Origin: Candidatus Falkowbacteria bacterium
Lineage (GTDB): Bacteria > Patescibacteriota > Patescibacteriia > JACRDY01
Assembly: GCA_016218485.1 (NCBI GenBank)
Contig: JACRDY010000059.1
Location: 11,529 to 75,528 of the forward strand
DNA length: 64,000 nucleotides
Direction of reading: 5' to 3'
Part shown: piece after piece, positions 1 to 64,000 of the stretch
How the letters are laid out: each line of letters starts with the position of its first letter
How positions within the stretch are numbered: position 1 is the first letter of the stretch
The notes under the pieces: generated by a model
The model's database searches: none
What the model was told of the DNA's origin: nothing
Seen by the model: only the letters and a program-made list of their open reading frames with translations
Program-made: the position numbers and the translations under genes

Positions 1-894
1 AATGGCGAAATTATTTCCGCGGATAGCCGGCAGGTGTATCGGGGGATGGATGTGGGGACGGGCAAAGATTTATTAGCATATACGGTGACACTGCCTAAGA
101 AAAAATCCAAAATCCAAAGTTCCAAATCCCAAAAAATTCAGGTACATCTGATTGATGTAGTCAGCCCGCGGACGGATTTCACCGTGGCTGATTACCAAGC
201 GAAGGCGTACCGCGCTATTCGTCAGATTTTAGCCCGTGGTCATCTGCCGATTATTGTTGGCGGCAGCGGGCTGTACGTCAGCGCCGTGACCGAGGGGTAC
301 CAATTACATAAAATCAAAAGTTCAAAATCCAAAGTCAAAAAAGTCCGCCGGGGGTTAGACGGTGTATCGTTACCTCAGCTGCTGGCGCGCTTACAGCGTT
401 TTGATCCAGAGACGTTTGCTAAGATCAATCACCGCAATCGGCGGCACGTGCAGCGGGCGTTGGAGATTTATTATTTGACGGGCCGGCCGAAGTCAATTAT
501 TGAGGCTCAGCAGAAGCCGCAGTGGGATTTTTTGAAGATCGGTTTAAGTATTCCCAAAATAGAACTCCACCGTCGTATTGATGAACGGCTGACGCAACGG
601 CTCGAGCGCGAGGGGATGGCGGCAGAAGTGGCGCGGCTGCACCGGGAAGGCATCAGCTGGCGCCGGCTGGAGAGTTTTGGTTTAGAATACCAGTGGCTGG
701 CGCGGCTGCTGCAAAACAAGATTGATTACCCGACGATGCGCTCCGGTTTGTCGCGCGATATTAAACACTTCGTCAAGCGACAGCTGACCTGGTGGCGGCG
801 GGATAAGGAAATTATGTGGCTGGGTGATTACCGTTCGGTTGAAAAGAGGGTTAGGGAGTTTTTGACACAAAACATTAAAACATTAAAACACTAG
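1..894 (+). CDS. miaA: tRNA dimethylallyltransferase (MiaA), 5' end cut by the window edge
   Basis: Frame is open from nt 1 (NGEIISADSRQVYRGMDVGTGK, the MiaA N-terminal consensus); 286-aa ORF; the C-terminus reads into the palindrome at 870-950. Confidence 0.88.
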   Translation, partial: NGEIISADSRQVYRGMDVGTGKDLLAYTVTLPKKKSKIQSSKSQKIQVHLIDVVSPRTDFTVADYQAKAYRAIRQILARGHLPIIVGGSGLYVSAVTEGYQLHKIKSSKSKVKKVRRGLDGVSLPQLLARLQRFDPETFAKINHRNRRHVQRALEIYYLTGRPKSIIEAQQKPQWDFLKIGLSIPKIELHRRIDERLTQRLEREGMAAEVARLHREGISWRRLESFGLEYQWLARLLQNKIDYPTMRSGLSRDIKHFVKRQLTWWRRDKEIMWLGDYRSVEKRVREFLTQNIKTLKH

Positions 895-952
895 AACATT
901 AAAACAACAGCGTGTTTTAATGTTCTAGTGTTTTAATGTTTTAATGAGTAGT
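868..952. terminator. Near-perfect inverted repeat (~35-bp arms, aacattaaaacattaaaacactagaacattaaaac / rc) between convergent miaA and gatB; candidate bidirectional terminator
   Basis: Read directly. Both convergent ORFs end ...KTLKH because the two arms are mirror images. Confidence 0.6.
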
Positions 953-2439
953 TTTTGCACCATTTCCGGGTTGGCCTTGCCTTTGGTTTCTTTCATCACT
1001 TGGCCGACGAAGAACTGGAGGACGTTGGTTTTGCCGGACCGGTACTTGGCCACGTTATCGGGGTTTTCCGCGATGACGCGGGTAATGATTTTGGCTATCT
1101 CCGCCGAGTCGTCCAGTTGAGCCAAGTCTTCTTGGTTCATAATGTCGCTCGGATCGCTGCCGCGCTCAAACATCATGCGGAGGATTTTTTGGGCGGCGGT
1201 GGAGTTGACCTTATTTTGGTAGACCAGGGTAATAAACTCGGCGAAGTTTTCCGGAGTGATTTTCAGCTCAGCCATACTGGCGTTGGCTTCGTTGATGAGC
1301 TTGAATAGCTCGCTCGTCAGCCAGCCGCCGAGGAGTTTAATCAGTTTTTTCTTATTTTTATCCCAAATTTCTTCCGGATTGCCCTCGACGGTTTCGAGTG
1401 AGACCAGCCAGGCCTGGAGCTCGGAGATGGTGTTTTCGGTGAAGCTGGCGAGCGGAGCGTCCGCGGTCAGGAGCCGGGCGTCTTCGGCAGTGAATCCGTA
1501 CTCGGTTTCAAAGCGAGCGCGTTTGGCGATCGGCAGCTCCGGCAGCTGGGCCTGGAGTTTTTCGTAGTGAGTCTGGTCGCATGTCAGGGGCGGGAGATCC
1601 GGCTCCGGGAAGTAGCGGTAGTCGTGACTGGATTCTTTGGTGCGCTGACTGACGGTCGCCTGTTTTTTCTCGTCCCAGCCGCGGGTTTCCTGAGTTACTT
1701 TTTCCCCTGTGTCCAGGAGCTGGCCCTGCCGTTCGATTTCATAGTCAATGGATCGTTCCACCACGCGGAAGGAGTTGAGGTTTTTGATTTCCACTTTGGT
1801 GCCAAACTCTTTTTGCTGGTCCGGCCGCAGGGAAATATTGACCTCGCAGCGCATCTGGCCTTTTTCCATATCAGCGTCCGCGATACCGAGTGTGCGCACG
1901 ATCAGCTGGAGCTCTTGGCAGAAGGTTTTGGCTTCCCAGCCGTTTGTCATGTCAGCCTCGCTGACCAGCTCAAGGAGCGGCGCGCCGGAGCGGTTGAGGT
2001 CTACGAGCGTGACGCCCTGGCCGCGTCCCGCTGCCGCGGGCAGGCCCTGGCTGTCATGTTTGAGGCTGCCAGTGTCTTCTTCCAGGTGAATATGATTAAT
2101 GCGGATTTTCCGTCCACCGACTGCAATATCGCCGCCGACGATCGGCGGGTGGTTGGCGGAAGTGATCTGGTAGCCTTTGGGTAAGTCAGGATAAAAATAG
2201 TTTTTGCGCTCAAACCTGAATTCCGGCTGGATCGCTCCGTTGACAGCCAGGCCCAGGAGCGCGGTCCACTCCACGGCTTGCCGGTTGATCACCGGCAGAG
2301 CGCCGGGCTGGGCGGTACAGATCGGGCAGATGTTGGTGTTTGGTGGCGCGAGCTCGGTGTTGGCGCAACCACAAAACATCTTGGACTTGGTGTTCAGGTG
2401 CAGGTGGATTTCCATGCCGATGGTTGGGAGGTATTTCAT
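925..2439 (-). CDS. gatB: Asp/Glu-tRNA(Asn/Gln) amidotransferase subunit B
   Basis: 504 aa; N-terminus MKYLPTIGMEIHLHLNTKSKMFCGC and overall GatB architecture. Confidence 0.9.
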   Translation of the reverse strand: MKYLPTIGMEIHLHLNTKSKMFCGCANTELAPPNTNICPICTAQPGALPVINRQAVEWTALLGLAVNGAIQPEFRFERKNYFYPDLPKGYQITSANHPPIVGGDIAVGGRKIRINHIHLEEDTGSLKHDSQGLPAAAGRGQGVTLVDLNRSGAPLLELVSEADMTNGWEAKTFCQELQLIVRTLGIADADMEKGQMRCEVNISLRPDQQKEFGTKVEIKNLNSFRVVERSIDYEIERQGQLLDTGEKVTQETRGWDEKKQATVSQRTKESSHDYRYFPEPDLPPLTCDQTHYEKLQAQLPELPIAKRARFETEYGFTAEDARLLTADAPLASFTENTISELQAWLVSLETVEGNPEEIWDKNKKKLIKLLGGWLTSELFKLINEANASMAELKITPENFAEFITLVYQNKVNSTAAQKILRMMFERGSDPSDIMNQEDLAQLDDSAEIAKIITRVIAENPDNVAKYRSGKTNVLQFFVGQVMKETKGKANPEMVQKLLIKTLKH

Positions 2440-2477
2440 AGTAACTACGAATAATTCCTACGAATGACAAATAAGTA

Positions 2478-2512
2478 AACAGAAATTGGAAATTAGATAT
2501 TGGAAATTAAAG
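2478..2512. repeat. agatattggaaatt-type AT-rich repeat module (copy 1 of 3)
   Basis: Shares gaaattggaaattagatattggaaatt with 8070-8100 and 62412-62445. Confidence 0.6.
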
Positions 2513-2544
2513 ACACGGCTTATCCGGGGCTAATCAGTAGGAAC

Positions 2545-2835
2545 GGAGAATACCCCGCCGTAACTCCCCCTGCCAAGGGGGAGACGCCTCCGTTGCTGAG
2601 GTCTCTGCCCCGCCCCGCATTGTGCGGGGGGCGGAGCCGAAGCTTACGGAGGCGAGAGGGGGTGGGAGCGAAAACCCCACCCTGTCCCTCCCCTTACTTC
2701 GGTCGCCTGCGGCGAACCTTGTAAGGGGAGGAGACTGTCGAGCAACTTTTGGGTAGAGACAAAAGACTCCGGCAACCCCTCCTGTCCTCCCCCAACGCAT
2801 GAGGGAGAGACCGTCGAGCACGCTTGGTTGATACA
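2545..2835. repeat. GC-rich mosaic palindromic repeat cluster (modules ccccgcattgtgcgggg; ccccaccctgtccctcccctt; cctcctgtcctcccc)
   Basis: Modules recur at 4985-5085, 12790-13200, 19840-20400, 32385-32520 and 39640-39830. Confidence 0.75.
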
Positions 2836-2990
2836 TTCGTAGTCATAGTATTTTATCAGGAAAAGAGGAAAAAGAGAAGTGAAAATGTTGACAAATTTTT
2901 AAAAAGCAGTATGTTATATTGATGTCCTCTGGTAGGTCATTATGTAACAACACACGCCCAGAAGCGTGTAGAAAGGTACAGGGCTAGACC

Positions 2991-3614
2991 ATGAAGCTGC
3001 GTTATGTCACGTTGTTAGTGATCGTGATTGTGGTGGCGGTGTTTTGGACGTTCTACCGTCTGGGGTATACTCCCAGCGAGGTGCTTGCCGAAGCCTTCTA
3101 CGGTTCGCCCGGGCAGGTCGCCGAGGCAGAGGCGAGCGAAACACTGACTGGCACGAATAAGGGTGCCGTCACCGCGCAGTTGGCGGAACCGGATCCGGCT
3201 CGTGGGGTTCCGGAGTACCAGAAGCAGGGCTTCACTTCGGCGTTCAGGTGCGTTGACACGGATGGGGAGAATTTCCTCGTCGTGGAGAATGCCTTGGACT
3301 TCCCGGGTATTTTTACCGGACAGTTCGCGAAGGTTACCGCGGCCTTTGTGCTCCATGATTTCAACGATCGGAAGGTCGTGTTGGTCATTGATCCGGACTC
3401 TTTCCGGAACAACTTGGGGAGTTGGCTGAAGGACGCGGAAGCGGCGGAGGGCCGTGAAGGACCGACGGTCAAAGTGTACCGTCAAGCCTACGACGAACTG
3501 ATGAACGGGCTTGACGGTTTGCGTTTCGGCGAGACCTACTACCTGGAGGAAAAAGGGTTTACGCCCGAGAACGCTGACGGGTTCGCGATCGCCAGGTTCA
3601 CCACCATACCCTAG
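2991..3614 (+). CDS. hypothetical protein with an N-terminal membrane anchor
   Basis: 207-aa ORF; hydrophobic N-terminus LLVIVIVVAVFWTFY; GC-richer than neighbours; followed by a strong intrinsic terminator; no family recognised. Confidence 0.55.
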   Translation: MKLRYVTLLVIVIVVAVFWTFYRLGYTPSEVLAEAFYGSPGQVAEAEASETLTGTNKGAVTAQLAEPDPARGVPEYQKQGFTSAFRCVDTDGENFLVVENALDFPGIFTGQFAKVTAAFVLHDFNDRKVVLVIDPDSFRNNLGSWLKDAEAAEGREGPTVKVYRQAYDELMNGLDGLRFGETYYLEEKGFTPENADGFAIARFTTIP

Positions 3615-3635
3615 CGGGCATGAGCAACATTCAAG

Positions 3636-3670
3636 ACGCCCCGATGTCAGCATCGGGGCGTTTTCACTTT
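3636..3670. terminator. Rho-independent terminator (cgccccgatg-loop-catcggggcg + T-run), bidirectional between convergent genes
   Basis: Perfect 10-bp stem and flanking T tract read directly. Confidence 0.75.
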
Positions 3671-3679
3671 TTTCAGCAA

Positions 3680-4270
3680 CTATTTTTTTAACAACGGTTC
3701 CACGATTTTCCAGATATCGTCAGCCACTCGCTCTGGCGGTTGGTTGGCATGAATAATGTGCCAGCCGTGTTTTTTTGCCAAATCAAGATGGATCTGCCTG
3801 ACTTTTTGGATCAGTGCCTCATTGGTTTCGTGGGCATGGCTCTGTTCAATGGCTTCGGTAAATCGCTGGCCATCCAGGAGAATGGCAATATCCTCGGGTC
3901 GGATGAATGAATAAAAATGTTCCAGCAGGTCCAGATCTATTCCCGCGCCGGCGCCCCAGGCTAGCGCCGTACCGAAATAGTCCTCGGCTACGACATCATG
4001 TCCGGCTTGGAGCAAGCCACCGAGCTGTGGCTCAAATGATATACGGTCAATGTAGTGGAGGAGTTGCAGTTCTCGGGGAGAAAAATTCTGGGGGTTGCCT
4101 TGACGAAGGTACGAGTTAATCAGCGGGCCGGCCGGAGCCAATTCATAGATCGGGTATTTGACATATTCCGCGGTACGGCCAAGCGAGGTTAATTTTTCAG
4201 TCAGCAATTTTGCCTGCGTGCTTTTGCCGAGGTTATTAATACCATAAATGACGATAAATTTTCCGGGCAT
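3680..4270 (-). CDS. thymidylate kinase-like P-loop kinase
   Basis: 196 aa; GINNLGKSTQ P-loop with Tmk-like layout; sits in the thymidylate-synthesis cluster. Confidence 0.65.
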   Translation of the reverse strand: MPGKFIVIYGINNLGKSTQAKLLTEKLTSLGRTAEYVKYPIYELAPAGPLINSYLRQGNPQNFSPRELQLLHYIDRISFEPQLGGLLQAGHDVVAEDYFGTALAWGAGAGIDLDLLEHFYSFIRPEDIAILLDGQRFTEAIEQSHAHETNEALIQKVRQIHLDLAKKHGWHIIHANQPPERVADDIWKIVEPLLKK

Positions 4271-4343
4271 AGGTGGTTAGTGAGTAGTGAGGAGGGGGTA
4301 GGAGCCCCGCCTTCACGTTGGGACTTCGGCGCGGCCAGGGAAG

Positions 4344-4862
4344 TTAAGGTTTGAGAACCTGGTATCTCAATTGAATAGCATCCTCGGTCAGTTTTTGGAT
4401 ATCCAGCAGTCGCAGGGTCATATCAAGGTTTTGCCCTTCAGTGAATCTAATGCCTTGGCCGAAAATTTTTGGCTCAATCGTCAGGAGCAGTTCATCCACC
4501 AAGCCGGCGGCCAAGAATTGCGCGTTGGTTTTAGCGCCGCCGCCGAGAATCGCTGCAGGGAACCCTTTGGCTTCCAGGGCGTGAATGGTTTGCTCCGGGC
4601 TGCCTTTAAAAAATTCCAACACTCCCGGCTGCGTCTGACTAGCGAATTTTTCCGGTTCAGAGGTTAAAATAAAATTAAGCCGTCCGGGCAGTGGACGGTT
4701 AATCGTGGCATACGTTGAGCGGCCAAAAATAACCACGCCGGCTTTCTTGGTCTCGTCGGTGAATGACTGCTTGTCGGCGCTGCTGGTCCAGTCCGTCAGG
4801 TGCTCGCTGTCCAGGGCGATAATGCCGTCGGCGCTCATGGCCATCATTAGGGTAAGTTTCAT
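4344..4862 (-). CDS. dihydrofolate reductase family protein (RibD C-terminal/DHFR-like)
   Basis: 172 aa; MKLTLMMAMSADGIIA...FILTS...ILGGG pattern of the DHFR/RibD-C family; adjacent to thyA. Confidence 0.75.
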   Translation of the reverse strand: MKLTLMMAMSADGIIALDSEHLTDWTSSADKQSFTDETKKAGVVIFGRSTYATINRPLPGRLNFILTSEPEKFASQTQPGVLEFFKGSPEQTIHALEAKGFPAAILGGGAKTNAQFLAAGLVDELLLTIEPKIFGQGIRFTEGQNLDMTLRLLDIQKLTEDAIQLRYQVLKP

Positions 4863-4984
4863 AATTTTATTTCACCTATCACGTTTATTCTTTGTAATAC
4901 CCCGTCAGCTTGCTGCGGGGTTACCATATAATCCCGAGTCCAGAGCTTGCTCTGGGGTTCAATACCTTTTATTGAGTATTAATC

Positions 4985-5085
4985 GTTTTACTCCCACCCC
5001 CACCGCCTCCGTAAGCTTCGGCTCCGCCCCGCTGTAGCGGGGCGGGCCTCAGCAACGGAGGCGACTCCCCCTCGGGCAGGGGGAG
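4985..5085. repeat. GC-rich mosaic repeat (inverted relative to the 2560-2670 copy)
   Basis: cgcctccgtaagcttcggctccgccccgc...cctcagcaacggaggcg is the reverse complement of modules at 2585-2660. Confidence 0.7.
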
Positions 5086-5087
5086 AT

Positions 5088-5960
5088 TTAAATCGCGATG
5101 GGGAATTTAATGGTGGGGTAGCTGGCATAGCCGACTAGTTCGGTATCGGTGTACTGCCAGTCAAAAATATTGGTGAAGTTTTTCGTTTCAATCTTCGGCA
5201 GCGGGTAGGTGCTGGGATCGCGCGACAGCTGTTCATGAGCGCCTTCAACATGATTTACAAAAAGGTGAATGTCAGCTAAAAAGCCGATCAGCCGGCCTTC
5301 GGCAAAGCCACTCTCTTTAGCCAAGAGGTGCAGGAGGAGGGCGTAGCTGGCGATGTTAAACGGCAGACCGAGCATGATATCAACTGAGCGCTGATTCCAG
5401 AGCAGGTTGAGCCGGCCGTTGACGACGGTAACCTGGTACGCCCAGTGACAGGGTGGCAGCGCCATCTGATCCATCATCAGCGGATTCCAGGCGCAGACGA
5501 TCATCCGGCGATCATTGGGATTGGTTTTTAACATCTCCACCATATTTTTCAGCTGATCGCAGCCTTGGTCGGTATAGTTAGTGTCATAGTTATGGTACGG
5601 CGCGTTAAAGTGTCGCCACTGAAAGCCATAGATCGCTCCGAGGTCGCGCTCTTCCGTCATTCTTTTTTTTGATGGTTCGTCATGCCCGTAGGGCGCTTTT
5701 TTGGGGTTAGCCCACTCATCCCAGATGTGGTTATTGTGGTCCAGTAGCCATTGCTTGTCAGTAATACCCTTGATGAAAAATTCCAATTCTGAAGCGATGA
5801 GACGGAGTGGCACCTTCTTGGTTGTCAGCAGGGGATAGCCATTGGCCATGTCGTGCTCAAACATCCCACCGGCAATGGTGTAGGCGTCAGTACCCTGGCG
5901 GGTTTGTTTGATCTGACCCTCGTCGAGCGTTTTTTTAACCAAATCTAAGTATTGTTTCAT
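5088..5960 (-). CDS. thyA: thymidylate synthase
   Basis: 290 aa; KQTRQGTDAYTIAGGMFEHDM, LLTTKKV and other ThyA signatures. Confidence 0.92.
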   Translation of the reverse strand: MKQYLDLVKKTLDEGQIKQTRQGTDAYTIAGGMFEHDMANGYPLLTTKKVPLRLIASELEFFIKGITDKQWLLDHNNHIWDEWANPKKAPYGHDEPSKKRMTEERDLGAIYGFQWRHFNAPYHNYDTNYTDQGCDQLKNMVEMLKTNPNDRRMIVCAWNPLMMDQMALPPCHWAYQVTVVNGRLNLLWNQRSVDIMLGLPFNIASYALLLHLLAKESGFAEGRLIGFLADIHLFVNHVEGAHEQLSRDPSTYPLPKIETKNFTNIFDWQYTDTELVGYASYPTIKFPIAI

Positions 5961-5970
5961 AACAACGCAA

Positions 5971-6396
5971 TTATTTCCTGCCCGTGGAGCCGAATTGGCC
6001 AGTGCCGCGCCGCGCTTCGCTCAATTCAGCCGTCTCCGTTAGCTCGGCCAGCGCCACCGGGAAAATGACGAGCTGGGCGATCTTGTCGCCGGTTTCAATA
6101 GTGTAGGCTTCGCTGCCCAGATTGATCAGCTGCACATTATACTCGCCGCGGTAGCCGGCATCATAGACCCCGCCCATGGTGTGCAGGCCCGCGTTTTTGG
6201 GCAGGCTGCTCTTGTCTTTGACCATCGCGGCATAGCCACTGTTAAACTCTAGGGCAAAACCCAGATTAAAAATCCGACGTTCACCGACTCGCAGCGTATA
6301 CTGTTCTCGTGAGTACAGATCTAGACCGACATCGCCCGGGTGGGCGTAGGAGGGGAGTTTTACATCGGGGATGAGTTTTTTGATCAAGACCTTCAT
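5971..6396 (-). CDS. dut: dUTP diphosphatase
   Basis: GDVGLDLY and C-terminal RGTGQFGSTG motif; the ATG at 6396 (MKVLIKKL) is preferred over the TTG at 6417. Confidence 0.88.
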   Translation of the reverse strand: MKVLIKKLIPDVKLPSYAHPGDVGLDLYSREQYTLRVGERRIFNLGFALEFNSGYAAMVKDKSSLPKNAGLHTMGGVYDAGYRGEYNVQLINLGSEAYTIETGDKIAQLVIFPVALAELTETAELSEARRGTGQFGSTGRK

Positions 6397-6417
6397 GGAA
6401 ATAAGTTCAAAGTTCAA

Positions 6418-6560
6418 AAGTTATAAAGTTGAAAGTTCAAAGTCCAAAATCCCAAGTTCAAAGTTCAAATCAAGTTCAAAGTTTTAAGTTCAAATGCCAA
6501 ATCAGCGCATTGTTTGAACTTTGTCATTAGGTATTGATTTGAACTTTGGATTTTGAACTT
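6418..6560. repeat. AT-rich palindromic repeat (gttcaaagt arrays; caaagttcaaaatccaaatgacaaatcaa / rc)
   Basis: Same element at 14325-14450 and 45398-45525. Confidence 0.75.
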
Positions 6561-7126
6561 TAGTTATTTTTTGCTTTAATAGTTTTCAGAATGTCCTCAA
6601 TCTGCTGGTGCAGCTGTTCAATCGTGCCGTTGTTGTTAATCGTGAAGTTGGCAGTCTGGCCGGTTTCCAGGATGTGGATTTCCGCTTCGGCTCGTTCATC
6701 CTGCTGGAATTGTTCAAAGGTTTTACTGGTATCATCAACGTTTTCTCCGCGTTTGATGATTCGTTCGTAGCGAATTGGTTGATCAGCGGTTAGGTAAATG
6801 AGGGAGAAGCCGGCGAACCGTCGCAGGTATTTGATGTCCGGTTCACGGCGGACGCCGTCAACGGCGATCAGTTCGGCCGAATCTTTATTGACGTCTTCGG
6901 CAATCACCCGCGCCAGCGTGTCTTGGCCAAAATTTTTACGCAATGTTTGCGACATGTGCTGCATATTATCGCGGACGATCGGCAGGTACAAGCGGCCGAG
7001 GATATCGCGCAGTATGCCGGAAAACCGGTATGACGGCGCGCCGTATTTCTCCTTGAGATACTGGCAGGCGGTGCCTTTGCCACTGGAGATTTCGCCGACA
7101 AAGCCGAGGATGATTTTATTGGCCAT
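6560..7126 (-). CDS. P-loop nucleotide kinase (dNMP-kinase-like)
   Basis: 188 aa; GFVGEISSGKGT P-loop at the N-terminus; embedded in the thymidylate cluster; family assignment tentative. Confidence 0.55.
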   Translation of the reverse strand: MANKIILGFVGEISSGKGTACQYLKEKYGAPSYRFSGILRDILGRLYLPIVRDNMQHMSQTLRKNFGQDTLARVIAEDVNKDSAELIAVDGVRREPDIKYLRRFAGFSLIYLTADQPIRYERIIKRGENVDDTSKTFEQFQQDERAEAEIHILETGQTANFTINNNGTIEQLHQQIEDILKTIKAKNN

Positions 7127-7175
7127 AGTAGCAAGTTAGAAAGTTATAAAGTTGAAAGTTTAGTTTTTTTAACTT
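7127..7175. repeat. agttataaagttgaaagtt palindromic repeat family
   Basis: Related copies at 9142-9180, 9550-9615, 10420-10490 and 10960-11045. Confidence 0.65.
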
Positions 7176-7381
7176 TTCTGCTGGGGGGGTTCCGTTCATA
7201 GCCCTTTGGGCTTGAGTGGATTAGCTCATGAAGACGAGCTGACGATTCCCCTCAACTCCACGCTATATTTTCATCACTACGCACTATTGATAATATTTAA
7301 TCATGTGCTATAGTTTAAATAGAAATGTCAATTTTATACCCCAACAAATCCATCTCTTTTCTAGGCGGGTTTGTTTTTTAG

Positions 7382-7936
7382 TTACTGATTAGCGTAGTGT
7401 TCCATTTCATCATTCAAGAGGACATATTCAACACCCGCCAATTTGAGAATTTCTTTGGAGCGGCCGGCGGCGTGGTAGTCTTTTTCCACCACCACCCGTT
7501 TGATCCCGCAGTTGATGAGCATTTTGGCGCAGGTGTAGCAGGGGAACATTAGGCAGTAGATGGTGGCGCCATCCAGCGCCACGCCGAGTTTAGCCGCCTG
7601 GGTCATGGCATTCTGTTCGGCGTGCGAGGTGCGGATGCAGTGTTGGCTGGTGCTGCCATCGGGGTTGTTGACGGTGTGCATCTCATGACCGACTTCGTCG
7701 CAGTGTAGGCAGCCTTTGGGCGAGCCGACATAGCCGGTGACCAGAATATGTCGGTCGCGCGAGACGCAGCAGCCGGTACGGCCGCGGTCACAGGTACCGC
7801 GGGTGGCGGCGGCGCGGGCAATATTCAGGAAATATTGATCCCAGGTGGGGCGGACGTGGGCCGGAGCCGGTTCATTGGTTTGATTAGTTTGGTTTTGATT
7901 TTGTTCCTCCCAGGAGAGCTGGTTTGACTGGTCCAT
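7382..7936 (-). CDS. dCMP deaminase
   Basis: 184 aa; HAEQNA...PCYTCAK zinc-binding cytidine/deoxycytidylate deaminase motifs. Confidence 0.88.
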   Translation of the reverse strand: MDQSNQLSWEEQNQNQTNQTNEPAPAHVRPTWDQYFLNIARAAATRGTCDRGRTGCCVSRDRHILVTGYVGSPKGCLHCDEVGHEMHTVNNPDGSTSQHCIRTSHAEQNAMTQAAKLGVALDGATIYCLMFPCYTCAKMLINCGIKRVVVEKDYHAAGRSKEILKLAGVEYVLLNDEMEHYANQ

Positions 7937-8069
7937 ATGGCCGTGGTTAAGGAGTTAACAATTTCCTGTATTTTACCAGAGGGAGGAGTGGCAAGGCAAG
8001 AGGTCGGTTAATAACGCCCAAACTGACCTATAATCATTAGGGATAAGCCACATTCAGCAGAATAAAAAG

Positions 8070-8215
8070 GCAGATATTAGAAATTGGAAATTAGATATTG
8101 GGAATTGTCTAAAAGCAACGTTTTCGTTAACCAGGGTTTTAAAACCCTGGTTAACGGATGAGCAGAGTCTTTAATCAGGGTTTTCAAACCCTGGTTAACT
8201 TTCATTTTCCATTTC
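8070..8215. repeat. Composite element: agatattagaaattggaaattagatattgggaatt plus two copies of the perfect palindrome ttaaccagggttttaaaaccctggttaac
   Basis: Read directly; related composite at 62412-62532 and arm at 2478-2512; followed by a ccccgcattttgcgggg stem-loop at 8240-8285. Confidence 0.7.
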
Positions 8216-8346
8216 TGTCTTATTTCGTACATTCGCTTGCCTTCGCCGTAGCGGAGCCCCGCATTTTGCGGGGCTTCGCGCAGGCAAGGAACTCTAGGTC
8301 TCCATTGCCATGTATGATATTTTATATTAAACTCTAGGTAATTACT

Positions 8347-9141
8347 ATGGGTACGGCTAATATAAAAAATATTAAAGTAGCAGCGAAAGCCGGCGGGGAG
8401 GTACTCCGGCAGTATTTCGGTCAGGCTTTAAAAACTACCATTAAAACCGGTCCGGCGGATTTTGTGACCCAGGCGGATCTAGAGTCCGAGGCGGAAATTA
8501 TCAGAATTCTGGAAGCGGCGTTCCCGGACTACAATATTGACTCAGAAGAGCGCGGGCTGATTGATAAGGGTTCGGATTGGACATTTGTCATTGACCCGTT
8601 GGATGGTTCCAATAATTTTGTTTGTGGGATACCAAATTTTGCTGTTAGCATTGCTTTGTTAAAACAAAATACGTTGGAGGTTGGGGTTATTCAAGTGCCA
8701 TTATCCGGTCAGATTTATTGGGCGGCTCGGAATCAGGGTGCTTATGTCGGTGATTTGCCTAATCAGCCGCTCAGGGTGAGTGCGGCTCGGGAAATAAACT
8801 GTTCAACGATTGCCGTGGGTATGGGGTATGATGCTGTTCCTATGCGACAGACTATTTATAATCGGCTGGCCGCGATCCGTTTCCAGCGGGTATTGTCGGG
8901 CTGGTGTTCCACGCTGGAGCACGCGGTTTTGGCGGCGGGCAAGATTGAATTGGCGCTGCAGTACAAGGGCGAGCAGTATGATTTTTTGGCCGGGAAAATT
9001 ATTATGCGGGAAGCCGGTGCGATCATTACCGATTTGGCTGGCCAGCCGGAGAGCAGTGACTTGAACGGCAGTTTCATCGCCGGGAACAGCCGGGAGATGG
9101 TAGAGAAGTTTTTGGCGGGGATGGATTGGCAGGAATTATAG
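8347..9141 (+). CDS. inositol monophosphatase family protein (SuhB-like)
   Basis: 264 aa; DPLDGSNNF and WTFVIDPLDG IMPase motifs. Confidence 0.85.
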   Translation: MGTANIKNIKVAAKAGGEVLRQYFGQALKTTIKTGPADFVTQADLESEAEIIRILEAAFPDYNIDSEERGLIDKGSDWTFVIDPLDGSNNFVCGIPNFAVSIALLKQNTLEVGVIQVPLSGQIYWAARNQGAYVGDLPNQPLRVSAAREINCSTIAVGMGYDAVPMRQTIYNRLAAIRFQRVLSGWCSTLEHAVLAAGKIELALQYKGEQYDFLAGKIIMREAGAIITDLAGQPESSDLNGSFIAGNSREMVEKFLAGMDWQEL

Positions 9142-9163
9142 TTGAAAGTTATAAAGTTGAAAG

Positions 9164-9508
9164 TTATAAAGTTTTTATAAATCCAGAGATGAGTTTTGAT
9201 ATCTCAGTCGCCAGTTGAATGTACTGTGTGAATTGATCGTTGGGTATATATTTTAATTCTCGGCCAATATAGAGCATTGATCGTACTTCTCCACAGGATC
9301 CTTTGGCGATATAGAGGAAGGCGATGAATTCTTTATTCGTCCGGCGTTCAAACCCTTCAGCGATATTATTCATAATAGAGACTGAAGCTCTTTGAATTTG
9401 ATCACGGAATCCCCAGTCTTTATTATCTCTCATTGATGTGTATATGAGTAAGGATAATATTTGAGCTTTTTGCCAGGCAATAATATCTTCAAATCTTTTA
9501 ATAATCAT
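9164..9508 (-). CDS. four-helix-bundle protein (23S rRNA intervening-sequence protein family)
   Basis: 114 aa; AWQKA...ASVSIMNNIAEGFERRTNKEFIAFLYIAKGSCGEV matches family consensus; strongly AT-rich; flanked by agttataaagtt repeats. Confidence 0.8.
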   Translation of the reverse strand: MIIKRFEDIIAWQKAQILSLLIYTSMRDNKDWGFRDQIQRASVSIMNNIAEGFERRTNKEFIAFLYIAKGSCGEVRSMLYIGRELKYIPNDQFTQYIQLATEISKLISGFIKTL

Positions 9509-9671
9509 ATACTCACAGTATAAGAATAATTATTAAAAAATATCTAAACTCTTGATTTTTCCCTTTATAATTTGCAACTTTATAACTTTATAACTTTCAA
9601 CTTTATAACTTTTTTAACTAAAAAACCCCGTGGGCATATCCCACGAGCTTTTTTAAATTTTCAATCCGGAG

Positions 9672-10355
9672 TTAAACCGCCAGCTTGATACTCGGGCCCA
9701 TAGAGGTGCAGAGTACGGCATGTTTGAGGTAGGTGCCTTTAGACGATGAGGGTTTGGCTTTACGTACCGCTTCTAGGAAGGTTTCGGCATTATCCAGCAG
9801 TTTGTCTTGGCCAAAGGAGATTTTGCCGATCAGCTGATGGATGTTGCCGGTATTGTCGCTCTTGAAGGTGATTTTACCTTTTTTTAATTCTGAAATTATT
9901 TTAGCGACGTTCGGGCCGACAGTTTCGTTTTTCGGCGACGGCATCAGGCCGCGAGTGCCAAGGATTTTGGCGATGACGGCGATCTTCGGCATCATGGCCG
10001 GAGTGGCTACCGCCACTGCAAAATCAGTTTTCTCGGTTTTTTTGATTTCATTGATCAGGTCTTCGCCGCCGACCAGGTCAGCGCCGGCTTCCCGCGCGTC
10101 CTTTTCCTTATCAGCTTCCACAAAGGCAGCCACCCGTTTGCTCTTGCCCGTGCCGTGCGGCAGGGTAATGGTGGAGCGGATTTGCTGGTCGCTCTTTTTG
10201 GTATCAATGCCGAGCCGCAGGTGGATTTCCACGCCGGCGTCAAATTTTTCAGTCTTATGGCTGATAATCAGATTCAGCGCTTCGGCCAGGCTGTAGACTT
10301 GGCTGCGGTTAATTTTGGTAGCTAGTTCGTTGTAACGTTTGCCGTGTTTTGGCAT
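9672..10355 (-). CDS. rplA: 50S ribosomal protein L1
   Basis: 227 aa; L1 family throughout. Confidence 0.93.
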   Translation of the reverse strand: MPKHGKRYNELATKINRSQVYSLAEALNLIISHKTEKFDAGVEIHLRLGIDTKKSDQQIRSTITLPHGTGKSKRVAAFVEADKEKDAREAGADLVGGEDLINEIKKTEKTDFAVAVATPAMMPKIAVIAKILGTRGLMPSPKNETVGPNVAKIISELKKGKITFKSDNTGNIHQLIGKISFGQDKLLDNAETFLEAVRKAKPSSSKGTYLKHAVLCTSMGPSIKLAV

Positions 10356-10420
10356 AGGTATTTCGTTCAGTGGTGCGTGCGTCCGCCGCGGCGGACTCCC
10401 ACGGTTAGTTAGTTGTCAGT
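10356..10420 (-). promoter_or_regulatory. rplA 5' leader with conserved structured element (GUGGGAGUCCGCCGCGGCGGACGCACGCACCAC)
   Basis: ~45 nt identical to the rplK leader; contains the 16-bp palindrome gtccgccgcggcggac. Confidence 0.5.
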
Positions 10421-10490
10421 TAGAAAGTTGAAAGTTATAAAGTTAAAAGTACAAAACTTTCAACTTTATAACTTTATAATTTTAAACTTT
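10420..10490. repeat. agttataaagtt-family palindrome between rplK and rplA (terminator-like)
   Basis: Inverted repeat read directly. Confidence 0.6.
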
Positions 10491-10911
10491 ATTCCACCAT
10501 AATCCCCATCTGTCGGGCCGTGCCTTCAATAATGCGCATGGCGGCATTGATGTCATGAGCGTTGAGATCAACCATTTTTTTCTCGGCGATCTCTCTCACT
10601 TGAGCGCGGGTGACTTGGCCGACTTTTTCTTGCAGCGGTTTGCCTGAACCTTTGGCTACACCCGCGGCTTTTTTTAAGAGTTCAGCGGCCGGCGGAGTTT
10701 TGAGAATAAAGGTGTAGGTGCGATCCTCGTAGATGGTGATTTCACAGGGAGTAATGTCACCCGGCATTTGCTTGGTGGCTTCATTAAATTTACTGCAGAA
10801 TTCACTGATGTTCACGCCATGCTGGCCGAGCGCCGGGCCGACCGGCGGCGCCGGGTTGGCTTGCGCGCCCGGGATCTGCAGCTTGACGATTGTTTTGATT
10901 TTCTTAGCCAT
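10489..10911 (-). CDS. rplK: 50S ribosomal protein L11
   Basis: 140 aa; [35 protein letters not shown]. Confidence 0.95.
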
Positions 10912-10975
10912 ATACGTTTCGTTAAGTGGTGCGTGCGTCCGCCGCGGCGGACTCCCACGGTTGTTAGTTAAAAGT
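10912..10975 (-). promoter_or_regulatory. rplK 5' leader carrying the same structured element as the rplA leader
   Basis: gtgcgtgcgtccgccgcggcggactcccacgg on the + strand, identical to 10370-10410. Confidence 0.5.
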
Positions 10976-11041
10976 TAGAAAGTTGAAAGTTATAAAGTTG
11001 AAAGTTTTGTACTTTTAACTTTATAACTTTCAACTTGTAAC

Positions 11042-11587
11042 TCAGATTTTTTTTACTTGCAGGAAATCCAGCTCCACCGGTGTCTCGCGGCCGAACATAG
11101 AGACGAGCGCCTTGATCTTGCCGCGGGTTTCATCAATCTCGGAAATTTTTCCTTCAAAGTTTTTGAACGGGCCGTCCACGATGCGGATGGGCTGGCCGAT
11201 AGAGAGGTCAATGGTGTAGGTTGGCTCTTCCACGCCCTTGCGTTTCATGATAGCTTCCACTTCTTTTTTGGACATGGGCGTCGGCACCGTGCCGGAGCTG
11301 GTGAAGCCGGTGACGTTGGGGGTATTGCGCACCACGTACCAGGAATCATCAGTGACGGTCATTTCCACCATGATGTAGCCGGGGAAGATTTTTTCCTCAA
11401 TGACTTTCCGTTTACCATTTTTGATTTTGATCTTTCGCTCAGTCGGAATAACCACGTTAAAAATTTTGTCGTCCATACCCATGGAGACAATTCTGGACTT
11501 GAGGTCTTCCACCACTTTTTCCTCATAGCCGGAGTAGGTGTGAATGACGTACCAGCGGCGGCCGAGCTGTAGTGTTTGTTTTGGCAT
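11042..11587 (-). CDS. nusG: transcription termination/antitermination factor NusG
   Basis: 181 aa; NGN domain plus KOW (GQPIRIVDGPFKNFEGKISEID). Confidence 0.92.
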   Translation of the reverse strand: MPKQTLQLGRRWYVIHTYSGYEEKVVEDLKSRIVSMGMDDKIFNVVIPTERKIKIKNGKRKVIEEKIFPGYIMVEMTVTDDSWYVVRNTPNVTGFTSSGTVPTPMSKKEVEAIMKRKGVEEPTYTIDLSIGQPIRIVDGPFKNFEGKISEIDETRGKIKALVSMFGRETPVELDFLQVKKI

Positions 11588-11589
11588 AG

Positions 11590-11640
11590 TGGAGTAGTCC
11601 CTAGTCCTTAGTCCTTAGTCCTTAGTCCTTAGTCCTTAGC
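11590..11640. repeat. Tandem heptamer array (tccttag)x6-7; in the nusG mRNA it reads (CUAAGGA)n just 5' of the start codon
   Basis: Read directly; overlaps the secE stop codon; the same heptamer in opposite orientation lies before pilT at 13226-13262. Confidence 0.85.
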
Positions 11641-11642
11641 TC

Positions 11643-11831
11643 TTAGCGGTTGATGAGGTATTCAAAGCCAAAGGAAAAGATATAGTCTAGGAGACCCAAA
11701 AAGGCGGCCAACACCAGGCTGATGCCGATCACCAGCGCGGTGTGTTTGGTCGTTTCTTTTTTGGTCGGCCAAGTGACTTTTTTGAGTTCCACCTTGGATT
11801 CTTTGAAATATTCCACGATTTTGTTGGCCAT
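11643..11831 (-). CDS. secE: preprotein translocase subunit SecE
   Basis: 62 aa; single C-terminal TM; conserved secE-nusG-rplK-rplA context. Confidence 0.85.
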   Translation of the reverse strand: MANKIVEYFKESKVELKKVTWPTKKETTKHTALVIGISLVLAAFLGLLDYIFSFGFEYLINR

Positions 11832-11845
11832 AGTGTTTAAAATAA

Positions 11846-11947
11846 ATCCAGCACCTTCCAGAATACCCCATCAGCTTGCTGTGGGGGTGAATGGCTGAGA
11901 GAGTATGCCTGCAGTGTGTACTACCCCGACAGGAAGGTGCTGGATTT
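11846..11947. repeat. atccagcaccttccagaatacccc...ggaaggtgctggat palindromic repeat (long form with a gaatggctgagagagtat extension)
   Basis: Copies at 28771-28831, 31128-31245 and 51177-51237; partial at 4885-4935. Confidence 0.8.
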
Positions 11948-12131
11948 TAAAACCGCCCGGAGGCGGTATATTCAGTTTCTGTAGGTATTATAGGGGAAAA
12001 TACTGCGGCAGTCAAGGGGATAAGTTTTTGGGATAAGTTTTTGTACAGATAAGTTTTTGTGGTTGACATAAATAATATATTATGATAAAACAAGAAAGGT
12101 TTCCACCCCCATGACAATAAGGAGGCGGGTC

Positions 12132-12710
12132 ATGAAATTCACTCTTACGGAGCTGTTGTGTATCTTGCTGCTGATCGGTCTGGGAGCGTTCTATATGTGG
12201 GGGAACTTTGCCAAATTTGAGGATCAGGGGTTGGCTCAGGATAGCAAGGCGGCCAGCGCTGCGGCGACTACGGACACTCCAGTACAGGTCTGGCTGGCCT
12301 CGGATACGCCCCGGGACACGGTTACCTATGGCTGGCAGCGTCTGGCCATGTGGCAACTGCAGAATCACGCCCAGACCGATGTACGTCTGCAATCAGTGAC
12401 AGTACGGATCAAGAGCTCACACTCTGAGGATTTTGTCCGGATGGGGGTGGTATTCAACGGTGGTAATACCATTGACGATTGGGGGCCGTTCAGTTCGGAT
12501 ACAACAATCATGAACATGACACTCCCACCTGATGATGGGTACTTGACGCCAGAAGTATCTCGTCAACTGGAGCTGTTCGCGGAGATACAGCCAGTGGCGC
12601 TGTTTGATCCGGGTTGGTATGCCCAGGCGAGTCTCATCGGTCTGCAGACGGATCCGCCGGGTGCAGTCAGCGGACTGCCAGTGGATGGGTTCACCCTCCA
12701 CTTACAATAA
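12132..12710 (+). CDS. pilin-like protein (type IV pilin-like N-terminal helix; non-canonical prepilin site)
   Basis: aaggagg RBS then MKFTLTELLCILLLIGL (FTLxE with Glu5 but no Gly at -1); next to pilT; the ORF could also begin at 12111. Confidence 0.5.
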   Translation: MKFTLTELLCILLLIGLGAFYMWGNFAKFEDQGLAQDSKAASAAATTDTPVQVWLASDTPRDTVTYGWQRLAMWQLQNHAQTDVRLQSVTVRIKSSHSEDFVRMGVVFNGGNTIDDWGPFSSDTTIMNMTLPPDDGYLTPEVSRQLELFAEIQPVALFDPGWYAQASLIGLQTDPPGAVSGLPVDGFTLHLQ

Positions 12711-12789
12711 GCACATGATGAATCGGGAATCCCGCTCGGCGGGAGGCCCGATTTTCTTTTTTGCGTTGGAGTTGTTACCTCATTAATGA

Positions 12790-13200
12790 TAGAAGTAGGG
12801 AGGTTACTAATACGTTCCTCTCCTTACCAAGGAGAGGGCAGGTGAGGTTGCCGGAGCCTTCGGTCCCTACCCAAGGGGTGCTCGACGGTCTCCTCCTCTT
12901 ACAAGGTTCGCCGCAGGCAACCGAAGTAAGGGGAGGGACAGGGTGGGGTTAAGTTTACTGTATCGCAAAAAGTTTAAAGTATTTCGCATTGATTAGACTG
13001 CAAACCCCCTCCTGTCCTCCCCCTTATGAATAAGGGGGAGAGACGTGCTACCCCCGAACCCCACGTTACTTATTCTGTTTTCTTTTTGAATTTTATCTAG
13101 CTCTGACGGGGTAGGCAACATAGGAGGGTAATAGCCCGTCCTCCTCCTTACCAAGGAGAGGAACGCTCTAGCCTCGGCTCCACTGGACTTATTCTGTTTT
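12790..13200. repeat. GC-rich mosaic repeat cluster
   Basis: Contains ctctccttaccaaggagag twice, ggttgccggagccttcggtc, aaggggagggacagggtgggg, cctcctgtcctcccc and cttattctgttttc twice. Confidence 0.75.
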
Positions 13201-13225
13201 CTTTTCTTTCAAAATTTGGTAAAAT

Positions 13226-13262
13226 ACTAATAACTAAGGACTAAGGACTAAGGACTAAGGAC
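13226..13262. repeat. Tandem heptamer array (ctaagga)x5 immediately 5' of the pilT start; equals five tandem AAGGA Shine-Dalgarno cores
   Basis: Read directly; the last AAGGA lies 5 nt before the ATG. Confidence 0.85.
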
Positions 13263-13273
13263 TAAGGACTATT

Positions 13274-14323
13274 ATGGATATCAACCAATTTTTCTCGACC
13301 GCCATTACCAAGGGCGCTTCAGACGTTCACCTGGTGGCCGGGCACAAACCGACTGTCAGAATTTTTGGCAAGCTGCAGGAAATAGACGCTAGCGCGAGCG
13401 CGCTGGATAACGCGGAATTAACCAAGGGTATTTTTGGTCTCTTAACCAAAGAGCAGGTGGGGCGGTTTGAGCGCGAGTGGGAGCTGGACTTCGCCTACCA
13501 GGTGGATCACACCCGCTTCCGCGTCAACCTGCACTACCAGCTGGAGCAGATCGGCCTGGCCGCGCGTCTGGTGCCCAAAGATATCCCCACGCCGGCCGAG
13601 ATTAACCTGGAGCCGGTGCTCTACGAGCTGACGCACCTCAACCAGGGGTTCATCCTCGTCACCGGACCGACCGGCAGCGGTAAATCCACCACCATTGCCA
13701 GCATGCTCAATATTATCAATACCGAGCGGCGGTCGCACATCATTACCCTGGAAGATCCGATTGAGTTCATTTACCCCAAGCAGCAGAGTATCGTGGAGCA
13801 GCGCGAAGTCGGCCGCGACACCAAAACTTTCCACGCCGGGCTGAAGTATGTCCTGCGCCAGGATCCTAACGTCATCCTGATTGGCGAAATGCGCGACCCG
13901 GAGACCATCGCCGCCGCCCTGACCGCGGCCGAGACCGGGCACTTGGTTTTTTCCACCCTGCACACCAATTCGGCGGCCGAGACCGTGGAGCGGATCATTG
14001 ATTCGTTTGACTCCGAGCGGCAGCGCCAGATCCTGATCCAGCTTGGTTCGGCTTTGAAGGCGGTCGTGACGCAGCAGCTGGTGCCGACCGTGGAAGACAA
14101 GGTGACGGTGGCGCGGGAAATTATGATCAATACGCCCGCCATCGCCAACCTCATCAGGCAGAATAAGATCGCCCAGATTCCCTCGGTCATCCAGACCGGC
14201 CGTAATGATGGCATGATGACGATGAGCGCGGCGCTCAAAAATCTCTACAACAACGGACTGATTTCCGCCGATGTCTACCAGCACCGGCTGGTGAGCAGTG
14301 AGAAGGTGGGAAGTTACTTTTAG
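13274..14323 (+). CDS. pilT: type IV pilus retraction ATPase PilT
   Basis: 349 aa; GFILVTGPTGSGKSTT Walker A plus Asp box and His box of the PilT/PilU family. Confidence 0.9.
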   Translation: MDINQFFSTAITKGASDVHLVAGHKPTVRIFGKLQEIDASASALDNAELTKGIFGLLTKEQVGRFEREWELDFAYQVDHTRFRVNLHYQLEQIGLAARLVPKDIPTPAEINLEPVLYELTHLNQGFILVTGPTGSGKSTTIASMLNIINTERRSHIITLEDPIEFIYPKQQSIVEQREVGRDTKTFHAGLKYVLRQDPNVILIGEMRDPETIAAALTAAETGHLVFSTLHTNSAAETVERIIDSFDSERQRQILIQLGSALKAVVTQQLVPTVEDKVTVAREIMINTPAIANLIRQNKIAQIPSVIQTGRNDGMMTMSAALKNLYNNGLISADVYQHRLVSSEKVGSYF

Positions 14324-14324
14324 T

Positions 14325-14450
14325 TGAAAGTTCAAAGTTCAAAATCCAAATGACAAATCAATGCCAAATGACAAAGTTCAAAAGGTGCGACTATTAGGCA
14401 TTTAAACTTTGAACTTGATTTGAACTTTTGATTTTGAACTTTGAACTTAA
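14325..14450. repeat. AT-rich gttcaaagt palindromic repeat
   Basis: Near-identical to 6418-6560 and 45398-45525. Confidence 0.75.
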
Positions 14451-14453
14451 TCT

Positions 14454-14789
14454 ATGTCTCCAGAACGCTGGCAAACAATTAAAGGCCAAGTCAAGGATAA
14501 CCCGGCGCTGAAGGTGCTGGAAGAGGACGCGGGCGAGTTTGATGACATGCCCGGCAGTTTTGAGTCATTGGTGTTCATGGGGCCGATGGGTAAAATTAAG
14601 CTGGAGTTCATCACCCGGCCGGTCGTCTTGGACAAGAAAACCAATACCTCGCGCCGGATTGGCGCCGAGGCGAGCGTGGAGTATATTTATTCTGAAGATG
14701 AATTTAGCCACAAATTGACCGTCTACCAGTGGAATGAGGCCACGGATGATTGGGATGAGCTGAAAAGCAGTATGTTTGGGGGAGAATAA
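14454..14789 (+). CDS. hypothetical small acidic protein
   Basis: 111-aa ORF; no family recognised. Confidence 0.4.
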   Translation: MSPERWQTIKGQVKDNPALKVLEEDAGEFDDMPGSFESLVFMGPMGKIKLEFITRPVVLDKKTNTSRRIGAEASVEYIYSEDEFSHKLTVYQWNEATDDWDELKSSMFGGE

Positions 14790-14898
14790 ATTAATTACGA
14801 ATTACGAATTAAGAATTGTAGATTTTATTGCTGGTTGGGGGCGGGTAGACGCGGTACGTCGCTTTTTTTGTTACCCAAAGTTTGCTAAAATAAGACCA

Positions 14899-16668
14899 AT
14901 GCAGAGACACTTCACCACTCGCAAGCCCGACTACTCGCTGCACTCTTGGCGTGTGCGGTTTTTGTGGTGGGTGATCGTGGTCTTGACCGCCATTGTGATC
15001 GTTCGGCTATTCTGGCTGCAGGTAGTGCGCCATAGTGACTATCAGAATTTGGCGGCGCTGCAGCATGATATTTACCAGGAAGTATTGCCGGACCGGGGCA
15101 TTATCTATACGCAAAACACGCGGCTGGCTGAAGGCGCGGAAAATAAGTACTTTCCGGTGGCCAATAACCAGCGGTTTTATCTTATCTACGGCCAAACCTT
15201 TGCCGTCGAGGACGCGGGCAAGACCGCCGAGCAGCTGAATGCTGTTTTGGATTTGCCGCCGGACGTGCTGGCGCGCATTATTGAACAGCTGTCCAAACCC
15301 AATGATCCCTACGAGCCGTTGGTACATCGGGTGACGGAAGATAAGATCGCGGCCTTGTCCGCGCTGGCGCTGCCCGGCATCAAGTGGGAAGAGGAAACAC
15401 TGCGCTATTATCCGGACAAAAATATCGGCAGCAATATTCTCGGTTTTGTCGGCTGGGTCAATGATACGCTCGTCGGTCAGTACGGCCTGGAAGGCTATTT
15501 CAATAAAGAGTTGAGCGGAGAAAAGGGGTTTTTGCGCTCCGAGCGCGATGCTACCGGCCGGCTGATCGGCGTCGGCGAGCAGAACTTTAAAGAGGCGCTC
15601 AACGGCACTGACCTGTATCTGACTATTGATAATTCCATTCAAGCTTTTGCCTGTCAGACGTTGGGCGACGCCGTCACCAAGTACGACGCCGATGGCGGCG
15701 CGGTCATCGTGACCAATCCGCGCACCGGCGCAGTTCTCGCTCTGTGCAATAACCCCGACTACGATCCTAATGACTACAGCGCGGTGGAGAATATCCGCTC
15801 CTACACCATTCCGGCGATCTTTGACGCCTATGAGCCGGGCAGTGTTTTTAAGCCGCTGACACTGGCGGCGGCGCTGGAAGAGGGGAAAATCACCCCCGAG
15901 ACCACTTACGAAGATACCGGCGAGGTCAAGATTGACGGTTACAGTATCAAGAATTCTGACCTTAAAGGCCACGGCATGGTTAGCATGGTGGATGTGCTCA
16001 AACTGTCGCTCAACACCGGCGCCATCTTCGGCATGCGCCAAATCGGGCCGGCCAAGTTCGCCGACTACGTGCGCAATTTCGGTTTCGGCGAGCTGACCGG
16101 TATTCAGCTGGATAGCGAGGCGGCCGGGAACATTACCCCGCTCAAGAAGAATAAAGAAATCTACGCCGCCACCGCCTCGTTCGGTCAGGGCATCACGGTG
16201 ACGCCGCTGCAGATGGTCAATGCCTACGCGGCGATTGCCAACGGCGGTACGTTAATGAAACCGTACATCGTGGAACGAACTGTTGACGCGCTGGGCAGTG
16301 AATACCGCGCCGTGCCACAGGAGATCCGCCGGGTCGTCAGTGAGCGCACTGCCACTTTGATCTCTGGCATGATGGTGCAGGTGGTGGAGGCCGGCTACGG
16401 TCAGCGCGCCAAAGTGCCCGGCTACTACATCGCCGGCAAGACCGGTACGGCGCAGGTGGCTGAACCCGGCAGTGGCGTCTACGGCAGCCGGACTATGCAC
16501 ACCTTTGTCGGCTTTGGGCCGGTCAGCGATCCGCAGTTCGTCATGCTGGTGCGCTTGGATCACCCCACCGCCGCGCGCTTTGCCGAGAGTACCGCCACGC
16601 CCGCCTGGGGGCAGATCGCCAAGTTTATTCTCAACTACTACCAGATTCGGCCGGATGAGGTTAAGTAA
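14899..16668 (+). CDS. penicillin-binding protein 2 / peptidoglycan D,D-transpeptidase (FtsI family)
   Basis: TM segment FLWWVIVVLTAIVIV; SxxK (GSVFKP), SLN and KTG(T) motifs; start at the ATG at 14899 is inferred. Confidence 0.85.
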   Translation: MQRHFTTRKPDYSLHSWRVRFLWWVIVVLTAIVIVRLFWLQVVRHSDYQNLAALQHDIYQEVLPDRGIIYTQNTRLAEGAENKYFPVANNQRFYLIYGQTFAVEDAGKTAEQLNAVLDLPPDVLARIIEQLSKPNDPYEPLVHRVTEDKIAALSALALPGIKWEEETLRYYPDKNIGSNILGFVGWVNDTLVGQYGLEGYFNKELSGEKGFLRSERDATGRLIGVGEQNFKEALNGTDLYLTIDNSIQAFACQTLGDAVTKYDADGGAVIVTNPRTGAVLALCNNPDYDPNDYSAVENIRSYTIPAIFDAYEPGSVFKPLTLAAALEEGKITPETTYEDTGEVKIDGYSIKNSDLKGHGMVSMVDVLKLSLNTGAIFGMRQIGPAKFADYVRNFGFGELTGIQLDSEAAGNITPLKKNKEIYAATASFGQGITVTPLQMVNAYAAIANGGTLMKPYIVERTVDALGSEYRAVPQEIRRVVSERTATLISGMMVQVVEAGYGQRAKVPGYYIAGKTGTAQVAEPGSGVYGSRTMHTFVGFGPVSDPQFVMLVRLDHPTAARFAESTATPAWGQIAKFILNYYQIRPDEVK

Positions 16669-16669
16669 A

Positions 16670-16810
16670 TTGTTACATTGCTACATTGCCAAATTGCCAA
16701 ATGGTCATTCTGTTATATTGCTATATGGTTATACTGTTAAATACCCCACCAAACAATATAACAGTATAGCAATGTGACAATTTAGCAATTTGGCAATGGA
16801 GCAATGTATT
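16670..16810. repeat. Palindromic repeat built from attgcca/attgcta heptamers
   Basis: ttgctacattgccaaattgccaaatgg...ccatttggcaat-like arms; related copy at 32650-32740. Confidence 0.65.
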
Positions 16811-16871
16811 TTCCCATCTGTCCCGCCCATCTTGATTTTTCCTCATTCATCTGCTACACTGCCCAAACTCT

Positions 16872-18173
16872 ATGCGCGCTGTTATCGCCAAAATTCTCCG
16901 TTTCTTTGCTCGGAATGTATTGCAGAAATACCAGCCGGACGTTGTTGGCGTGACCGGCAGTATTGGTAAGACGTCCGCCAAGGAAGCCATCTTCACCGTC
17001 CTGTCCAGCGAGTTCCGCGTGCGCAAGACCGAGAAGAATTACAATAACGAGCTGGGCCTGCCTCTGACTGTCCTCGGTCTGGAAACCGGCGGGCGCAACC
17101 CCTTCTCTTGGCTGATGGTCATGGTGCGCGCCGCCAAGCTGTGGCTGCTGCGCTCCGTGAATTATCCGGAGATTTTGATCCTGGAAATGGGGGCGGATCG
17201 GCCCGGCGACATCAAGTACCTGACCGATTTCGTTCCCTGCACTGTCGGAGTGGTGACGGGCGTGGCGCCGGTGCACATTGAATTTTTCCAGCACCTTGAA
17301 CATATCGCCAAGGAAAAGAACACCCTGGTCAAAAGTTTGGGCAGAGAGGGCACGGCCGTGCTCAATGCCGATGATGAGCTGGTGCGGGCCATGGCCGAGG
17401 GGCTGAAAGCCAAAGTCATCACCTATGGCTTTTCCGAGCACGCCAGTCTGCGCGCCTACGAAGAGCGGGTGTCTGGTCAAGACCTGTCGCTCAAAGATGG
17501 CGTGGAGGCTATCCGGGGTTTGAGTTTCAAAGTGTCATACGGCGGCAGCACCGTGCCGGTATTCCTGCCGTCCGTGGTGGGGCGCCATTCGGTCAACGCC
17601 GCGCTGGCCGCCATTGCCGTGGGTGTGGCGTGTGGCATCAACCTGGTGCGTATTTCCGAAAATCTCAAACAGTATCGTCCGCCCAAGGGCAGAATGAACC
17701 TGATTGACGGCATCAAATACACGCTGATCATTGACGACACCTACAATTCTTCGCCGATTCCGGCGCTGGCCGCGCTGGATGTGCTCCACGAGATACAGCT
17801 GCCCACGGGTCGGCACAAGTTCGCGGTCCTTGGCGATATGCTGGAACTGGGCGGCTACACCGAGAAAGCGCATCTGGAAGTGGGGCGCAAAGTGGCCGAG
17901 CTCCGCATTGATTACCTGGTGACGGTTGGCGAGAAGTCGCAGAGTACCGCCAACGCCGCGCGCGGCGCCGGTATGTCGCCGGATCGCATCTACTCATTTG
18001 ACAATTCCCGGGAAGCTGGTAAATTCCTGCAGGATCGGGTGGAGCAGGGCGATTTGATCTTAGTTAAAGGTTCGCAGGGTATGCGGATGGAGCGGATCGT
18101 CAAAGAGCTGATGGCCGAACCATTGCGCGCCGCTGAACTGCTGTGCCGGCAGGAAGGGAAGTGGTTGCAATAA
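16872..18173 (+). CDS. murF: UDP-N-acetylmuramoyl-tripeptide--D-alanyl-D-alanine ligase
   Basis: 433 aa; GVTGSIGKTS Mur ligase P-loop; MurF-like domain order. Confidence 0.88.
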   Translation: MRAVIAKILRFFARNVLQKYQPDVVGVTGSIGKTSAKEAIFTVLSSEFRVRKTEKNYNNELGLPLTVLGLETGGRNPFSWLMVMVRAAKLWLLRSVNYPEILILEMGADRPGDIKYLTDFVPCTVGVVTGVAPVHIEFFQHLEHIAKEKNTLVKSLGREGTAVLNADDELVRAMAEGLKAKVITYGFSEHASLRAYEERVSGQDLSLKDGVEAIRGLSFKVSYGGSTVPVFLPSVVGRHSVNAALAAIAVGVACGINLVRISENLKQYRPPKGRMNLIDGIKYTLIIDDTYNSSPIPALAALDVLHEIQLPTGRHKFAVLGDMLELGGYTEKAHLEVGRKVAELRIDYLVTVGEKSQSTANAARGAGMSPDRIYSFDNSREAGKFLQDRVEQGDLILVKGSQGMRMERIVKELMAEPLRAAELLCRQEGKWLQ

Positions 18174-18352
18174 TTACGAATTACGAATTACGAATGAGTG
18201 ATTTTTAATTCGTAATTATTAACAGGAGTTACGCACTTCTAAAATTTTCAGCTAATTTTAGAGTAACAATAAAAATTATTAACAGCTAATTTTAGCCAAT
18301 TTTTATTAAAAGTGCGTAACTCCTGTTATTAATTCGTAATTCGTAATTAAAC
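18172..18352. repeat. attacga heptamer repeats plus a ~28-bp-arm inverted repeat (taattattaacaggagttacgcactt ... aagtgcgtaactcctgttattaatt) just upstream of tRNA-Glu
   Basis: Read directly. Confidence 0.7.
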
Positions 18353-18359
18353 TTGGCCC

Positions 18360-18434
18360 CATCGTCTAACGGTTAGGACATCAGGTTTTCAACCTGGTAA
18401 CCCGGGTTCGACTCCCGGTGGGGTCACCAACCGA
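18360..18434 (+). tRNA. tRNA-Glu (anticodon UUC), CCA encoded
   Basis: Cloverleaf folded by hand: acceptor GGCCCCA/TGGGGTC; D-arm TCGTCTAACGGTTAGGAC; anticodon loop TTTTCAA; T-arm CCGGGTTCGACTCCCGG. Confidence 0.85.
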
Positions 18435-18585
18435 TGAGCTGTTCGAGAGATGTTATAGGGTGACCTATAGCGGAGACCCGAACCTGTCCGCCGAAGTCCG
18501 CCGCGGCGGACGTAGGTGGATGGATTGAATATTTGGCTCGAAAGGGCAAACCAAGAAATCGCCGAAGGGCGGTTTTTTGATATAG
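18435..18585 (+). ncRNA. candidate small RNA or structured tRNA trailer ending in an intrinsic terminator (cgccgaagggcggtttttt)
   Basis: ~150 nt non-coding; contains a third copy of the gtccgccgcggcggac palindrome; terminator at ~18558-18580; not matched to any known RNA family. Confidence 0.2.
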
Positions 18586-18704
18586 CGTCGTACTAGAGGA
18601 TGATTTCTGTCCGTTGACAGGACTTTTTTATTTTTATTCAACACTATGCTATACTGCCCGCATCACCGGAGGGGGGCGACATATAATAATTAACATAAGA
18701 GTAT

Positions 18705-19769
18705 ATGCCAACGACGAAAGTCATGGCCGAGTATGTCTGGATGGATGGCCGGACGCCAACCGCCAAGCTGCGCTCAAAAACCAAAGTGATTGACGGGCCC
18801 ATTGGGCAGCTGTCGGATATCCCGCTGTGGGGTTTTGACGGCTCCAGCACCGAGCAGGCCGAGGGTCATTTTTCCGACTGCCTGCTGCAGCCGGTTTATT
18901 TTTTGCCTGATCCGGTGCGCGGGTTACCACATATTTTGGTTATGAGTGAGGTGCTGAACCCTGACGGTACGCCGCATCCGAGTAACACTCGGACGGTTTT
19001 ACGAAAGGTAACTGAACAGTACGCCGTCGCCGAGCCGCTGGCCGGCATTGAGCAGGAGTACACGTTGTACTACCAAGATCGTCCGGTCGGCTGGCCGGAG
19101 CGTGGGTTTCCGCACCCGCAGGGCCGCTACTACTGCGGCGTCGGCGCTGACGAAGTTTACGGCCGTGTTTTGGTTGAAGATCACATGAAGGCCTGTTTAG
19201 CCGCTGGCATTGCTCTGTCTGGGGTGAATGCCGAAGTCATGCCCGGTCAGTGGGAATTTCAGGTCGGCGCGTTGCCGCCGCTAGAATTGGCTGACCAACT
19301 GTGGCTGTCGCGCTGGCTCATCTACCGTCTGGGCGAAAATCATCAGTTCCATGTTAAGCTGGATCCCAAACCCATGCCGGGCGACTGGAATGGCGCCGGC
19401 GGACACACCAATTTTTCCACCAAAGCCATGCGTGAAGCAGGAGGCCTGCAGGCCATTGAAGCGGCTTGTCAGAAATTAGGCCAATTCCATAAGCAACATA
19501 TCGCTATTTATGGCGCGGACAATGACAAGCGTCTGACCGGCAAGCACGAGACGTGCGGTATCCGTGAGTTCCGCTTTGGCGTGTCGGATCGCGGCGCTTC
19601 CATCCGCATTCCGGCGGCGACCGCTAAGCAGCAACGCGGCTACCTGGAAGACCGCCGGCCGGCGGCAAATCTGGATCCGTACCAGATCCTGACGGCGCTT
19701 TTAGAGACGATCTGCGGCAGCGGTTTCGATCCCGCCAAGTATGGCTGGCAGCCGCAGGTGGTGATTTAA
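18705..19769 (+). CDS. glnII: glutamine synthetase type II (eukaryote-like GSII)
   Basis: 354 aa; AEYVWMDG...LWGFDGSSTEQAEG...SDC N-terminal GSII signature; length typical of GSII. Confidence 0.85.
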   Translation: MPTTKVMAEYVWMDGRTPTAKLRSKTKVIDGPIGQLSDIPLWGFDGSSTEQAEGHFSDCLLQPVYFLPDPVRGLPHILVMSEVLNPDGTPHPSNTRTVLRKVTEQYAVAEPLAGIEQEYTLYYQDRPVGWPERGFPHPQGRYYCGVGADEVYGRVLVEDHMKACLAAGIALSGVNAEVMPGQWEFQVGALPPLELADQLWLSRWLIYRLGENHQFHVKLDPKPMPGDWNGAGGHTNFSTKAMREAGGLQAIEAACQKLGQFHKQHIAIYGADNDKRLTGKHETCGIREFRFGVSDRGASIRIPAATAKQQRGYLEDRRPAANLDPYQILTALLETICGSGFDPAKYGWQPQVVI

Positions 19770-19789
19770 CCTTCTCTTACTCTAAAACA

Positions 19790-19835
19790 AAAAATCGCCC
19801 TTCAGCTTACGCTCAGGGCGTTTTTTTTGTTTAAT
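19790..19835. terminator. Rho-independent terminator after glnII (cgccct-tcagcttacgctc-agggcg + T8)
   Basis: Read directly; a sequence-related hairpin is at 20420-20462. Confidence 0.7.
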
Positions 19836-19839
19836 AAAA

Positions 19840-20400
19840 GAGGAGCACGTAGCCCGTTCCTCTCCAATCCATCAGAGAGGTCAGCCTGCCCCGCCCCGCA
19901 TTGTGCGGGGTGCGGGGCGAGGCAAGGGTGGAGGTTGCCGGAGTTTTTTAATCTCCTCCGAAGCGGGGCAGCACGTCTCCTCCCCTTGCGAGGTTCACCG
20001 AAGGTGACCGAAGTAAGGGGAGGGACAGGGTGGGGTTTTTATTGCTCTCACTCCCACCGTTATATCTAGTTCCACCGTTTGGGTGCTACCCCTCCGCGGG
20101 GGCTCGTTACTTTCTGCCTGCCCGCCACAACTTCGCAGATATTGGCGGGTAGCTTTGGCAGGCGGGTAACCAACTCCCACCCCCACCCATCAGGGCTTGA
20201 GCCCCTCAGGGCCGAAGGCCGCCCCCGTAAGCTTCCCCCGCACAATGCGGGGCAGGGGGAGACCCGCCCACTTCCACCCGCTCCGCGCCCACCCGCCGGT
20301 AGCCACTCCAGTACCCTGTCTGCTCCCTCGCGTCGCTCGGGGCAGTTGCCACCCCGAACCCCACCGGACTTATTTTGTTGGATGGTTGATGGTGGTTGAT
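19840..20400. repeat. Largest GC-rich mosaic repeat cluster (~560 bp)
   Basis: Contains ccccgcattgtgcgggg twice (both orientations), aaggggagggacagggtgggg, ggttgccggag, and ccgaaccccaccggacttattttgtt. Confidence 0.75.
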
Positions 20401-20419
20401 TGTAAGAAGGTAAATAAAA

Positions 20420-20462
20420 ACCGCCCCTCGGCTTATGCTCAAGGCGATTTTTTTATTTTCAA
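20420..20462. terminator. Hairpin + T-run (ccgcccctcggcttatgctcaaggcg), terminator-like, on the typA side
   Basis: Read directly. Confidence 0.5.
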
Positions 20463-20470
20463 AATAAAAG

Positions 20471-22285
20471 TTACTGCCGCTGGCCCATAGTCTTGCGCCG
20501 TTCGTCCGCGGCGTTGAGGATTTTTTTGCGGAGGCGGATGCTCTGGGGGGTGATTTCCACCAGCTCATCGTCGCCGATATACTCCAGAGCATCTTCCAGT
20601 TCCATGATTTTTGGCGCGTCAAAGTGCTCGTCAGAGCCTTCACCCTTGGAGCGCATATTGGTCAGCTGTTTGCCTTTACAGACATTGACCACCAGATCTT
20701 TTTCTCTGGCGTGCTGGCCGACAACTTGGCCTTGGTAGACGACCACGCCGGGTCCGAAGAACAGGCGGCCGCGCTGTTGGGCGTTAAGCAGGCTGTAGAG
20801 CGCGGTGGTGCCTGATTCGTGCGCCACCAGGCTGCCGCGATCGCGCTCCGGCCAGGCGCCGGAGTCAGGTCGGTAATCGGCAAAAATACTATTGATGATG
20901 CCCAGACCCTTGGTGTCAATCATGAATTCGCCCTTGTAGCCGAAGAGGCCGTAGGTGGGGATGAGGAAGTGGAGGAAGGTGATGTTGTTTTCGGTGTGCA
21001 TATTTTGCAGTTGGGCGTGGCGCGCTGAGAGTTTGGCGATGACCGCGCCGCTGGAGACGTCCGGCACTTCAATATGCACGTCTTCCCACGGCACCAGCGT
21101 CTGGCCGTCCACCTCTTTGGTAATGACCTGGGGGCGGGAGACCTGGACTTCATAGCCGTCGCGCCGCATGCGCTCTAAGAGAATGGCCAAATGTAGCTCG
21201 CCGCGGCCGGAGACAGTCCAGCCGCCTTCGCCGCGCGGCTCCACGCGCAGCGCCATGTCGGTTTCCAGCTCTTTATTCAGCCGCTCATTGATCTGGCGCG
21301 AGGTGACGTATTTTCCTTCCGTTCCGGCCAGGGGTGAATCATTGACCAGAATGTTAATTTTGACCGTCGGCTCTTCAATATGCAATGTCGGCAGAGCCAT
21401 GGGGTTATCAATATCGGCCACGGTTTCGCCAATATCAATTTCGGGAATACCGGCAATGGCGGCAATGTCGCCGGCCAGGACTTCCGGCACTTCCACCCGG
21501 TCCAGCCCGACATAGGTCATCAAACTGCTCAAGCGGTAGGGAGTGATGACACCCTGGCGGTTGATCAGGTTGACGCGCTCGCCGGCGGTCAGTTTGCCGT
21601 TGTGGACACGACCGGTGGCGATGCGGCCTTTGAAGTCATTAGCGGTGATGGAAGTGGCCAAGAATTGCAGGGGCGCGGCCGCCTCGCCGGTCGGCGGCGG
21701 CACTTCTTTGAGAATGGTGGCAAACAGCGGGGTGATGTCTTTCATATCAGCGATGGTGGGGGTCAGTCCGGCGAGGCCTTGTTTGGCCGAGGCATAAACA
21801 ATAGGGAAGTCGGTCAGGTGGTCGCTGGCGCCCAGCTCAATAAACAGGTCAAAAGTTTTATTGAGCGCGTAGTCAGGCCGGGCGTCGGGTTTGTCAATTT
21901 TATTAATCACCACGATGACTCGGTGGCCCAGCTCCAGGGCTTTTTTCAGGACGAAGCGGGTCTGCGGCATGGGGCCTTCTTTGGCATCCACCAGCAGCAG
22001 GTAGCCGTCGGCCATCTTCAAGACACGCTCCACTTCGCCCCCAAAGTCGGCGTGACCCGGCGTGTCAATGATATTGATCTTGTGTCCCTGCCAGGTGATG
22101 GCGGCGTTTTTGGAAAAAATAGTAATACCGCGCTCGCGCTCCAGCTCGTTGGAGTCCATGATCAGTTCCGAACCGGCGTCCTTGTGTAATTTGGTATCAG
22201 ATTGGGTCAGCAAAGCATCCACCAGCGTGGTCTTGCCGTGGTCAACGTGAGCGATAATGGCGATATTACGGATGTCAGTTTTCAT
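20471..22285 (-). CDS. typA: translational GTPase TypA/BipA
   Basis: 604 aa; [14 protein letters not shown]1 motif; EF-G-like domain order; aaggag RBS. Confidence 0.92.
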
Positions 22286-22470
22286 AGCTCCTTATATTAC
22301 ATTTCTGAGTCTCGCCCGGCACCTTCGGCGATACAACATATATTTTTACCTAAAACGGAAGGCGCCAGCCGCTTTACCAAACATACCTTGTTTAAAACTC
22401 CTTGGCGGAATGGAAGGTGCGGGGTGGTCAACGTGAGCGATAATGGCGATGTTACGGATGTCAGTTTTCA
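22286..22470 (-). promoter_or_regulatory. typA leader carrying a 48-nt duplicate of the typA start (41-codon u[19 protein letters not shown]...) and a long hairpin
   Basis: 22421-22470 duplicates 22238-22285 with one mismatch; the uORF runs 22470 to ~22345 on the minus strand. Confidence 0.5.
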
Positions 22471-22477
22471 TATTGAG

Positions 22478-22725
22478 TATCTAGTATCTAGTATCTGGTA
22501 TCTAGGGAAAAGTCACTGCTGTAAGTTAATTTTAGATATTCAACTTTAGATGCCGTCTATGAAAAAGCGCTGACGAGCAGCGTAGCCTTAAATCAGACGA
22601 GCAAAATATATCAGACTTTAGCAAAATAAGCAAGGTAAGTAGAGGAGGTGTCTCATAATCTAGGTGATTTTCCCAGATACCAGATACCAGATACCAGATA
22701 CTAGATACCAGATACTAAATACGGT
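22478..22725. repeat. ~250-bp element bounded by inverted tandem heptamer arrays (tatctag x4 ... ccagata x6)
   Basis: Read directly; MITE-like architecture. Confidence 0.6.
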
Positions 22726-22741
22726 ATACTGTAGGTAATTT

Positions 22742-23359
22742 ATGATCGCCGTTATCATTGACTGGCTGGCGCAGATTATTATCGCCGTTATTTCCTGGCT
22801 GGGGCATCCCGGCGTTTTTGTGCTGATGGCGCTGGAGAGCTGCGGTTTGCCTATTCCCTCGGAAATCATCATGCCGTTTGCCGGTTTTTTGGTCACGACC
22901 GGTCGATTATCGTTCTGGTTGGTGGTCGCCATGGGCGCGCTGGGCAATTTGGCCGGGTCGCTCTTGGCCTACTGGATTGGCTGGCGGGGCGGCCGTCCGC
23001 TGATTGAGCGCTACGGCAAGTATATTCTCTTGTCACATCGAGACTTGGATTTGGCGGAGCGCTGGTTTGGCCGCTATGGCGATGTGGTGGTGTTTTTCGG
23101 CCGGCTGTTGCCGGTGGTGCGCACCTATATTTCTTTTCCGGCCGGTCTGGCGCAGATGAATCTAAAAAAGTTCGCTTTTTACACCACCCTGGGCAGTCTG
23201 CCCTGGAGTCTGCTGTTTGCCGCTCTGGGAGTCAAGATGGGGGACAACTGGTCGGCGGTACGGCAGTGGCTGCACGATTTTGATCTGGCTATTGTCGGTT
23301 TGCTGGTTCTTTTGGTGGTACTGTTTATTTTTCGCCATCGTCGTCAGAGAGTCGGTTAA
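22742..23359 (+). CDS. DedA family membrane protein
   Basis: 205 aa; GVFVLMALESCGLPIPSEIIMPFAGFLV DedA/SNARE-associated signature. Confidence 0.85.
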   Translation: MIAVIIDWLAQIIIAVISWLGHPGVFVLMALESCGLPIPSEIIMPFAGFLVTTGRLSFWLVVAMGALGNLAGSLLAYWIGWRGGRPLIERYGKYILLSHRDLDLAERWFGRYGDVVVFFGRLLPVVRTYISFPAGLAQMNLKKFAFYTTLGSLPWSLLFAALGVKMGDNWSAVRQWLHDFDLAIVGLLVLLVVLFIFRHRRQRVG

Positions 23360-23404
23360 AGTATTTTTTCTGGGAAAATTGCCGTTGGCCCGGTTTTTTA
23401 TAAC

Positions 23405-23440
23405 ACTTGGATCGGAGGGCGGCGACGCCTTTTTGGTTGC
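23405..23440. repeat. Direct repeat cacttggatcggagggcggcgacgcc (copy 1; copy 2 at 27440-27475), flanking purL
   Basis: 26-nt identity read directly. Confidence 0.7.
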
Positions 23441-23590
23441 CTTTTTGGTTGACTTTACCCCGTAAAATTGGTTAGATACCTGTGGAGGGCGATCTTTGAT
23501 ATCAGCCGTTTTTAGGCTACAGCAGAAGAAACCGTATTCAGGTCAAACGACCTGTCACCAATTCACCAGACAGCGAAAGAAGGAGGCAGC

Positions 23591-26500
23591 ATGATACGGC
23601 GATTCTACCGACGTGAGCGAGCGGGATTTGAGTGGTGTTTTTATGTGGCGCTGTCCGCGGTACTGACGGCGGCGCAGGAAGAAGCGCTGCGTTGGCTGTT
23701 GGCGGAGACCTTTGCTCCCGGAGAGTTTGGCGAGCAGTCGCTCCTGACAGGCGAGTTTGAGGGGCCGGGGCGGATCGTGGAGATTGGTCCGCGGCTCAAC
23801 TTTGAGACTCCCTGGTCCAGTAACGCGGTGGCTATCTGCCACAATTGCGGACTGCACCAGGTGATCCGCTTGGAACGTTCCCGGCGGTATCTATTGCCGG
23901 CGGCGGTGGACGTGACGGCTTTCGTAGGAGGGCACCATGACCGGATGACCGAGATGGTCTACCGGCAGCCGCTGGACAGCTTGGTGATTGACCTGCAGCC
24001 GCAGTCGGTGCGGATCATTCACGTGCTGGAGCACGGGCGCGCCGCTCTGCGACAGATCAGCCAGGAGCTGGGTCTGGGATTTGACGAGCAGGACGTGGAA
24101 TACTACCACTACCTGTTTGTTGAATTGATGGGACGCGATCCCACCGACGTGGAACTGTTCCAACTGGCGCAGATGAACAGCGAACACTGCCGCCATTGGT
24201 TCTTCAAGGGGCGGCACATCATCAACGGGCAGGAGAAGCCCGGGACACTCTTGGATCTGATTCGTTCAACCTGGCAGGCCAATTCGGGTAATAGCGTTAT
24301 CGCCTTTAGCGATAACTCTAGCGCCATTCGGGCGCTGGCGGCGGTGGATACACTATTACCGCGACATGCCGGGCAGCCTTCAGCGATGCAGTTGTTGTCG
24401 TGGTGGTTACACGCGGTGCTCACAGCCGAGACGCACAACTTCCCGTCCGGCGTGGCGCCGGTTCCCGGCGCCGAAACCGGTACCGGCGGACGTCTGCGTG
24501 ATAACCACGCCACGGGTCGGGGCGCTTTTAGCTGCGCCAGTACGGCCGGGTTCATTACCGACAATCTGCATCTGCCGGGGTATCGTATTCCCGGTGAGCC
24601 GGATCATGACGTGGCGCATCCCACGACACTTGCTTCACCCTTGGAGCAGCAGATGGGAATGCCCAGAGGCGCCTTTGACTACGGCAACAAGTACGGTGAG
24701 CCTAATGTCGGAGGGTTTGCGCGGACGTTTGGTCTCTTTTTTCCTGACGGTGAACGTCGCGGAGCCTTCAAGCCCACGATGTTTACCGGTGGCCTGGGTT
24801 GGTTGCCTGATCAACAGACGAAGAAGGCGCCTCCGGCTCCGGGTATGCTGATCATCGGCATTGGCGGTCGGGCTTTCCGGATCGGACTCGGCGGCGGGTC
24901 GGCTTCCAGCATGACGCAGGGGGACAATCGCGCGGATCTAGACTTCAACGCGGTACAGCGCGGTGACCCGGAAACGAAACAGTGCGTCTGGCGCCTCATT
25001 CGCGCCTGTGTTGAGATGGGTATAGACAATCCCATTTTGAACATTCACGATCAAGGGGCCGGTGGTCCCTGCAACGTGCTGACCGAGCTGATGGAACCGG
25101 CCGGTGGCCGGATTGACATTCGTCAGATCAAGCTCGGCGATCAGACGCTGTCGGTATTGGAGATCTGGGGTGCGGAATATCAGGAGCGATACGGCTTGCT
25201 GATTGACCCCAAAAATCTCGCTCTCTTTCAGGCGATTTGCGAGCGTGAGAAAGTTTCCTGTGAAGTACTCGGTGAGGTCACCGGTGACGGTCGGGTGGTA
25301 GTCTATGACTCGCAGACCGAAACAACGCCGGTGAATCTTGATTTGCGGCAAGCCTTGACGCAGACGCCGCAAAAAACGTTTAAGGACGAGACTAGGCCGC
25401 TGCGGTTGGAGCCGCTGCGGATTCCTCCTGACTTGACGGTACGTGAGGCGTTGCGTTCGGTCTGGCAGCTCGTGGCAGTCGGTTCCAAAGAGTGGTTGAC
25501 GCATCAGGTTGACCACTCGGTCGGCGGACTAGTGGCGCGGGCGCAAGCCTGTGGTCCTCTTGGTTTGCCGGTGGCGGATAGCGCCGTGTTGGCGGCTAGT
25601 CACTTCGGTCTGACGGGGATGGCCACGGCGATCGGCGAACAGCCGGTCAAAGGGTTGATTTCTCCGGCAGCGGGCGGCCGTATGGCCGTGGCGGAAGCTT
25701 TGCTTAACTTGGCCGGAGCGCTCATTTCCGGCATCCGTGACATCAAAGCGTCGGTCAACTGGATGTGGCCGGCGAAATTCCCCGGTGAGGCTGACCGTCT
25801 CTGGCAAGCGGCCGAGGCGCTGACGACACTGATGAAGCAGATCGGCATGGCGGCTGACGGCGGCAAGGACAGTCTGTCCATGGCGGCCAGGCTGGATGAC
25901 GGTACGCTCGTCAAGTGTCTGGGCCAAGTGGTGGTGTCCGCCTACGTGACGGTAGCGGATATCAGGCAGGTGGTGACGCCGGACCTTAAGCCGGGCGACA
26001 GTCGGTTGGCGCTCTTGGAAGTGTCACCCGGTAAACAGCGGCTCGGCGGTACGGCTCTGGCGCAAGCGCTCGGGCAACTGGGCGATGACGCGCCCGACGT
26101 AGACAATCCGCTGCTGCTGGCCCAGAGCTTTCAGTTCGTCCAAGAATTGATCCGTCGCAATCTGTTGCTAGCCTGTCATGATGTCAGTGATGGCGGCCTC
26201 ATTACCGCTGTGGCGGAGATGGTCATGGCGGGGCAGCGTGGCTGCAGCCTGCAGCTCTCTGGGCAGCAGGGCGTATTCGCCCAGCTGTTCAATGAGGAGC
26301 CGCAGCTGGTGCTGCAGATGGCGGAAACGGACTATGCCGAGGTTCAATCGTTGGCCTTGGTTTACAACGTAGCGCTGACGTCAATCGGTCACACCGTAGC
26401 GGCGCCACGATTGTTCGTCACTTTTGAGGGAGAGACTGTGCTCTACGAGAGTTTGTCTGAATTACTGCGCCGGTGGCGGAAAACCAGCGATCGGCTGGAA

Positions 26501-27409
26501 GCTGAAAATATCGGTGAGGAGCTGGCGGCTCAACAGTCGCAGCATTGCGGTCAGCCTCCGTCATATCAATTAACCTTCACGCCGGAGCCGACTCTGCCAT
26601 TGTGGCTTCAGGGCAATCAGCCCAGAGTCGCGGTTATCCGTGAGGAAGGCAGTAATGGTGATCGGGAAATGGCCGCCGCGTTCCATCTGGCAGGTTTTGA
26701 GACTTGGGACCTGACCATGACTGACCTCTTGGCGAGGCGGGTGACACTGGATCAGTTCCGCGGTGTTGTCTTTGTCGGCGGGTTCTCTTACGCCGACGTT
26801 CTGGACAGCGCCAAGGGCTGGGCCGGGGTTATCCGTTTCAATCCCCAGCTGCGGGAGATGTTCGATCGGTTCTACGACCGGCCGGACACGTTCTCGCTCG
26901 GCGTCTGCAATGGTTGCCAGCTGATGGCGTTGTTGGGTTGGGTGCCCTGGAAAGGATTGCCCGATGTCCAGCAGCCGCGGTTTATCCATAACCGCTCCGG
27001 CCGGTTTGAGTCACGGTTGGTCACGGTCGGCATCGACCCCAGTCCGGCCATGATGCTGCAGGGTATGGCCGGGTCGCGTCTGGGCGTCTGGGTGGCTCAC
27101 GGTGAAGGACGGTTGCACTGTCCTGATCCTACGTTACTCGCCGACATCACGGCGCGACATCTCACGCCACTGCTGTATTGTGATCACCAGGGTACGGCGA
27201 CGGAGACCTACCCGTTCAATCCCAACGGTTCGCCGATGGGTATTGCCGGGCTGTGTTCTGCCGACGGCCGCCATCTGGCGGTTATGCCGCACCCGGAACG
27301 GATGTTCCAGTTGTGGCAGTGGCCGTATCTGCCGCCGGAGTGGCAGGGACTGCCAGCCTCGCCCTGGCTCCAGATGTTTCAGAATGCTCGCCGCTGGTGC
27401 GGCGAGTAG
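23591..27409 (+). CDS. purL: phosphoribosylformylglycinamidine synthase, large single-chain form (FGAM synthetase + glutaminase)
   Basis: 1272 aa; PurM-like duplicated core and C-terminal class-I amidotransferase domain (VIREEGSNGDREMAAAF...GVCNGCQ). Confidence 0.9.
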   Translation: MIRRFYRRERAGFEWCFYVALSAVLTAAQEEALRWLLAETFAPGEFGEQSLLTGEFEGPGRIVEIGPRLNFETPWSSNAVAICHNCGLHQVIRLERSRRYLLPAAVDVTAFVGGHHDRMTEMVYRQPLDSLVIDLQPQSVRIIHVLEHGRAALRQISQELGLGFDEQDVEYYHYLFVELMGRDPTDVELFQLAQMNSEHCRHWFFKGRHIINGQEKPGTLLDLIRSTWQANSGNSVIAFSDNSSAIRALAAVDTLLPRHAGQPSAMQLLSWWLHAVLTAETHNFPSGVAPVPGAETGTGGRLRDNHATGRGAFSCASTAGFITDNLHLPGYRIPGEPDHDVAHPTTLASPLEQQMGMPRGAFDYGNKYGEPNVGGFARTFGLFFPDGERRGAFKPTMFTGGLGWLPDQQTKKAPPAPGMLIIGIGGRAFRIGLGGGSASSMTQGDNRADLDFNAVQRGDPETKQCVWRLIRACVEMGIDNPILNIHDQGAGGPCNVLTELMEPAGGRIDIRQIKLGDQTLSVLEIWGAEYQERYGLLIDPKNLALFQAICEREKVSCEVLGEVTGDGRVVVYDSQTETTPVNLDLRQALTQTPQKTFKDETRPLRLEPLRIPPDLTVREALRSVWQLVAVGSKEWLTHQVDHSVGGLVARAQACGPLGLPVADSAVLAASHFGLTGMATAIGEQPVKGLISPAAGGRMAVAEALLNLAGALISGIRDIKASVNWMWPAKFPGEADRLWQAAEALTTLMKQIGMAADGGKDSLSMAARLDDGTLVKCLGQVVVSAYVTVADIRQVVTPDLKPGDSRLALLEVSPGKQRLGGTALAQALGQLGDDAPDVDNPLLLAQSFQFVQELIRRNLLLACHDVSDGGLITAVAEMVMAGQRGCSLQLSGQQGVFAQLFNEEPQLVLQMAETDYAEVQSLALVYNVALTSIGHTVAAPRLFVTFEGETVLYESLSELLRRWRKTSDRLEAENIGEELAAQQSQHCGQPPSYQLTFTPEPTLPLWLQGNQPRVAVIREEGSNGDREMAAAFHLAGFETWDLTMTDLLARRVTLDQFRGVVFVGGFSYADVLDSAKGWAGVIRFNPQLREMFDRFYDRPDTFSLGVCNGCQLMALLGWVPWKGLPDVQQPRFIHNRSGRFESRLVTVGIDPSPAMMLQGMAGSRLGVWVAHGEGRLHCPDPTLLADITARHLTPLLYCDHQGTATETYPFNPNGSPMGIAGLCSADGRHLAVMPHPERMFQLWQWPYLPPEWQGLPASPWLQMFQNARRWCGE

Positions 27410-27439
27410 ACGAATACCACATTCACCTGCTAAGTGCTT

Positions 27440-27475
27440 CATAGCACTTGGATCGGAGGGCGGCGACGCCCTTCT
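27440..27475. repeat. Direct repeat cacttggatcggagggcggcgacgcc (copy 2)
   Basis: See 23405-23440. Confidence 0.7.
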
Positions 27476-27553
27476 TTATTTTTTTATTCAACATTTTGGT
27501 TGCAAAAAATTCCCATTATTGTTAAGGTGGAGGCATCATTATTCCCCGTATAT

Positions 27554-28735
27554 ATGGGCAATCAGCTTATTTTTAGCAAAAATAAGGGTATTACATTGGC
27601 GCTAATCGTCGCCGCGGCGCTTTTTATTATATTAGGCGCGCCGGGATTGGTGCGGCCGGAGCAACAGCCGCTCGTTCGTTTGGCTGTGGCCGTAGGAGGG
27701 CTCTGCGGTAACGGATCGCTGGATGGAGGCGAACAGTGTGACGATGGCAATGCCACTGACGGTGACGGCTGTTCCGCTCTCTGCACGGTGGAGATCATTC
27801 CGCGGCGGGATCTGGCGCCGCGGCTGGCTATTACCAAATCAGCGGATTGGGTCAGTACCGCTCCCGGCGACCGGGTGATGTATACGGTGGAGCTGACCAA
27901 TACCGGCAGTGACGCCTGTAATAATGTCATTGTGATTGATCTCCTGCCCGACAGTTTCAGTTTTGCCGATGATGGAGAAGACATTCGGCTTTGGCAATGG
28001 GAGAGTCTGCGGGCCGGTGGCACGATTCATCTGGAGTATGCGGTGACTGTTGCCGCTGACGCGGCTGCCGGTCTATATACCAATACGGTGACAGCTCAGT
28101 GCAACCGTCTGGAGCCGATCAGCACGAGTGCAGAGGTGATTGTCATACCGCTGCTGATTGCGCCCGCGCCAGCTGAACCGATGGCTCCGTCGCCGGATAT
28201 CCTGCCGAGCGCTTCGCGTAATACGGGGCAGGGTGTGGAGCCATCAGTGGTACCGGTGAATGGATCGTTTGAGTCAGGGGTGACTGGAGAACAGACAGTA
28301 TTTCCTCCGACGATTGTTTACTATACTCCGCCGACGCCCGCAGTGCAGGTGCTGGGGCAAGAGGCTGCAGAGGAGCCGGTGGTGACGCCGGTTATTCCTG
28401 CTGGGCCGACCTGTGTTGCCTGCCGCGGTATTAAACTATTACTGTTGCTGGTGCTGATAGTCTCGCTGGGGTATGGCTATTTTTGGTTCTGGCGGCTGTT
28501 TGATGCTCGGCGCCGGTGGCTGGTTAGTCTGCTCGGATTGCTGGTGCCGATTGCCGCGTCGGTTAGCTTGGTGCTGGCCAAGGCTTGCTTGGATTCTCGG
28601 TACGTTGTTTTGACGACCGGCAATACGGTTCTCTGTAAATATTTTTTCTTTGCGGCGCTGGGTGTCTACCTGGGTGGTTTGCTAGTAACCTATTGGGTGG
28701 CGCCTCGGCCGAGCGATTTACCCGATGTACAATAA
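27554..28735 (+). CDS. cell-surface protein: N-terminal TM, Myxococcus-type cysteine-rich repeat, DUF11-like domain, Pro-rich linker, C-terminal TM segments
   Basis: CGNGSLDGGEQCDDGNATDGDGCSALCTVE matches the Cys-rich repeat consensus; ITKSADWVSTAPGDRVMYTVELTNTGSD is DUF11-like; start at the ATG at 27554 (MGNQLIF). Confidence 0.7.
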   Translation: MGNQLIFSKNKGITLALIVAAALFIILGAPGLVRPEQQPLVRLAVAVGGLCGNGSLDGGEQCDDGNATDGDGCSALCTVEIIPRRDLAPRLAITKSADWVSTAPGDRVMYTVELTNTGSDACNNVIVIDLLPDSFSFADDGEDIRLWQWESLRAGGTIHLEYAVTVAADAAAGLYTNTVTAQCNRLEPISTSAEVIVIPLLIAPAPAEPMAPSPDILPSASRNTGQGVEPSVVPVNGSFESGVTGEQTVFPPTIVYYTPPTPAVQVLGQEAAEEPVVTPVIPAGPTCVACRGIKLLLLLVLIVSLGYGYFWFWRLFDARRRWLVSLLGLLVPIAASVSLVLAKACLDSRYVVLTTGNTVLCKYFFFAALGVYLGGLLVTYWVAPRPSDLPDVQ

Positions 28736-28770
28736 GTTCAAAGATTGAATTGGTGGTAGCATTCATCTTT

Positions 28771-28831
28771 ATCCAGCACCTTTCAGAATACCCCGTCAGT
28801 TTGCTGCGGGGTATTCTGAAAGGTGCTGGAT
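28771..28831. repeat. atccagcacctttcagaatacccc...ggaaggtgctggat palindromic repeat (short form)
   Basis: Perfect ~28-bp arms. Confidence 0.8.
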
Positions 28832-28875
28832 TTATTTCAAAAGTCGCCCGATCGGGCGATTTTTGGGTATTGTGG

Positions 28876-28908
28876 GTATTTGTTGTAGAGACGCAATGCA
28901 TTGCGTCT
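28876..28908. repeat. Perfect palindrome tagagacgcaatgcattgcgtctcta
   Basis: Read directly. Confidence 0.6.
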
Positions 28909-29008
28909 CTACCAGACCCACCCCTGGACGCGTACATTTTTTTTGACAATTTATGATTATTGTAAGCTTTCAATTATCCATTGAGATAAAACAACAGGAG
29001 GTCAAGTC

Positions 29009-30481
29009 ATGTCGTCCAAGGCGATCGTAGATATCATCCGATGTGTGATGAATGGTCTGGCGTTGCCCGACAACGTCACGTGGGAAGGTGTGTGCGACGC
29101 ATACGGCTACGCCAAGCACAATCTTCCCGAAGAAGTGACTGCGGCGCTGTTTGAGCTCCTGGGGCAGTATCTCCGTCGGTTGCCGCCAGAGAAAGAAAAA
29201 ATCAAGAACCTTTTCGACTACTGGCAGGGAAAGGATCCCGCTCTTTCGCGACTCCAGGAGGTTGCAATCAAAACAGCAACCTATCCGTTTGAGCTGGAGT
29301 ATTGGGAGGGATGGCAGGATGACGATTTGTGTGACCTCGGGTATGAGCGGCTCGCCGCGATGCCCGTGACCGTGAAACGTTTGCAGGTGCAGTACCAATA
29401 CTGTCGTCCAGGAACAGAGCGACGGGCAACAGTCGTGGCAGCGCTGCTGGGTTGGTCGGATGAGGTATCCTATCACGAATTCAGCATGCTGGTCAGCACC
29501 TATCGGCAGCAGGGCTTCCCCGCGGATTTGGCGGGAGTTCTCAAAAAATGGGTGACTACTCAATCCACTCACTCCGCCGACTGGCTGGAGCAATGGGAGA
29601 GGATGAAGGCAGGTCATGACGCCGATTCGGCAGCGCTGGCGGAGGCGTTTTTCCATAACGCCATCTCCACCGCGCATGACTTCAATGAGCAGTGGAAGGT
29701 CTTGACAGAGTTGCCGCTCAGCGAGTGGCAACAACAGGCCGTTTTGGCCAAACTGGCCGAGACTGGCACGTTGGGAGACTGGCATTGGATTCTGGGGCGT
29801 ACTGAGCCCAAGGATCGTTCGCCGGAAGTCCTGCGGCTGATTGAGCAGGCGTACCAACAGACCGACTGGCGGACGCTCCTGCGTCTGGCACAGAACTCTG
29901 ACGCAGAGCCTGATGGGAATTGGGATGACGGGTACACTCGGATGCTCGGGGATGACGACCTGCTGTCTACAGTTCTGTTTGAGCAGATCGCTCGTGATCC
30001 CTCCGCGGAACTGCCGGAGCTGCTGCGGATTTGGTGCCGCACCATTCCCGAGAGCTCCTACGAGCCCGTCATCATGGAGAGGATTAAGGGAGCCATCACT
30101 ACGGCGCGTGATTGGCTGCAGACCTACGGCTGGTGGCAGCGGTCATCCGCCTTGATCGAGCTGGCGCAGTGTCGGCTGCTCGCGAGTGTCTCGTCCCTCG
30201 ACGAGTGGCTCAAGCTCTGCAGTGGATACAAACTGGAGCACTACACTTCGTGGGTGACTCCGCTGACGCGGCATTTCATCAGCGTCACGGATGCCGACTT
30301 TGAGTACTGGCAAAACAGGATCAAGCATCCGATCCTGCGGGACTGCGCCGGCGCCATTCTCCAGAAGATGCACACTAGCGCTGACAGCAAACAGTGTCTG
30401 GAGGCACTGCTCGAGCTGTGCTATGACTACCGGGACCCTCTCGGGTCAACGGTGGCGAAGGCGCTGCTCTCTGTCGCCTAA
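29009..30481 (+). CDS. hypothetical Trp-rich helical protein
   Basis: 490-aa ORF with an aggagg RBS; GC-richer than baseline; no family recognised; the overlapping minus-strand ORF 28970-29857 is judged spurious. Confidence 0.6.
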   Translation: MSSKAIVDIIRCVMNGLALPDNVTWEGVCDAYGYAKHNLPEEVTAALFELLGQYLRRLPPEKEKIKNLFDYWQGKDPALSRLQEVAIKTATYPFELEYWEGWQDDDLCDLGYERLAAMPVTVKRLQVQYQYCRPGTERRATVVAALLGWSDEVSYHEFSMLVSTYRQQGFPADLAGVLKKWVTTQSTHSADWLEQWERMKAGHDADSAALAEAFFHNAISTAHDFNEQWKVLTELPLSEWQQQAVLAKLAETGTLGDWHWILGRTEPKDRSPEVLRLIEQAYQQTDWRTLLRLAQNSDAEPDGNWDDGYTRMLGDDDLLSTVLFEQIARDPSAELPELLRIWCRTIPESSYEPVIMERIKGAITTARDWLQTYGWWQRSSALIELAQCRLLASVSSLDEWLKLCSGYKLEHYTSWVTPLTRHFISVTDADFEYWQNRIKHPILRDCAGAILQKMHTSADSKQCLEALLELCYDYRDPLGSTVAKALLSVA

Positions 30482-30496
30482 CATGCATGCGAGATT

Positions 30497-30535
30497 CAAT
30501 CCACCGGCGTTCGCGCCGGTGGCTTTCATTTAACA
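30497..30535. terminator. Rho-independent terminator (ccaccggcg-ttcg-cgccggtgg + T-rich)
   Basis: Read directly. Confidence 0.7.
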
Positions 30536-31125
30536 AAGATTTCAAGAAACAAAGAATCAATCGGTAAGTATTGTTTCGTTGCTTATTTGCTTCTTTGTTT
30601 CTTGGCCCCCCTGTTTCTTGGCCCCCTTGACTATTCAGGCGTAATTATTCTAAGATAACAAAATCCCAGACCGCGGAGGGTGTGGTCTCGAAGGACCTGG
30701 TCCTCAAACAGGATGCCTGTATTGCCTATTCGGGCCAGTGACGACATTCTCTGACACCATGGCAGCACCGTTTCTCCATTCGGGGCGCAATAGAGTGGGC
30801 GTTGCCCAAAAGCCCTGGGAGCGCAGAAACGAAGCGAGCAATGGCGATGAGACGCCGTCTAGGCCCGGATTCATCGGGCTCACCATGAATCAGAGGGACC
30901 CTTCGAGCCCTCCCTCCCGCGGTCGTTCACACGACACGAAAGCCCTCGCCCAACCACGATGATAAAAAAGTGTCTCCTAGTAGGACTCCAAATTCCCGGG
31001 TAGACACTTCCGGGGTCATCTGGTTGGGCGAGGTGCCCCTCCATTTTCATTCAGCCGATAGAATATCCGTTTAGAATATCCGTTTATAGCGGGTTTTTAT
31101 TTTTTTTGCTATACTGGTAATAGTA
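30536..31125. other. ~590-bp non-coding stretch of unknown nature (candidate structured RNA or decayed gene)
   Basis: No convincing ORF; internal palindromes (aggacctggtcct; duplicated ttcttggccccc; duplicated gaatatccgttta); did not match tmRNA, RNase P or SRP RNA consensus on inspection. Confidence 0.3.
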
Positions 31126-31127
31126 TA

Positions 31128-31245
31128 ATCCAGCACCTTCCAGAATATCCCGCAGCAAGCTGACGGGGTATTCTGGAAGGTGCTGGATGAATGGCTGAGA
31201 GAGTATTTCTGTGGCGTGCACTACCCCGACAGGAAGGTGCTGGAT
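31128..31245. repeat. atccagcaccttccagaata... palindromic repeat (long form)
   Basis: Near-identical to 11846-11947. Confidence 0.8.
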
Positions 31246-31256
31246 AAAATTTTGAT

Positions 31257-32015
31257 ATGGCGAGTCAGAACAAAAATTTAGTTAAGAAATTCCGGCCGCG
31301 CATCAGCGACGTCTTGGCCGACAAGCAGGGACTAGGACTGTCCTGGCGGGTGTTCAAGATTATCAGCGAGTTTGTGGCCGGATTTGAGTTCCTCAAGCGT
31401 TATGACGCGGCGGTTACGTTTTTCGGTTCGGCCCGACATGACGAGGGGCACCATGTGTATGAAGAAGCGCGGAAGCTGGCGGCCGAGTGCGCCACCATGG
31501 GCTTCGCGGTCATCACTGGTGGCGGCCCGGGCGTGATGGAGGCGGCCAACCAGGGCGCGACCGAAGCCGGCGGCGAGTCTATTGGGCTCAATATCCAGCT
31601 GCCCCGCGAGCAGCGGATGAACAAGTATGTTAAGCACGGTCAGCCGTTTCATTATTTCTTTACCCGTAAAGTCATGCTGACGTACGCGTCTGAAGTGTAC
31701 GTCTATTTTCCCGGCGGCTATGGCACGCTCGATGAGCTGCTGGAATTAATGACCTTGGTCCAGACCAAGAAAATCTGCCGGGTGCCGATCATCTTGGTGA
31801 ACAAGGCATTTTGGACGCCGCTGTTGCGTTGGTTTGCCAATGATTTACTCAAAGAATACAAGACGATCAGCCCTGATGATCTTAAGATTTACTACCTCGT
31901 GGATAATGCCGTTGAAGCCACGGCGCTGATCAAGAAACTGATTAAGGAGGGCAAGATCGGTGGGGCCGAGTGTCCGGTAGAATATGATGAGAGCTCGGAC
32001 ATCCGGCGGGTGTAG
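31257..32015 (+). CDS. LOG family protein (cytokinin riboside 5'-monophosphate phosphoribohydrolase-like / TIGR00730 Rossmann protein)
   Basis: 252 aa; GGGPGVMEAAN and PGGYGTLDEL motifs. Confidence 0.85.
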   Translation: MASQNKNLVKKFRPRISDVLADKQGLGLSWRVFKIISEFVAGFEFLKRYDAAVTFFGSARHDEGHHVYEEARKLAAECATMGFAVITGGGPGVMEAANQGATEAGGESIGLNIQLPREQRMNKYVKHGQPFHYFFTRKVMLTYASEVYVYFPGGYGTLDELLELMTLVQTKKICRVPIILVNKAFWTPLLRWFANDLLKEYKTISPDDLKIYYLVDNAVEATALIKKLIKEGKIGGAECPVEYDESSDIRRV

Positions 32016-32058
32016 GCTGGCTGGCTATAAATTAGGAGAAGCGTTATAGTATAATTAT

Positions 32059-32280
32059 ATGAATCAATTTGAAGGCGGTTACAAAGGTTCCGGCGGTCAC
32101 GCGGCGGATGCCGAGGGTGAAGCAAAACGCACTGAATTGGCCGCATTAGATCGGCAGATTCAGGTATTACAGCAACAGGTTGACGCTAAACGGCTTCAAT
32201 TTAAGAGTGGGGGAGGCGACGAAGAAATAAAATTGTTGAGTTTAATTAGAAGGCGGCGTAAGTTGCTTGGTATTGAATAG
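32059..32280 (+). CDS. hypothetical small coiled-coil protein
   Basis: 73-aa ORF with a tataat-like box upstream and a terminator-like hairpin downstream (32300-32335). Confidence 0.35.
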   Translation: MNQFEGGYKGSGGHAADAEGEAKRTELAALDRQIQVLQQQVDAKRLQFKSGGGDEEIKLLSLIRRRRKLLGIE

Positions 32281-32384
32281 TTGTTTATAAGGTTTAACCA
32301 ATAGGCCGCTCCGGAAACGAGGGCGGTTTTTTAGATAAATTTTTTTATTAAAATTATCCATAGCGCTGATTAAGCTCAACCCCA

Positions 32385-32520
32385 CCCTGTCCCTCCCCTT
32401 ACTTCGGCCCCGCATTATGCGGGGACCTTGCAAGAGGAGGAGACGTGCTCTTCCGACTCAGGTGGTAGGTCCCGTCTCCTCCCCTTGCGGAGTAAGGGGA
32501 GGGACAGGGTGGGGTTGAGC
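32385..32520. repeat. ~135-bp GC-rich mosaic palindrome (ccccaccctgtccctccccttacttcgg-ccccgcattatgcgggg ... aaggggagggacagggtgggg)
   Basis: Outer and inner arms complementary, read directly. Confidence 0.8.
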
Positions 32521-32649
32521 CAAATCATAGCGCCTGCCAGATTAAATTTTTTTGCTTTTTCTCGGTACTTGATATAGAATGGTCGTACAATCTAAGTCCC
32601 ATTTGGGCCTAAGCAGGGGTATAGCAAAAAATACCGCTGTCAGTTTTGC

Positions 32650-32740
32650 ATTAAAAATCTTGTTAAATTGCCACATTGCCAAATTGTCGCACTGTTGTGT
32701 GAGGTATTTAACAATGTAGCCATGTGACAATGTAACAATA
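32650..32740. repeat. attgcca-heptamer-based palindromic repeat upstream of uvrB
   Basis: Related to 16670-16810. Confidence 0.6.
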
Positions 32741-34662
32741 TGTTATTTAAAGTCGTTTCCCCATTCCAGCCGGCCGGCGATCAACCCGAGGCCATTACGG
32801 CCTTAACGGGCGGTTTTGCCAAATATCCGCAGCAGACGCTCCTCGGCGTGACCGGGTCAGGCAAGACTTTTACCGCGGCCAATGTCATTGCCAGACTGAA
32901 CAAGCCGACGTTGGTTTTGTCGCACAACAAGACACTGGCGGCGCAGCTGTACAATGAGTTCCGGGAATTTTTTCCCGAGAACAAGGTATGTTATTTTGTT
33001 TCGTATTACGACTACTACCAGCCGGAGAGCTATTTGCCGATCACTGACACGTACATTGAGAAGGACATGAAGATCAATGAGAAGATTGAGCAGCTGCGGC
33101 TTGAGGCCACGGCGGCCTTGATGAGCCGTGATGACGTGATTGTTGTCTCGTCCGTTTCTTGCATTTACGGCCTGGGCAAGCCGGATAATTTTAAATCCAG
33201 CGCCGTGGAAATCAAAGTGGGCAGTAAAATTTCCCCGGAAGAATTTGTCTCAAAACTCGTAGACATCCAGTATGAGAACTCGGACCTAGAGCTGCATCCG
33301 GGGAATTTTCGTTTGCGTGGCAGTACGGTGGAGCTGATTGAGGGCGCGGGTACCACGGTGCTGCGAATCGAGTTTGATGAAAAGAAAATCGCCAAGATCA
33401 GCGAGCTGCATCCCATCACGTTCAACAAGACCGGAGACATCAGTGACGTCTACATTTTCCCGGCGCGGCATTTCGTGTTTGACGCCGGCAGCACTCAGAA
33501 AGCTCTGAAAACCATTCGGGCTGAATTACAAGAACGGCTGCCCCAGCTCGATGACATTAAAGCCTATCGCCTTGAGAAGCGGACGAATTATGACCTGGAA
33601 ATGATAGAGCAGCTGGGACACTGCAAGGGGATTGAGAACTACTCGCGGCACTTTGACGGCCGGCGTCCGGGCGAGCAGCCCTATACCCTGATTGATTATT
33701 TCAAAGCTAAGGGTGACTGGCTGCTCTTAATTGACGAGAGCCATGTATCGCTGCCGCAGGTCCAGGGTATGTACGGCGGCGACCGCAGCCGCAAGGACAA
33801 TTTGATTGAGCACGGTTTTCGCTTGCCCTCGGCGTACGACAATCGGCCATTGACCTTTACTGAATTTGAAAAATATTTAAATCACGTGATTTATATTTCC
33901 GCCACGCCGAGCGAATATGAACGGGAACACTCGGGTCAGATCGTTGAGCAGATTATTCGGCCGACCGGTCTCGTGGATCCTCCGATCACGGTCAAGCCGG
34001 CCGAAGGCCAAGTCAAAGACGTGGAGCGGGAAATCCGGAAAACGGTTGAGCAGGGCTACCGCGTCTTAGTTACCACCTTGACTAAACGTCTGGCTGAAGA
34101 TTTGACCAGCTATTTGGTTGAACAGAACATTAAGGCCAAATACCTGCACAGTGAGATTGATACGATGGAGCGGACTAGGCTGATTCAGGATTTGCGCTTG
34201 GGTAAGTTTGACGTTTTGGTTGGGATTAACCTGCTCCGGGAAGGCCTGGACATCCCGGAAGTGGCGCTGGTGGCGATACTGGACGCGGACAAGGAAGGCT
34301 TCCTGCGCAATGAACGCAGTCTGATCCAGACCATTGGCCGAGCGGCGCGCAATGTGGACAGCCGGGTGATTATGTATGCCGACACGTATACCCGTTCAAT
34401 CAAAGCGGCCATCAAAGAAACCGACCGCCGACGGATGCGGCAAGAGCAGTATAATACCGAGCACGGCATTACTCCGGAGAGCATTACTAAGGCGATTATT
34501 GTTCGTGAGGACGTCATTCTGCCGGAATTGAAGGGCCAAGCGCTGGATGCCGAAAAAGTGTTAGTTGAGCTGGAGCTGCAGATGCAGGCCGCGGCCGAGA
34601 GTCTGGACTTCGAGCGGGCGATCATGCTGCGGGATAAGATTAAAGAATTAAAAGAGAAATAA
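32740..34662 (+). CDS. uvrB: excinuclease ABC subunit B
   Basis: 640 aa; GVTGSGKT Walker A, helicase motifs and C-terminal UVR domain. Confidence 0.95.
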   Translation: MLFKVVSPFQPAGDQPEAITALTGGFAKYPQQTLLGVTGSGKTFTAANVIARLNKPTLVLSHNKTLAAQLYNEFREFFPENKVCYFVSYYDYYQPESYLPITDTYIEKDMKINEKIEQLRLEATAALMSRDDVIVVSSVSCIYGLGKPDNFKSSAVEIKVGSKISPEEFVSKLVDIQYENSDLELHPGNFRLRGSTVELIEGAGTTVLRIEFDEKKIAKISELHPITFNKTGDISDVYIFPARHFVFDAGSTQKALKTIRAELQERLPQLDDIKAYRLEKRTNYDLEMIEQLGHCKGIENYSRHFDGRRPGEQPYTLIDYFKAKGDWLLLIDESHVSLPQVQGMYGGDRSRKDNLIEHGFRLPSAYDNRPLTFTEFEKYLNHVIYISATPSEYEREHSGQIVEQIIRPTGLVDPPITVKPAEGQVKDVEREIRKTVEQGYRVLVTTLTKRLAEDLTSYLVEQNIKAKYLHSEIDTMERTRLIQDLRLGKFDVLVGINLLREGLDIPEVALVAILDADKEGFLRNERSLIQTIGRAARNVDSRVIMYADTYTRSIKAAIKETDRRRMRQEQYNTEHGITPESITKAIIVREDVILPELKGQALDAEKVLVELELQMQAAAESLDFERAIMLRDKIKELKEK

Positions 34663-34666
34663 ATCT

Positions 34667-35119
34667 ATGAAGAAAAAACACGTGGACGCAGAGTACAGTC
34701 AGATCACCTCCTATATCTGGATTGGCACTAATCAGTGCTGTAATTTCCATTTTAAGAAAGAATTATTGCGGCAGGGGATTGACGCGGATATTAGTCTGGA
34801 AGAAGAGCGGGTGGATGAGCCGGTTGGTGTGCATCATTTTCTCTGGTTGCCAGTCAAAGATCATCATGCGTTGAGTCAGACACAGTTGCATATTGGGGCG
34901 GCTTTTATGGAAACGTTAGTCAAAAGCAAAATCAAGATGTATGTCCACTGCAAAAACGGTCATGGCCGTTCACCCAGTTTGGTGATGGCTTATTTTATCA
35001 CGCAAGGCAAAACGTATCAGCAGGCCTTTGACTTGGTCAAGAGTAAACGTCCGGAAGTACATCTTCGGCCGAGTCAAACAGCGGCTCTGCGGAAGTTTGC
35101 TCAGCGTCGGAAGAAATAA
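34667..35119 (+). CDS. dual-specificity / tyrosine protein phosphatase (DUSP-like)
   Basis: 150 aa; VHCKNGHGRSPS = HCx5R catalytic loop. Confidence 0.75.
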   Translation: MKKKHVDAEYSQITSYIWIGTNQCCNFHFKKELLRQGIDADISLEEERVDEPVGVHHFLWLPVKDHHALSQTQLHIGAAFMETLVKSKIKMYVHCKNGHGRSPSLVMAYFITQGKTYQQAFDLVKSKRPEVHLRPSQTAALRKFAQRRKK

Positions 35120-35231
35120 AAAAACAAACCCGTTCGCAATAGCGGGAACGGATTTGTTTGACGGTTCCAGGTTTGACACTTGAATATTACCAGTATAACA
35201 AAGTATATTGTTGTGTCAATGGAATAGGTGT

Positions 35232-35300
35232 GGAGCTAAGGGGAATCGAACCCCTGTATTCAAGTGTCAGGCTGGAATACCGCCACCAGGCATAGCTCCA
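35232..35300 (-). tRNA. tRNA-like gene with canonical acceptor and T-arm but atypical D/anticodon region; anticodon unresolved (loop CCUGACA)
   Basis: Minus-strand RNA GGAGCUAUGCCUGGUGGCGGUAUUCCAGCCUGACACUUGAAUACAGGGGUUCGAUUCCCCUUAGCUCCA; 7/7 acceptor pairs; GGGGUUCGAUUCCCC T-arm; no CCA; anticodon stem needs a C-U mismatch or a 9-bp stem. Confidence 0.55.
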
Positions 35301-35381
35301 CACCCAAGGCGAGTGTACCAGAGGTAGTATTAAAAAAATCTAAACTATTTAATTAATTAAAATTTTTGCCTTACTGTTGAT

Positions 35382-38222
35382 ATGCCCAGTGAATCCATCC
35401 AAATCCGCGGCGCGCGGGAACACAATCTCAAGAGCATCAACGTGGATATTCCGATTAACCAGTTCACGGTGATTACCGGCCTGTCCGGCAGCGGCAAGTC
35501 GAGCCTCGCGTTTGACACCGTCTACGCCGAGGGTCAGCGTCGGTATGTTGAGAGTCTGTCGAGTTACGCCCGGCAGTTTTTGGGCATCATGGGCAAGCCG
35601 GATGTGGACAGCATCAAGGGCCTCTCGCCGGCGATTTCGATTGAGCAGAAGAGTATCTCACACAACCCGCGCTCAACCGTCGGGACGATCACGGAAATTT
35701 ACGACTACTTGCGTCTGCTCTATGCCCGGATCGGCGTGCCGCACTGTCCGCTGTGCGGTACGGTAATCAAACCGCAAGACGCGGAGAGTATTACCAAAAA
35801 TTTGCTGACTGGTTTTGCCGGGAAAAAAGTCAAGATTCTGGCGCCCATTGTGCGTGGCAAAAAGGGCAACTACGAGCAGCTATTTTTAGACTTGAACAAA
35901 CAGGGCTATGTCCGCGTCCGGGTGGATGGCAAGGAAGGGGAGGTGACGGATTATTTTGGCCAGGGTAAGACAGTGATTGAGCGCTATGCCCCGCACAACA
36001 TTGAAGTCTTGATTGACACGATTAAAGTTGACGGTCCGGCGAAAACTCGGTTGCAGCGCTCGATTGAGTCGGCATTGAAGCTGGCCGCTGGTCTGGTGAT
36101 GGTTATTATTGAGCAGCATAAAAAAGACGCAATTGAAAAAGTTTACTCACAGCATTTAGCTTGTCCGGACTGCGGCATTAGTTTTGACAAATTACAGCCG
36201 CGCCTGTTCAGCTTCAATTCACCCTTTGGCGCCTGTCCGACCTGTCACGGTCTGGGCTTTATCCAAAAATTCGAGCCGGAGCTGATTATTCCGGACAAAG
36301 GCTGGACGCTGTCTGAGGGCGCTATTCGGCCGCAGGGGTTCAGCGTCAGCGGGTTCTTTGGTCAAATGCTCGAGACCCTCGGTCACAAGTACAAGTTTAG
36401 CGTTGAGACGCCGGTTCAGGATTTGTCCAAGAAAATCATGGATATTATTTTCTATGGCACGGATGACAAGATTGACTGGGAATTCGCCTCCAAGAGCACG
36501 GATAATGTCTGGGAGTGGACGGGTCGCTGGGAGGGGATTGTGCACCGTCTGGAGCGGCTGTACAAGCAAACGGACTCGGATAGCCGGCGGGCGGAGATGG
36601 AGCGCTACATGATAGAGCAGCCGTGCGGTGGCTGCGGCGGCGCCCGGCTCAAGCAGGAGGCGCTGGCCGTGATGCTATCCGGTAAAAATATCCATGAGAT
36701 TACCGGCTTGCCAATTACCGAGCTGGTTGCTTTTCTGTCCACGATCAAGCTGAACAAAGCGGAAACCGAGATCGGCAAACAAATCATGAAAGAGCTGGCT
36801 GACCGACTGCAGTTTCTGGTTGACGTCGGACTTGATTATTTGACGCTGGCGCGGCGCGGGGCCACGCTGTCCGGGGGCGAGGGTCAGCGGATTCGTCTGG
36901 CGACGCAGATCGGCTCGGAGCTGCGCGGCGTGACCTATATCCTGGACGAGCCGTCGATCGGCCTGCACCAACGTGATAATGAGAAACTGATCAAGACGCT
37001 CAAGAATATGCGCGATATTGGCAACACCGTCATCGTGGTGGAGCACGACGAGGATACGATTTTGGCCGCGGATTATGTGTTTGATATCGGGCCGGGCGCG
37101 GGGATCCACGGCGGGCACGTGGTGGCGGAGGGCACGCCGGAGCAGATTAAGAAAAATAAAAAATCGCTGACCGGGGCGTATCTGTCCGGCCGCCAGCACA
37201 TCAGCGTCCCGGATAAGCGGCGCCGGCCGCACGGTTTTATTGAGCTGCGCGGCGCGCGCCACAATAATTTGAAAGATATTAACGTCGACTTTCCCGTGGA
37301 AGTGCTGTGCTGCATCACCGGCGTGTCCGGCAGCGGCAAGTCCAGCCTGATTACCGACACGTTGTATCCAATACTCGCCAAGAAACTGCACTACGCGCGC
37401 GTGGTGCCCGGCGCGCATGACAGCATTGAGAATTTCGGCTATGTGGACAAGGTGATTATCATTGACCAGTCGCCGATTGGCCGGACGCCCCGTAGTAATC
37501 CAGCTACTTATACGGGAGTGTTTACTTATATTCGTGAGTTATTTGCCGCTACGAAAGAGGCTAAGATACGGGGCTACCAGCCGGGACGGTTCAGCTTCAA
37601 CGTTGAGGGCGGACGCTGCGGCAACTGCGAGGGCGACGGCGTGATTAAGATTGAGATGCATTTCTTGCCTGATGTCTATGTGGAGTGCGAGCAGTGCAAA
37701 GGTCAGCGCTACAATGAGGAAACACTGGAGGTGAAGTACAAAGACAAGAATATCGCTGAAGTTCTGAATATGACGGTGGAAGAAGCCCTGACGTTCTTCG
37801 GGCCGGTGCCGCGGATTAAGAGCAAGATGCAGACGCTCTTCGACGTTGGCTTGGGCTATATCAAGCTGGGCCAGTCCGCCACCACGCTGTCCGGCGGCGA
37901 GGCCCAGCGCATCAAGCTGACCGCCGAGTTGTCACGGCGCGATACCGGGCGTACACTGTATATACTTGATGAGCCGACCACCGGCCTGCACTTCGCCGAC
38001 ATTGAGAAGCTCCTGGAAGTGCTGAATCGTCTGGTGGACAAAGGCAACACGGTGATCGTGATTGAGCACAATCTCGACGTAGTCAAGTCCGCGGACTATA
38101 TTATTGATTTGGGTCCCGAAGGCGGCGACCGCGGCGGGCAAGTGATTGCCAAAGGCACGCCAGAGCAGATAGTCAAAGAAAAGGGGAGCTATACCGGGAA
38201 GTTTTTGCGGAGGGTGGTTTAA
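35382..38222 (+). CDS. uvrA: excinuclease ABC subunit A
   Basis: 946 aa; two ABC modules with zinc-finger insertions. Confidence 0.95.
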
Positions 38223-38334
38223 TCCATCTTTTTGCTTTTTTAGGTTATCCACAGTTTAATCTTGATTTTTGATCAGAATAGTGTATTATTATTTTTAGGA
38301 TCTAAATAATAATTAATTTTTTAAGATCAAAAAT

Positions 38335-39414
38335 ATGGAGGAATTTAAATTAAAAGCATTCAAAGTCATCCAAAATGGTAGGCAATTTTACGTTTCAACC
38401 ATCACATGTGAGCAGCTACTCGACGAAGATACCTTTAGAACCGACATTTGGAAAGAGGAATTGAAAAATACTCCATCAAAACAAGGGTATCAACGAGAAC
38501 CATCTCAAAATCATGTTAATGGAGTTGTGAAGTATATGGCTGGTGATAATATATCAATTTTTCCCACCAGTATTTTGCTAAATTGCCGTTATAAAATACC
38601 TAGTCGCGAAAATGGCAGTATATTTGAGATAACTATTGATAGACCTCTATGGATCGTGGATGGTCAGCACCGAATTTATGGCATTAGAAAGGCCATTCAA
38701 GAGAAAGGTCTAAGAGAGTGGAAAGGATTTTCTGTGCCGGTAGTTATATTAGATGAATTTGATCAAGGTGAAGAATTAGCTCAATTTAAGGTTATTAATG
38801 AGAGTCAAAAGGGGATATCTACTGGTCTGTTGCAGTGGCAGATGTATCAACAGTATACTCGTGACCCTGAAATGAAGGATAAATATAAGAGTAAAATTTG
38901 GCAGGTCAAAGCTTTAATGGCTATGGATAAACTTAATGATGACGATAATAGCCCTTGGAAAAATCATATTCAACTGCCAAACGTGGAGAAACGCAGAGAT
39001 CATTCAATTAACCAAACTTCTTTTGTGACTTCTTTGAAGCCTTTATTTAAGGATGGTTTTCTAAGTAATTATAAACTAGATGATTCGGTTTTAGTCCTTA
39101 AGAATTATTGGAAAGCGGTCTCTGTATTGTTTCCTGAGGCAATGAAAGACCATAAGCATTATTTACTATTAAAAACCCCTGGTATTTTTCCATTACATCT
39201 ATTAGCTAACGAAATATTACCGCGTTGTAACAAAGATGTCAGTATAGAGAAGATATTGGAGTATTTAAAAGTTGTTTTTAAAGATCAAAAATATAGTAAC
39301 GAATTTTGGTCGAAAAAAGGCCGAGGAGCAGCTTTGTTAGGAAGTATGAAAGGATTTAAACGTTTAGCGGATGATTTGATCATGGATCTTCCAGAACAAA
39401 CCTTAACAAAATAA
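38335..39414 (+). CDS. DGQHR domain protein (DndB-like, ParB/Srx-fold)
   Basis: 359 aa; WIVDGQHRIYGI motif; ~36% GC against a ~55% background. Confidence 0.75.
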   Translation: MEEFKLKAFKVIQNGRQFYVSTITCEQLLDEDTFRTDIWKEELKNTPSKQGYQREPSQNHVNGVVKYMAGDNISIFPTSILLNCRYKIPSRENGSIFEITIDRPLWIVDGQHRIYGIRKAIQEKGLREWKGFSVPVVILDEFDQGEELAQFKVINESQKGISTGLLQWQMYQQYTRDPEMKDKYKSKIWQVKALMAMDKLNDDDNSPWKNHIQLPNVEKRRDHSINQTSFVTSLKPLFKDGFLSNYKLDDSVLVLKNYWKAVSVLFPEAMKDHKHYLLLKTPGIFPLHLLANEILPRCNKDVSIEKILEYLKVVFKDQKYSNEFWSKKGRGAALLGSMKGFKRLADDLIMDLPEQTLTK

Positions 39415-39424
39415 TTAAAATAAT

Positions 39425-39565
39425 ATGGCTAGAAAGATGACCAGTCCTCGAGTAGCTAAGATTGCCTCAAAGCAGTTAAAAAGCAAGACTGCTAATAAGG
39501 CGGCCAAGATGACTGCGGCCAGCGCTTTATCTCAGCGAGAAAAAAGTCGTCGTAAACGAAAGTAG
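39425..39565 (+). CDS. small lysine/alanine-rich basic protein (histone-H1-like composition), 46 aa
   Basis: MARKMTSPRVAKIASKQLKSKTANKAAKMTAASALSQREKSRRKRK translated by hand; 10 nt after the DGQHR gene; followed by a terminator; absent from the ORF track because it is under 60 aa. Confidence 0.45.
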   Translation: MARKMTSPRVAKIASKQLKSKTANKAAKMTAASALSQREKSRRKRK

Positions 39566-39574
39566 AGAATTCAT

Positions 39575-39610
39575 CTAAATCACCTCCGCCTCCCGCGGGG
39601 GTGTTTTTTT
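39575..39610. terminator. Hairpin (cctcccgcgggggtg) + T7, intrinsic terminator closing the DGQHR island
   Basis: Read directly. Confidence 0.6.
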
Positions 39611-39639
39611 AGTTTAGAAATATTTTAACTTTGGTATGG

Positions 39640-39830
39640 TAGGGTGTGTAATAGCCCGTTCCCCTCCTTTCCAAGGAGGGGCCAGGGGCGGTTGCCGGAG
39701 CCTTCGGTCTCTACCCAAGCTTTGTTCGCAGGCCACGGTAGCAGCCAATACCTCGGCAACCTCACCCGTCCTCCCCTTAGAAAGGGGAGGAACGGTCTAT
39801 TCCCGGTTGCCGGAGTTTAAATCCAATATA
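39640..39830. repeat. GC-rich mosaic repeat (cccctcctttccaaggagggg; ggttgccggagccttcggtc; cctccccttagaaaggggagg)
   Basis: Shares modules with 12790-12900. Confidence 0.7.
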
Positions 39831-39834
39831 TATG

Positions 39835-40233
39835 ACAAAAATTTACAACCGTCGTCAATTTAAACACTTGCGGCAAAAATTAAAGAGGGAATCAACCCCT
39901 TCGGAAGATAGGCTTTGAGGCGAAATTAACAACCGCCAATTAGGATTTAAGTTTCGCCGTCAGCACGGCATCGGTAAGTACATCGTTGATTTTTACTGTG
40001 CCGAACTACAATTGGTTATTGAGGTGGATGGCGACTCGCATACCGACCCCGATATTTACGCCGCTGACCGCATTCGTGATGCTGCATTAAGTGTTCAGGG
40101 TATAACGATTAAGCGGTATTACAGCAATGAAATTTTTAATAATTTAGAAGGTGTTATCTTGGATATTGAGGAAGTGTGTCGTGGGATAAAAAACAGCCGC
40201 CCGGGGGAGACCCGAGCGGAGCGGTGGCCATGA
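39835..40233 (+). pseudogene. DUF559 (Vsr-like endonuclease-fold) gene remnant: no ATG start and an in-frame TGA at the conserved Trp position
   Basis: Frame translates KIYNRRQFKHLRQKLKRESTPSEDRL*GEINNRQLGFKFRRQHGIGKYIVDFYCAELQLVIEVDGDSH..., matching the DUF559 consensus end to end; TGA at 39916-39918. Confidence 0.65.
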
Positions 40234-40256
40234 TGGTATAGCCGATGGTTTGGTAC

Positions 40257-40547
40257 CTACTCGCCGTAGGTACGGGTATACATCGCGAGCTGTTTGGCGA
40301 TGATCACGATCGGCTGACCCGGTTCGATGACGTAGGGTGGTCCACCCAAGCAGGATTTTCGTCCATTGATCATGAGTATTCCTTCTTGGGTTGAGATTGT
40401 TGTTCGCTGTACTGCCGGGCCGAGATCGTATTCGCCCGCCATGATCACATTCCAGGATTTGACGGGGTTGCCGTCAGCATCCAGTGCCCTCACATTTTTG
40501 ATTCGGCCATCGTGGCCGTGTCCAATGCTGGTTACCTTGCTGAGCAC
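40257..40547 (-). CDS. hypothetical small protein
   Basis: 96-aa ORF; weak DUF3892-like feel; not confidently assigned. Confidence 0.4.
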   Translation of the reverse strand: MLSKVTSIGHGHDGRIKNVRALDADGNPVKSWNVIMAGEYDLGPAVQRTTISTQEGILMINGRKSCLGGPPYVIEPGQPIVIIAKQLAMYTRTYGE

Positions 40548-40710
40548 CCTCCACCTCCTTGGATCTCGTCGTGTGAGTTTAAAGTATACGGTCAGTCACA
40601 AAAAGTCAAGTGAATCGTTCTATAGAGTAGTGGCGGATTTGGCCCCTTTGGTTTATAATTATACTGTTACTCTTTGGCAGCTCAATTAACTTATTCATAA
40701 AAAATGCAGT

Positions 40711-41748
40711 ATGAATAATTCTCCATTGTTTCCGCGTTTGTGGGAAAAATTTAAACAGCTGTTCGTGATTGTGGCTGTGGTGCTGGTGGTCGGCTCAATC
40801 GTGGTGTATTTTGGCGCCACTAGTCTGACGCGACTACGGTATGGCGGGATCAGCGCTAATGACGCGCCAAGTTACGGCGGCGCGTTCGGAGATTATGGCG
40901 TGGCGACCGGCCTGAGCGCGAGTGATTCTCGTGGCGTGTTTCAGACCAAAGTCGCGTATGAGGCGGATGACTCGGGCAACGGACTGGTGGCAGCGGCGCA
41001 GGCTCAGGAGGGTGAGCTGACTCAGAAGAAAATTATCCGCAATGGCGCGCTCGGTCTGTTCGTGGACAGTCCGGAGGAGTCAGCGCAGGCGATTGAGCGG
41101 GTGGCTCTGAGCGTGGACGGTTTTGTCCAGGATTCGAATATTAGCGAGCAGACGAATGGCAGCAAGTACGGGGAAGTGGTCATCCGGGTGCCGGCTGTTG
41201 AGTTTGATTCCGTTATGGAGCAAATCAAGGGCCTGGCTCGTGAAGTGGAATTTGAGCGCGAGAACGCGCAGGATGTGACGGAGCAGTTTGTCGACCTGGA
41301 CGCGCAGCTGCGCAATTATCGGGCGGAAGAGGGGCGCTATCTTAAATTCATGAATCAGGCGAAGAATATTGATGAGACGCTCAAAGTCGCCGAGCGGCTG
41401 AGCGTGGTCCGCGGGCAGATTGAGCGGATCGAGGGTCAGCTCAAGTTTCTGTCCCGGCAGGTTGATATGTCAGTCATCAGTGTCAGCCTGACATCGTATG
41501 ACGACGTTAAGGTCTTTGGCGTGCGCTGGCGGCCGTTGTATGAGCTCAAAAAAGCGGCGCGCGGTCTGTTTGAGGCGGGTCGGACGTATATCAACTTTGT
41601 TATCAAGTTGGTTGTCTATCTGCCGATCATTGTGCTCTGGGCGCTGACTATCCTTCTGGTTACCTGGGTCGTTTGGAAATTGTTGAAGTGGCTGCACCGG
41701 CGATTTTTGCAAGGGAAAAAATTGGATGATAGTTGGCCGCGGCAGTAA
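40711..41748 (+). CDS. DUF4349-like membrane-anchored protein (N-terminal TM, coiled-coil middle, C-terminal TM)
   Basis: 345 aa with that architecture. Confidence 0.6.
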   Translation: MNNSPLFPRLWEKFKQLFVIVAVVLVVGSIVVYFGATSLTRLRYGGISANDAPSYGGAFGDYGVATGLSASDSRGVFQTKVAYEADDSGNGLVAAAQAQEGELTQKKIIRNGALGLFVDSPEESAQAIERVALSVDGFVQDSNISEQTNGSKYGEVVIRVPAVEFDSVMEQIKGLAREVEFERENAQDVTEQFVDLDAQLRNYRAEEGRYLKFMNQAKNIDETLKVAERLSVVRGQIERIEGQLKFLSRQVDMSVISVSLTSYDDVKVFGVRWRPLYELKKAARGLFEAGRTYINFVIKLVVYLPIIVLWALTILLVTWVVWKLLKWLHRRFLQGKKLDDSWPRQ

Positions 41749-41794
41749 AAAAGAGTATAGTAAAGGGGTGCTATTTAGTGCCCCTTTTGGTAGT

Positions 41795-43411
41795 ATGTCA
41801 TTTTTTATTAAAAAAATTGGTCTTCATCAGCGGTATACTATTATTTTTGTTTTGTTAGGGATCGCTTCTTTTTTGGTTTTTAGTGTCCTGTCTGCCCGAC
41901 TGGCTTTCGTATCGGATGAATATGAGTTTATTTACGCTGCAGCGCAGGTACGCGATTGGGGTACACTTGTTCAGGTGCTAACCTCGAAAATTGGTGGCGA
42001 TTTTTATCGTCCAGTTTTGTATTTTTCTTTTATTATTGATTTTTGGGTTTATGGTTTGCAACCATTTGGTTATTATCTAACCAATAGTTTGTTAGCGGCG
42101 GTTAATGTGGTTTTAGTAGCGTTGATAGTTTTTACCGCTTTAGTTAATTACTTTTATAGTGATCCACGGGATCATGCTCGCAGTTTATTTCTTGCCCTTG
42201 TCTCTGGCGTGGTCTTTATGATTTTTCCGAATCATCATGAAGCCGTCACGTGGTTGGCCGCCAGAACGGATCTCTTAGCCGCTACGTGGTACTTTTTATC
42301 AGTTCTATTGTGGTTAAAATATTTAGCGGCCGAGAGGCGGGGTGGTCGGTATTTGACTGCAGGTTGTATTTTTGCCTTTCTAGCTTTTTTTACCAAAGAG
42401 ATGAGCGTTACCTTGGTACTCGCGCTGCCCATTATTTTTTTAGGGCATTTATTGTATATGCATCAGCGCCAGCAAAATTATAATTTTAAAAAATTGGTTG
42501 GTTTCTTGCCGCTTTTGGCGATATTTATTTTTTATTTGGTCTTCCGGCGGTATATCGTGGGGTATTGGTTCGGCGGGTATATGCTGAGTGGCAGTTCCGA
42601 GTTTCTTAAAATAGACATTCCGGCGGTTATCCGTTTGGTGTTGTCACCGGTGTCGATAGTTTTTTATTCACTGAATCATAGTTATTTTTTTCAGATAGTA
42701 TTGCCGCGTTGGGGCGGACCGTTTCGGGGGTTACCGTTTACCGATTATTTACAATATTTTAAATTTTTGTTTTATGGCGGTGGGGCAGTGTTCATATCGT
42801 TAACGGCGTTTTTTGCCTATTATCAGCAGCGAGTGCGTACCTGGTTACTGGGTGTCATGGTCGGCATACTCTGGGTTTATGTGACGATTCTGCCGATAGT
42901 TGGTTTACTAAAAACCGTTGGGTTGAATTTGGAATCAACGAGGTTTTTTTATTTACCCTCACTAGGAATTTGTTTTCTGTTGACGTTTAGTGTACTGTTT
43001 TGGCCAAAAATTATCCGTGGTATTATGGTGGTTGTCATGGTGTCTTTATTGTCAATTGTCTATTGGATAAATTATCAGCCGTGGTTGACTGCTTCCGTTT
43101 CCGCCAATTCAATTCAGCAAACCGTTACGCAATACGGTAGTGAGATCGTTTTCGACGATTGGGTGTATCTCGTGAATGTTCCCGATAATATCCATGGTGC
43201 CTATGTTTTTCGTCGGGGGTTGACTCAGATGTTCCAGCTCTTTCAGCCTCAGATTGATCGGCAGAAAATAATTATAACCGGCCGAGGCGTGGCAGGCATG
43301 GCCGCGCCAGACTGTTTATCATTGCTCAGCGATCAGTATTGGTTGATGAATACCGATCCTGAGAGCGGTATTGTTGATGGTTTGAGCAGAGCGGGAGCGG
43401 GGGGGGGGTAG
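41795..43411 (+). CDS. GT-C family glycosyltransferase (PMT/ArnT-like), interrupted at a G10 tract
   Basis: Many TM helices; GYYLTNSLLAAVNVVLVALIVF matches the GT39/83 N-terminal loop region; start inferred at MSFFIKK; stop immediately follows G10 at 43399-43408. Confidence 0.65.
   Translation: MSFFIKKIGLHQRYTIIFVLLGIASFLVFSVLSARLAFVSDEYEFIYAAAQVRDWGTLVQVLTSKIGGDFYRPVLYFSFIIDFWVYGLQPFGYYLTNSLLAAVNVVLVALIVFTALVNYFYSDPRDHARSLFLALVSGVVFMIFPNHHEAVTWLAARTDLLAATWYFLSVLLWLKYLAAERRGGRYLTAGCIFAFLAFFTKEMSVTLVLALPIIFLGHLLYMHQRQQNYNFKKLVGFLPLLAIFIFYLVFRRYIVGYWFGGYMLSGSSEFLKIDIPAVIRLVLSPVSIVFYSLNHSYFFQIVLPRWGGPFRGLPFTDYLQYFKFLFYGGGAVFISLTAFFAYYQQRVRTWLLGVMVGILWVYVTILPIVGLLKTVGLNLESTRFFYLPSLGICFLLTFSVLFWPKIIRGIMVVVMVSLLSIVYWINYQPWLTASVSANSIQQTVTQYGSEIVFDDWVYLVNVPDNIHGAYVFRRGLTQMFQLFQPQIDRQKIIITGRGVAGMAAPDCLSLLSDQYWLMNTDPESGIVDGLSRAGAGGG
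43399..43408. repeat. Homopolymeric G10 tract
   Basis: Read directly; removing one G fuses the 41726-43411 and 43419-43817 frames. Confidence 0.9.
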
Positions 43412-43418
43412 CCATGAT

Positions 43419-43817
43419 TTGGTCGATTGGGATTTGGCGGCGGGTGAAGTGATCGGCAACGATATTGCAGTGGTATCCACGGGGGTCTATCGGGTAACCG
43501 GGCCGCATCCTGAGATTGTTTTTAGAAATCTTGATTTAGATCCTGCTGGAATAAAAAATTTACAGTTGACGGTAATCCCTAAAAATAATTATCTTTGGCA
43601 GCCCTACCATGTCTACTGGACGACTAATAGGTATCCGGGTTATCATGAGTACCATCGTAATATTTGGGTCTTCCGTGACGTGTTGTCTCTGGATGCACAG
43701 AGTGAAAATTTCCAGATTCCAGTTTGTCGGTATCCCGCGTTTGTTTTTTCCGATAGTGTACAAGATATAAAATTGACATTACCATTTGTTATTGGTGAAG
43801 ATTTCAGTTTGCAATAA
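43419..43817 (+). CDS. probable C-terminal continuation of the GT-C glycosyltransferase (frame +1 after the G10 tract)
   Basis: Frame is open back through the poly-G; TTG start only; 132 aa. Confidence 0.45.
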   Translation: MVDWDLAAGEVIGNDIAVVSTGVYRVTGPHPEIVFRNLDLDPAGIKNLQLTVIPKNNYLWQPYHVYWTTNRYPGYHEYHRNIWVFRDVLSLDAQSENFQIPVCRYPAFVFSDSVQDIKLTLPFVIGEDFSLQ

Positions 43818-43823
43818 GTAGGT

Positions 43824-45383
43824 ATGCTATTTTCTATTAACCAAGTTATCATCCCCAGTCAGCCCGGCTGCTACCTGATGAAAAATTCAGCCGGAGAGAT
43901 TTTGTATATTGGTAAAGCCAAAAATCTGCCCAAGCGGGTCAAGTCATACTGGCAAAAAAAGCATATTGATCCAAAACTGGACGAGCTTATCACCGAGGTG
44001 GCGGATATTGAATTCATGGTTACGCGCAATGAAGTGGAAGCATTACTCCTGGAGGCGCGCCTGATCAAGCAGCACCAGCCGAAGTACAACTCCATGCTCA
44101 AGGAAAACGTCCCGTATTTGTATATCAAGATTACCGATGAAGAATTTCCTCGGTTGGTCAGCGTCAGGAAAATTGAGGGACCGGGGAAATATTTCGGGCC
44201 GTTTGTCAGCGGTCGCGGGCGCAAGTATCTGCTCCTGACCACCGCGCGCCTGTTCGGCATTCGGACGAACAAGCTGACGAGCCGCAGCAGCCGCGAGCTG
44301 TATCAGCTCTTGAGCGAGATCAAAGAAAAGCAACTGGAAAAATTGTCGCCAGTGGAATACCAGCGCAACGTCAAACTGGCGGACATGTTCCTGCGCGGTA
44401 AGCGGACGCAGCTTTTGGGCGAGCTGGAAAAGAGAATGAAGCAGGCGAGCGCTGAAGAGCATTTCGAGCTGGCCAAATTATATCGCGATCAAATTCACGC
44501 CATCAAGATTATTGCCGAGGATCAGCTGGTGTCGCTGCCCAAGAGCTATGATCAGGATGTGGTTAATTTTGTCATGGCCGGCGAGACGGCGTATTTCCAG
44601 GTGTTTAATGTCAGTAAGGGGATAGTGACTTCAAGACAGCAGATAGCGGTTAGCGGTTGGCAGTTAGCCAGTCAGCCCGGATTATTACGCGATTTTTTAC
44701 AACAGTACTACTTAACCCGTGCCGCACCAAAGGAAATTGTTTTGCCGATTGAACCGGCGGAGTCAGCTTTAATAGAGCAATATCTGGAAGATTTGAAAAG
44801 TCAGAAGGTTTTTTTAACCATACCAAAAGTGGGCGACAAGAAGAAACTATTGGAACTCGTGCGGGAAAATATTTTGAGCGGTCTGGCCAATAATCCACTG
44901 GCTGAACTGCAGGCGCAATTGGGCCTCCAGCGGCTGCCCCTGACCATTGACGGTTTTGATATTTCTAATACCTCGGGCCAGCAGGCGGTTGGCTCGTGCG
45001 TGCGTTTCCATGACGGCAAACCGGACAAGAGCATGTACCGGAAGTTTAGAATTAAAACCGTTGAGGGGCCGAATGACTTTGCCATGATGAAAGAAGTCGT
45101 GGGGCGGCGGTACCGTGAGGGCAAGGATGTGCCTGATTTAATCTTGATTGATGGGGGCAAGGGTCAGCTCGGGGTGGCAACGCGCGCGCTGCAAGCTTTA
45201 CGAATTATGGTGCCGGTTATTTCTTTAGCCAAAAAACAGGAGGAAATTTTCATCCCCGGCCGGGAGCAGTCCATTCAGCTGGATAAGAATTCACCGGCCC
45301 GTAAACTGCTGCAGCAGGTTCGGGATGAGGCGCATCGGTTCGCGATCAGTTACCACAAGCTGCTAAGAAAAAGACGGGGCTAA
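43824..45383 (+). CDS. uvrC: excinuclease ABC subunit C
   Basis: 519 aa; N-terminal GIY-YIG (GCYLMKNSAGEILYIGKAKNL), UvrBC-interaction region and RNase-H-like endonuclease domain. Confidence 0.88.
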   Translation: MLFSINQVIIPSQPGCYLMKNSAGEILYIGKAKNLPKRVKSYWQKKHIDPKLDELITEVADIEFMVTRNEVEALLLEARLIKQHQPKYNSMLKENVPYLYIKITDEEFPRLVSVRKIEGPGKYFGPFVSGRGRKYLLLTTARLFGIRTNKLTSRSSRELYQLLSEIKEKQLEKLSPVEYQRNVKLADMFLRGKRTQLLGELEKRMKQASAEEHFELAKLYRDQIHAIKIIAEDQLVSLPKSYDQDVVNFVMAGETAYFQVFNVSKGIVTSRQQIAVSGWQLASQPGLLRDFLQQYYLTRAAPKEIVLPIEPAESALIEQYLEDLKSQKVFLTIPKVGDKKKLLELVRENILSGLANNPLAELQAQLGLQRLPLTIDGFDISNTSGQQAVGSCVRFHDGKPDKSMYRKFRIKTVEGPNDFAMMKEVVGRRYREGKDVPDLILIDGGKGQLGVATRALQALRIMVPVISLAKKQEEIFIPGREQSIQLDKNSPARKLLQQVRDEAHRFAISYHKLLRKRRG

Positions 45384-45397
45384 TGTATCGTATACTA

Positions 45398-45525
45398 AAA
45401 TTCAAAGTTCAAAATCCAAATGACAAATCAAGTTCAAAGCCTAAATGTCAAATCAACGCACCTTTTTGAACTTTGTCATTTGGCATTGATTTGAACTTTG
45501 GATTTTGAACTTTGAACTTATCGGG
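45398..45525. repeat. AT-rich gttcaaagt palindromic repeat
   Basis: Near-identical to 14325-14450. Confidence 0.75.
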
Positions 45526-45596
45526 GTTATATGGATTGCTTGTTATCACATTGATTATTTGTTAAAATAAAGAAAACTAACCCATAAGCCTTACGT

Positions 45597-46430
45597 ATGA
45601 TAGACGCTCCTCAGACGGGAACCGACATTCCGGTGTCCAGTCAGCGACCAATTTCATCTTATGCAACGAGCCGTTTTCCGTGGCTGACGATGATTATTTC
45701 TATTCTGGCCACCGTCATTGTGGTTGGCGGCGGCGGGTACTACTGGTGGCAGCAGAGTGTTGGCACGACGCAAGTGACATTGCAGCAACAGGCCGATGCG
45801 GCAGCAGCCAGCGTCACCGCCTGCGCCAATGATTTGACCGGTTGCCGTGATCAGCTGACCAAGAGCCAGGATGAGCAGCAGCAGATCAATGCCGAGCTGG
45901 CGATGATTGCTCAACTGCCCTACCAGGGCTGGAAAACGTACACCGATACCCAGTTCGGCTGGCAGTGGCTGTACCCGCCGGATTGGCAGGTCAGCGAGCA
46001 GGTGATAAACGCGGCCAAGAACGTCAGCGGCAAGAACGGTTTTTGCCTAAAGTTTGATTCGTCAGACAGTACGACGTTATCCGTTTGTTACCGTTTGCAG
46101 TCAGACACGACCGCCACCACTTGGTTCCGTACCGGCATCGGCTACACCGAACTGGCCAAAGTGCCGGTCAGCTTTTCTATCCTCGGTCAGCAGATGAACG
46201 AGAAGACGCTGTTCGGTCAAGATGGCGAGGTGAAAGATATTATTTACTTTCAAAACATGAAAGATGACGAGACCGGCTATCCGGCACGAGCTAAGGTGGG
46301 GGATTACTACATTACCGCTATGGCCTCCGACGCCGGTTTCCGTGGCACCGGCTTGAGCGTTATTGACCAGAAACTTTTGGATTTGATTCTCGCTTCCGCC
46401 AAATTGCCGACTGCTGTTGAGCAGCCGTAG
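45597..46430 (+). CDS. hypothetical membrane-anchored / secreted protein
   Basis: 277 aa; TM MIISILATVIVVGGGGYYWW; no family recognised. Confidence 0.5.
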   Translation: MIDAPQTGTDIPVSSQRPISSYATSRFPWLTMIISILATVIVVGGGGYYWWQQSVGTTQVTLQQQADAAAASVTACANDLTGCRDQLTKSQDEQQQINAELAMIAQLPYQGWKTYTDTQFGWQWLYPPDWQVSEQVINAAKNVSGKNGFCLKFDSSDSTTLSVCYRLQSDTTATTWFRTGIGYTELAKVPVSFSILGQQMNEKTLFGQDGEVKDIIYFQNMKDDETGYPARAKVGDYYITAMASDAGFRGTGLSVIDQKLLDLILASAKLPTAVEQP

Positions 46431-47004
46431 AACTAATATGGCCGGTATACTACGACTAGCAGTCTCTGGATCAGCCGGATCATTCTCCGAAGAAGCCGCC
46501 CGCTGGTACCTCCAGCGCGAGGGGCAAGAGGGGGAGATTGTTTTTGGGATTGATCCGGATGGCGTGTTCGCCGCGCTCGCCGAGGGGCGGGCGGACCTGG
46601 GGATTATCCCGGTGGTGAATTCGCGGGGCGGATTGGTCATAGACGCCTATGTGGCCATGGGCAAGAATTTGTTTACCGTGGTTGACCACGTGGTGATTGA
46701 AGTCCAACAGTGTTTGCTGGCGTTACCGGGAACAACCAAAGCAGCGATTACCCAGTTCGCCTCACACCCGCAGGCCTTTGCCCAGTGTGAGCGGTATCTG
46801 CTGAATAATTTTCCTAATATCAAACATACCCCGTGGTCAGACACGGCTGAAGCGGCGGAGGATTTAAAATCAGGCAAACTGCCGTTGACTACCGGTGTGA
46901 TCGCGTCAGCCTTGGCCGGCAAGAATAATGGATTGGAAATTCTGGAAAAGGGGATTCAGGACGCCCGGCCGAATCTGACGACGTTTTTGGTGGTGCAGCA
47001 GTAG
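46417..47004 (+). CDS. pheA: prephenate dehydratase (PDT domain only)
   Basis: 195 aa; ...ASHPQAFAQCERYL...TTFLVV PDT signatures; no ACT domain. Confidence 0.75.
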   Translation: MSSRRTNMAGILRLAVSGSAGSFSEEAARWYLQREGQEGEIVFGIDPDGVFAALAEGRADLGIIPVVNSRGGLVIDAYVAMGKNLFTVVDHVVIEVQQCLLALPGTTKAAITQFASHPQAFAQCERYLLNNFPNIKHTPWSDTAEAAEDLKSGKLPLTTGVIASALAGKNNGLEILEKGIQDARPNLTTFLVVQQ

Positions 47005-47090
47005 TAATTTTCTGTGTTATTCTGTGCTTTAGTCTGTGTTCTTCTGTGTGCGTTTTAAATTTATAGCACACAGACCACACAGACCCCGAC
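47005..47090. repeat. ctgtgt / cacaga heptamer-type palindromic repeat
   Basis: Read directly. Confidence 0.55.
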
Positions 47091-47294
47091 TGGCGTTGGG
47101 GCACGGAAAAACACGGAGTTGTAAGGTTAGGCTATCGCCATGGCTCTACAGCCATGGCTCTACCCTTGCATTATTTTTAATTTTTTGCTAAACTAAGCCC
47201 AGCTTAATTAAATCATCACTCATCTGCGCCATTTTCCTTCCCTTGTTTTTACAACAATCGGGCAGGCACAGAGAGGGATAATAAAGGAAAAAAT

Positions 47295-47990
47295 ATGCCA
47301 ACATTACCAACGTTGGAGGAAATGCTTAAGGCTGGCCTACATTTTGGTCACCAGAAGGACAAGTGGCATCCCAAAATGGAGCAGTACATTTTCGCGGAGC
47401 GCAACGGCGTCCATATTATTGATCTGGAAAAAACCCAGATCAAGCTTCAGGCAGCGCTGCAATTTATTACCAACACGGTCAAAGCTGGCGGTGTTATTTT
47501 GTTTGTCGGAACTAAAGATCAGGCCAAAGACAGTGTTACCAAGGCCGCACAGGACTGTGGTATGCCATACGTGTCTAACCGCTGGCTCGGCGGTACGCTC
47601 ACCAACTTTCCCATTATTTTAAAACTCATTAAGAAGTACAAAGATCTCAAAGCCAAACAGGAAACGGGCGGATTCAAGGGCTACACCAAAAAAGAGCAGC
47701 TGGATTTTCAAGAAGATATCGTTAAGCTGGAAGGGCGCGTCGGCGGTATCAAAGATCTTAAGAAAGCGCCGGACGCTATTTTCCTCGTGGACGCTAAACA
47801 CGAGAAGACCGCGCTGACTGAAGCCAAGAAAAAAGGCATCACGCTGGTGGTGCTCTGTGACACTAATATCAACCCGACCAAGATTGACTATGTCATTCCG
47901 GGTAATGATGACGCGACCAAGGGTATAGAGATGATCGTGGCGCTGGTGGCGGAGGCGGTTAAAGAAGGCAAAGCGCTGCAGGGGAAGTAA
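47295..47990 (+). CDS. rpsB: 30S ribosomal protein S2
   Basis: 231 aa; S2 family. Confidence 0.95.
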   Translation: MPTLPTLEEMLKAGLHFGHQKDKWHPKMEQYIFAERNGVHIIDLEKTQIKLQAALQFITNTVKAGGVILFVGTKDQAKDSVTKAAQDCGMPYVSNRWLGGTLTNFPIILKLIKKYKDLKAKQETGGFKGYTKKEQLDFQEDIVKLEGRVGGIKDLKKAPDAIFLVDAKHEKTALTEAKKKGITLVVLCDTNINPTKIDYVIPGNDDATKGIEMIVALVAEAVKEGKALQGK

Positions 47991-47997
47991 TTTTTAA

Positions 47998-48020
47998 TTA
48001 CGAATTACGAATTACGAATG
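47998..48020. repeat. Tandem heptamer array (attacga)x3 between rpsB and tsf
   Basis: Also at 14800-14822, 18172-18196 and (inverted) 18330-18352. Confidence 0.8.
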
Positions 48021-48034
48021 ATAAAAATAAAATT

Positions 48035-48802
48035 ATGAGTTTAGACGATATCAAAAAGTTGAGAGAAACCACTGGCGCCGGCATGGTTGATTGTCAGAAG
48101 GCGCTGGATGAAGCGGGCGGAGACCTGACTGCCGCCGTGGATATTCTGCGCAAGAAAGGCCTGGAAAAAGCCGGCAAGAAAGCGGAGCGTGCGACGAGCG
48201 AAGGGATGATTGCCATGGCCCGAGAGGGGAAAAAAGTGGCGGTGGCTTCACTGCGTTGCGAGACTGATTTCGTGGCGCGCAACAGCGACTTTGGCGCGGC
48301 CGTGGCGGAGTTTGCCAGCCAGCTTTTGACAGTTTCTGCCGATGAGTTCAAAACCTGGGCCGAGGAAAAAATCAAGAACGAATTGATCGTAAAAATTGGT
48401 GAAAATCTCCAGCTGGGCGACTTCGGTGTGCTGGAAGGTGATGTTGTCGGCGTTTACCTCCATTCGGACAAGAAGCAGGCCGCGGTGGTGGTACTGTCCG
48501 GTGGTACGGCAGCACAGGCCAATGATCTGGCGATGCAGGTGGTGGCCATGTCTCCGAGTTATATCCGGCCGGAAGATGTGCCGGCCGAGGTTATTGCTAA
48601 AGAAAAGGAAATTTACGTTGAACAAATGGCTGGAGAGAATAAACCGGCCGAAGTTTTGCAGAAGATTATTGAAGGTAAACTGCAAAAGTTTTATATGGAG
48701 ACTTGTTTACTAAAGCAGCCGTTTATTAAAGATGACAGTCAGACTGTTGAGCAGTGCTTGGGCAACGCGACGGTGAATGAGTTTCAGCGGTATAGTATTT
48801 AG
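48035..48802 (+). CDS. tsf: elongation factor Ts
   Basis: 255 aa; N-terminal UBA-like LRETTGAGMVDCQKAL. Confidence 0.93.
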   Translation: MSLDDIKKLRETTGAGMVDCQKALDEAGGDLTAAVDILRKKGLEKAGKKAERATSEGMIAMAREGKKVAVASLRCETDFVARNSDFGAAVAEFASQLLTVSADEFKTWAEEKIKNELIVKIGENLQLGDFGVLEGDVVGVYLHSDKKQAAVVVLSGGTAAQANDLAMQVVAMSPSYIRPEDVPAEVIAKEKEIYVEQMAGENKPAEVLQKIIEGKLQKFYMETCLLKQPFIKDDSQTVEQCLGNATVNEFQRYSI

Positions 48803-48849
48803 TTTTGAGATAGTATTTAGGAAAGGCCTCGTTCGCGGGGCTTTTTTGT

Positions 48850-48950
48850 ATTCCTGGAGTGACACAGCCTCTGGCTGTGTTATGTTATTCAGTAGAGCTT
48901 TCAGCATAACACAGCCAGAGGCTGTGTCACTCCTACTGTGTCACTCCTAC
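48850..48950. repeat. Palindromic repeat gagtgacacagcctctggctgtgttatg ... cataacacagccagaggctgtgtcactc
   Basis: Variants at 56566-56650 and 60112-60190, between paralogs of the Cys-rich array. Confidence 0.8.
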
Positions 48951-49007
48951 TAGCTACGGGCATTCTTTTTATGCTATAATACGCTCATAACCCTTAACCT
49001 TTCCCCT

Positions 49008-50018
49008 ATGGTTCAAAAAGTCCGCGTCGCCATTAACGGTTTCGGTCGCATTGGCCGGGCGGCATTTAAAATTGCTTTAGACAACAAGAAAGTGGAGGTG
49101 GTGGCGATTAATGATCTGGTGGCGCCGTCGGTGCTGGCGTATCTTTTAAAATATGATTCAGTCTACAATACGTACGATAAGAAAGTGACCGCTGACAGTA
49201 AACACGTCATCGTCAATGGCAAGAAGTATCCGGTGTTTCAGGAGCGCGAGCCAAAGAGATTGCCCTGGAAAAAGTTGGGAGTGGATGTGGTTTTGGAGTG
49301 CACCGGATTTTTTCTGGACACGGCCGGGGCCGGACAGCACCTGCGGGCGGGCGCCAAAAAAGTGGTCATCTCCGCACCGGGCAAAGACGATGTGGCCAAC
49401 ACGCACGTCTTCGGCACTCTAGAGACGCAGAAGCATGTTAAGCACGGCCAAGTGGTTTCCAACGCTTCCTGCACCACCAATTGCATCAGCCCGGTGATGC
49501 AAGTCTTGGCCACCGTGTTTGGGATTGAGAAAGCGATGATGACGACCGCGCACGCCTATACCGCGAGCCAGGGGCTGGTTGATGAACCAAACAGCAAGGA
49601 TATGCGTGAAGGCCGCGCGGCGGCAATGAACCTAGTACCCACCCACACCGGCGCGGCGGAGGCGACCGCCAAAGTGGTCCCGGCGCTGCAGGGAAAATTC
49701 ACCGGTATTTCCATCCGCGTGCCCGTGATCTGCGGTTCGTTGTCTGACGTCACCTGTGTTTTGAAAAAAAATGTGACGGCAGAACAGGTCAATAATGCGT
49801 TTCGCCGCGCTGCCAAGCAGCCGCTGTTCAAAAATATTCTGGAAGTTTCCGACGCACCATTAGTTTCCAGTGACATCATTGGCAATCCGCATTCGGCGAT
49901 CGTGGACACGACCTTTACCCGCGTGGTTGACGGTAACTTAGTGAAGGTTTTGGCCTGGTATGATAACGAGTGGGGGTACGCGCACCGGTTGGTGGAGATG
50001 GCGGTGGCAGTAAGTTAG
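49008..50018 (+). CDS. gap: glyceraldehyde-3-phosphate dehydrogenase
   Basis: 336 aa; NGFGRIGR and ASCTTNC active-site motifs. Confidence 0.95.
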   Translation: MVQKVRVAINGFGRIGRAAFKIALDNKKVEVVAINDLVAPSVLAYLLKYDSVYNTYDKKVTADSKHVIVNGKKYPVFQEREPKRLPWKKLGVDVVLECTGFFLDTAGAGQHLRAGAKKVVISAPGKDDVANTHVFGTLETQKHVKHGQVVSNASCTTNCISPVMQVLATVFGIEKAMMTTAHAYTASQGLVDEPNSKDMREGRAAAMNLVPTHTGAAEATAKVVPALQGKFTGISIRVPVICGSLSDVTCVLKKNVTAEQVNNAFRRAAKQPLFKNILEVSDAPLVSSDIIGNPHSAIVDTTFTRVVDGNLVKVLAWYDNEWGYAHRLVEMAVAVS

Positions 50019-50019
50019 T

Positions 50020-50125
50020 AATCAGTAATCAGTAATCAGTAATCAGTAATCAGTAATCAGTAATCAGTAATCAGTAATCAGTAATCAGTAACTAGTTACT
50101 AGTTACTGATTACCAGTTACTTTAT
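50020..50125. repeat. Tandem heptamer array (agtaatc)x10 followed by inverted (agttact)x3
   Basis: Read directly. Confidence 0.9.
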
Positions 50126-50129
50126 AAAT

Positions 50130-51176
50130 ATGTTCTCAAAACAAGATCTCTCCCAATTTTTCCTCCTGTTGCTATTAGCAGCTTCTCTGTATTTGGTGTA
50201 CCTCTTTTTCAAGCCTTTCTTAATGGTGATTCTCCTGTCCGGCGTGCTGGTGTCTATTTTCTATAGTTGGTATGAGTGGGTGCTGCCGCGGTTGCAGGGT
50301 AAGCGGAGTTGGGCGGCGTTGATTATGGTGGTGGTCATCGCGGTCATTATTATTCTGCCAGTGACGTTGTTTATTTTTTACCTGTCCAAAAAATCACTGG
50401 AAGGCTTTAGCGCCATTACCGTTTGGATCAATAGCGGCGCGGCTGAACGGACGGTCAATCAGGGACTGTTGAGCCGGTTCAGTTTCATTGATGTTGAAGC
50501 GCTGAATCTTCGTCAGTATCTGGTCAGCGCCAGCTCGCGGATTTACAGCTTTCTCCTGTCTGGCGGCACCTCGCTCCTCAAAGGCACGACGCAGCTGTTC
50601 ACCAGTTTGATCTTGATGTTTTTCACCATGTTTTTCCTGTTCCGTGACGGTAAAACATTCATGCGTGAGGTGATGCACCTGACGCCGCTGCCCAATAAGT
50701 ATGACCGGAAGATTTTTCAGAAATTTCGCGATGTCAGCTACTCTACCATCACCAGTACCTTTGTAACCGCTATTGTCCAGGGTATTATTGGTTCAGTGGG
50801 TTTCATGATCGTCGGCATCCCGGCTTTTTTCGCCGGTGTCGCCATGGCGTTTTTGGCGCTGTTGCCGTATGTTGGCGCGACATTTGTTTGGCTGCCGGCG
50901 GGGTTGTATCTCCTCCTGACCGGCAAGATTTGGCAAGGCATATTTATTTTAATCTGGGGGTCGGTGGTGGTCAGTCTGGTAGATAATATTTTGCGGCCGA
51001 TGCTGATTAAGAATAAAGCCCAGATCCATCCGTTGATTATTTTCTTTGCGATCTTCGGCGGTATCCTTACCTTTGGCTTCTGGGGGATGATTCTCGGGCC
51101 GATCATTATTTCCATTGCGTTTACCATTCTCCATATTTATGAATTGGAGTACGCTGATGTATTGGAGGAGGAATAA
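50130..51176 (+). CDS. AI-2E family transporter (PerM/UPF0118)
   Basis: 348 aa; 8 TM helices; LIKNKAQIHPLIIFFAIFGG...GPII C-terminal family signature. Confidence 0.8.
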   Translation: MFSKQDLSQFFLLLLLAASLYLVYLFFKPFLMVILLSGVLVSIFYSWYEWVLPRLQGKRSWAALIMVVVIAVIIILPVTLFIFYLSKKSLEGFSAITVWINSGAAERTVNQGLLSRFSFIDVEALNLRQYLVSASSRIYSFLLSGGTSLLKGTTQLFTSLILMFFTMFFLFRDGKTFMREVMHLTPLPNKYDRKIFQKFRDVSYSTITSTFVTAIVQGIIGSVGFMIVGIPAFFAGVAMAFLALLPYVGATFVWLPAGLYLLLTGKIWQGIFILIWGSVVVSLVDNILRPMLIKNKAQIHPLIIFFAIFGGILTFGFWGMILGPIIISIAFTILHIYELEYADVLEEE

Positions 51177-51237
51177 ATCCAGCACCTTCCAGCATATCCC
51201 GTCAGCGTGCTGCGGGGTATGCTGGAAGGTGCTGGAT
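51177..51237. repeat. atccagcaccttccagcata... palindromic repeat (short form)
   Basis: Family copy. Confidence 0.8.
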
Positions 51238-51339
51238 AAAAATTAGAAATTGGAGAAAAACCCTTTGAAATAAAAGGTTTTTTATTTGCCAAAATAGGGG
51301 ATTCTGGTATAGTTGATGAGGGAGAAATTCAGTATTTCC

Positions 51340-51440
51340 TGCGTTTTAGTTATTGGAAAGAGATTTAGTATATCGTATGTCGTATATGGTATGTGGGGAA
51401 ATTCCCCCATATACCATATACCACATACTATATTCCCCCC
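51340..51440. repeat. gtatatg-heptamer-based palindrome directly upstream of paralog 1
   Basis: tcgtatgtcgtatatggtatgtgggg / ccccatataccatataccacatac. Confidence 0.6.
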
Positions 51441-51441
51441 T

Positions 51442-53091
51442 ATGCTCAACTGCAAGAATTGTAATCAACCTTTCACCATCTACCCCGAAGACCAGGAAAT
51501 GTACGATAAGTTTGCCGTACCCGCGCCGCGGCGTTGTCCGCGTTGCCGGCTGATTCAGCGGCTGATGTTCCGGAACGCTCGGGCCCTGTATTACCGGAAG
51601 TGCGACCGCAGCGGCGAGACCATTTTGTCCAGCTATAATCCGAGTCAGCCGTTCCCGGTGTACAAGCCGGATATTTGGTGGAGTGACCAATGGGAAGCCA
51701 TGGATTACGCCCGGGATTATGATTTTGGCAAACCATTTTTTGCCCAATTCAAAGAGCTGAATGACGTGGTACCGCACTTCAGCCTCTTCGTCAGTAATGG
51801 CACGGTGGTGAATTGCGACTTTACCAACTGTATTGGTTTTTCCAAGAATTGTTATTTGACGTTTGAGACTGACTACGCGGAGGACAGCTATTACTCCAAC
51901 CTCTTGAAACGGAGCAAGGACATGGTGGACTGTTCTATTTGCTATGATGATGAATTTTGCTACCAGTGCGTTGATTGCCAGGCGTCGTACGGCTTGCGCT
52001 ATTGTCAAAATTGCACCGGTTGCCGGGACAGCTATTTCCTGTTTGATTGTAAATCGTGTAATGACTGCATCGGCTGTATCAACCAGCGCTATCAGAAATT
52101 CATGATTTTTAACGAGCAGTACAGTGAAGCAGAATATAACCAGAAAAAAGCCGCGCTGCGGCTGGATACCCGCTCGGGCGTCGCGGCGCTCGCTTCGCAG
52201 TGCCAGCAGTTTTTCGGGAAGCACCCGCACAAAAATTTGCAGTTTGAAAAGAACGTCAATAGTGTCGGTAACTATTTGTATAACTCCAAAAACGCATTCC
52301 AGTGCTTCGACTGCAGCGACCTGGAAGACTGCCGCTACTGCGCTAAGCTGTCAATCGGCGTCAAGTCGTGCATGGATTACAACTCGTGGGGCGACCGGGC
52401 GGAGCTCGTCTACAGCTGTTCGGATGTCGGCGGCGGCGTGTATAACCTGAAATTTTGCTGGGCGATTGATACCAAGACCTCAGACTGTGAATACTGCACG
52501 CAGTGTATTGCCTGCAAGGACTGCTTTGGCTGCAGCGGACTGCAAAAGAAGCAGTACTGCATTTTGAATAAACAGTATTCGGAAAAAGAGTATTTCGCGT
52601 TGAAAGAAAAAATTATTGCCAAAATGACAGCCGATGGAGAGTATGGTGAATTTTTTCCGGCAGAGCTGTGTCCGTTTGCCTATAATGAAACCATCGTGAT
52701 GGATTATTTCCCCCTAACCAAAGATGAAGCGTTGAAAGCCGGCTATCGCTGGTATGACCGGGAAAAGTCCAAGCAGCCTGCTGAAACTGAGGCGCCGGAT
52801 GCGATTGGCGAGGTGGCGGACGCCATCATTGGTAAGGTATTAGCCTGCCGTGATTGCCAGTCAAATTATAAGATTATTAAACAAGAATTAGATTTTTGCC
52901 GTCGGGCGAGCGCGCCGATTCCTAGCCAGTGTCCGGACTGCCGACATTTTGGCCGAATGAACAAGCGGATGCCGCTGAGTTTGATCACGGTCAAATGCGA
53001 TAAATGCGGCAATGACATGACGACCGGATATACTGCCGGGGCGGTGCAGAAGGTGTATTGCGAGGAATGTTATCAGAAGGAAATTTACTAG
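51442..53091 (+). CDS. Cys-rich multi-zinc-ribbon repeat protein, paralog 1 of 6 (unassigned family)
   Basis: N-terminal CxxC...CPRCR ribbon; two internal Cys-rich blocks each ending in YC(I/M)(L/F)N(K/E)QYSE.EY; GEYGEFFP...PFAYNET; C-terminal ribbons ending YCEECYQKEIY. Confidence 0.8.
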   Translation: MLNCKNCNQPFTIYPEDQEMYDKFAVPAPRRCPRCRLIQRLMFRNARALYYRKCDRSGETILSSYNPSQPFPVYKPDIWWSDQWEAMDYARDYDFGKPFFAQFKELNDVVPHFSLFVSNGTVVNCDFTNCIGFSKNCYLTFETDYAEDSYYSNLLKRSKDMVDCSICYDDEFCYQCVDCQASYGLRYCQNCTGCRDSYFLFDCKSCNDCIGCINQRYQKFMIFNEQYSEAEYNQKKAALRLDTRSGVAALASQCQQFFGKHPHKNLQFEKNVNSVGNYLYNSKNAFQCFDCSDLEDCRYCAKLSIGVKSCMDYNSWGDRAELVYSCSDVGGGVYNLKFCWAIDTKTSDCEYCTQCIACKDCFGCSGLQKKQYCILNKQYSEKEYFALKEKIIAKMTADGEYGEFFPAELCPFAYNETIVMDYFPLTKDEALKAGYRWYDREKSKQPAETEAPDAIGEVADAIIGKVLACRDCQSNYKIIKQELDFCRRASAPIPSQCPDCRHFGRMNKRMPLSLITVKCDKCGNDMTTGYTAGAVQKVYCEECYQKEIY

Positions 53092-53154
53092 CGCACAGCA
53101 CAGAGCTTATAGCACAAAGCTATGCGCTCTGAGCTCTGTGCTTTGAGCTACTTT
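53092..53154. repeat. Inter-paralog palindromic spacer (gcacagcacaaagc...gctctgagctctgtgctttgagc); same at 54841-54903 and 58418-58477
   Basis: Three near-identical copies read directly. Confidence 0.8.
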
Positions 53155-54840
53155 ATGCCAACCTGTAAACAATGCAATCAACCTTTCATCCTTGGCCAGA
53201 TCGGCACAGATATTTTGCGGCGGCTGGATGTACCTGAACCGTCAGTGTGTGATGTTTGCGCCGTGCGCCAGCTGATGGCCTTTCGGAACGAGCGGACTTT
53301 TTATTCCAGCCAGTGTCAGAAGTGTTCGAAAACCATTCTATCGATGTATCCGCCAGACACCGCGCTGAGCGTCTACTGTCGCGACTGCTGGTGGGGAGAT
53401 ACTTGGGACGGCACGCAGTTTGGCCGAGTGTATCGTGGGCCGGAAACATTTTTCCAAGAGCTAGCTGAACTGCAGAAAGTCGTGCCTCGGGAAGGATTGG
53501 TTAACCTGAACAGTCCGGATTGCGATTACTGCAACCACGTCCGTGATTGCAAGTCCTGCTATATGTGTTCGCTCTTGTCTGATCAGTGTGAAGAATGTTA
53601 CTACTGCTACTGGATTGTCACGGTGAAGGATTCAGCGGCCTGTTACTATGGGCGCAATAACCAGCGCTGTTACTTCTGTGTCGCCACGATCCAGAGCTAT
53701 GGCTGCTCGTATGTATTGGAATGTGAAAATTGTTTAGACTGCCACTATAGCTTTGATCTGCGAGGCTGTAAGAATTGCATGTTCAGCAGCAACTTACGCA
53801 ATCAGCAGTATGTTTTTGAGAATCAACAGTTGACCAAGACTGAATACGAAACGCGGGCCGCGGCAGTCAATCGGGGGAGCTGGCAGCAGTCACGAGACTC
53901 TGTGCAACGCTGGCATCAGCTGATTGACCAGGCGGTGAAGGCGTACTCATACCAGAGTAAATGTGAAAATTCTACCGGGGATAATATCCAGAGCAGCGTG
54001 AACACCCAGCTCGCCTATAATAGTTTTGAAGATGAAAACGCCTATAACGCCGCGAGCGTGATTTGTGCTAAGAATATTTTTAACGGTTTTGCCGTGGGCA
54101 GCCAGCCGACCGAATGGGCGAGTAATATCGCCGTCGTGAAGGGCGGCACGCAGATCGTCAGCTGTTTCAACACCGCGTACTCCAGCGATATTTATTTTTG
54201 TGAGAATCTAATTTCCTGCATGGACTGCATCGGCTGTATTGGCCTGCACAAAAAGAAGTACTGCATTCTGAATACACAGTATGAGGAAGAGGAGTATAAA
54301 AAAATCAAAGCCGAGCTACTCGGGTATTTGCGTCAGAGCGGCGCGCTGTCGGAATTTTTCCCAAAGTCATTTTCGCCATTTGCCTACAATGAAACCGCGG
54401 CGCAGGATTTTTATCCTTTGACGAAAGAACAAGCCGTTCAGCTGGACTATACTTGGAAGGATGAATTACCCGGGACTTTTGGCCATGAGACGCTGCCAGC
54501 CGATGGCGTGCCCGATCGGATTGCCGAGGTGAATGATGACATCTTACGGCAGACTCTAGCCTGTATTCACTGCGGCCGGAATTTCAAATTAATTAAACAA
54601 GAGCTGACACTTTATCGGTCGCTCGGCGTGCCGATCCCGCGCGAATGTTTTAATTGTACGTTGCGTCAGCGGCTGGACTTGATGGGGGAGCGTGATTTAC
54701 GGGAGCGGCAGTGTGATTGTACGCGAGCAGAACATCAGCAGCATCAGGGTAAAACATGCCAAAATAAGTTTTTGACGAAATATACCGCGAAAGATAAGAA
54801 GGTGTACTGCGAGGAGTGTTATCAGAAGGAAATTTACTAA
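53155..54840 (+). CDS. Cys-rich multi-zinc-ribbon repeat protein, paralog 2
   Basis: Same architecture; true start MPTCKQCNQPF (the ORF-track start lies in the inter-paralog palindrome). Confidence 0.8.
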   Translation: MPTCKQCNQPFILGQIGTDILRRLDVPEPSVCDVCAVRQLMAFRNERTFYSSQCQKCSKTILSMYPPDTALSVYCRDCWWGDTWDGTQFGRVYRGPETFFQELAELQKVVPREGLVNLNSPDCDYCNHVRDCKSCYMCSLLSDQCEECYYCYWIVTVKDSAACYYGRNNQRCYFCVATIQSYGCSYVLECENCLDCHYSFDLRGCKNCMFSSNLRNQQYVFENQQLTKTEYETRAAAVNRGSWQQSRDSVQRWHQLIDQAVKAYSYQSKCENSTGDNIQSSVNTQLAYNSFEDENAYNAASVICAKNIFNGFAVGSQPTEWASNIAVVKGGTQIVSCFNTAYSSDIYFCENLISCMDCIGCIGLHKKKYCILNTQYEEEEYKKIKAELLGYLRQSGALSEFFPKSFSPFAYNETAAQDFYPLTKEQAVQLDYTWKDELPGTFGHETLPADGVPDRIAEVNDDILRQTLACIHCGRNFKLIKQELTLYRSLGVPIPRECFNCTLRQRLDLMGERDLRERQCDCTRAEHQQHQGKTCQNKFLTKYTAKDKKVYCEECYQKEIY

Positions 54841-54903
54841 CACACAGCACAAAGCGCAGAGCACAAAGCTATGCGCTCTGAGCTCTGTGCTTTGAGCTAC
54901 TGT

Positions 54904-56565
54904 ATGCCAACCTGTAAAAACTGCACCACCGACTTCACCATCACCGACGCAGACAAAACGTTCTACGCCAAGATTGACGTACCCGAGCCGACGCGCTGCC
55001 CGCAGTGCCGGAAACAGCGGCGTTTGAGCTTCCGCAATGAGTCAAATTTTTATTTAACCAAATGTCAGCGGTGTCATAAAGAAACGGTTTCGGTGTATTC
55101 ACCGAATAAACCTTTGGTGGTGTATTGTAAAGACTGCTGGTGGGGTGAGGACTGGAATCCGTTGGATTACGGCCAAGAGTTTGATTGGCAGAAAAGTTTT
55201 ACCGAGCAGTTTAGAGATCTGATGGCGGTGGTGCCGCGGCCGGCGCTCTTGCATTCCGAGAGCGTGAACTGCGATTATAGCATGTTTTCGGCCAATAATA
55301 AGGACTGCTACATGCTGGTACAGTCCAGTAACTGCGAAGAATGCCACTACTGCTACTGGGTGCAGAAATGCCGTAATTGTTTGGATTCGGCGTTTTGTTT
55401 GGACTGCGAGCTGTGCTATCAAGTTGTCGGCGGGGAAAAGTGTTATAACTGTTTTTATTGTAACAATTGTTCCGGTTGCTTGGACAGTCGGTTTCTGCTT
55501 AATTGTCGTGGCTGCAAAAATTGCTTTGGCTGCGTTAATCTCAATAACGCGCAATATTGCATTTTTAATGAACAGAAAACGAAAACCGAGTATGAAACAT
55601 TTATTCAATCAGTAGATTTTATTTCATACCGACACTACCGAGAGTACCAGGAAAAGTTTTATCAGTTTTCTTTACAGCACCCGCGTCGTTTCGCTGAAAT
55701 TTATCAGGCGGATAATTCTACGGGTAATTATCTCAAACGGGTTAAAAACGTCACCATGATTTTTGACGGTTATGATATTGAAGACTGTAGCTACGGTCAG
55801 CACGTCTTGCGTGAGGTGAAAGATGTGATGGATGTCAGTAATGCCGCTCGTAAAGCAGAATTAGTCTATGAAAGTGTTCAGGCGGTATTGAACGTGTATC
55901 AGATTCGTTTTAGTTTATTCCCGCGTCAAGGCGCTTCATTTTTGGATTACTGCGATCATTGCGTCGGGGCTAAGAATTGTTTCGGCTGCATCGCGGTGCG
56001 GAATCAAAAGTATTGCATTTTGAATAAACAGTATAGTGAAAAAGAATATACCGTTGTGGTGCCGAAAATTATTAATCACCTCAAACAAACAGGGAAGTGG
56101 GGAGAATTTTTTGATCCGAGTCTGTCGGCGTTTGGCTATAACGAAACGAACGCCATGGAATTTTTCCCGTTGACGAAAAAAGCGGCAATGACTCAAGGGT
56201 TTAACTGGGAGGATAACACCGGCGGTACTTTCGGCCAGGAAACAATCAAGTGGGCAAACATGCCGGATCGTTTCAGCGACTATGCGGGCGACTTGAGCCG
56301 AGAAGTGTTGACGTGCTCTGACTGCCGGCGGAATTATAAGTTGGTGGCCGTAGAACTGGATTTTTATAAAAAATATAGCTTACCCATTCCGCGGCAGTGC
56401 CCGAAGTGTCGCCACCGCGAGCGCATCACCAGCCGGAATCCGGAACAGCTGTATCACCGTGCCTGTATGAACGCAGGGTGTAAGAATGAATTTGAAACCA
56501 CGTATTCACCCGCCCGACCGGAAAAAGTTTATTGTGAAGCGTGTTACCAGAAAGAGATTTATTAG
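54904..56565 (+). CDS. Cys-rich multi-zinc-ribbon repeat protein, paralog 3
   Basis: Same architecture; 5' ~100 nt near-identical to paralogs 5 and 6. Confidence 0.8.
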   Translation: MPTCKNCTTDFTITDADKTFYAKIDVPEPTRCPQCRKQRRLSFRNESNFYLTKCQRCHKETVSVYSPNKPLVVYCKDCWWGEDWNPLDYGQEFDWQKSFTEQFRDLMAVVPRPALLHSESVNCDYSMFSANNKDCYMLVQSSNCEECHYCYWVQKCRNCLDSAFCLDCELCYQVVGGEKCYNCFYCNNCSGCLDSRFLLNCRGCKNCFGCVNLNNAQYCIFNEQKTKTEYETFIQSVDFISYRHYREYQEKFYQFSLQHPRRFAEIYQADNSTGNYLKRVKNVTMIFDGYDIEDCSYGQHVLREVKDVMDVSNAARKAELVYESVQAVLNVYQIRFSLFPRQGASFLDYCDHCVGAKNCFGCIAVRNQKYCILNKQYSEKEYTVVVPKIINHLKQTGKWGEFFDPSLSAFGYNETNAMEFFPLTKKAAMTQGFNWEDNTGGTFGQETIKWANMPDRFSDYAGDLSREVLTCSDCRRNYKLVAVELDFYKKYSLPIPRQCPKCRHRERITSRNPEQLYHRACMNAGCKNEFETTYSPARPEKVYCEACYQKEIY

Positions 56566-56650
56566 GAACGACACGCCCTCTGGGCGTGTTATGTTTGTTA
56601 CGCGCTCTGTAACCATAACACAGCCAGAGGCTGTGTCGTTCCCTTGGAGG
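56566..56650. repeat. Inter-paralog gacacgccctctgggcgtgttatg...cataacacagccagaggctgtgtc palindrome
   Basis: Same family as 48850-48950 and 60112-60190. Confidence 0.8.
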
Positions 56651-56695
56651 AACAATTTTTGACAAAATTTAAAATCCTGGCTATACTAAAGCATT

Positions 56696-58417
56696 ATGCC
56701 ATACTGCCGAAATTGCTCCCAAGCGTTTGACATTACGTTAAAAGAAAAAGATTTTTACGCTAAGATGGGCACCAAACAGCCGAGCCATTGTTTTGATTGC
56801 CGGATGCAGCGCAAGTACGCGTTCAGAAATGAGCGCAAAATTTATAACCGCCAGTGCAGCTTGTGTCAGCAACAGATTATCAGCTCTTACCCGGCGGACG
56901 CGCCTTTTCCGGTGTATTGTTTTGATTGTTGGTGGTCGGATCGGTGGGACGGTTTGAGCTACGGCCGGGATTTTGATTGGTCCCGTCCATTTTTTTCGCA
57001 ACTCTCTGAGCTGTCGCTCAAGGTCCCGCACCAAGCCCTGCCCAATCCGAATAATAACCAGAACAGCCCGTATGTTACGTGGGCCGATTGGAACAAAAAT
57101 TGTTATTTAGTCTTTTCTTCTTCAATGTGTGAAGATTGTTTGTACTCTGAAGTTTTGGTTGACGCTCGAGACTGTGTTGACTGCACGAATGTTAAAGAAT
57201 CGGAGAACTGTTATTTTTCTATCGATTTGCAGAAATGCTATAACGTCAAATTTAGCCGCAATGTAAAAGATTGCCTGGATTGTAATTTTTGTTTTGATTG
57301 CGCTGACTGCAAAAATTGTTTTTTGTCTTATAATCTGCGTCACGGAGAATACTATATCCGTAATGTTCAGTACTCGCCGGACGCGTATGTCCAGGCAGTC
57401 GAGCGGATTATGGCCAGCCGCAGCGAGCTCGTGCGGGCGTGGGATGAATTTATTAACATGATGCGCTCTGACGCCATCCACCAGTTCGCTCGTCAGGTGA
57501 AGTGTGAAGACGTGGAGGGTGATGAGCTGTATGCCTGCAAGCGCAGTTTCAATAGTTTTGATTCGCGCGAGATTCAGGATTGCTGCAATATTATTTACGG
57601 CGACAAGATTAACGACTGCGCTGATAGCTTCGCCATCGTTGACCACGCTGAAAAATGTTTGGAGGTCTTTAGTGTCAATGGCGGCTATCAAAATATGTAC
57701 GGCTATGGTTATTGGGGAAAATCCCAAAATAGCCGGTACAGCAATACCTGCGTTTCGTCCGTTGATTGTTTCGGCTGCATTGGTCTAAAACACCAGAAAT
57801 ATTGTATTCTGAACAAGCAGTATTTGGCGGCCGAATATCAAATCATGGTCAAAAAAGTTTTGGAACATATGCGGAAGTCTAATTATCCGACGTACGCTGG
57901 CCAGACGAGCGAGTGGGGTGAATTTTTCCCGGTGCAGCTTTCACCCTTTGCTTATAATGAAACAATGGCTCATGTTTATTATCCGCTTAAAAAAGAAGAA
58001 GTTTTAGCGCGCGGCTGGGGCTGGAGGGACGAAAATGATATACTCACTGGTAAAGAAACTATTCATGGGGAGGCATTGCCGGATGCTGCGGCATCAGTTC
58101 CCAAGGGCATGACTGACCAGGTGATCGGCTGCGCTGACTGTGGCCGGAATTACAAGCTGATCAAGCAGGAAATAGATTTCTACACCAAACATACTCTGCC
58201 GCTGCCCAAGATGTGTCCGGAGTGCCGCTTTCAGCAGCGGTTGGCCCTGCGTAATCCGCGTAAGCTGTGGCCGCGGCAGTGCACCTGTCTCCTGGGTCAC
58301 GCCAGCCATCAGGGTCAATCAGTCTGTCCGATTCATTTCAAGACCACCTACCGGCCGGCCGAAGGGGGAGAGGCGAAAGTGTATTGTGAGGAATGTTATC
58401 AGAAGGAAATTTACTAG
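56696..58417 (+). CDS. Cys-rich multi-zinc-ribbon repeat protein, paralog 4
   Basis: Same architecture (MPYCRNCSQAF... ...VYCEECYQKEIY). Confidence 0.8.
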   Translation: MPYCRNCSQAFDITLKEKDFYAKMGTKQPSHCFDCRMQRKYAFRNERKIYNRQCSLCQQQIISSYPADAPFPVYCFDCWWSDRWDGLSYGRDFDWSRPFFSQLSELSLKVPHQALPNPNNNQNSPYVTWADWNKNCYLVFSSSMCEDCLYSEVLVDARDCVDCTNVKESENCYFSIDLQKCYNVKFSRNVKDCLDCNFCFDCADCKNCFLSYNLRHGEYYIRNVQYSPDAYVQAVERIMASRSELVRAWDEFINMMRSDAIHQFARQVKCEDVEGDELYACKRSFNSFDSREIQDCCNIIYGDKINDCADSFAIVDHAEKCLEVFSVNGGYQNMYGYGYWGKSQNSRYSNTCVSSVDCFGCIGLKHQKYCILNKQYLAAEYQIMVKKVLEHMRKSNYPTYAGQTSEWGEFFPVQLSPFAYNETMAHVYYPLKKEEVLARGWGWRDENDILTGKETIHGEALPDAAASVPKGMTDQVIGCADCGRNYKLIKQEIDFYTKHTLPLPKMCPECRFQQRLALRNPRKLWPRQCTCLLGHASHQGQSVCPIHFKTTYRPAEGGEAKVYCEECYQKEIY

Positions 58418-58477
58418 TGCACAGCACAAAGCGCACAGCACAAAGCTATGCGCTCTGAGCTCTGTGCTTTGAGCTAT

Positions 58478-60109
58478 ATGCCTAAATGTAAACAATGCAC
58501 CACCGATTTCCCCATCACCGACGCAGACAAAACGTTCTACGCCAAGATTGACGTACCTAAACCGACGCGCTGTCCGCAATGCCGCCGCGTTCGCCGATTG
58601 AGCTACCGTAATGAAATCACATTGTATCCCGCCATCTGTGGTTTGTGTAAGAAAAGCATGATCAGCATGTACAACCCGGACGGATCGTATGTGGTGTATT
58701 GTCAGGATTGCTGGTGGGGAGACGGCTGGGACCCGACGGCATCCGGTCAGACGTATGATCCGAGCCGATCATTTTTTGAACAATTTAGTGAGTTGATGAA
58801 AAAAGTGCCGCGGATCAGTTTGATTAATAAAGAAGCGGACAATAGCGAGTACTGTAATTTTTCTTGGCGGAACAAAAATTCCTACCTTTTATTTACCGGC
58901 GGAGAGAACGATGACGTGTTTTATGCTAATCGCTGCTGGAAGTGCCGGAGTAGTATTGATTGCTCCAACCTGTATAATTGTGAATTGTGTTATGAAGCGA
59001 CTGATTCCGCCAATTGTTATAATTGCGCTTGGCTAGAATACTCAACCGGCTGCTCTGACTGTTGGCTGGGGTACAACCTTAGCGGCTGCTCGGACTGTTT
59101 CGGCTGCGTTAACCTGTCTAATCAGAAATTTCATATTTTTAATACCCCGGTACCTGAAGCCGAGTACCGTCAGCGGATCGCGGAGTTGAAGAAGGACCTG
59201 CCGGCGGCGGCGCAGCTATTTCGGGCACAAAAAATGAAAGGGGTGCGCAAGTACGCCAATATTATAAAATCAGTGAATTGCAGCGGTGATTCAATCGTTG
59301 GCAGCAAGAATTGCCAGTCGTGTTTCCGGGTCAAAGACGCGGAAGACTGCAAGTACGTTTGCGATACGACATTGATCAAAGACAGCTATGACGTTGATAA
59401 CGATGATCATTCAGAATTGCTCTATGAGTGCATTGGTAACGAGTCCAACCATAATCAGCAATTCATTGACATCTGCTGGTTTGATCGGGATATTCAGTAC
59501 TGTAGCCTCTGCATGAGCTCAAAGAATCTGTTTGGCTGTGTGGGAATGAAAAACGCGGAGTACTGTATTTTGAATAAAAAATATTCAGCGGAAGAATATG
59601 AGACGCTACGCCAGCAGATTATTGTCAAAATGAAACAAGATGGGGAATATGGTGAGTTTTTTCCCAGTAAATTTTCGCCCTTTGGTTATAATGAGACGAA
59701 CGCCTCCCTGTATTACGAGCTCAAAAAAGAGCAGGCTGTTGCCGCCGGCTTTACCTGGCAGGACAATTTGCCGTCAACGACTGGTAAAGAAACGCTCAAG
59801 GAATTACCGGCGGACATTAGCCAGGTAAACGAGGGGATTACCAAAGAGATTTTGGCCTGCCAGTCGTGCGGTAAGAATTATAAATTTATTCCCCAGGAAG
59901 TGAAACTGTATAAAATGCTCGGCGTACCGCTCCCGCCACAGTGTTTCCGCTGTCGTCATGTTGGCCGGATCCACCGACGGAATGGCCAGACACTCTATAG
60001 CCGCACCTGCATGAAAGACGGCTGCAAGAATTCATTTGAGACGCCATACGCGCCGGATCGGAAAGAAGTGGTTTACTGTGAGGAGTGCTATCAGAAGGAA
60101 ATTTACTAA
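58478..60109 (+). CDS. Cys-rich multi-zinc-ribbon repeat protein, paralog 5
   Basis: Same architecture. Confidence 0.8.
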   Translation: MPKCKQCTTDFPITDADKTFYAKIDVPKPTRCPQCRRVRRLSYRNEITLYPAICGLCKKSMISMYNPDGSYVVYCQDCWWGDGWDPTASGQTYDPSRSFFEQFSELMKKVPRISLINKEADNSEYCNFSWRNKNSYLLFTGGENDDVFYANRCWKCRSSIDCSNLYNCELCYEATDSANCYNCAWLEYSTGCSDCWLGYNLSGCSDCFGCVNLSNQKFHIFNTPVPEAEYRQRIAELKKDLPAAAQLFRAQKMKGVRKYANIIKSVNCSGDSIVGSKNCQSCFRVKDAEDCKYVCDTTLIKDSYDVDNDDHSELLYECIGNESNHNQQFIDICWFDRDIQYCSLCMSSKNLFGCVGMKNAEYCILNKKYSAEEYETLRQQIIVKMKQDGEYGEFFPSKFSPFGYNETNASLYYELKKEQAVAAGFTWQDNLPSTTGKETLKELPADISQVNEGITKEILACQSCGKNYKFIPQEVKLYKMLGVPLPPQCFRCRHVGRIHRRNGQTLYSRTCMKDGCKNSFETPYAPDRKEVVYCEECYQKEIY

Positions 60110-60111
60110 CA

Positions 60112-60190
60112 AGGGAACGACACGCCCTCTGGGCGTGTTATGTCGGTTACACGCTCTGTAACGATAACACAGCCAGAGGCTGTGTCGCTC
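60112..60190. repeat. Inter-paralog palindrome (same family as 56566-56650)
   Basis: Near-identical. Confidence 0.8.
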
Positions 60191-60200
60191 CGAACAGCAT

Positions 60201-61841
60201 ATGCCAACCTGTAAACAATGCACCACCGACTTTCCCATCACCGACGCAGACAAAACGTTCTACGCTAAGATTAGCGTACCCGAGCCGACGCGCTGTCCGG
60301 ACTGCCGGCAGCAGCGACGGTTGTCGTGGGTCAATGAAATGAATCTATATCCCCGTCAGTGCGACCTATCAGGTAAAAATATTATTTCGTCATGTCGGCC
60401 GGATAGCGGCTTGATTATTTATGATACTCACCGGTGGTGGGGTGACGGCTGGGAAGGTCTGAATTTTGGGGTTGAGTATAATGAGGGTCAAAAATTTTTT
60501 GATCAATTTTTTGCATTACATAAGACCGTACCCCATCCAGCGCTCAACGTTACCTATGGCACGTTGATTGACAGCGAGTACGTGAATTACTGTGGTCATA
60601 CCAAAAGTAGCTACCTGATATTTGACAGTGACTACGATGAGGATTGCTATTACTGCTATTCAGTTAATAATTCTAAAGACCTGGTTGATTGTTTAAAAAT
60701 GCAGCGTTCTGAATTGTGCTATAGCTGTATTGACTGCGATGAATGTTTTAACTTGTTTTACTCTCAAGATTGTTTGCGCTGTTCCGAGAGTTATTGGTTA
60801 AAAAACTGTTACAACTGCGTCAATTGTTTTGGCTGCGTGAATGCGCGGAATCAGAAGTATTGTTGGTTCAACGAACAATTAACGCCGGAAGAATATCAAC
60901 GTCGTTTAGCCGGAGCTACCATCAGCAGCCGTCAGGCGGTTAGACAGTGGCAGACGAAGTATGCGGATTTTAGATTGCAGTATCCCTGTATTTACCAGCA
61001 CGGGATCAAAAATGACGGCTGTACCGGCGATTACCTGAAAAACACCAATCAAGTCGCTGATTCGTATGATTGCTGGGAGGCGCAGAATTGCCGCTACTGT
61101 TACGCGATTTATTTTTCCTCAAAAGATATGTATGACGTTTTCCAGTGGGGGAATTGTCAGCTGATGTATGAAGGCGTGGTGGTGGGGGAGAATGATTATA
61201 ACTGCAAATTTTGTTTCCAATGCTATAACAGCTGTCAAAACCTAGAATACTGTTTTGAGAGTCATGGCTGCAAAAACTGCTTTGGCTGTGTTGGCTTAAA
61301 GAAAAAAGAATTTTGCATTCTTAATAAACAGTATACCGAACCGGAGTACTTACGATTACGGGAACAGATTATTCAGAAAATGAAAGCCGATGGTGAATAT
61401 GGCGAGTTTTTCCCGGCGGCATATTCTCCGTTTGGTTATAATGAAACGACGGCCCGGTTTTACTATCCGTTGTCGCGCGAGCAGGCGCTGGAACGTGGCT
61501 GGCGCTGGTTTGATCAAGAGGAAAAGAACGTTGATCATAAAGCACCGCCGGATGATTTGGGAATGGTGACCGAGGATATATTGAGAGAAACGTACGTCTG
61601 CGCCTGTGGCAAGTCGTTCAAAATTATTCCCCAGGAATGGAAATTTTATCAGAATTTAAAAATCCCTCTGCCCGATCAATGTTACATCTGCCGTCATCAG
61701 GATAGACTACGGCAGCGCAACCCGCAGCATCTCTGGCCGCGTCAGTGTGCCAAATGTCAGAAAGACATGCAGACGACATATGCTCCGGACCGGCCGGAAA
61801 TAGTCTACTGTCGTGAATGTTTCCGCGAGGCAGTGTATTAG
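60201..61841 (+). CDS. Cys-rich multi-zinc-ribbon repeat protein, paralog 6
   Basis: Same architecture; C-terminus diverged to YCRECFREAVY. Confidence 0.8.
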   Translation: MPTCKQCTTDFPITDADKTFYAKISVPEPTRCPDCRQQRRLSWVNEMNLYPRQCDLSGKNIISSCRPDSGLIIYDTHRWWGDGWEGLNFGVEYNEGQKFFDQFFALHKTVPHPALNVTYGTLIDSEYVNYCGHTKSSYLIFDSDYDEDCYYCYSVNNSKDLVDCLKMQRSELCYSCIDCDECFNLFYSQDCLRCSESYWLKNCYNCVNCFGCVNARNQKYCWFNEQLTPEEYQRRLAGATISSRQAVRQWQTKYADFRLQYPCIYQHGIKNDGCTGDYLKNTNQVADSYDCWEAQNCRYCYAIYFSSKDMYDVFQWGNCQLMYEGVVVGENDYNCKFCFQCYNSCQNLEYCFESHGCKNCFGCVGLKKKEFCILNKQYTEPEYLRLREQIIQKMKADGEYGEFFPAAYSPFGYNETTARFYYPLSREQALERGWRWFDQEEKNVDHKAPPDDLGMVTEDILRETYVCACGKSFKIIPQEWKFYQNLKIPLPDQCYICRHQDRLRQRNPQHLWPRQCAKCQKDMQTTYAPDRPEIVYCRECFREAVY

Positions 61842-61844
61842 ACA

Positions 61845-61900
61845 CAGATTACACAGATAATCACAACTGGCACAGATCCGTGTGATCTGTGTAATCTGTG
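61845..61900. repeat. cacagat heptamer-based palindrome
   Basis: gacacagattacacagataatcaca...gtgatctgtgtaatctgtgtc. Confidence 0.7.
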
Positions 61901-61904
61901 TCTA

Positions 61905-61965
61905 AAAAAAAGAGCCGGCGGACGCGCCAGGCGAGGTGGATACTTCGCGCGTCCGTCGGTTTTTT
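61905..61965. terminator. Bidirectional intrinsic terminator (cggacgcgc...gcgcgtccg stem with T-runs on both strands)
   Basis: Read directly. Confidence 0.7.
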
Positions 61966-62257
61966 AGTGCAGTAGCGGAGTGTCGCTGCTGGCTCCGCAG
62001 TCGTGGATGACGGGACCCGGAGCATCGTCAGCGGTGAAGCTGACATTACAGATGTTGCAATACCATCGCGTGCCGCCTTCACCGACCACGGCCATCCGTG
62101 TTTTGGCTGGCGGCGTCGCCGCCGGTGCGGTGGTGGCGAATGCGGTTGTTGTCAGTACTGTGTGGCATTCCGGGCAGCGTCCGGTACTGGCGGACGGATC
62201 ACCGTGCCAGCCGCACCCCGCACAAGTCGTATACTGTCTGGCTTGCATCCCAGGCAT
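61964..62257 (-). CDS. small GC-rich double zinc-ribbon protein
   Basis: 97 aa; CAGCGWHG...CPEC and YCNICN...HDCG halves joined by a Thr/Ala/Pro linker; ggagggg RBS 5 nt upstream. Confidence 0.55.
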   Translation of the reverse strand: MPGMQARQYTTCAGCGWHGDPSASTGRCPECHTVLTTTAFATTAPAATPPAKTRMAVVGEGGTRWYCNICNVSFTADDAPGPVIHDCGASSDTPLLH

Positions 62258-62411
62258 TGTCCCCTCCTATGGTTTGAGGATGTCTATAGGGTACAGGGAT
62301 TTTTTCTTTTTGTCAAAGGTATTTAAAAGGTATTTAAAATCCACATTATTTTCGGGGGACGAATTTTGTGCTATACTGTGTTTACCGATATATCAATAAT
62401 TAAAGAGGTAT

Positions 62412-62532
62412 TTAGATATTAGAAATTAGATATTGGAAATTAAAGACTCTACTTTTCTGGTTAACCGGGGTTTTAAAATCTTGGTTAAGAAAGACATTGC
62501 TGACAAACAATTTCCAATATCTAATTTCCAAT
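62412..62532. repeat. Complete composite palindromic element (agatattagaaattagatattggaaatt ... ggttaaccggggttttaaaatcttggttaag ... caatttccaatatctaatttccaatttct) upstream of eno
   Basis: Related to 8070-8215 and 2478-2512. Confidence 0.7.
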
Positions 62533-62543
62533 TTCTATTTTTT

Positions 62544-63803
62544 ATGAAAATAAAACAAATCCGCGCTCGTGAGATTCTTGATTCTCGCGGCGACCCGACC
62601 GTTGAGGTCGAGGTAGTGTTGAGGAACGGCATTCGGGTGAAAGCTTCAGTACCCTCCGGCGCTTCCACGGGCGCGCATGAGGCTTGGGAGTTCCGTGACG
62701 GCGACAAGAAACGGTACGGTGGTAAGGGTGTGTTGAAAGCGGTACGAAACGTCAATGACAAAATCGCGCCGATGCTTCTGGGCCAGCGTGCCAATAAGCA
62801 GTCGTACCTGGATGAACTGATGATTAAGTTGGACGGCACCAAGAACAAGCAGAATCTCGGCGCTAATGCCATTCTCGGTGTGTCACTGGCAGTTGCCCGC
62901 GCCGCCGCGGCGAGTAAAGGCTGGCCTTTGTATAAATACCTCCGGACGTTGTCGTCGCTGGAACTGATGCGCTACCAGCTGCCCATGCCGATGTTTAATA
63001 TTTTTAACGGCGGTAAGCACGCCGACACCAATCTTGATTTCCAGGAATTCATGATCATCCCGAAAGGGCTGAACGGCAGCTTCGCGGAAAAAGTTCGGGC
63101 GGGCGCGGAAGTCTTTCATGCGCTTGGTAAAGTGCTCTTGGCCAACGGCAAAGATACCGATGTGGGGAATGAGGGCGGGTACGCGCCGGATATTCACCTG
63201 ACGACTGACGCCATCAAGTATATTCTGACGGCGATTACCAAAGCCGGATACAATAAGGGTAAACAGCAGATTTTTCTCGGCACTGACGTGGGCGCGTCCG
63301 AGCTCTACCGCAAGAGCCAAAAAGAGTATCATTTTCAGCTCGGGGTTCATCGCCTCAACCGTCAGCAGATGATTGACGAGTTTGCCGAATGGCTGACTAA
63401 GTATCCATTCTGTTCCATTGAAGACCCGCTGGATCAGGATGATTGGCTCGGCTGGCAGCAAATCACCAAACAGCTGGGCAGAAAGGTGATGCTGGTGGGC
63501 GATGATCTGTTTGTTACCAATGTCGATCGTTTAACCATAGGTATTAGTAAAAATGCGGGCAATGCCGTTTTGGTCAAGCTCAATCAAGTCGGCAGCCTGT
63601 CTGAAACCCTGCGCTGTATTGAGCTGGCTAAGGCGCATCGCTACAATGTGGTGATTTCGCACCGCTCTGGTGAAACATCCGATGATTTTATCGCTGATCT
63701 GGCCGTGGCGGTCAATGCCGAGTATATCAAGTCAGGGTCGCTGTCCCGCGGCGAGCGTCTGGCCAAGTATAATCGGCTGATGGAAATTGAGAGAGAAATT
63801 TAA
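62544..63803 (+). CDS. eno: enolase
   Basis: MKIKQIRAREILDSRGDPTVEVEV... the ORF-track start at 62433 is an upstream extension through the repeat. Confidence 0.95.
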   Translation: MKIKQIRAREILDSRGDPTVEVEVVLRNGIRVKASVPSGASTGAHEAWEFRDGDKKRYGGKGVLKAVRNVNDKIAPMLLGQRANKQSYLDELMIKLDGTKNKQNLGANAILGVSLAVARAAAASKGWPLYKYLRTLSSLELMRYQLPMPMFNIFNGGKHADTNLDFQEFMIIPKGLNGSFAEKVRAGAEVFHALGKVLLANGKDTDVGNEGGYAPDIHLTTDAIKYILTAITKAGYNKGKQQIFLGTDVGASELYRKSQKEYHFQLGVHRLNRQQMIDEFAEWLTKYPFCSIEDPLDQDDWLGWQQITKQLGRKVMLVGDDLFVTNVDRLTIGISKNAGNAVLVKLNQVGSLSETLRCIELAKAHRYNVVISHRSGETSDDFIADLAVAVNAEYIKSGSLSRGERLAKYNRLMEIEREI

Positions 63804-63895
63804 GATTGCAGATTTCAGATTGCAGATTGGTATAGTAGTAACGTTACGTACCAACCCAATCTGCAATCTGAAATCTGCAATCTGAAATCTACTAT
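63785..63895. repeat. gattgca / gatttca heptamer-based palindrome between eno and gpmI
   Basis: Read directly. Confidence 0.75.
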
Positions 63896-64000
63896 GTCCC
63901 ACACTTTCCAGCCCACTGTCCTCTGCATCCTTGATGGTTTTGGCGTGGCCAAGCCGTCAAAGGCGAATGCCGTGACGCGCGCCAAGATGCCGGTCTATAC
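63894..64000 (+). CDS. gpmI: 2,3-bisphosphoglycerate-independent phosphoglycerate mutase, 5' fragment (runs off the window)
   Basis: MSHTFQPTVLCILDGFGVAKPSKANAV matches the iPGM N-terminus. Confidence 0.75.
   Translation, partial: MSHTFQPTVLCILDGFGVAKPSKANAVTRAKMPVY

Follow-up and report, generated by a model that had tools for sequence, protein, structure and literature searches.

The typA (bipA) gene of an uncultivated groundwater-type bacterium, Candidatus Falkowbacteria, is preceded by a second copy of its own beginning, raising the question of whether this extra gene start regulates typA, marks the edge of an inserted element, arises from the assembly or is the inert scar of a rearrangement. 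The locus belongs to a metagenome-assembled genome of the CPR/Patescibacteria and was analysed within a 64,000-nt stretch of one contig, referred to here as the window. TypA is a ribosome-associated GTPase. The protein encoded here carries GTP_EFTU, EFG_C and BipA_C domains and matches NCBI MBI5621909.1, 'translational GTPase TypA [Candidatus Falkowbacteria bacterium]', at 100% identity. The genes and the parts of the duplicated region are as follows.

20471..22285, minus strand: typA (BipA) coding sequence, intact, 604 aa, from the open reading frame list
22742..23359, plus strand: DedA/VTT-domain membrane protein gene, divergent from typA, from the open reading frame list
22238..22286, minus strand: direct-repeat copy 2, the working typA start, with 1 nt preceding the ATG and codons 1-16
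22424..22472, minus strand: direct-repeat copy 1, the stranded typA start, 4 nt from a heptamer array and without a Shine-Dalgarno (SD) sequence
22346..22471, minus strand: chimeric uORF of 41 codons, 16 TypA residues followed by 25 new ones, with its stop inside a hairpin
22287..22423, minus strand: spacer between the repeat copies, 137 nt, unique in the window
22313..22426, minus strand: compound hairpin of ~112 nt, closed by the 12-nt inverted repeat CCCCGCACCTTC / GAAGGTGCCGGG
22288-22293, minus strand: SD sequence AAGGAG of typA, 2 nt ahead of the typA ATG

The duplicated gene start

The two 49-nt copies match at 48/49 positions and lie 186 nt apart from start to start, with a longest shared exact stretch of 27 nt. 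Their single mismatch, AAT in typA and AAC in the upstream copy, is synonymous, both codons encoding Asn. A BLAST search of the upstream copy against the 64-kb window recovered the typA start with E = 2.5e-21, and no other short-range direct repeat of at least 30 nt in unique (non-array) sequence occurs there. An earlier note on this DNA had described the first 48 nt of typA as repeated upstream in the same orientation with one mismatch, which both the repeat search and BLAST confirm; the repeat had been placed at 22421-22470, positions that are 1-3 nt off (correctly 22424-22471), and the spacing had been given as 185 nt, for which the correct value is 186 nt.

The uORF opened by the upstream copy shares the frame of typA (186 = 62 x 3), and two TAA stops, at 22346-22348 and 22292-22294, part it from the gene. 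Translation of 22346..22471 on the minus strand returned a 41-codon peptide identical to the one first reported. Its 25 C-terminal residues are unrelated to TypA, the uORF as a whole has no run of regulatory or informative codons, and 60 nt separate its stop from the typA ATG.

Comparison with relatives places the duplication in this lineage. The closest available relatives, P0002 and P0003, represented by loci L163-L167, share 76-77% TypA identity with the window; the next-best TypA in the protein search was 77% identical, and genome and metagenome scans yielded nothing closer than ~68-79%. Twelve-mers from the first 90 nt of typA, sought in the 1.5 kb upstream of the gene, gave 25 matches in the window and none in L163-L167. 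Likewise, none of the 153 typA loci collected in those scans had a 15-mer repeat of the typA start. Conservation of the uORF in relatives had been suggested as a check on its function, and the duplicate is absent from all of these loci. On the sequences compared, the duplication is specific to this lineage among genomes up to 77% TypA identity.

A lineage-specific repeat might also be produced by the assembly, through a contig in which two strain variants of the region ahead of typA were joined or through a chimeric read. The genome is a metagenome assembly, and the Logan assembly of run SRR12113407, an independent one from the same strain, is fragmented here and has no recorded full-length typA product. 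Exact-product searches of the contig collection for TypA and for the uORF found nothing, and a protein search with TypA residues 1-250 returned no fragment from the same strain. However, the copies differ by one base, as expected of two real loci, and their 27-nt exact repeat is far shorter than usual assembly k-mers, so that the copies should resolve. Moreover, the junction GACCAC|CCCGCACC is present in neither putative haplotype and would need to be created de novo, and the checkable Logan breaks, on both sides of the locus, fall at arrays and palindromes rather than at the duplicate, with Logan contig L161 beginning exactly at heptamer array R (listed below). An artefact of this kind is considered decidedly improbable.

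The putative typA promoter, the heptamer arrays and the relative age of the two starts

The following features lie upstream of the repeat.

22476..22505, unstranded: heptamer array L, AGTATCT x4.3, in the putative typA 5' UTR
22563..22583, minus strand: conserved typA leader hairpin with T-run, ACGCTGCTCGTCAGCGCTTTT, the same motif in the same place in relatives
22605..22633, minus strand: putative typA promoter, with -35 TTGCTT (22633-22628) and -10 TATATT (22610-22605)
22673..22722, unstranded: heptamer array R, CCAGATA x6-7, with its end 20 nt from the divergent dedA-like gene

In a relaxed promoter scan, 22605..22633 was the best-ranked site on the typA strand, and nothing promoter-like lay between the duplicate and typA. 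The two boxes of this putative promoter are separated by a 17-nt spacer carrying TG at 22613-22612, and the sequence TTGCTT-N14-TGATATATT of the window aligns with TTGACA-N14-TGGTATATT in relatives L163-L167. About 20 nt past the -10 box, the window and the same relatives have ACGCTG-N5-CAGC-NN-TTTT in common, a leader-hairpin motif that occurs once in the window (0.06 expected by chance) and is confined, among the fetched loci, to L163-L167. Transcription would start near 22598, which would set the duplicate within a leader of ~310 nt. Because the promoter lies upstream of the duplicate and none was found between the duplicate and typA, the uORF is probably part of the typA mRNA, a point in favour of the earlier note.

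Across the typA loci compared, a hairpin with a T-run ending within 50 nt of the start was present in 20 of 46 CPR-like loci and 2 of 109 others, a comparison uncontrolled for the compactness of CPR genomes.

Arrays L and R are mutually inverted and bracket the promoter core at 22506-22672 (167 nt), not the duplicate or the hairpin of the spacer. The leader had been described as bounded by heptamer arrays; the arrays are real, whereas the bounding is loose, since it is the promoter core that they flank. This core is unique in the window, and the aligned relatives carry no arrays. In these array-less relatives, the sequence that aligns to the core is the typA promoter with its leader hairpin; the core is therefore resident, and the arrays were added around a promoter already in place rather than forming the edges of a mobile insert. 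The alignment overturns the link drawn earlier to a heptamer-flanked element at 22478-22725, as far as a mobile element is meant.

Tandem heptamers beside genes have a parallel in the TAACTGA repeats located in intergenic regions upstream of genes in marine Beggiatoaceae, and intergenic heptamer repeats are described in cyanobacteria as well (PMC4679880). Arrays L and R resemble the Beggiatoaceae repeats in being tandem heptamers, in lying in intergenic or 5'-UTR sequence and in standing beside start codons. They differ in that the heptamer of the Falkowbacteria arrays varies by locus, occurs in inverted pairs and also abuts stop codons, and in belonging to a different phylum (CPR).

The arrays also bear on which of the two starts is older. 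A tandem array ends at most 25 nt from the start codon in 11 of the 41 genes of the window, and the divergent pair 11587(-)/13274(+) has the same symmetrical layout, with inverted TAGTCCT arrays abutting both ATGs. SD sequences of the GGAG/GAGG type precede just 3 of the 41 genes, namely typA and the genes at 23591 and 29009. The upstream copy follows the array-led pattern, with array L, then 'caat', then the ATG, and no SD; in the nearest relative, L163, typA is likewise without an SD. From this native array-led context and the SD-less typA of L163, the upstream ATG is taken to be the original one. The ATG at 22471 would then be the ancestral typA start and the hairpin-plus-SD segment the newcomer. 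The reverse polarity, with the hairpin and SD ancestral and the array and stub newly arrived, is possible.

Hairpins of the spacer and the regulatory reading

The spacer contains two competing structures. In the compound hairpin, the 5' arm CCCGCACCUUC starts exactly where the upstream repeat copy ends and pairs with GAAGGUGCCGGG ~100 nt further on, with a predicted folding energy of -41.9 kcal/mol (z = -2.9; 1 of 200 shuffles equally stable). An alternative hairpin, GGCGCCUUC/GAAGGUGCC, reaches -17.5 kcal/mol when folded alone, and the long imperfect hairpin noticed earlier (ggcgccttc/gaaggtgcc), overlapping the end of the uORF, exists as this alternative pairing. The 3' arm GAAGGUGCC has two possible partners, CCCGCACCUUC or GGCGCCUUC, and in the full spacer it prefers the outermost 5' arm CCCGCACCUUC. 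Two 5' arms thereby compete for one 3' arm, and neither pairing forms a terminator or hides the SD. Before repeat copy 2, 28 nt follow the compound hairpin, including the AAGGAG, which lies 17 nt past the hairpin and is the good ribosome-binding site (RBS) of the first description.

Signals by which these hairpins could act on typA were sought along the leader. No U-tract follows the spacer hairpins, the hairpin tail reading CGAGACUCAGAAAUG, and a terminator scan of the typA strand over 22286-22423 found no terminator. The typA SD and ATG are unpaired, or at most weakly paired, in all predicted folds (MFE and centroid). The whole putative leader, taken as 331 nt, is predicted to be no more stable than its shuffled versions (z = -0.02), and no Rfam family matched it even at E <= 10.

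These results weigh on the reading of the uORF as a regulatory leader peptide, in which ribosomes would open the 5' arm, stop at the UAA and shift the 3' arm between its partners, tuning typA transcription or translation. Several properties of the uORF suit such a role, including its position downstream of the sole good promoter, its start context native to this genome, its frame shared with typA and its stop within a stable hairpin whose 3' arm can pair in two ways. Against it, both hairpins end without a U-tract, the typA SD and ATG stay accessible, the leader as a whole is no better folded than its shuffled counterparts, and the uORF has no informative codon run and is conserved in no relative examined; in addition, the 60-nt gap from its stop to the typA ATG makes translational coupling unlikely. 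A regulatory leader peptide is consequently regarded as improbable.

Leader-peptide attenuators of the trp, his and pheST type bear a superficial resemblance to the locus, which lacks three of their defining features. Like them, the typA leader has a short ORF in its 5' part that overlaps a hairpin, and the 3' arm of this hairpin has two possible partners. Unlike them, it has neither a terminator U-tract nor a run of regulatory codons and leaves the SD unsequestered, and the typA uORF further differs from attenuator peptides in starting as the N-terminus of the downstream protein and in being absent from relatives. The suggestion that leader-peptide attenuation could control BipA is not supported, on the same grounds. 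A regulatory uORF that is newly born, in which array-led ribosomes melt the ~112-nt hairpin, end inside it and so set the number of ribosomes reaching the SD-led start, is more doubtful still; if true, it would capture, in a CPR bacterium, a leader peptide emerging from the duplication of a gene start.

Since the typA RBS is not occluded in the predicted folds and lies beyond the 60 nt that follow the uORF stop, little effect on typA is predicted, and the stub is expected to be of little consequence for its expression. Conserved regulation of typA, if there is any, more likely resides in the terminator-like hairpin just past the promoter.

Origin of the duplicate

The duplicate is probably a recent, inert and lineage-specific rearrangement scar. 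The scar of a partial duplication had been offered as the alternative to attenuation in the earlier note, and the scar part of that proposal is the better supported; its tie to the heptamer-flanked element, read as a mobile one, does not hold, the core being resident. In the proposed course of events, the ancestral typA would have started at the ATG at 22471, directly behind array L and without an SD, until a 186-bp segment came in after codon 16, consisting of a 137-bp piece and a second copy of the 49 nt. The incoming 137-bp piece would have carried the stable compound hairpin and the strong AAGGAG. The most plausible routes would be one-sided homologous recombination with an illegitimate join, by which another typA leader allele was patched in, or a replication template switch. 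As a result, the intact typA would now be translated from its SD-led start, with the old start stranded as a 41-codon uORF, in frame and closed by a UAA within the hairpin, and transcription would still proceed from the conserved promoter ~125 nt upstream of the uORF. The stub would probably be transcribed and possibly translated into a functionless peptide.

Homology-facilitated illegitimate recombination and template-switch insertions are known processes in which one junction is homologous and the other illegitimate. The succession of stub, new leader, 49 nt and rest of typA is what one homologous and one illegitimate junction would give, and this 'stub + new leader + intact gene' layout resembles the products of homology-facilitated illegitimate recombination. 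Both the recombination mechanism and the order of events are reconstructed from the present-day locus.

The source of the 137-nt piece was sought within and beyond the window. BLAST found no second copy in the 64 kb and no match in the phage collection; one 21-mer of the spacer gave 0 matches in IMG/VR, and one 20-mer gave 3, all by chance inside GC-rich coding regions. A phage or viral origin was set aside on these results, and no donor allele of the spacer was found in the window, the phage collection or IMG/VR. Membership in the palindrome families of the window (ATCCAGCACCTTCCAG...) was also considered and proved unconvincing, the match being limited to 10 nt, GCACCTTCCA. Inspection of the sequence by eye ruled out that the spacer is a divergent duplicate of typA codons 17-62.

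Other forms of rearrangement fit the layout poorly. A tandem duplication of a 186-nt unit was rejected, as the sequence past the 49 nt is unrelated between the two 'units'. An intron, intein or translational bypass was dismissed in view of the 137-nt spacer, the two in-frame stops and the intact SD-led typA downstream. Insertion of an IS or MITE was likewise rejected, the 12-nt inverted repeat being flush at one end and its other arm falling 28 nt short of the repeat, the 49-nt duplication being atypical and no second copy occurring in the 64 kb.

Integration by site-specific recombination was also considered. The 49-nt repeats would be attL/attR-like cores of an integrative element, or of a tiny non-autonomous derivative, since decayed to 137 bp, that entered the 5' end of typA and brought a replacement gene start. 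Direct repeats of att-like length do bound DNA of foreign appearance, which restores the gene and supplies its own SD. The site of insertion lies in AHVDH|GKT, a highly conserved stretch of P-loop codons whose nucleotide sequence is also conserved among relatives. In layout, the locus comes closest to partial gene duplications at sites of insertion or recombination, such as that of E. coli icd, which reportedly has partial 3'-end duplications at the attachment of e14 and phage 21, multi-kb elements with an integrase. Both icd and typA have part of the target gene repeated in direct orientation, with the gene itself intact and the extra copy a pseudo-fragment. The typA case differs in that the 5' end is duplicated, around 137 bp without a gene. 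The repeats enclose no integrase or other gene, the neighbours being typA and the dedA-like gene, no further spacer copy occurs in the window, and the phage and viral searches gave nothing beyond the three chance 20-mer matches in GC-rich coding sequence. An att-type origin is therefore considered improbable.

Against the favoured reading of a rearrangement scar, 49-bp direct repeats 137 bp apart should be deletion-prone, and their persistence could mean recency or selection. Recombination or slippage between them would drop 186 bp and convert an SD-led typA into an array-led one, and a population dimorphic in this way would be heterogeneous in TypA level. Such a deletion would leave an intact typA, given the loss of exactly 62 codons and the synonymous mismatch; the loss is nevertheless irreversible and hence not a true switch, and a functional dimorphism of this kind is very unlikely indeed.

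The locus has an ordinary explanation, as a rearrangement scar of an already-known sort. It provides a clean case in which a minor rearrangement leaves an old start stranded as a uORF and gives a gene a different translation-initiation signal, and it cautions annotators that such duplicates need not mean regulation. As read here, the duplicate itself matters little, and its chief use is as a pointer to two neighbouring features that merit separate study: the pervasive paired heptamer arrays at gene boundaries in this genome, and the promoter-proximal terminator-like hairpin before typA, which recurs across CPR lineages.

Paired tandem arrays across the window

Intergenic space in the window is filled, as far as the gene boundaries, by tandem arrays of heptamers or octamers, organized into approximately 19 pairs whose two arrays are mutually inverted, with a unit sequence private to each pair. 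Some pairs form short-loop hairpins 3' of genes, while others enclose 70-1600 nt, and in divergent gene pairs one heptamer occurs in one sense in both 5' regions. An array lies within 25 nt of the start in 11 of the window's 41 genes and within 25 nt of the stop in 12 of 41. A few arrays of this kind also occur in the relatives L163 and L166 (typA loci among the closest obtained), and the Logan contigs of the same strain (run SRR12113407) are broken at tandem arrays.

Examples of array pairs (window positions; a slash separates the two arrays)
869-946
6403-6561
9140-9173/9563-9612
10418-10492
10966-11042
11595-11646/13226-13271
14322-14448
16669-16808
18172-18195/18330-18348
22476-22505/22673-22722, bracketing the typA promoter core
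32665-32739
45397-45519
50008-50121
51368-51433
62412-62541
63798-63890

Palindromes and GC-rich repeats

Near-perfect palindromes of about 60 nt, belonging to one family (ATCCAGCACCTTCCAGAATACCCCGTCAGC...GCTGCGGGGTATTCTGGAAGGTGCTGGAT), adjoin gene ends, and a second common segment (GAATGGCTGAGAGAGTAT...ACTACCCCGACAGG) is joined to or nested within this palindrome at 11883-11945 and 31189-31233.

Members of the palindrome family (about 60 nt)
4875-4920
11841-11886
28766-28830
31123-31190
51172-51235

The 700 nt that separate the typA stop from the glutamine synthetase gene (19770-20470) contain no genes, reach a GC content of 69%, and are crowded with nested GC-rich palindromes, with no match in an Rfam search of this stretch. 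Related repeat pieces are located at 12795-12884, 13123-13161, and 39639-39728, and the end of Logan contig L162 falls within the stretch.

Other genes and a possible tRNA

Six paralogous genes of about 546-592 aa each stand in tandem at 51313-61841, sharing conserved Cys-rich stretches such as the C-terminal ...VYCEECYQKEIY. Three of the six are preceded by one array type, CACAGCACAAAGC, and palindromes of 78 nt at 56565 and 60114 separate paralogues, with another at 48856.

The window encodes a type II-like glutamine synthetase (18705-19769; Gln-synt_N/C) and a single-chain FGAM synthase (PurL; 23591-27409, 1272 aa); biosynthetic genes such as these are frequently absent in CPR bacteria. A borderline tRNA covariance-model match at 35231-35299 (-), just above the gathering score (29.8 versus 29 bits) and not called as a tRNA by ARAGORN, may represent a degenerate or unusual tRNA. 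Directly downstream of typA, L163 (77% TypA identity) carries a LAGLIDADG_3-domain ORF (5870-6439, -; weak Pfam match), with no counterpart in the window.

A promoter-proximal hairpin before typA

Many CPR/Patescibacteria lineages have, in front of typA, a promoter and, within about 20-30 nt 3' of it, a short GC hairpin, frequently YCNGCUG-loop-CAGCGG, with a U5-8 tract that frequently ends just 2-15 nt 5' of an SD-less ATG.

Promoter and leader hairpin upstream of typA
Window 22563-22633 (-)
L163 3820-3890
L166 3780-3850
Also upstream of typA at L081, L084, L085, L086, L087, L156, L009, L007, L090, L094, L159

Hairpin and U-tract occur at 20 of 46 CPR-like loci versus 2 of 109 others (Fisher p = 1e-10, with general CPR genome compactness uncontrolled). 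The element is absent from Rfam and may act as an attenuator or as a 5' stabiliser/standby element.

Follow-up and report, generated by a model that had tools for sequence, protein, structure and literature searches.

A candidate chimeric pseudo-tRNA of tRNA-Ala descent and its possible small RNA partner, located between uvrB and uvrA in a Candidatus Falkowbacteria bacterium

The stretch of Candidatus Falkowbacteria DNA that we analyzed (64,000 nucleotides, hereafter the window) carries a short tRNA-like sequence between a gene encoding a DSP-type phosphatase (positions 34667-35119) and uvrA (35382-38222), approximately 3 kb from a low-GC stretch at 38-40 kb, which is the setting that a first-pass annotation of this DNA had described. 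That annotation placed the tRNA-like sequence at 35232-35300 and did not name its strand. The element is real, but these coordinates are off by one: it is 69 nt long and spans positions 35299 to 35231 of the minus strand, such that, read 5' to 3', G1 is position 35299 and the discriminator A is position 35231. An independent Logan assembly from the same sample contains the identical element sequence.

Here uvrB and uvrA are separated by a lineage-specific insertion, and the element lies within it. At the nearest UvrA loci (78, 75, 71, and 74% identity) the element is absent, and in three of these four uvrB abuts uvrA. All of the 80 closest UvrA loci, examined as genome contigs, were searched for the T-arm motif, and the top four were also searched with ARAGORN and with Rfam at an E-value threshold; the element was not found at any of the 80. 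On the contig that carries the 74% UvrA fragment, the upstream region differs and has no tRNA-like match. An exact look-up of uvrA returned no record. For the phosphatase, the source MAG and its Logan contig were the sole matches; with the next-ranking homologue at 60% identity, close relatives are absent from the record.

The element reads GGAGCUA U GCCUGGUGGC G GUAUUCCAG CCUGACA CUUGAAUAC AGGGGUUCGAUUCCCCU UAGCUCC A. Its minimum-energy structure (RNAfold; -28.6 kcal/mol, z = -2.74 against 200 shuffles) is exactly the fold that had been drawn by hand in the first-pass annotation, and it confirms the canonical acceptor stem and T-arm reported there. The acceptor stem has 7 bp (GGAGCUA/UAGCUCC) and the T stem 5 bp (AGGGG-UUCGAUU-CCCCU), all of them Watson-Crick pairs; these lengths are those of an elongator tRNA, and the T loop is of the UUCRANY type. 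The T-arm AGGGGUUCGAUUCCCCU, the acceptor 3' strand, and the discriminator A together occupy 35231-35255 of the minus strand, the strand on which all parts of the element are read. Between the two canonical helices lie a reduced D-like hairpin (GCC-UGGU-GGC, 35282-35291) with a 3-bp stem and a 4-nt loop containing GG, and an anticodon-like arm (35256-35280) that consists of a 9-bp stem with one C·U mismatch and the loop CCUGACA, which places C at positions 33 and 37. A variable loop is absent. Outside the cloverleaf, the 5' leader UGGGUGU (35300-35306) is predicted to pair with the discriminator A and the 3' trailer CACCUA (35225-35230), which has no CCA. The two sides form a 12-bp perfect inverted repeat, and their pairing lengthens the acceptor helix to 14 bp (198-nt fold, z = -6.85).

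The first-pass annotation had raised the possibility of an unusual functional tRNA and had proposed a search with relaxed settings. ARAGORN does not call the element at default settings; relaxed or in metazoan-mitochondrial mode, it returns Ser(tga) with the same non-canonical fold. A standard cloverleaf with a normal anticodon, which would have meant that the hand-drawn fold was wrong, did not appear. The Rfam tRNA model (RF00005), whose gathering score is 29, gives the element 29.8 bits (E = 0.036 when both strands are searched with 4227 families), in an alignment that covers only the acceptor stem and T-arm and leaves the D and anticodon arms out. One other sequence in the 64 kb matches this model, a genuine tRNA-Glu with 63.1 bits. 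Where a decoding tRNA has a 5-bp anticodon stem, U33, and a purine at position 37, the element has 9 bp, C33, and C37, and shifting the register to the anticodon GAC breaks the anticodon stem. The D loop has 4 nt rather than 7-11, and 0 nt rather than at least 4 separate the anticodon and T stems. The 3' end, ...CUCCA-CACCUA, has no encoded CCA, while tRNA-Glu, the one genuine tRNA in the window on which this comparison rests, ends in ...GGGGTCACCA with CCA encoded.

The G3:U70 wobble is the major identity element for AlaRS, and the SerRS of bacteria needs the long variable arm that characterizes type II tRNAs. The element has A3:U70 and UGA at the anticodon position rather than the G3:U70 and NGC anticodon of tRNA-Ala, and it has zero variable nucleotides rather than the long variable arm of a bacterial tRNA-Ser. 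Given C33, C37, A3:U70, and the lack of any variable loop, let alone a long variable arm, the known alanine and serine identity features are gone. In addition, given what is generally known of the substrates of bacterial RNase P, maturation along the tRNA route is disfavored by the lack of CCA and by the 14-bp helix of leader and trailer.

A functional but aberrant decoding tRNA, such as a tRNA-Ser(UGA) of mitochondrial style whose D arm is short and whose anticodon stem is extended, would fit the mtRNA-Ser(tga) call that ARAGORN makes in metazoan-mitochondrial mode at its default threshold, and U8, the GG of the D loop, and the canonical T loop are all compatible with a tRNA elbow. The architecture of the element is also formally like that of mammalian mitochondrial tRNA-Ser(UCN), in which a single nucleotide separates the acceptor stem from the D stem, the D loop is short, the anticodon stem is extended, and the anticodon is UGA (PMC7819119). 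The element shares each of these four features, in form only, and departs from the mitochondrial tRNA in its 9-bp rather than 6-bp stem, C33, C37, its zero variable nucleotides, and its bacterial host. The losses of identity and of encoded CCA described above, the full pairing of leader and trailer, a center copied from neighboring non-tRNA DNA (see below), and the absence of the element from relatives all speak against a decoding tRNA, which we find barely credible. The element is almost certainly non-decoding, and with ARAGORN silent at default settings and both identity features and CCA absent, the suggestion of an unusual functional tRNA finds no support. The same annotation's alternative, a pseudo-tRNA, describes the element well, since its descent from a tRNA is recognizable and its decoding features have been lost; we refine it to a chimera in which tRNA-Ala-type ends enclose an inverted copy of adjacent non-tRNA sequence.

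The evidence for tRNA-Ala ancestry lies in the top half of the molecule. Genes for tRNA-Ala elsewhere end in exactly the 23-28 nt that form the 3' terminus of the element. A73, the entire 3' strand, and the T-arm are tRNA-Ala-like, and the T-arm and 3' acceptor strand show zero changes relative to the tRNA-Ala consensus. In scans of viral contigs, the exact 3' 23-mer occurs only at tRNA-Ala genes and in prophage att fragments. The 3' 28-mer is a 100% match to actinophage attP regions, and BLAST searches of phages and plasmids found nothing beyond this 28-nt tRNA-Ala 3' end. The tRNA-Ala genes with the same 3' end carry the acceptor 5' strand GGGGCUA; in the element this strand (35293-35299) is GGAGCUA, with A at position 3 and hence A3:U70. 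We do not treat the acceptor pair GGAGCUA/UAGCUCC as diagnostic, as it is also found in ordinary phage tRNA-Asp, tRNA-Gln, tRNA-Arg, and tRNA-Ile genes on viral contigs. The assignment to tRNA-Ala is made instead because of the T-arm together with the 3' strand. Thus, the acceptor stem and T-arm very probably descend from a tRNA-Ala-type gene.

The bottom half has a different source. The central 28 nt of the element (nt 16-43; 35257-35284) are an inverted copy of plus-strand positions 35160-35186 and are complementary to the 5' part of a putative small RNA (sRNA) encoded there. The inverted alignment of nt 22-43 with 35165-35186 was equaled by 1 of 2000 shuffles. The predicted duplex between the center and the first 30 nt of the sRNA has an energy of -34.3 kcal/mol, compared to -13.9 ± 3.0 kcal/mol for shuffles (best shuffle, -24.3), which places it approximately 6.8 sd under the shuffle mean. 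The two copies of the center differ from one another at 5 of 28 positions, and a 2-nt insertion extends the anticodon-like stem to 9 bp. It is quite probable that the center arose through local inverted duplication. The window holds 61 inverted-repeat pairs, many of them 25-57 bp long, in palindrome-rich intergenic regions, and inverted copies could be mutational by-products.

Two other resemblances of this region were dropped. The direct repeat shared by the anticodon-like arm with the downstream sequence TATTCCA..TGACAC is not significant, being reached by 235 of 2000 shuffles, and a likeness to 5S rRNA noticed by eye (UGCCUGGUGGC, CCUGAC) had no counterpart in Rfam, which gave no 5S match even at E ≤ 10.

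The neighboring unit has a promoter-like site of the extended -10 type, TTGACA-16 nt-TGtTATACT, at 35192-35219 of the minus strand, which starts 12 nt past the tRNA-like element. This site matches the consensus at 11 of 12 positions and carries a TG extension; it is the sole match of that quality in the 64 kb and the best one. A second consensus promoter, at 56659-56687, is located just upstream of a start codon (ATG 56696), which suggests that the genome uses promoters of this type. We found no convincing promoter upstream of the tRNA-like element. The promoter, a fold with a terminator (z = -4.2), and the complementarity described above together delineate a putative sRNA of approximately 70 nt, sRNA1 (35117-35188, minus strand). 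At the 5' end it has a hairpin antisense to the anticodon-like arm, and at the 3' end a predicted terminator hairpin, strong and of the intrinsic type, followed by a U-run. The hairpin (35122-35159), recognized as an inverted repeat that folds, would act as a bidirectional terminator common to sRNA1 and the convergent phosphatase gene, and its U-run is longer on the minus strand (7 U). An imperfect palindrome, TTGACAC...GTGTCAA (12/15 bp; 35173-35219, minus strand), extends across the sRNA1 promoter and is predicted to form a hairpin only within a read-through transcript. Small ORFs over the spacer and the sRNA units were rejected as coding sequences, as they run through the terminators with no stop before the U-run. 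We regard sRNA1 as probably a real gene, albeit with considerable reservation. Viewed as a candidate trans-acting sRNA with a partner, putative sRNA1 has a promoter-like site, a predicted terminator, and predicted complementarity to that partner, whereas the paralogous unit described next shows no such complementarity.

A related but diverged unit is found elsewhere in the window. The plus-strand sequence CGATTCCCCTCAACTCCAC at 7243-7261 matches the T loop and acceptor 3' strand of the element at 17 of 19 positions and thus represents a paralogous tRNA 3' fragment. Next to it is a paralogous unit, which we call sRNA2 (7287-7380, plus strand), with the promoter TTGATA-16 nt-TGcTATAGT, the block AAATGTCAA, and the terminator AACAAATCC...CGGGTTTGTTTTTT. 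The sRNA1 and sRNA2 units find one another reciprocally with nhmmer (E = 2.4e-4 and 0.014). Within positions 7150-7385, there is neither a cloverleaf around the fragment nor complementarity to the sRNA (-12.9 kcal/mol versus -10.6 ± 2.7 kcal/mol for shuffles). Therefore, pairing is not a conserved property of the module.

The second fragment bears on whether the element is the remnant of an integration site, in which case the 3' tRNA-Ala fragment would be the att core of an element with tRNA-Ala as its target, and the integrated DNA would survive as the phosphatase gene or the sRNA unit. Williams reportedly described in 2002 that tRNA 3' fragments mark the att sites of integrative elements and prophages. 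The element resembles such fragments in its exact tRNA identity from the T-arm to the 3' end and in the abrupt boundary at which that identity stops; the same 28 nt form the actinophage attP core region, and the 23-mer is found as bare fragments at prophage ends. The fragment and homologous sequence at 7243-7380 would supply a second copy, and the phosphatase gene with its spacer is an insertion relative to relatives. There is also a precedent in Bacillus cereus, where a genomic island is flanked by the pseudo-tRNA tRNA-Other (PMC3399842). However, an att fragment would lack the complementary 5' acceptor strand, the full cloverleaf, and the 14-bp helix that the element possesses. No integrase, recombinase, or transposase is present among ORFs of at least 150 aa in the 64 kb, nor does a direct repeat bracket an island there; the fragment at 7243-7261 and the element are 28 kb apart on opposite strands, and so bracket no island. 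The three loci that contain phosphatase homologues are unrelated redox or metal-resistance clusters whose gene tables list no mobility genes, and given these unrelated contexts the element was probably not brought in with the phosphatase gene from any visible source. We consider an integration remnant most unlikely. What survives of the earlier suggestion that this is the tRNA-like end of an integrated element is the att-core-type 3' 28 nt and the second fragment; the missing integrase, the opposite strands, and the position of uvrA between the element and the low-GC island count against it.

It is also conceivable that the other strand, or the DNA itself, is what matters, with the palindromic DNA or its plus-strand transcript serving uvrA, either as an operator bound by a regulator of DNA-repair genes or as a structured 5' UTR that contains an antisense cloverleaf. 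Weak plus-strand promoter sites (TTGAAT-18 nt-TATATT and TTGACA-15 nt-TATAAC) would place such a cloverleaf in a uvrA leader of approximately 170 nt, the plus strand also folds well (z = -4.1), and the motif TGACAC occurs three times. Those promoters are poor, with 9/12 matches or a 15-nt spacer, and uvrA in the relatives appears leaderless or coupled to uvrB. The polarity of the canonical T loop and the better terminator U-run both indicate the minus strand. We consider this explanation very improbable.

Our best reading is that the element is a tRNA-Ala-derived chimeric pseudo-tRNA and possibly a pairing partner of the sRNA, with an inert relic almost as likely. That it is a retained, non-decoding, structured tRNA-like RNA, rather than an inert relic or one of the other rivals, is a tentative preference that we would place a little short of an even chance. 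In such a scheme, a tRNA-Ala-type top half would have had its G3:U70 wobble turned into A3:U70, and the bottom half, not derived from a tRNA, would have come from an inverted copy of the first approximately 27 nt of the adjacent downstream unit. The element would be transcribed into a compact, stable, tRNA-shaped RNA whose anticodon-like hairpin would first make contact, through its loop, with the loop of the complementary hairpin at the sRNA 5' end, and the two would then form a perfect 13-bp helix that could be extended to approximately 25 bp. One RNA would thereby titrate or destabilize the other, as an antisense pair or as a sponge. That the two RNAs pair functionally is possible but doubtful; transcription of either RNA, any processing, base pairing inside the cell, and any cellular effect are inferred. 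A fuller version, which we think unlikely, is that this bacterium of the Candidate Phyla Radiation has made a non-chargeable decoy of a tRNA-Ala top half and an antisense of a sibling sRNA of its arm, giving a two-RNA module between uvrB and uvrA in which A3:U70 was selected against entry into translation.

The strongest competitor is that the element is inert, a redundant copy or fragment of a tRNA-Ala gene that was duplicated along with the downstream sRNA/terminator region and that has no present function as RNA or DNA. We take this to be a serious possibility, though not the probable one, and to the same degree its center might have been overwritten by template switching or inverted duplication, the same process that would produce the intergenic palindromes of this genome. 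The element is a singleton, seen in one uncultured bacterium only, with no homologue found elsewhere; it is absent from every relative examined. Pattern scans were equally empty, with 0 matches in metagenome contigs for two patterns (short variants with the acceptor stem; loops fixed) and 0 matches in viral contigs for three patterns for the chimeric center or the module, and two other viral-contig scans matched only ordinary tRNA genes and tRNA-Ala/att fragments. That the paralogue has decayed to 19 nt and shows neither cloverleaf nor complementarity is what a relic would predict, as are the abundance of inverted repeats in the window, the absence of an upstream promoter, and the fact that the central region, folded alone (-8.8 kcal/mol), has no extra stability relative to shuffles (-7.2 ± 2.4 kcal/mol). 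On the other hand, there are signs of retention. All four helices are intact, the 2-nt insertion lengthens the anticodon-like stem, and pairing of leader with trailer lengthens the acceptor helix. None of the 24 stem positions of the top half is broken, contrary to the expectation for neutral decay, and the one change there, from G to A at position 3, makes the pairing better. Across the 28 nt of the 3' end, comprising T-arm and 3' strand, the element is unsubstituted while the copies of the center have diverged at 5/28 positions. Moreover, the two complementarities (acceptor with leader and trailer, and center with sRNA) are interleaved rather than nested, so a single palindrome event is insufficient to explain them.

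Among known systems, one of the closest to the retained tRNA-like RNA that we favor is tRNA-Other of Bacillus cereus, a pseudo-tRNA that lacks conserved tRNA features, has no role in translation, and resides at a genomic insertion site (Rogers et al. 2012, PMC3399842). Both are bacterial tRNA-like genes that have lost features and lie at insertion sites. tRNA-Other differs in having a recognizable anticodon arm (with a CCA anticodon), in being weakly aminoacylated, and in being conserved in several Bacilli, whereas the element has a replaced center, A3:U70, and no known homologue. The tRNA-like domain of tmRNA likewise combines a tRNA-Ala-type acceptor stem and T-arm with a D region that is reduced and a long helix where the anticodon stem would be. 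In contrast, the element lacks G3:U70, an mRNA-like domain, and pseudoknots, and has 69 nt rather than approximately 350 nt; its Rfam tmRNA score is 16.8 bits against a gathering score of 47, from its 3' end only, and ARAGORN in tmRNA mode reports none even at a relaxed threshold.

The eukaryotic mascRNA and MEN-beta RNAs, which are cut out of long transcripts by RNase P and RNase Z, are also tRNA-shaped and non-decoding and have a degenerate anticodon arm. They differ from the element in that its base-paired leader and trailer should hinder RNase P. The element scores 23.7 bits with the mascRNA model, but tRNA-Glu scores 24.1, so the match reflects a generic tRNA shape and we rejected that identity; a weak plastid-ycf2 match is generic as well, since the genuine tRNA-Glu scores alike. 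For the predicted pairing, RNAI/RNAII and CopA/CopT are antisense pairs that act through kissing hairpins, and Lalaouna et al. reportedly described in 2015 a tRNA-linked sRNA sponge, the 3' external transcribed spacer of the E. coli glyW-cysT-leuZ operon. The element resembles these in that an RNA from a tRNA locus would pair with a separate sRNA and in that the hairpins have complementary loops and stems. Pairing in those systems has been shown experimentally, and the sponge pairs via a spacer rather than a tRNA body; the pairing of the element is predicted and is absent from the paralogous unit.

If the element is a relic, its value is for annotation, in that this borderline Rfam tRNA match in a Candidatus Falkowbacteria genome is best kept out of tRNA gene counts and out of any inference about unusual decoding. 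If the pairing is true, the locus would offer a rare example from nature of a tRNA body, rather than a spacer, that has been rebuilt as the partner of an sRNA, with the alanine identity pair neutralized in the process. We know of no sRNA circuit from the Candidate Phyla Radiation, and this one, within the uvrABC repair cluster, would then be among the first candidates. The locus illustrates how local inverted duplication can create new RNA-RNA complementarity in a genome crowded with intergenic palindromes.

One further feature of the interval is an A-rich block at 35330-35345, which we considered as part of the repeated module and set aside. The block recurs upstream of uvrA in the contig that carries the 74% UvrA fragment, and it more likely belongs to the promoter/operator region of uvrA.

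The tRNA-like element lies in the 262-bp spacer between a DSP-family phosphatase gene (34667-35119), which follows uvrB (32740-34662), and uvrA (35382-38222). Beyond uvrA comes a stretch of low GC content that contains a DndB-like gene, and this gene order matches the setting described in the first-pass annotation. The element is 69 nt long and lies on the minus strand, where its G1 is at position 35299 and its discriminator A at 35231; the first-pass annotation had placed it on the correct stretch, offset by one base and with its strand unstated. Its sequence is GGAGCUA-U-GCCUGGUGGC-G-GUAUUCCAG-CCUGACA-CUUGAAUAC-AGGGGUUCGAUUCCCCU-UAGCUCC-A. In the minimum free energy structure calculated by RNAfold (-28.6 kcal/mol, z = -2.74), the acceptor and T stems have 7 and 5 bp, respectively. 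A D stem of 3 bp closes a 4-nt loop; the anticodon-like stem is 9 bp long, with one C·U mismatch, and carries the 7-nt loop CCUGACA; and the variable region has 0 nucleotides. This is the structure that had been folded by hand, which confirms the original observation. The sequence CACCUA directly follows the element, and this trailer and the discriminator A pair with the 5' leader, extending the acceptor helix to 14 bp. The minus strand from 35312 to 35115 folds into the cloverleaf, a hairpin, and a terminator in succession (z = -6.85).

An unusual functional tRNA was one of the readings originally proposed for the element. Under default settings, the sole ARAGORN call in the window is a tRNA-Glu(UUC) at 18355-18429, which scores 63.1 bits with the Rfam tRNA model. 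The element scores 29.8 bits with this model relative to a gathering score of 29, and the alignment comprises only the acceptor stem and T-arm, with both central arms skipped. When ARAGORN was run with relaxed thresholds or in metazoan-mitochondrial mode, it reproduced the non-canonical fold described above under the label Ser(tga) and did not return a standard cloverleaf. The loop has C at positions 33 and 37, and moving to the register that has U33 and A37 (anticodon GAC) breaks the stem. While the tRNA-Glu gene encodes CCA, the element does not, and its paired leader and trailer together with the absent CCA suggest, in light of general knowledge of RNase P substrates, that tRNA-like maturation is unlikely. 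Since AlaRS is dependent on G3:U70 and bacterial SerRS is dependent on a long variable arm, neither of these two obvious synthetases should accept the element RNA. Nearly every defining test thus went against a functional tRNA, and we conclude with high confidence that the element is not a decoding tRNA. The tRNA-Glu gene is itself flanked upstream (18180-18350) by a nested palindrome with 36-bp arms and downstream (18430-18580) by approximately 150 nt of GC-rich structured sequence with a terminator at its end; neither flank has a match in Rfam.

The 3' 23-mer of the element, GGGGTTCGATTCCCCTTAGCTCC, matches 16 stretches of viral or prophage contigs. Every tRNA called at one of these matches is tRNA-Ala, and the remaining matches are bare att-type fragments. 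In BLAST searches against phages and plasmids, the matches are confined to the 28-nt 3' end of the element and lie in actinophage attP regions, with 100% identity. The 5' strand, GGAGCUAUG, equals the tRNA-Ala sequence GGGGCUAUAG apart from a change of G3 to A, which places a Watson-Crick A:U pair where tRNA-Ala has the G3:U70 wobble. The same acceptor sequence occurs in phage genes for tRNA-Asp, Gln, Arg, and Ile, so it is not diagnostic by itself. The centre of the element (nt 16-43), GGCGGUAUUCCAGCCUGACACUUGAAUA, is an inverted copy of plus-strand 35160-35186, GACGGTTCCAGGTTTGACACTTGAATA; the alignment has 13 identical bases in a row, 23 matches in total, and two small indels, and its score was attained by 1 of 2000 shuffles. 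The centre probably has no tRNA ancestry. Taken together, the tRNA-Ala ends and the inverted-copy centre point to a chimera, with a top half from tRNA-Ala and a bottom half copied from neighbouring sequence.

A promoter-like sequence, TTGACA-16 nt-TGtTATACT, begins 12 nt past the element on the same strand. It is the top sigma-70-type match in the 64 kb and the only 11/12 match with a TG extension. A second consensus match, at 56659-56687, directly precedes the ATG at 56696, which suggests that this promoter type is used in the genome. The putative sRNA encoded here on the minus strand would be approximately 70 nt long, starting at about 35185-35188 and continuing through a hairpin (35159-35122) to UUUGUUUUUUU. 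Its terminator is strong and is shared with the convergent phosphatase gene; the locus (35117-35219) has no match in Rfam, and the unit contains no plausible ORF. The first 27 or so nucleotides of the putative sRNA complement the centre of the element and fold into a mirror-image hairpin. Pairing of the element RNA with nucleotides 1-30 of the putative sRNA has a predicted duplex energy of -34.3 kcal/mol, compared with -13.9 ± 3.0 kcal/mol for shuffled sequences (best of 500, -24.3).

BLAST and nhmmer searches within the window identified a diverged paralogue on the plus strand at 7243-7380, within a cluster for thymidylate metabolism, where it has a nucleotide kinase gene on one side and a dCMP deaminase gene on the other. 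Its tRNA fragment, CGATTCCCCTCAACTCCAC, agrees with the T-loop and acceptor 3' strand in 17 of 19 positions and is followed by a promoter (TTGATA-16 nt-TGcTATAGT), the block AAATGTCAA, and a terminator in which AACAAATCC and CGGGTTTGTTTTTT are identical to the sRNA terminator near uvrA, the same order of parts as in the element and its sRNA. The nhmmer matches between the two units are reciprocal and unique (E = 2.4e-4 and 0.014), with segment identities of 46%-70%. Sequence upstream of the paralogue's tRNA fragment (unit 7150-7385) folds into a three-way junction, not a cloverleaf, and this 5' part has no match in Rfam. Complementarity to its own sRNA-like unit is absent (-12.9 kcal/mol versus -10.6 ± 2.7 kcal/mol for shuffles). 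The repeated unit thus comprises a tRNA 3' fragment and a putative sRNA gene, and the intact cloverleaf and predicted antisense relation are limited to the uvrA-proximal copy.

The end of an integrated element, also proposed originally, would explain both this second fragment and the sharp edge of the tRNA-Ala identity. However, no integrase was found among the ORFs of 150 aa or more in the 64 kb, the two tRNA fragments lie on opposite strands 28 kb apart, and the matching 5' acceptor strand is not accounted for. Both this reading and the functional tRNA fall short, and that leaves the pseudo-tRNA.

The phosphatase is 100% identical to MBI5621917.1 from a Candidatus Falkowbacteria MAG, and an independent Logan assembly of SRR12113407 carries the same sequence across 34279-36968. 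In the closest UvrA loci, from Patescibacteria MAGs (78, 75, and 71% identity), uvrB abuts uvrA in all three and neither the phosphatase gene nor the tRNA-like sequence is present. This arrangement suggests that the phosphatase gene and spacer are a lineage-specific insertion. A contig with a 74%-identical UvrA fragment has a different upstream region again. No matches came from two pattern scans of metagenomes or from three scans of viral contigs that targeted the chimeric centre or the module.

Our modest preference is for a structured RNA that has been retained and whose bottom hairpin would pair with the neighbouring putative sRNA, the two forming an antisense pair or sponge. The reading as an inert relic follows closely: the element is a singleton with a decayed paralogue and no evident upstream promoter, and the spacers of this genome are rich in long palindromes (61 inverted-repeat pairs, each 12 nt or longer, in the window), such that inverted copies may be a mere mutational habit of the lineage. 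Against a relic, all helices are intact, and the T-arm and 3' strand are unchanged from the tRNA-Ala consensus while the two copies of the centre differ at 5 of 28 positions. The single acceptor change strengthens pairing and abolishes alanine identity, a 2-nt insertion extends the anticodon-like stem to 9 bp, and one palindrome-forming event would not yield the two interleaved complementarities.

Among described cases, tRNA-Other of Bacillus cereus comes closest. This pseudo-tRNA lies at an insertion site and is non-functional in translation, and the authors who described it propose that it supplies a tRNA-like structure within regulatory RNAs or next to them (PMC3399842). The architecture of the present element is reminiscent of the tRNA-like domain of tmRNA and formally resembles mitochondrial tRNA-Ser(UCN) (PMC7819119), but tests for membership in either class were negative. 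The element, seen in one genome, probably belongs with pseudo-tRNAs and tRNA-like elements, among which its chimeric origin and predicted sRNA pairing are unusual.

Several other features were observed. The uvrB, uvrA, and uvrC genes cluster at 32740-45383 and are split by lineage-specific inserts. One, the DSP phosphatase gene, separates uvrB from uvrA, which are contiguous or overlapping in three relatives; uvrA and uvrC are separated by the low-GC DndB-like gene, a DUF4349 gene, and a gene for an unknown 561-aa protein. An A-rich block, TTAAAAAAATCTAAAC, lies approximately 45 nt upstream of uvrA (35330-35345) and again upstream of the nucleotide kinase gene (7158-7173, minus sense), and occurs as TCTAAAAATAATCTAAAT upstream of uvrA in the 74%-related contig (~543-560); it may be a promoter or operator element common to DNA-metabolism genes. 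A hairpin with 40-bp arms upstream of uvrB (32367-32527) has a 22-nt arm, CCCCACCCTGTCCCTCCCCTTA, in common with a hairpin at 7704-7797 of the Patescibacteria locus with 75% UvrA identity, which suggests conservation across species; the latter hairpin yields false microRNA matches in Rfam.

Palindromes of 25-57 bp, composed of short tandem units (GTTCAAA, AGTAATC, CATTAAAA, AAGTT...), occupy many spacers (873-946, 6446-6561, 10418-10488, 10980-11036, 14328-14448, 16663-16811, 45398-45519, 50017-50121, and 63798-63888) and may serve as terminators or result from a palindrome-forming process that is active. A perfect or near-perfect 25-bp hairpin (ATCCAGCACCTT.CAG.ATA.CCCG and its complement) of a REP-like intergenic repeat family occurs in three copies (28771-28831, 31128-31188, and 51177-51237). 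An extended -10 lies immediately upstream of the copy at 31128 and has 17 of 18 nt in common with the promoter and start region of the putative sRNA (TTTGCTATACTGGTAATA). Approximately 500 nt of GC-rich non-coding sequence at 30560-31050, behind a promoter-like TTGACT-17 nt-TAAGAT, has no match in Rfam at E ≤ 1 and may represent a structured RNA not yet described or a gene that was missed. Six tandem paralogous genes (546-592 aa) span 51313-61841; most lack a Pfam match, and three have an N-terminal treble-clef zinc-finger match. The consensus promoter in the 56659-56696 region ends 8 nt upstream of the ATG at 56696, and a TATAAT lies 7 nt upstream of the uvrA ATG in one related UvrA locus (L001, 2985-3003); this lineage appears to make frequent use of leaderless mRNAs.

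Follow-up and report, generated by a model that had tools for sequence, protein, structure and literature searches.

GmrSD, BrxU, and SspE are type IV restriction proteins in which a DUF262 ParB-like NTPase is fused to a DUF1524 HNH nuclease. DndB has been described as a ParB-like protein with a HEPN part (PMC3632139) and acts as an ATP-modulated DNA-binding regulator (PMC4507180; PMC10164549 ref. 51). [quoted passage not shown] The motifs of the DGQHR family are a QR pair, the DGQHR pentapeptide, and FxxxN (PMC4619093). In Shedu, PC4/Whirly domains have been proposed to sense nucleic acids, and fusions of ParB/Srx NTPase domains to Shedu nucleases also occur (bioRxiv 10.1101/2023.08.10.552793). 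Here, we compare these systems with a DGQHR gene from Candidatus Falkowbacteria bacterium that lies in a window of 64,000 nt (i.e. the whole stretch of DNA that was analysed).

In the window, uvrA is followed by the DGQHR gene, a basic ORF of 46 aa, a terminator, and a DUF559 pseudogene (Table 1). The uvrA product is 100% identical to the NCBI protein 'excinuclease ABC subunit UvrA [Candidatus Falkowbacteria bacterium]'. The small ORF starts 10 nt past the DGQHR stop codon, and the terminator-like hairpin behind it consists of 9 pairs (7 of them G-C) with a loop of 5, followed by TTTTTTT. The neighbours within about 10 kb further include uvrB and genes for a DSP phosphatase, a DUF4349 protein, a 561-aa ORF without Pfam match, and uvrC. 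No Dnd or Dpd gene was detected in this range; dpdA (encoding a TGT-like transglycosylase) and dpdC are absent from the neighbourhood, parA does not occur near the DGQHR gene, and no nuclease gene is located 3′ of it. Rfam gave no match between 37500 and 41000. This layout agrees with the original prediction, which had named a solo DGQHR gene unaccompanied by DndA, DndC, DndD, or DndE, an uncalled ORF with a terminator behind it, and a DUF559 pseudogene. For the exact 46-aa product, the sole record is a Logan gene call that lacks an NCBI source, consistent with the ORF being uncalled. The portion of the DUF559 frame past the stop codon matched PF04480 (E = 1.5e-7).

Table 1 Features at and around the DGQHR gene (window positions)
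Feature	Position	Strand	Remarks
uvrA (context)	35382..38222	+	946 aa; conserved gene, variable region begins after it
Weak terminator-like hairpin at uvrA end	38209..38232	+	9 pairs, 3 G-C, then T-run
AT-rich spacer between uvrA and DGQHR gene	38223..38334	+	112 nt, GC 0.205
Sigma-70-like promoter match TTGATT-16-TATTAT	38262-38289	+	Consensus match only; putative function
Stand-alone DGQHR gene, intact	38335..39414	+	359 aa; predicted ParB/Srx-fold N-domain, all-helical C-domain
46-aa basic ORF	39425..39565	+	Belongs to a very large family of small proteins; single repeat
Intrinsic-terminator-like hairpin and T-run	39581..39612	+	Ends two-gene unit; hairpin 39581-39603
GC-rich palindromic hairpin repeat CCCCTCCTTTCCAAGGAGGGG	39661..39681	.	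In spacer ahead of DUF559
DUF559 (Vsr-like endonuclease) pseudogene	39832..40233	+	Full-length frame, single in-frame TGA at 39916-39918

The DGQHR product contains WIVDGQHRIYGI and scored 116.7 bits against TIGR03187 (cut-off 58.85) and 61.8 bits against PF14072 (gathering cut-off 29.1), which places it, as predicted, in the DndB/ParB-like superfamily. It is full-length and aligns across 100% of its homologues. A 65-sequence alignment showed the QR, DGQHR, and FxxxN motifs in the window protein, which keeps all the invariant residues (G51-Y52-Q53-R54, D109/Q111/R113, and F151/N155). The scores against the curated equivalog models were much lower, i.e. 79.1 bits for DpdB (NF041060; cut-off 300) and 11.7 bits for DndB (TIGR03233; E = 0.095, cut-off 328). 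PADLOC likewise returned only weak matches, to DpdB (E = 5e-22) and DndB (20.3 bits). As both scores fall far below their cut-offs, the protein is, judged by its sequence, neither DndB nor DpdB, and belongs to an uncharacterised, patchily distributed family.

The predicted structure (pLDDT 93.9) has a ParB/Srx fold in its N-domain, with ParB-N, PadC, KorB, Srx, BrxU, and SspE as best solved matches. [quoted passage not shown] The helical C-domain had no match among solved structures, so DNA binding through it would rest on analogy. A profile search of the family against PDB chain sequences gave only a spurious match to protein A. HEPN, HNH, and EHxxP motifs are absent from the conserved C-domain columns of the alignment, and Pfam detected no DUF262, DUF1524, HNH, ParBc, or HTH domain in the window protein. 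It thus differs from GmrSD, BrxU, and SspE, having neither a fused nuclease nor a nuclease partner, and from DndB, lacking the Rx4-6H (HEPN) motif and adjacent dndCDE genes. In contrast to the CTPase clamps ParB, KorB, and PadC, to which its identity is about 10%, it has no HTH or parS-binding domain and is encoded on a low-GC islet instead of a partition locus.

By analogy with DpdB, DndB, SspE/BrxU, and ParB, the N-domain would bind and hydrolyse NTP via the QR, DGQHR, and FxxxN residues, and this step could drive dimerisation or clamping onto DNA through the helical C-domain. Such behaviour would make the protein a sensor, loader, or regulator that binds DNA under nucleotide control, and not a nuclease. 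On these analogies, the most likely function is that of an NTP-dependent DNA-binding accessory or sensor on a defence islet, for which DndB, with the shared DGQHR motif and PF14072 domain, is a plausible model.

A closer correspondence, in which the protein would assist or regulate a DNA-modification system in the manner of DndB or DpdB, with the other genes of that system elsewhere in the genome, could draw on the domain family and architecture common to DpdB and DndB (PMC10164549) and on the fact that dndA is unlinked in some genomes (PMC3632139). We consider it highly improbable. Besides the low equivalog scores, DndB and DpdB are normally encoded within their own clusters, and dnd or dpd genes (including those for DpdA and DpdC) were found neither within 10 kb here nor in the annotated homologous loci or scanned neighbour proteins. 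The possibility that close relatives carry the DGQHR gene within a canonical Dnd cluster was accordingly not borne out among the homologues examined. One locus (L082) has queA and queG upstream of the DGQHR gene; these are tRNA-queuosine genes and not dpdA.

The base composition of the DGQHR gene (GC 0.348, GC3 0.297) departs strongly from that of uvrA (GC 0.552, GC3 0.703) and of the whole window (GC 0.509), i.e. by 16-20 points of GC, in line with the low-GC island noted originally. In two relatives, with UvrA proteins of 80% and 78% identity, the order uvrB-uvrA is kept; the genes 3′ of uvrA are different ones, encoding an OLD-family ATPase-nuclease or a Y1_Tnp-like protein, and no DGQHR gene is present at this site. 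The closest homologues of the window protein occur in contexts other than the uvrA site. Due to the drop in GC, the absence from the uvrA site of close relatives, and the location of the closest homologues elsewhere, the DGQHR gene was very probably acquired horizontally, as had been proposed. Since the cargo after uvrA differs between close relatives, the site is an insertion hotspot in this lineage.

Members of the family were found in MAGs of Patescibacteria, Chloroflexota, Actinobacteria, Verrucomicrobia, Deinococcota, and Gammaproteobacteria. In at least 10 other lineages, the GC of the DGQHR gene lies at least 0.09 under that of its flanks, and an integrase-like ORF adjoins a homologue of 53% identity. 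Searches of phage, plasmid, and IMG/VR sequences returned only relatives of at most 28% identity from other DGQHR subfamilies (proteins named DpdB in plasmid records are only about 25% identical), and thus gave no evidence that the family in the window is phage- or plasmid-borne. The GC-rich hairpin repeat ahead of DUF559 has related copies at 12817-12837 and 13141-13161 (chance expectation 0 matches). Around the islet itself only short AT-rich matches were detected, e.g. 20-nt copies of TTTTTTAAGATCAAAAATAT, which we regard as low-complexity chance matches; there is no convincing target-site duplication.

On balance, we lean towards the reading that the low-GC DNA at about 38223-39424 represents a small acquired islet in a hotspot between uvrA and uvrC, carrying as its cargo one intact stand-alone DGQHR gene of an uncharacterised family from defence neighbourhoods, whose product would be an NTP-dependent DNA-binding accessory or sensor, and that the 46-aa ORF belongs to a separate family. 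A functional tie to nucleotide excision repair, e.g. as a lesion or modification sensor working with UvrA/UvrB or co-induced with them, was suggested by the position of several members. The gene directly upstream is uvrA in the window and in locus L017 and uvrB in loci L016, L063, and L064, with uvrB 3 kb off in L008; of the 22 non-redundant lineages for which 3 kb or more of upstream sequence was available, 4 had an adjacent uvr gene, the estimated expectation being far below 1, and two other members have HhH-GPD, AP-endonuclease, and UDG genes in their vicinity. However, this enrichment was spotted after the fact, repair genes are missing from the surroundings of most family members, and every uvr-adjacent DGQHR gene is a low-GC islet. 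The variable, unrelated cargo after uvrA in the lineage of the window favours an insertion hotspot, and we consider the repair tie very unlikely.

The wider neighbourhoods of the family point in another direction, as DGQHR genes usually have a lower GC than their flanks and stand amid restriction-modification and defence genes. Homologous loci contained (i) type III Mod and Res genes together with a PC4 gene (L030); (ii) Dam methyltransferases with an AlwI restriction endonuclease and a DUF2130 protein; (iii) OLD, a PIF1 helicase, and Fic; (iv) PC4 with a UvrD-like helicase; and (v) PLD-SNF2 helicases, helicases and PLD nucleases also being part of dpd clusters. HNH, DUF4145, HATPase_c_3, Trypsin_2, and dCMP deaminase genes were found near further homologues. 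The predicted association with defence and DNA modification was therefore seen; a defence role of the family is suggested by guilt by association over a few dozen metagenomic loci. PADLOC had no models for the PC4, TM, DUF2130, and other partner proteins, save for type III restriction-modification components and weak HNH matches.

Often, a gene of the family heads a short operon in which the second gene varies. In 28 of 52 non-redundant lineages, an ORF of 60 aa or more on the same strand begins no more than 100 nt past the DGQHR stop codon. The most frequent such gene encodes a PC4-like (PF02229) ssDNA-binding protein and lies directly 3′ of DGQHR at 19 loci (17 of the 52 lineages), a combination reminiscent of the PC4/Whirly sensor domains at the N-terminus of Shedu; we found no paper that names DndB and PC4 together. 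The other partners comprise small membrane proteins, HNH, DUF4145, and DUF2130 proteins, and others, with a separate HNH gene next to DGQHR only in L017. An HMM of the PC4 partners detected no PC4 gene in the window (positions 28001-50000). As no recognisable effector, be it a nuclease, a membrane protein, or PC4, is encoded alongside the DGQHR gene here, the gene may not work as a system or may have a different role.

The DGQHR gene could accordingly be the surviving passenger of a larger mobile or defence island in decay, with no current function at the system level. Its position next to a pseudogene with a nonsense codon and to repeat-rich spacer DNA, in a hotspot with rapid gene turnover and without the partner genes of homologous loci, is consistent with such a remnant. 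We nevertheless think this rather improbable, because the gene has kept its full length, all invariant residues, and a promoter-like site and terminator of its own, and because other lineages likewise have solo DGQHR genes with no obvious partner.

The 46-aa ORF is a true gene, probably transcribed together with the DGQHR gene. An exhaustive search retrieved 15 homologues of its product (E = 4e-6 to 1e-3), and a profile search put the family at no fewer than 6,884 members, which is a lower bound. The conserved motif of the family reads KVTSxRVAKxASKxLRSKxxxKxxKxxAGSALSQREK, and the AF2 model predicted a helical hairpin (H8-19 and H25-36, pLDDT 78.7). The earlier description as histone-H1-like was right for the composition; the motif and the predicted hairpin go beyond a biased composition, and they dispel the doubt whether the ORF is conserved. 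No Pfam, NCBIfam, or PADLOC entry matched the protein at E up to 1, or its two-repeat relatives, and these resources thus offered no link to histone H1, nucleoid proteins, or another known family of small DNA-binding proteins. The missing Shine-Dalgarno sequence was rejected as an argument against the ORF, as most genes in the window have none.

The original prediction had further proposed the DGQHR gene and the small basic ORF as a two-gene module and had asked whether the pair recurs. All 91 fetched loci were searched with tblastn and with an HMM built from the small-protein family, and the pair was present in none of the about 90 homologous loci. Homologues of 69%, 53%, and 40% identity to the window protein have other genes or nothing in place of the small ORF, e.g. 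a 285-aa protein with two TM segments in the 69% identical case. Among the loci with a DGQHR homologue, the sole match of the small-protein family was in L030, 5 kb from the DGQHR gene and on the opposite strand. Conversely, the contexts of three small-protein homologues contained no DGQHR gene; the small membrane proteins encoded after two of them were not detectably homologous to each other. A recurrent two-gene module is therefore not supported, an outcome that the prediction itself had listed as refuting. Given that the ORF belongs to an independent, very large and ubiquitous family, its adjacency to DGQHR is specific to the lineage and not a conserved system. The two genes may still have been acquired together, since the difference in GC3 (0.30 for DGQHR vs 0.45 for the small ORF; GC 0.461, GC3 0.447) rests on only 47 codons of the latter and the two relatives have neither gene.

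Possibly, the pair is a true module of a looser kind, with DGQHR as the conserved NTPase or sensor and a swappable second gene, the 46-aa protein taking the slot of PC4. The 10-nt gap, the common strand, the terminator-like site upstream and the strong terminator downstream, and the frequent close second ORF (PC4 in 17 of the 28 lineages) would fit this arrangement, as would L030, where the small-protein homologue abuts the PC4 gene of the same operon region. We regard it as unlikely, albeit the least so of the alternatives. The exact pairing occurs only once in about 90 loci, the small-protein family is very large and the contexts of it that were examined are unrelated to DGQHR, the GC3 values differ, and partners as heterogeneous as these would also be expected of a plain defence-island neighbourhood. 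The 46-aa hairpin also has no detectable similarity to PC4.

Returning to the islet reading, the result for the window is mostly a clarification, namely that a small acquired islet with a lone DGQHR gene lies in the gap between uvrA and uvrC, which in this CPR lineage acts as a hotspot for cargo. The sites just past uvrA and uvrB emerge as recurrent landing spots of DGQHR islets in unrelated phyla. Through the small ORF, a very large family of small helical-hairpin proteins has come to light for which there is no family model and, in the case of this member, no NCBI gene call on record. For the DGQHR proteins, the data delineate a coherent family distinct from DndB and DpdB, which spans many phyla in restriction-modification and defence neighbourhoods, and the DGQHR-PC4 pair is a better lead than the pair with the 46-aa ORF. 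It is conceivable, although improbable, that the family is the conserved nucleotide-gated DNA sensor of undescribed small modules for defence or DNA surveillance, in which the second gene can be exchanged (PC4 in one third of the lineages and a membrane protein, HNH, HEPN-like DUF4145, or DUF2130 in others) and is here the helical hairpin. If true, this would give a first clue to the function of at least 6,884 unannotated small proteins.

The DGQHR protein belongs to a DGQHR subfamily that is still uncharacterised and is distinct from DndB and DpdB. It passes the TIGR03187 'DGQHR domain' model (116.7 bits, cut-off 58.85) and Pfam PF14072 (61.8 bits, cut-off 29.1), and is identical to MBI5621919.1, 'DGQHR domain-containing protein [Candidatus Falkowbacteria bacterium]'. 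Identity as DndB (TIGR03233, 11.7 bits against a cut-off of 328) or DpdB (NF041060, 79.1 bits against 300) was rejected; these two were also its only PADLOC matches, both weak. Among 5.8 billion proteins, 72 homologues were found, nearly all of 340-390 aa and 25-69% identical over the full length. Their alignment contains 16 invariant residues, including the QR pair (QGYQR), the D-Q-R of DGQHR, and F151/N155 of FxxxN. All 16 are kept in the window protein, and the gene therefore looks functional, judged by its sequence; that it is a decaying remnant is unlikely. The AlphaFold2 model (pLDDT 93.9, pTM 0.89) comprises an alpha/beta N-domain followed by an all-helical C-domain, and the protein has the ParB/Srx fold with intact nucleotide-site residues. 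No HNH, EHxxP, or Rx4-6H motif was present in the conserved C-domain columns of the alignment, and the DGQHR profile had no genuine match among PDB sequences.

At the locus, the original prediction was confirmed for the DGQHR gene, its low GC, the 46-aa ORF starting 10 nt past its stop codon, the terminator, the DUF559 pseudogene, and the absence of dnd genes. The locus reads uvrB, DSP-type phosphatase, uvrA, DGQHR, small ORF, DUF559 pseudogene, DUF4349, a 561-aa ORF without Pfam match, a 132-aa ORF, and uvrC; none of these neighbours is a dnd or dpd gene. GC content is 0.348 (GC3 0.297) in the DGQHR gene versus 0.552 (GC3 0.703) in uvrA and 0.509 in the window, and 0.205 in the 112-nt spacer 5' of the gene.

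Several other features were noted in the window. The stop in DUF559 falls within '...EDRL*GEI...' of an otherwise complete gene and reflects either a fresh nonsense mutation or a site of read-through; the intact codon would presumably be TGG (Trp). A GC-rich palindromic hairpin with related copies, none being expected by chance, and a 12-nt direct repeat lying between the small ORF and DUF559 together point to a dispersed repeat element. Elsewhere, a near-identical string (agcacaaagcgcAgagcacaaagct) precedes three of six tandem ORFs, suggesting an array of paralogues whose 5' leaders are conserved.

Coordinates of features in the window and in comparison loci (L numbers)
Feature	Locus	Position	Strand	Description
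DGQHR gene	window	38335-39414	+	359 aa, contains WIVDGQHRIYGI
Small ORF	window	39425-39565	+	46 aa
Terminator-like hairpin, strong	window	39581-39603		3' of small ORF; 9 pairs, 7 G-C, T7
Terminator-like hairpin, weaker	window	38209-38232		end of uvrA
Promoter-like match	window	38262-38289		between uvrA and DGQHR gene
DUF559 (Vsr-like endonuclease) pseudogene	window	39832-40233		full-length frame, one in-frame TGA (39916-39918)
Palindromic hairpin	window	39661-39681		CCCCTCCTTTCCAAGGAGGGG; related copies at 12817-12837 and 13141-13161
12-nt direct repeat	window	39689-39700, 39804-39815		CGGTTGCCGGAG
Tandem ORFs	window	51313-61841	+	six, 546-592 aa
Tandem repeat taaggac x3	window	13249-13273		immediately 5' of ATG of 349-aa ORF at 13274
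DGQHR-PC4 pair	L007	10001-11476
DGQHR-PC4 pair	L033	7998-9599
DGQHR-PC4 pair	L039	8007-9403
DGQHR-PC4 pair	L083	7001-8346
Compact operon	L030	267-6523		DGQHR, 153-aa ORF, type III Mod, type III Res, PC4 (193 aa)
Integrase-like ORF	L002	2749-2937	-	tyrosine-recombinase C-terminal signature (…LRHGFATYL…LLGHESLDTTTRYVH)
Small-protein homologue and downstream protein	L085	2709-3325
Small-protein homologue and downstream protein	L087	4001-4695
uvrA and following cargo	L090	7001-12700		OLD-family ATPase-nuclease, SET-domain gene, Y1_Tnp-like gene; uvrC 6 kb later
uvrA and following cargo	L091	7001-12700		Y1_Tnp-like gene
Low-GC DGQHR islet directly after uvrA	window	35382-39414 (uvrA included)
Low-GC DGQHR islet directly after uvrA	L017	4544-8634		then HNH
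Low-GC DGQHR islet directly after uvrB	L016	7710-11149		also in L063 and L064
Low-GC DGQHR islet 3 kb from uvrB	L008	764-6843

The small ORF belongs to a family of its own. HMMER, run exhaustively against 1.84 billion representatives, returned 15 matches (E 4e-6 to 1e-3) with the common motif KVTSxRVAKxASKxLRSKxxxKxxKxxAGSALSQREK, often in two tandem copies. A profile search extended the family to at least 6,884 proteins from Bacteroidota, Proteobacteria, Chloroflexota, Aminicenantes, and others, most of them about 84 aa long with two repeats of KVTSxKVAxxASKxLRxxxTSKxxKSxAGSALSQ (P0073-P0203). Named members are all 'hypothetical', and neither Pfam nor NCBIfam has a model for the family. AlphaFold2 predicted a helical hairpin (H8-19 and H25-36, pLDDT 78.7). 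Given this conservation and the predicted hairpin, NCBI annotation has almost certainly overlooked a real gene here. It had been rightly described as uncalled, but its supposed histone-H1-like character gives way to a conserved motif and a predicted fold that exceed low complexity. The missing Shine-Dalgarno sequence is uninformative as a counterargument because most window genes lack one. In two unrelated genomes (L085 and L087), a protein of 131-147 aa starts 3-6 nt past the small-protein homologue; the two look multi-TM by eye, have no detectable mutual homology, and recall in layout the small TM proteins after some DGQHR genes.

The small ORF is not a partner specific to DGQHR, and the proposed system of DGQHR plus small basic protein is unsupported. 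We compared 91 loci (four exact look-ups of the closest homologues, 15 genomes, 56 metagenomes, and further annotated contigs). By tblastn and HMM, the small-protein family was found in one DGQHR-homologue locus only, L030, 5 kb off on the opposite strand and convergent to the operon 3' end. Conversely, a DGQHR gene was absent from all three contexts examined around small-protein homologues: (i) beside an MvaI/BcnI R-M pair; (ii) beside a transposase in Chryseobacterium; and (iii) among housekeeping genes in Hyphomicrobium. What follows the closest DGQHR homologues is a 285-aa two-TM protein in one case (69% identity) and a 119-aa ORF with a hydrophobic segment in another (40%). The 53% identical homologue neighbours a convergent 149-aa gene and, about 560 nt 3', the integrase-like ORF, whose sequence hints that this homologue may lie on a mobile element. 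A GC3 of 0.447 in the small ORF versus 0.297 in the DGQHR gene, on just 47 codons, hints at different histories. A true lineage-specific pair, for which the 10-nt spacing would speak, is doubtful.

Across the family, DGQHR genes have variable operon partners and defence-type neighbourhoods. Neighbours were clustered over all loci, and redundancy was cut at 85% identity, leaving 59 lineages, of which 52 extend 400 nt or more downstream. In 28 of the 52 (54%), the DGQHR stop is followed within 100 nt by the start of a same-strand ORF of 60 aa or more. The gene directly downstream in 17 of the 52 (33%; 19 loci) encodes one or two PC4 domains (PF02229; 84-170 aa), and it often has MTase, type III Res, or PLD-SNF2 helicase genes as neighbours. 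Elsewhere the next gene encodes a small membrane protein (L001, L004, L005, L025, L036), HNH (L017), DUF2130 (L019), DUF4145, HATPase_c_3, DUF5343, Trypsin_2, or a dCMP-deaminase fusion. R-M and defence genes abound in the wider neighbourhoods: in L030, DGQHR and PC4 bracket a type III Mod-Res operon, and annotated loci contained (i) two Dam-type MTases and an AlwI REase; (ii) an OLD-family ATPase-nuclease, PIF1 helicase, and Fic; (iii) a UvrD-like helicase; or (iv) PLD-SNF2 helicases and an N6/N4 MTase. A neighbour-joining tree places the PC4-linked proteins in two clades; the window protein groups with those of L001 and L002, beside the clade with the most varied partners. The literature searched contained no description of a DGQHR-PC4 pair and no mention of DndB together with PC4, and PADLOC has no model for the window DGQHR family or its PC4 partner.

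The DGQHR gene bears a signature of horizontal transfer: its GC lies 0.09-0.13 below the flanks in many lineages, and the hosts belong to six or more phyla. Searches of cultured phages, plasmids, and IMG/VR contigs yielded only relatives of at most 28% identity from other DGQHR subfamilies. The relatives with the most similar UvrA (80% and 78% identity; L090 and L091, on contigs of 183-243 kb) retain uvrB-uvrA and have no DGQHR gene, small ORF, or DUF559 at the locus. Since different cargo follows uvrA in these relatives, the gap between uvrA and uvrC is a hotspot for cargo in this lineage, with the DGQHR islet as one variable occupant; with both genes missing from both relatives, the small ORF may have arrived jointly with DGQHR or separately. 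Among 22 lineages with at least 3 kb upstream, three unrelated ones have uvrA or uvrB directly before DGQHR and a fourth has uvrB 3 kb away (fewer than 0.2 such cases expected by rough estimate; noticed post hoc), and the uvr 3' flanks seem to be a hotspot where such islets land recurrently. The same adjacency could point to a role in NER, which we consider very unlikely; in our reading it reflects a preference for the same landing site and does not prove a repair link.

We favour, with some reserve, the DGQHR gene as an accessory NTPase of a defence islet, its pairing with the small ORF being incidental. By analogy with DpdB, DndB, SspE/BrxU, and ParB, the protein would be a nucleotide-gated, probably dimeric DNA-binding switch that senses or prepares DNA for a partner activity. 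DpdB, an ATPase enabling DpdA action on DNA, and DndB, an ATP-modulated DNA-binding regulator, serve as models and are the most similar in working; the window protein nevertheless fails both equivalog tests and occurs without their partners, and a trans-acting, DndB/DpdB-like role is highly improbable. With GmrSD, BrxU, and SspE (the latter two NTPase-regulated nucleases), only the NTPase core is common, and with ParB, a CTP-gated clamp, only the N-domain fold. Capture of ssDNA is a plausible task for the partner in the PC4-linked clades. In Shedu, a nucleic-acid sensor role has been suggested for PC4/Whirly domains, and ParB/Srx NTPase domains are found there as well (bioRxiv 10.1101/2023.08.10.552793). 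As the window has no recognisable effector, its DGQHR protein may be a lone regulator or binder, a partner of the small hairpin protein, or an orphaned component. More promise lies in the DGQHR-PC4 pairing and the uvr-flank hotspot than in a system of DGQHR and small basic protein.
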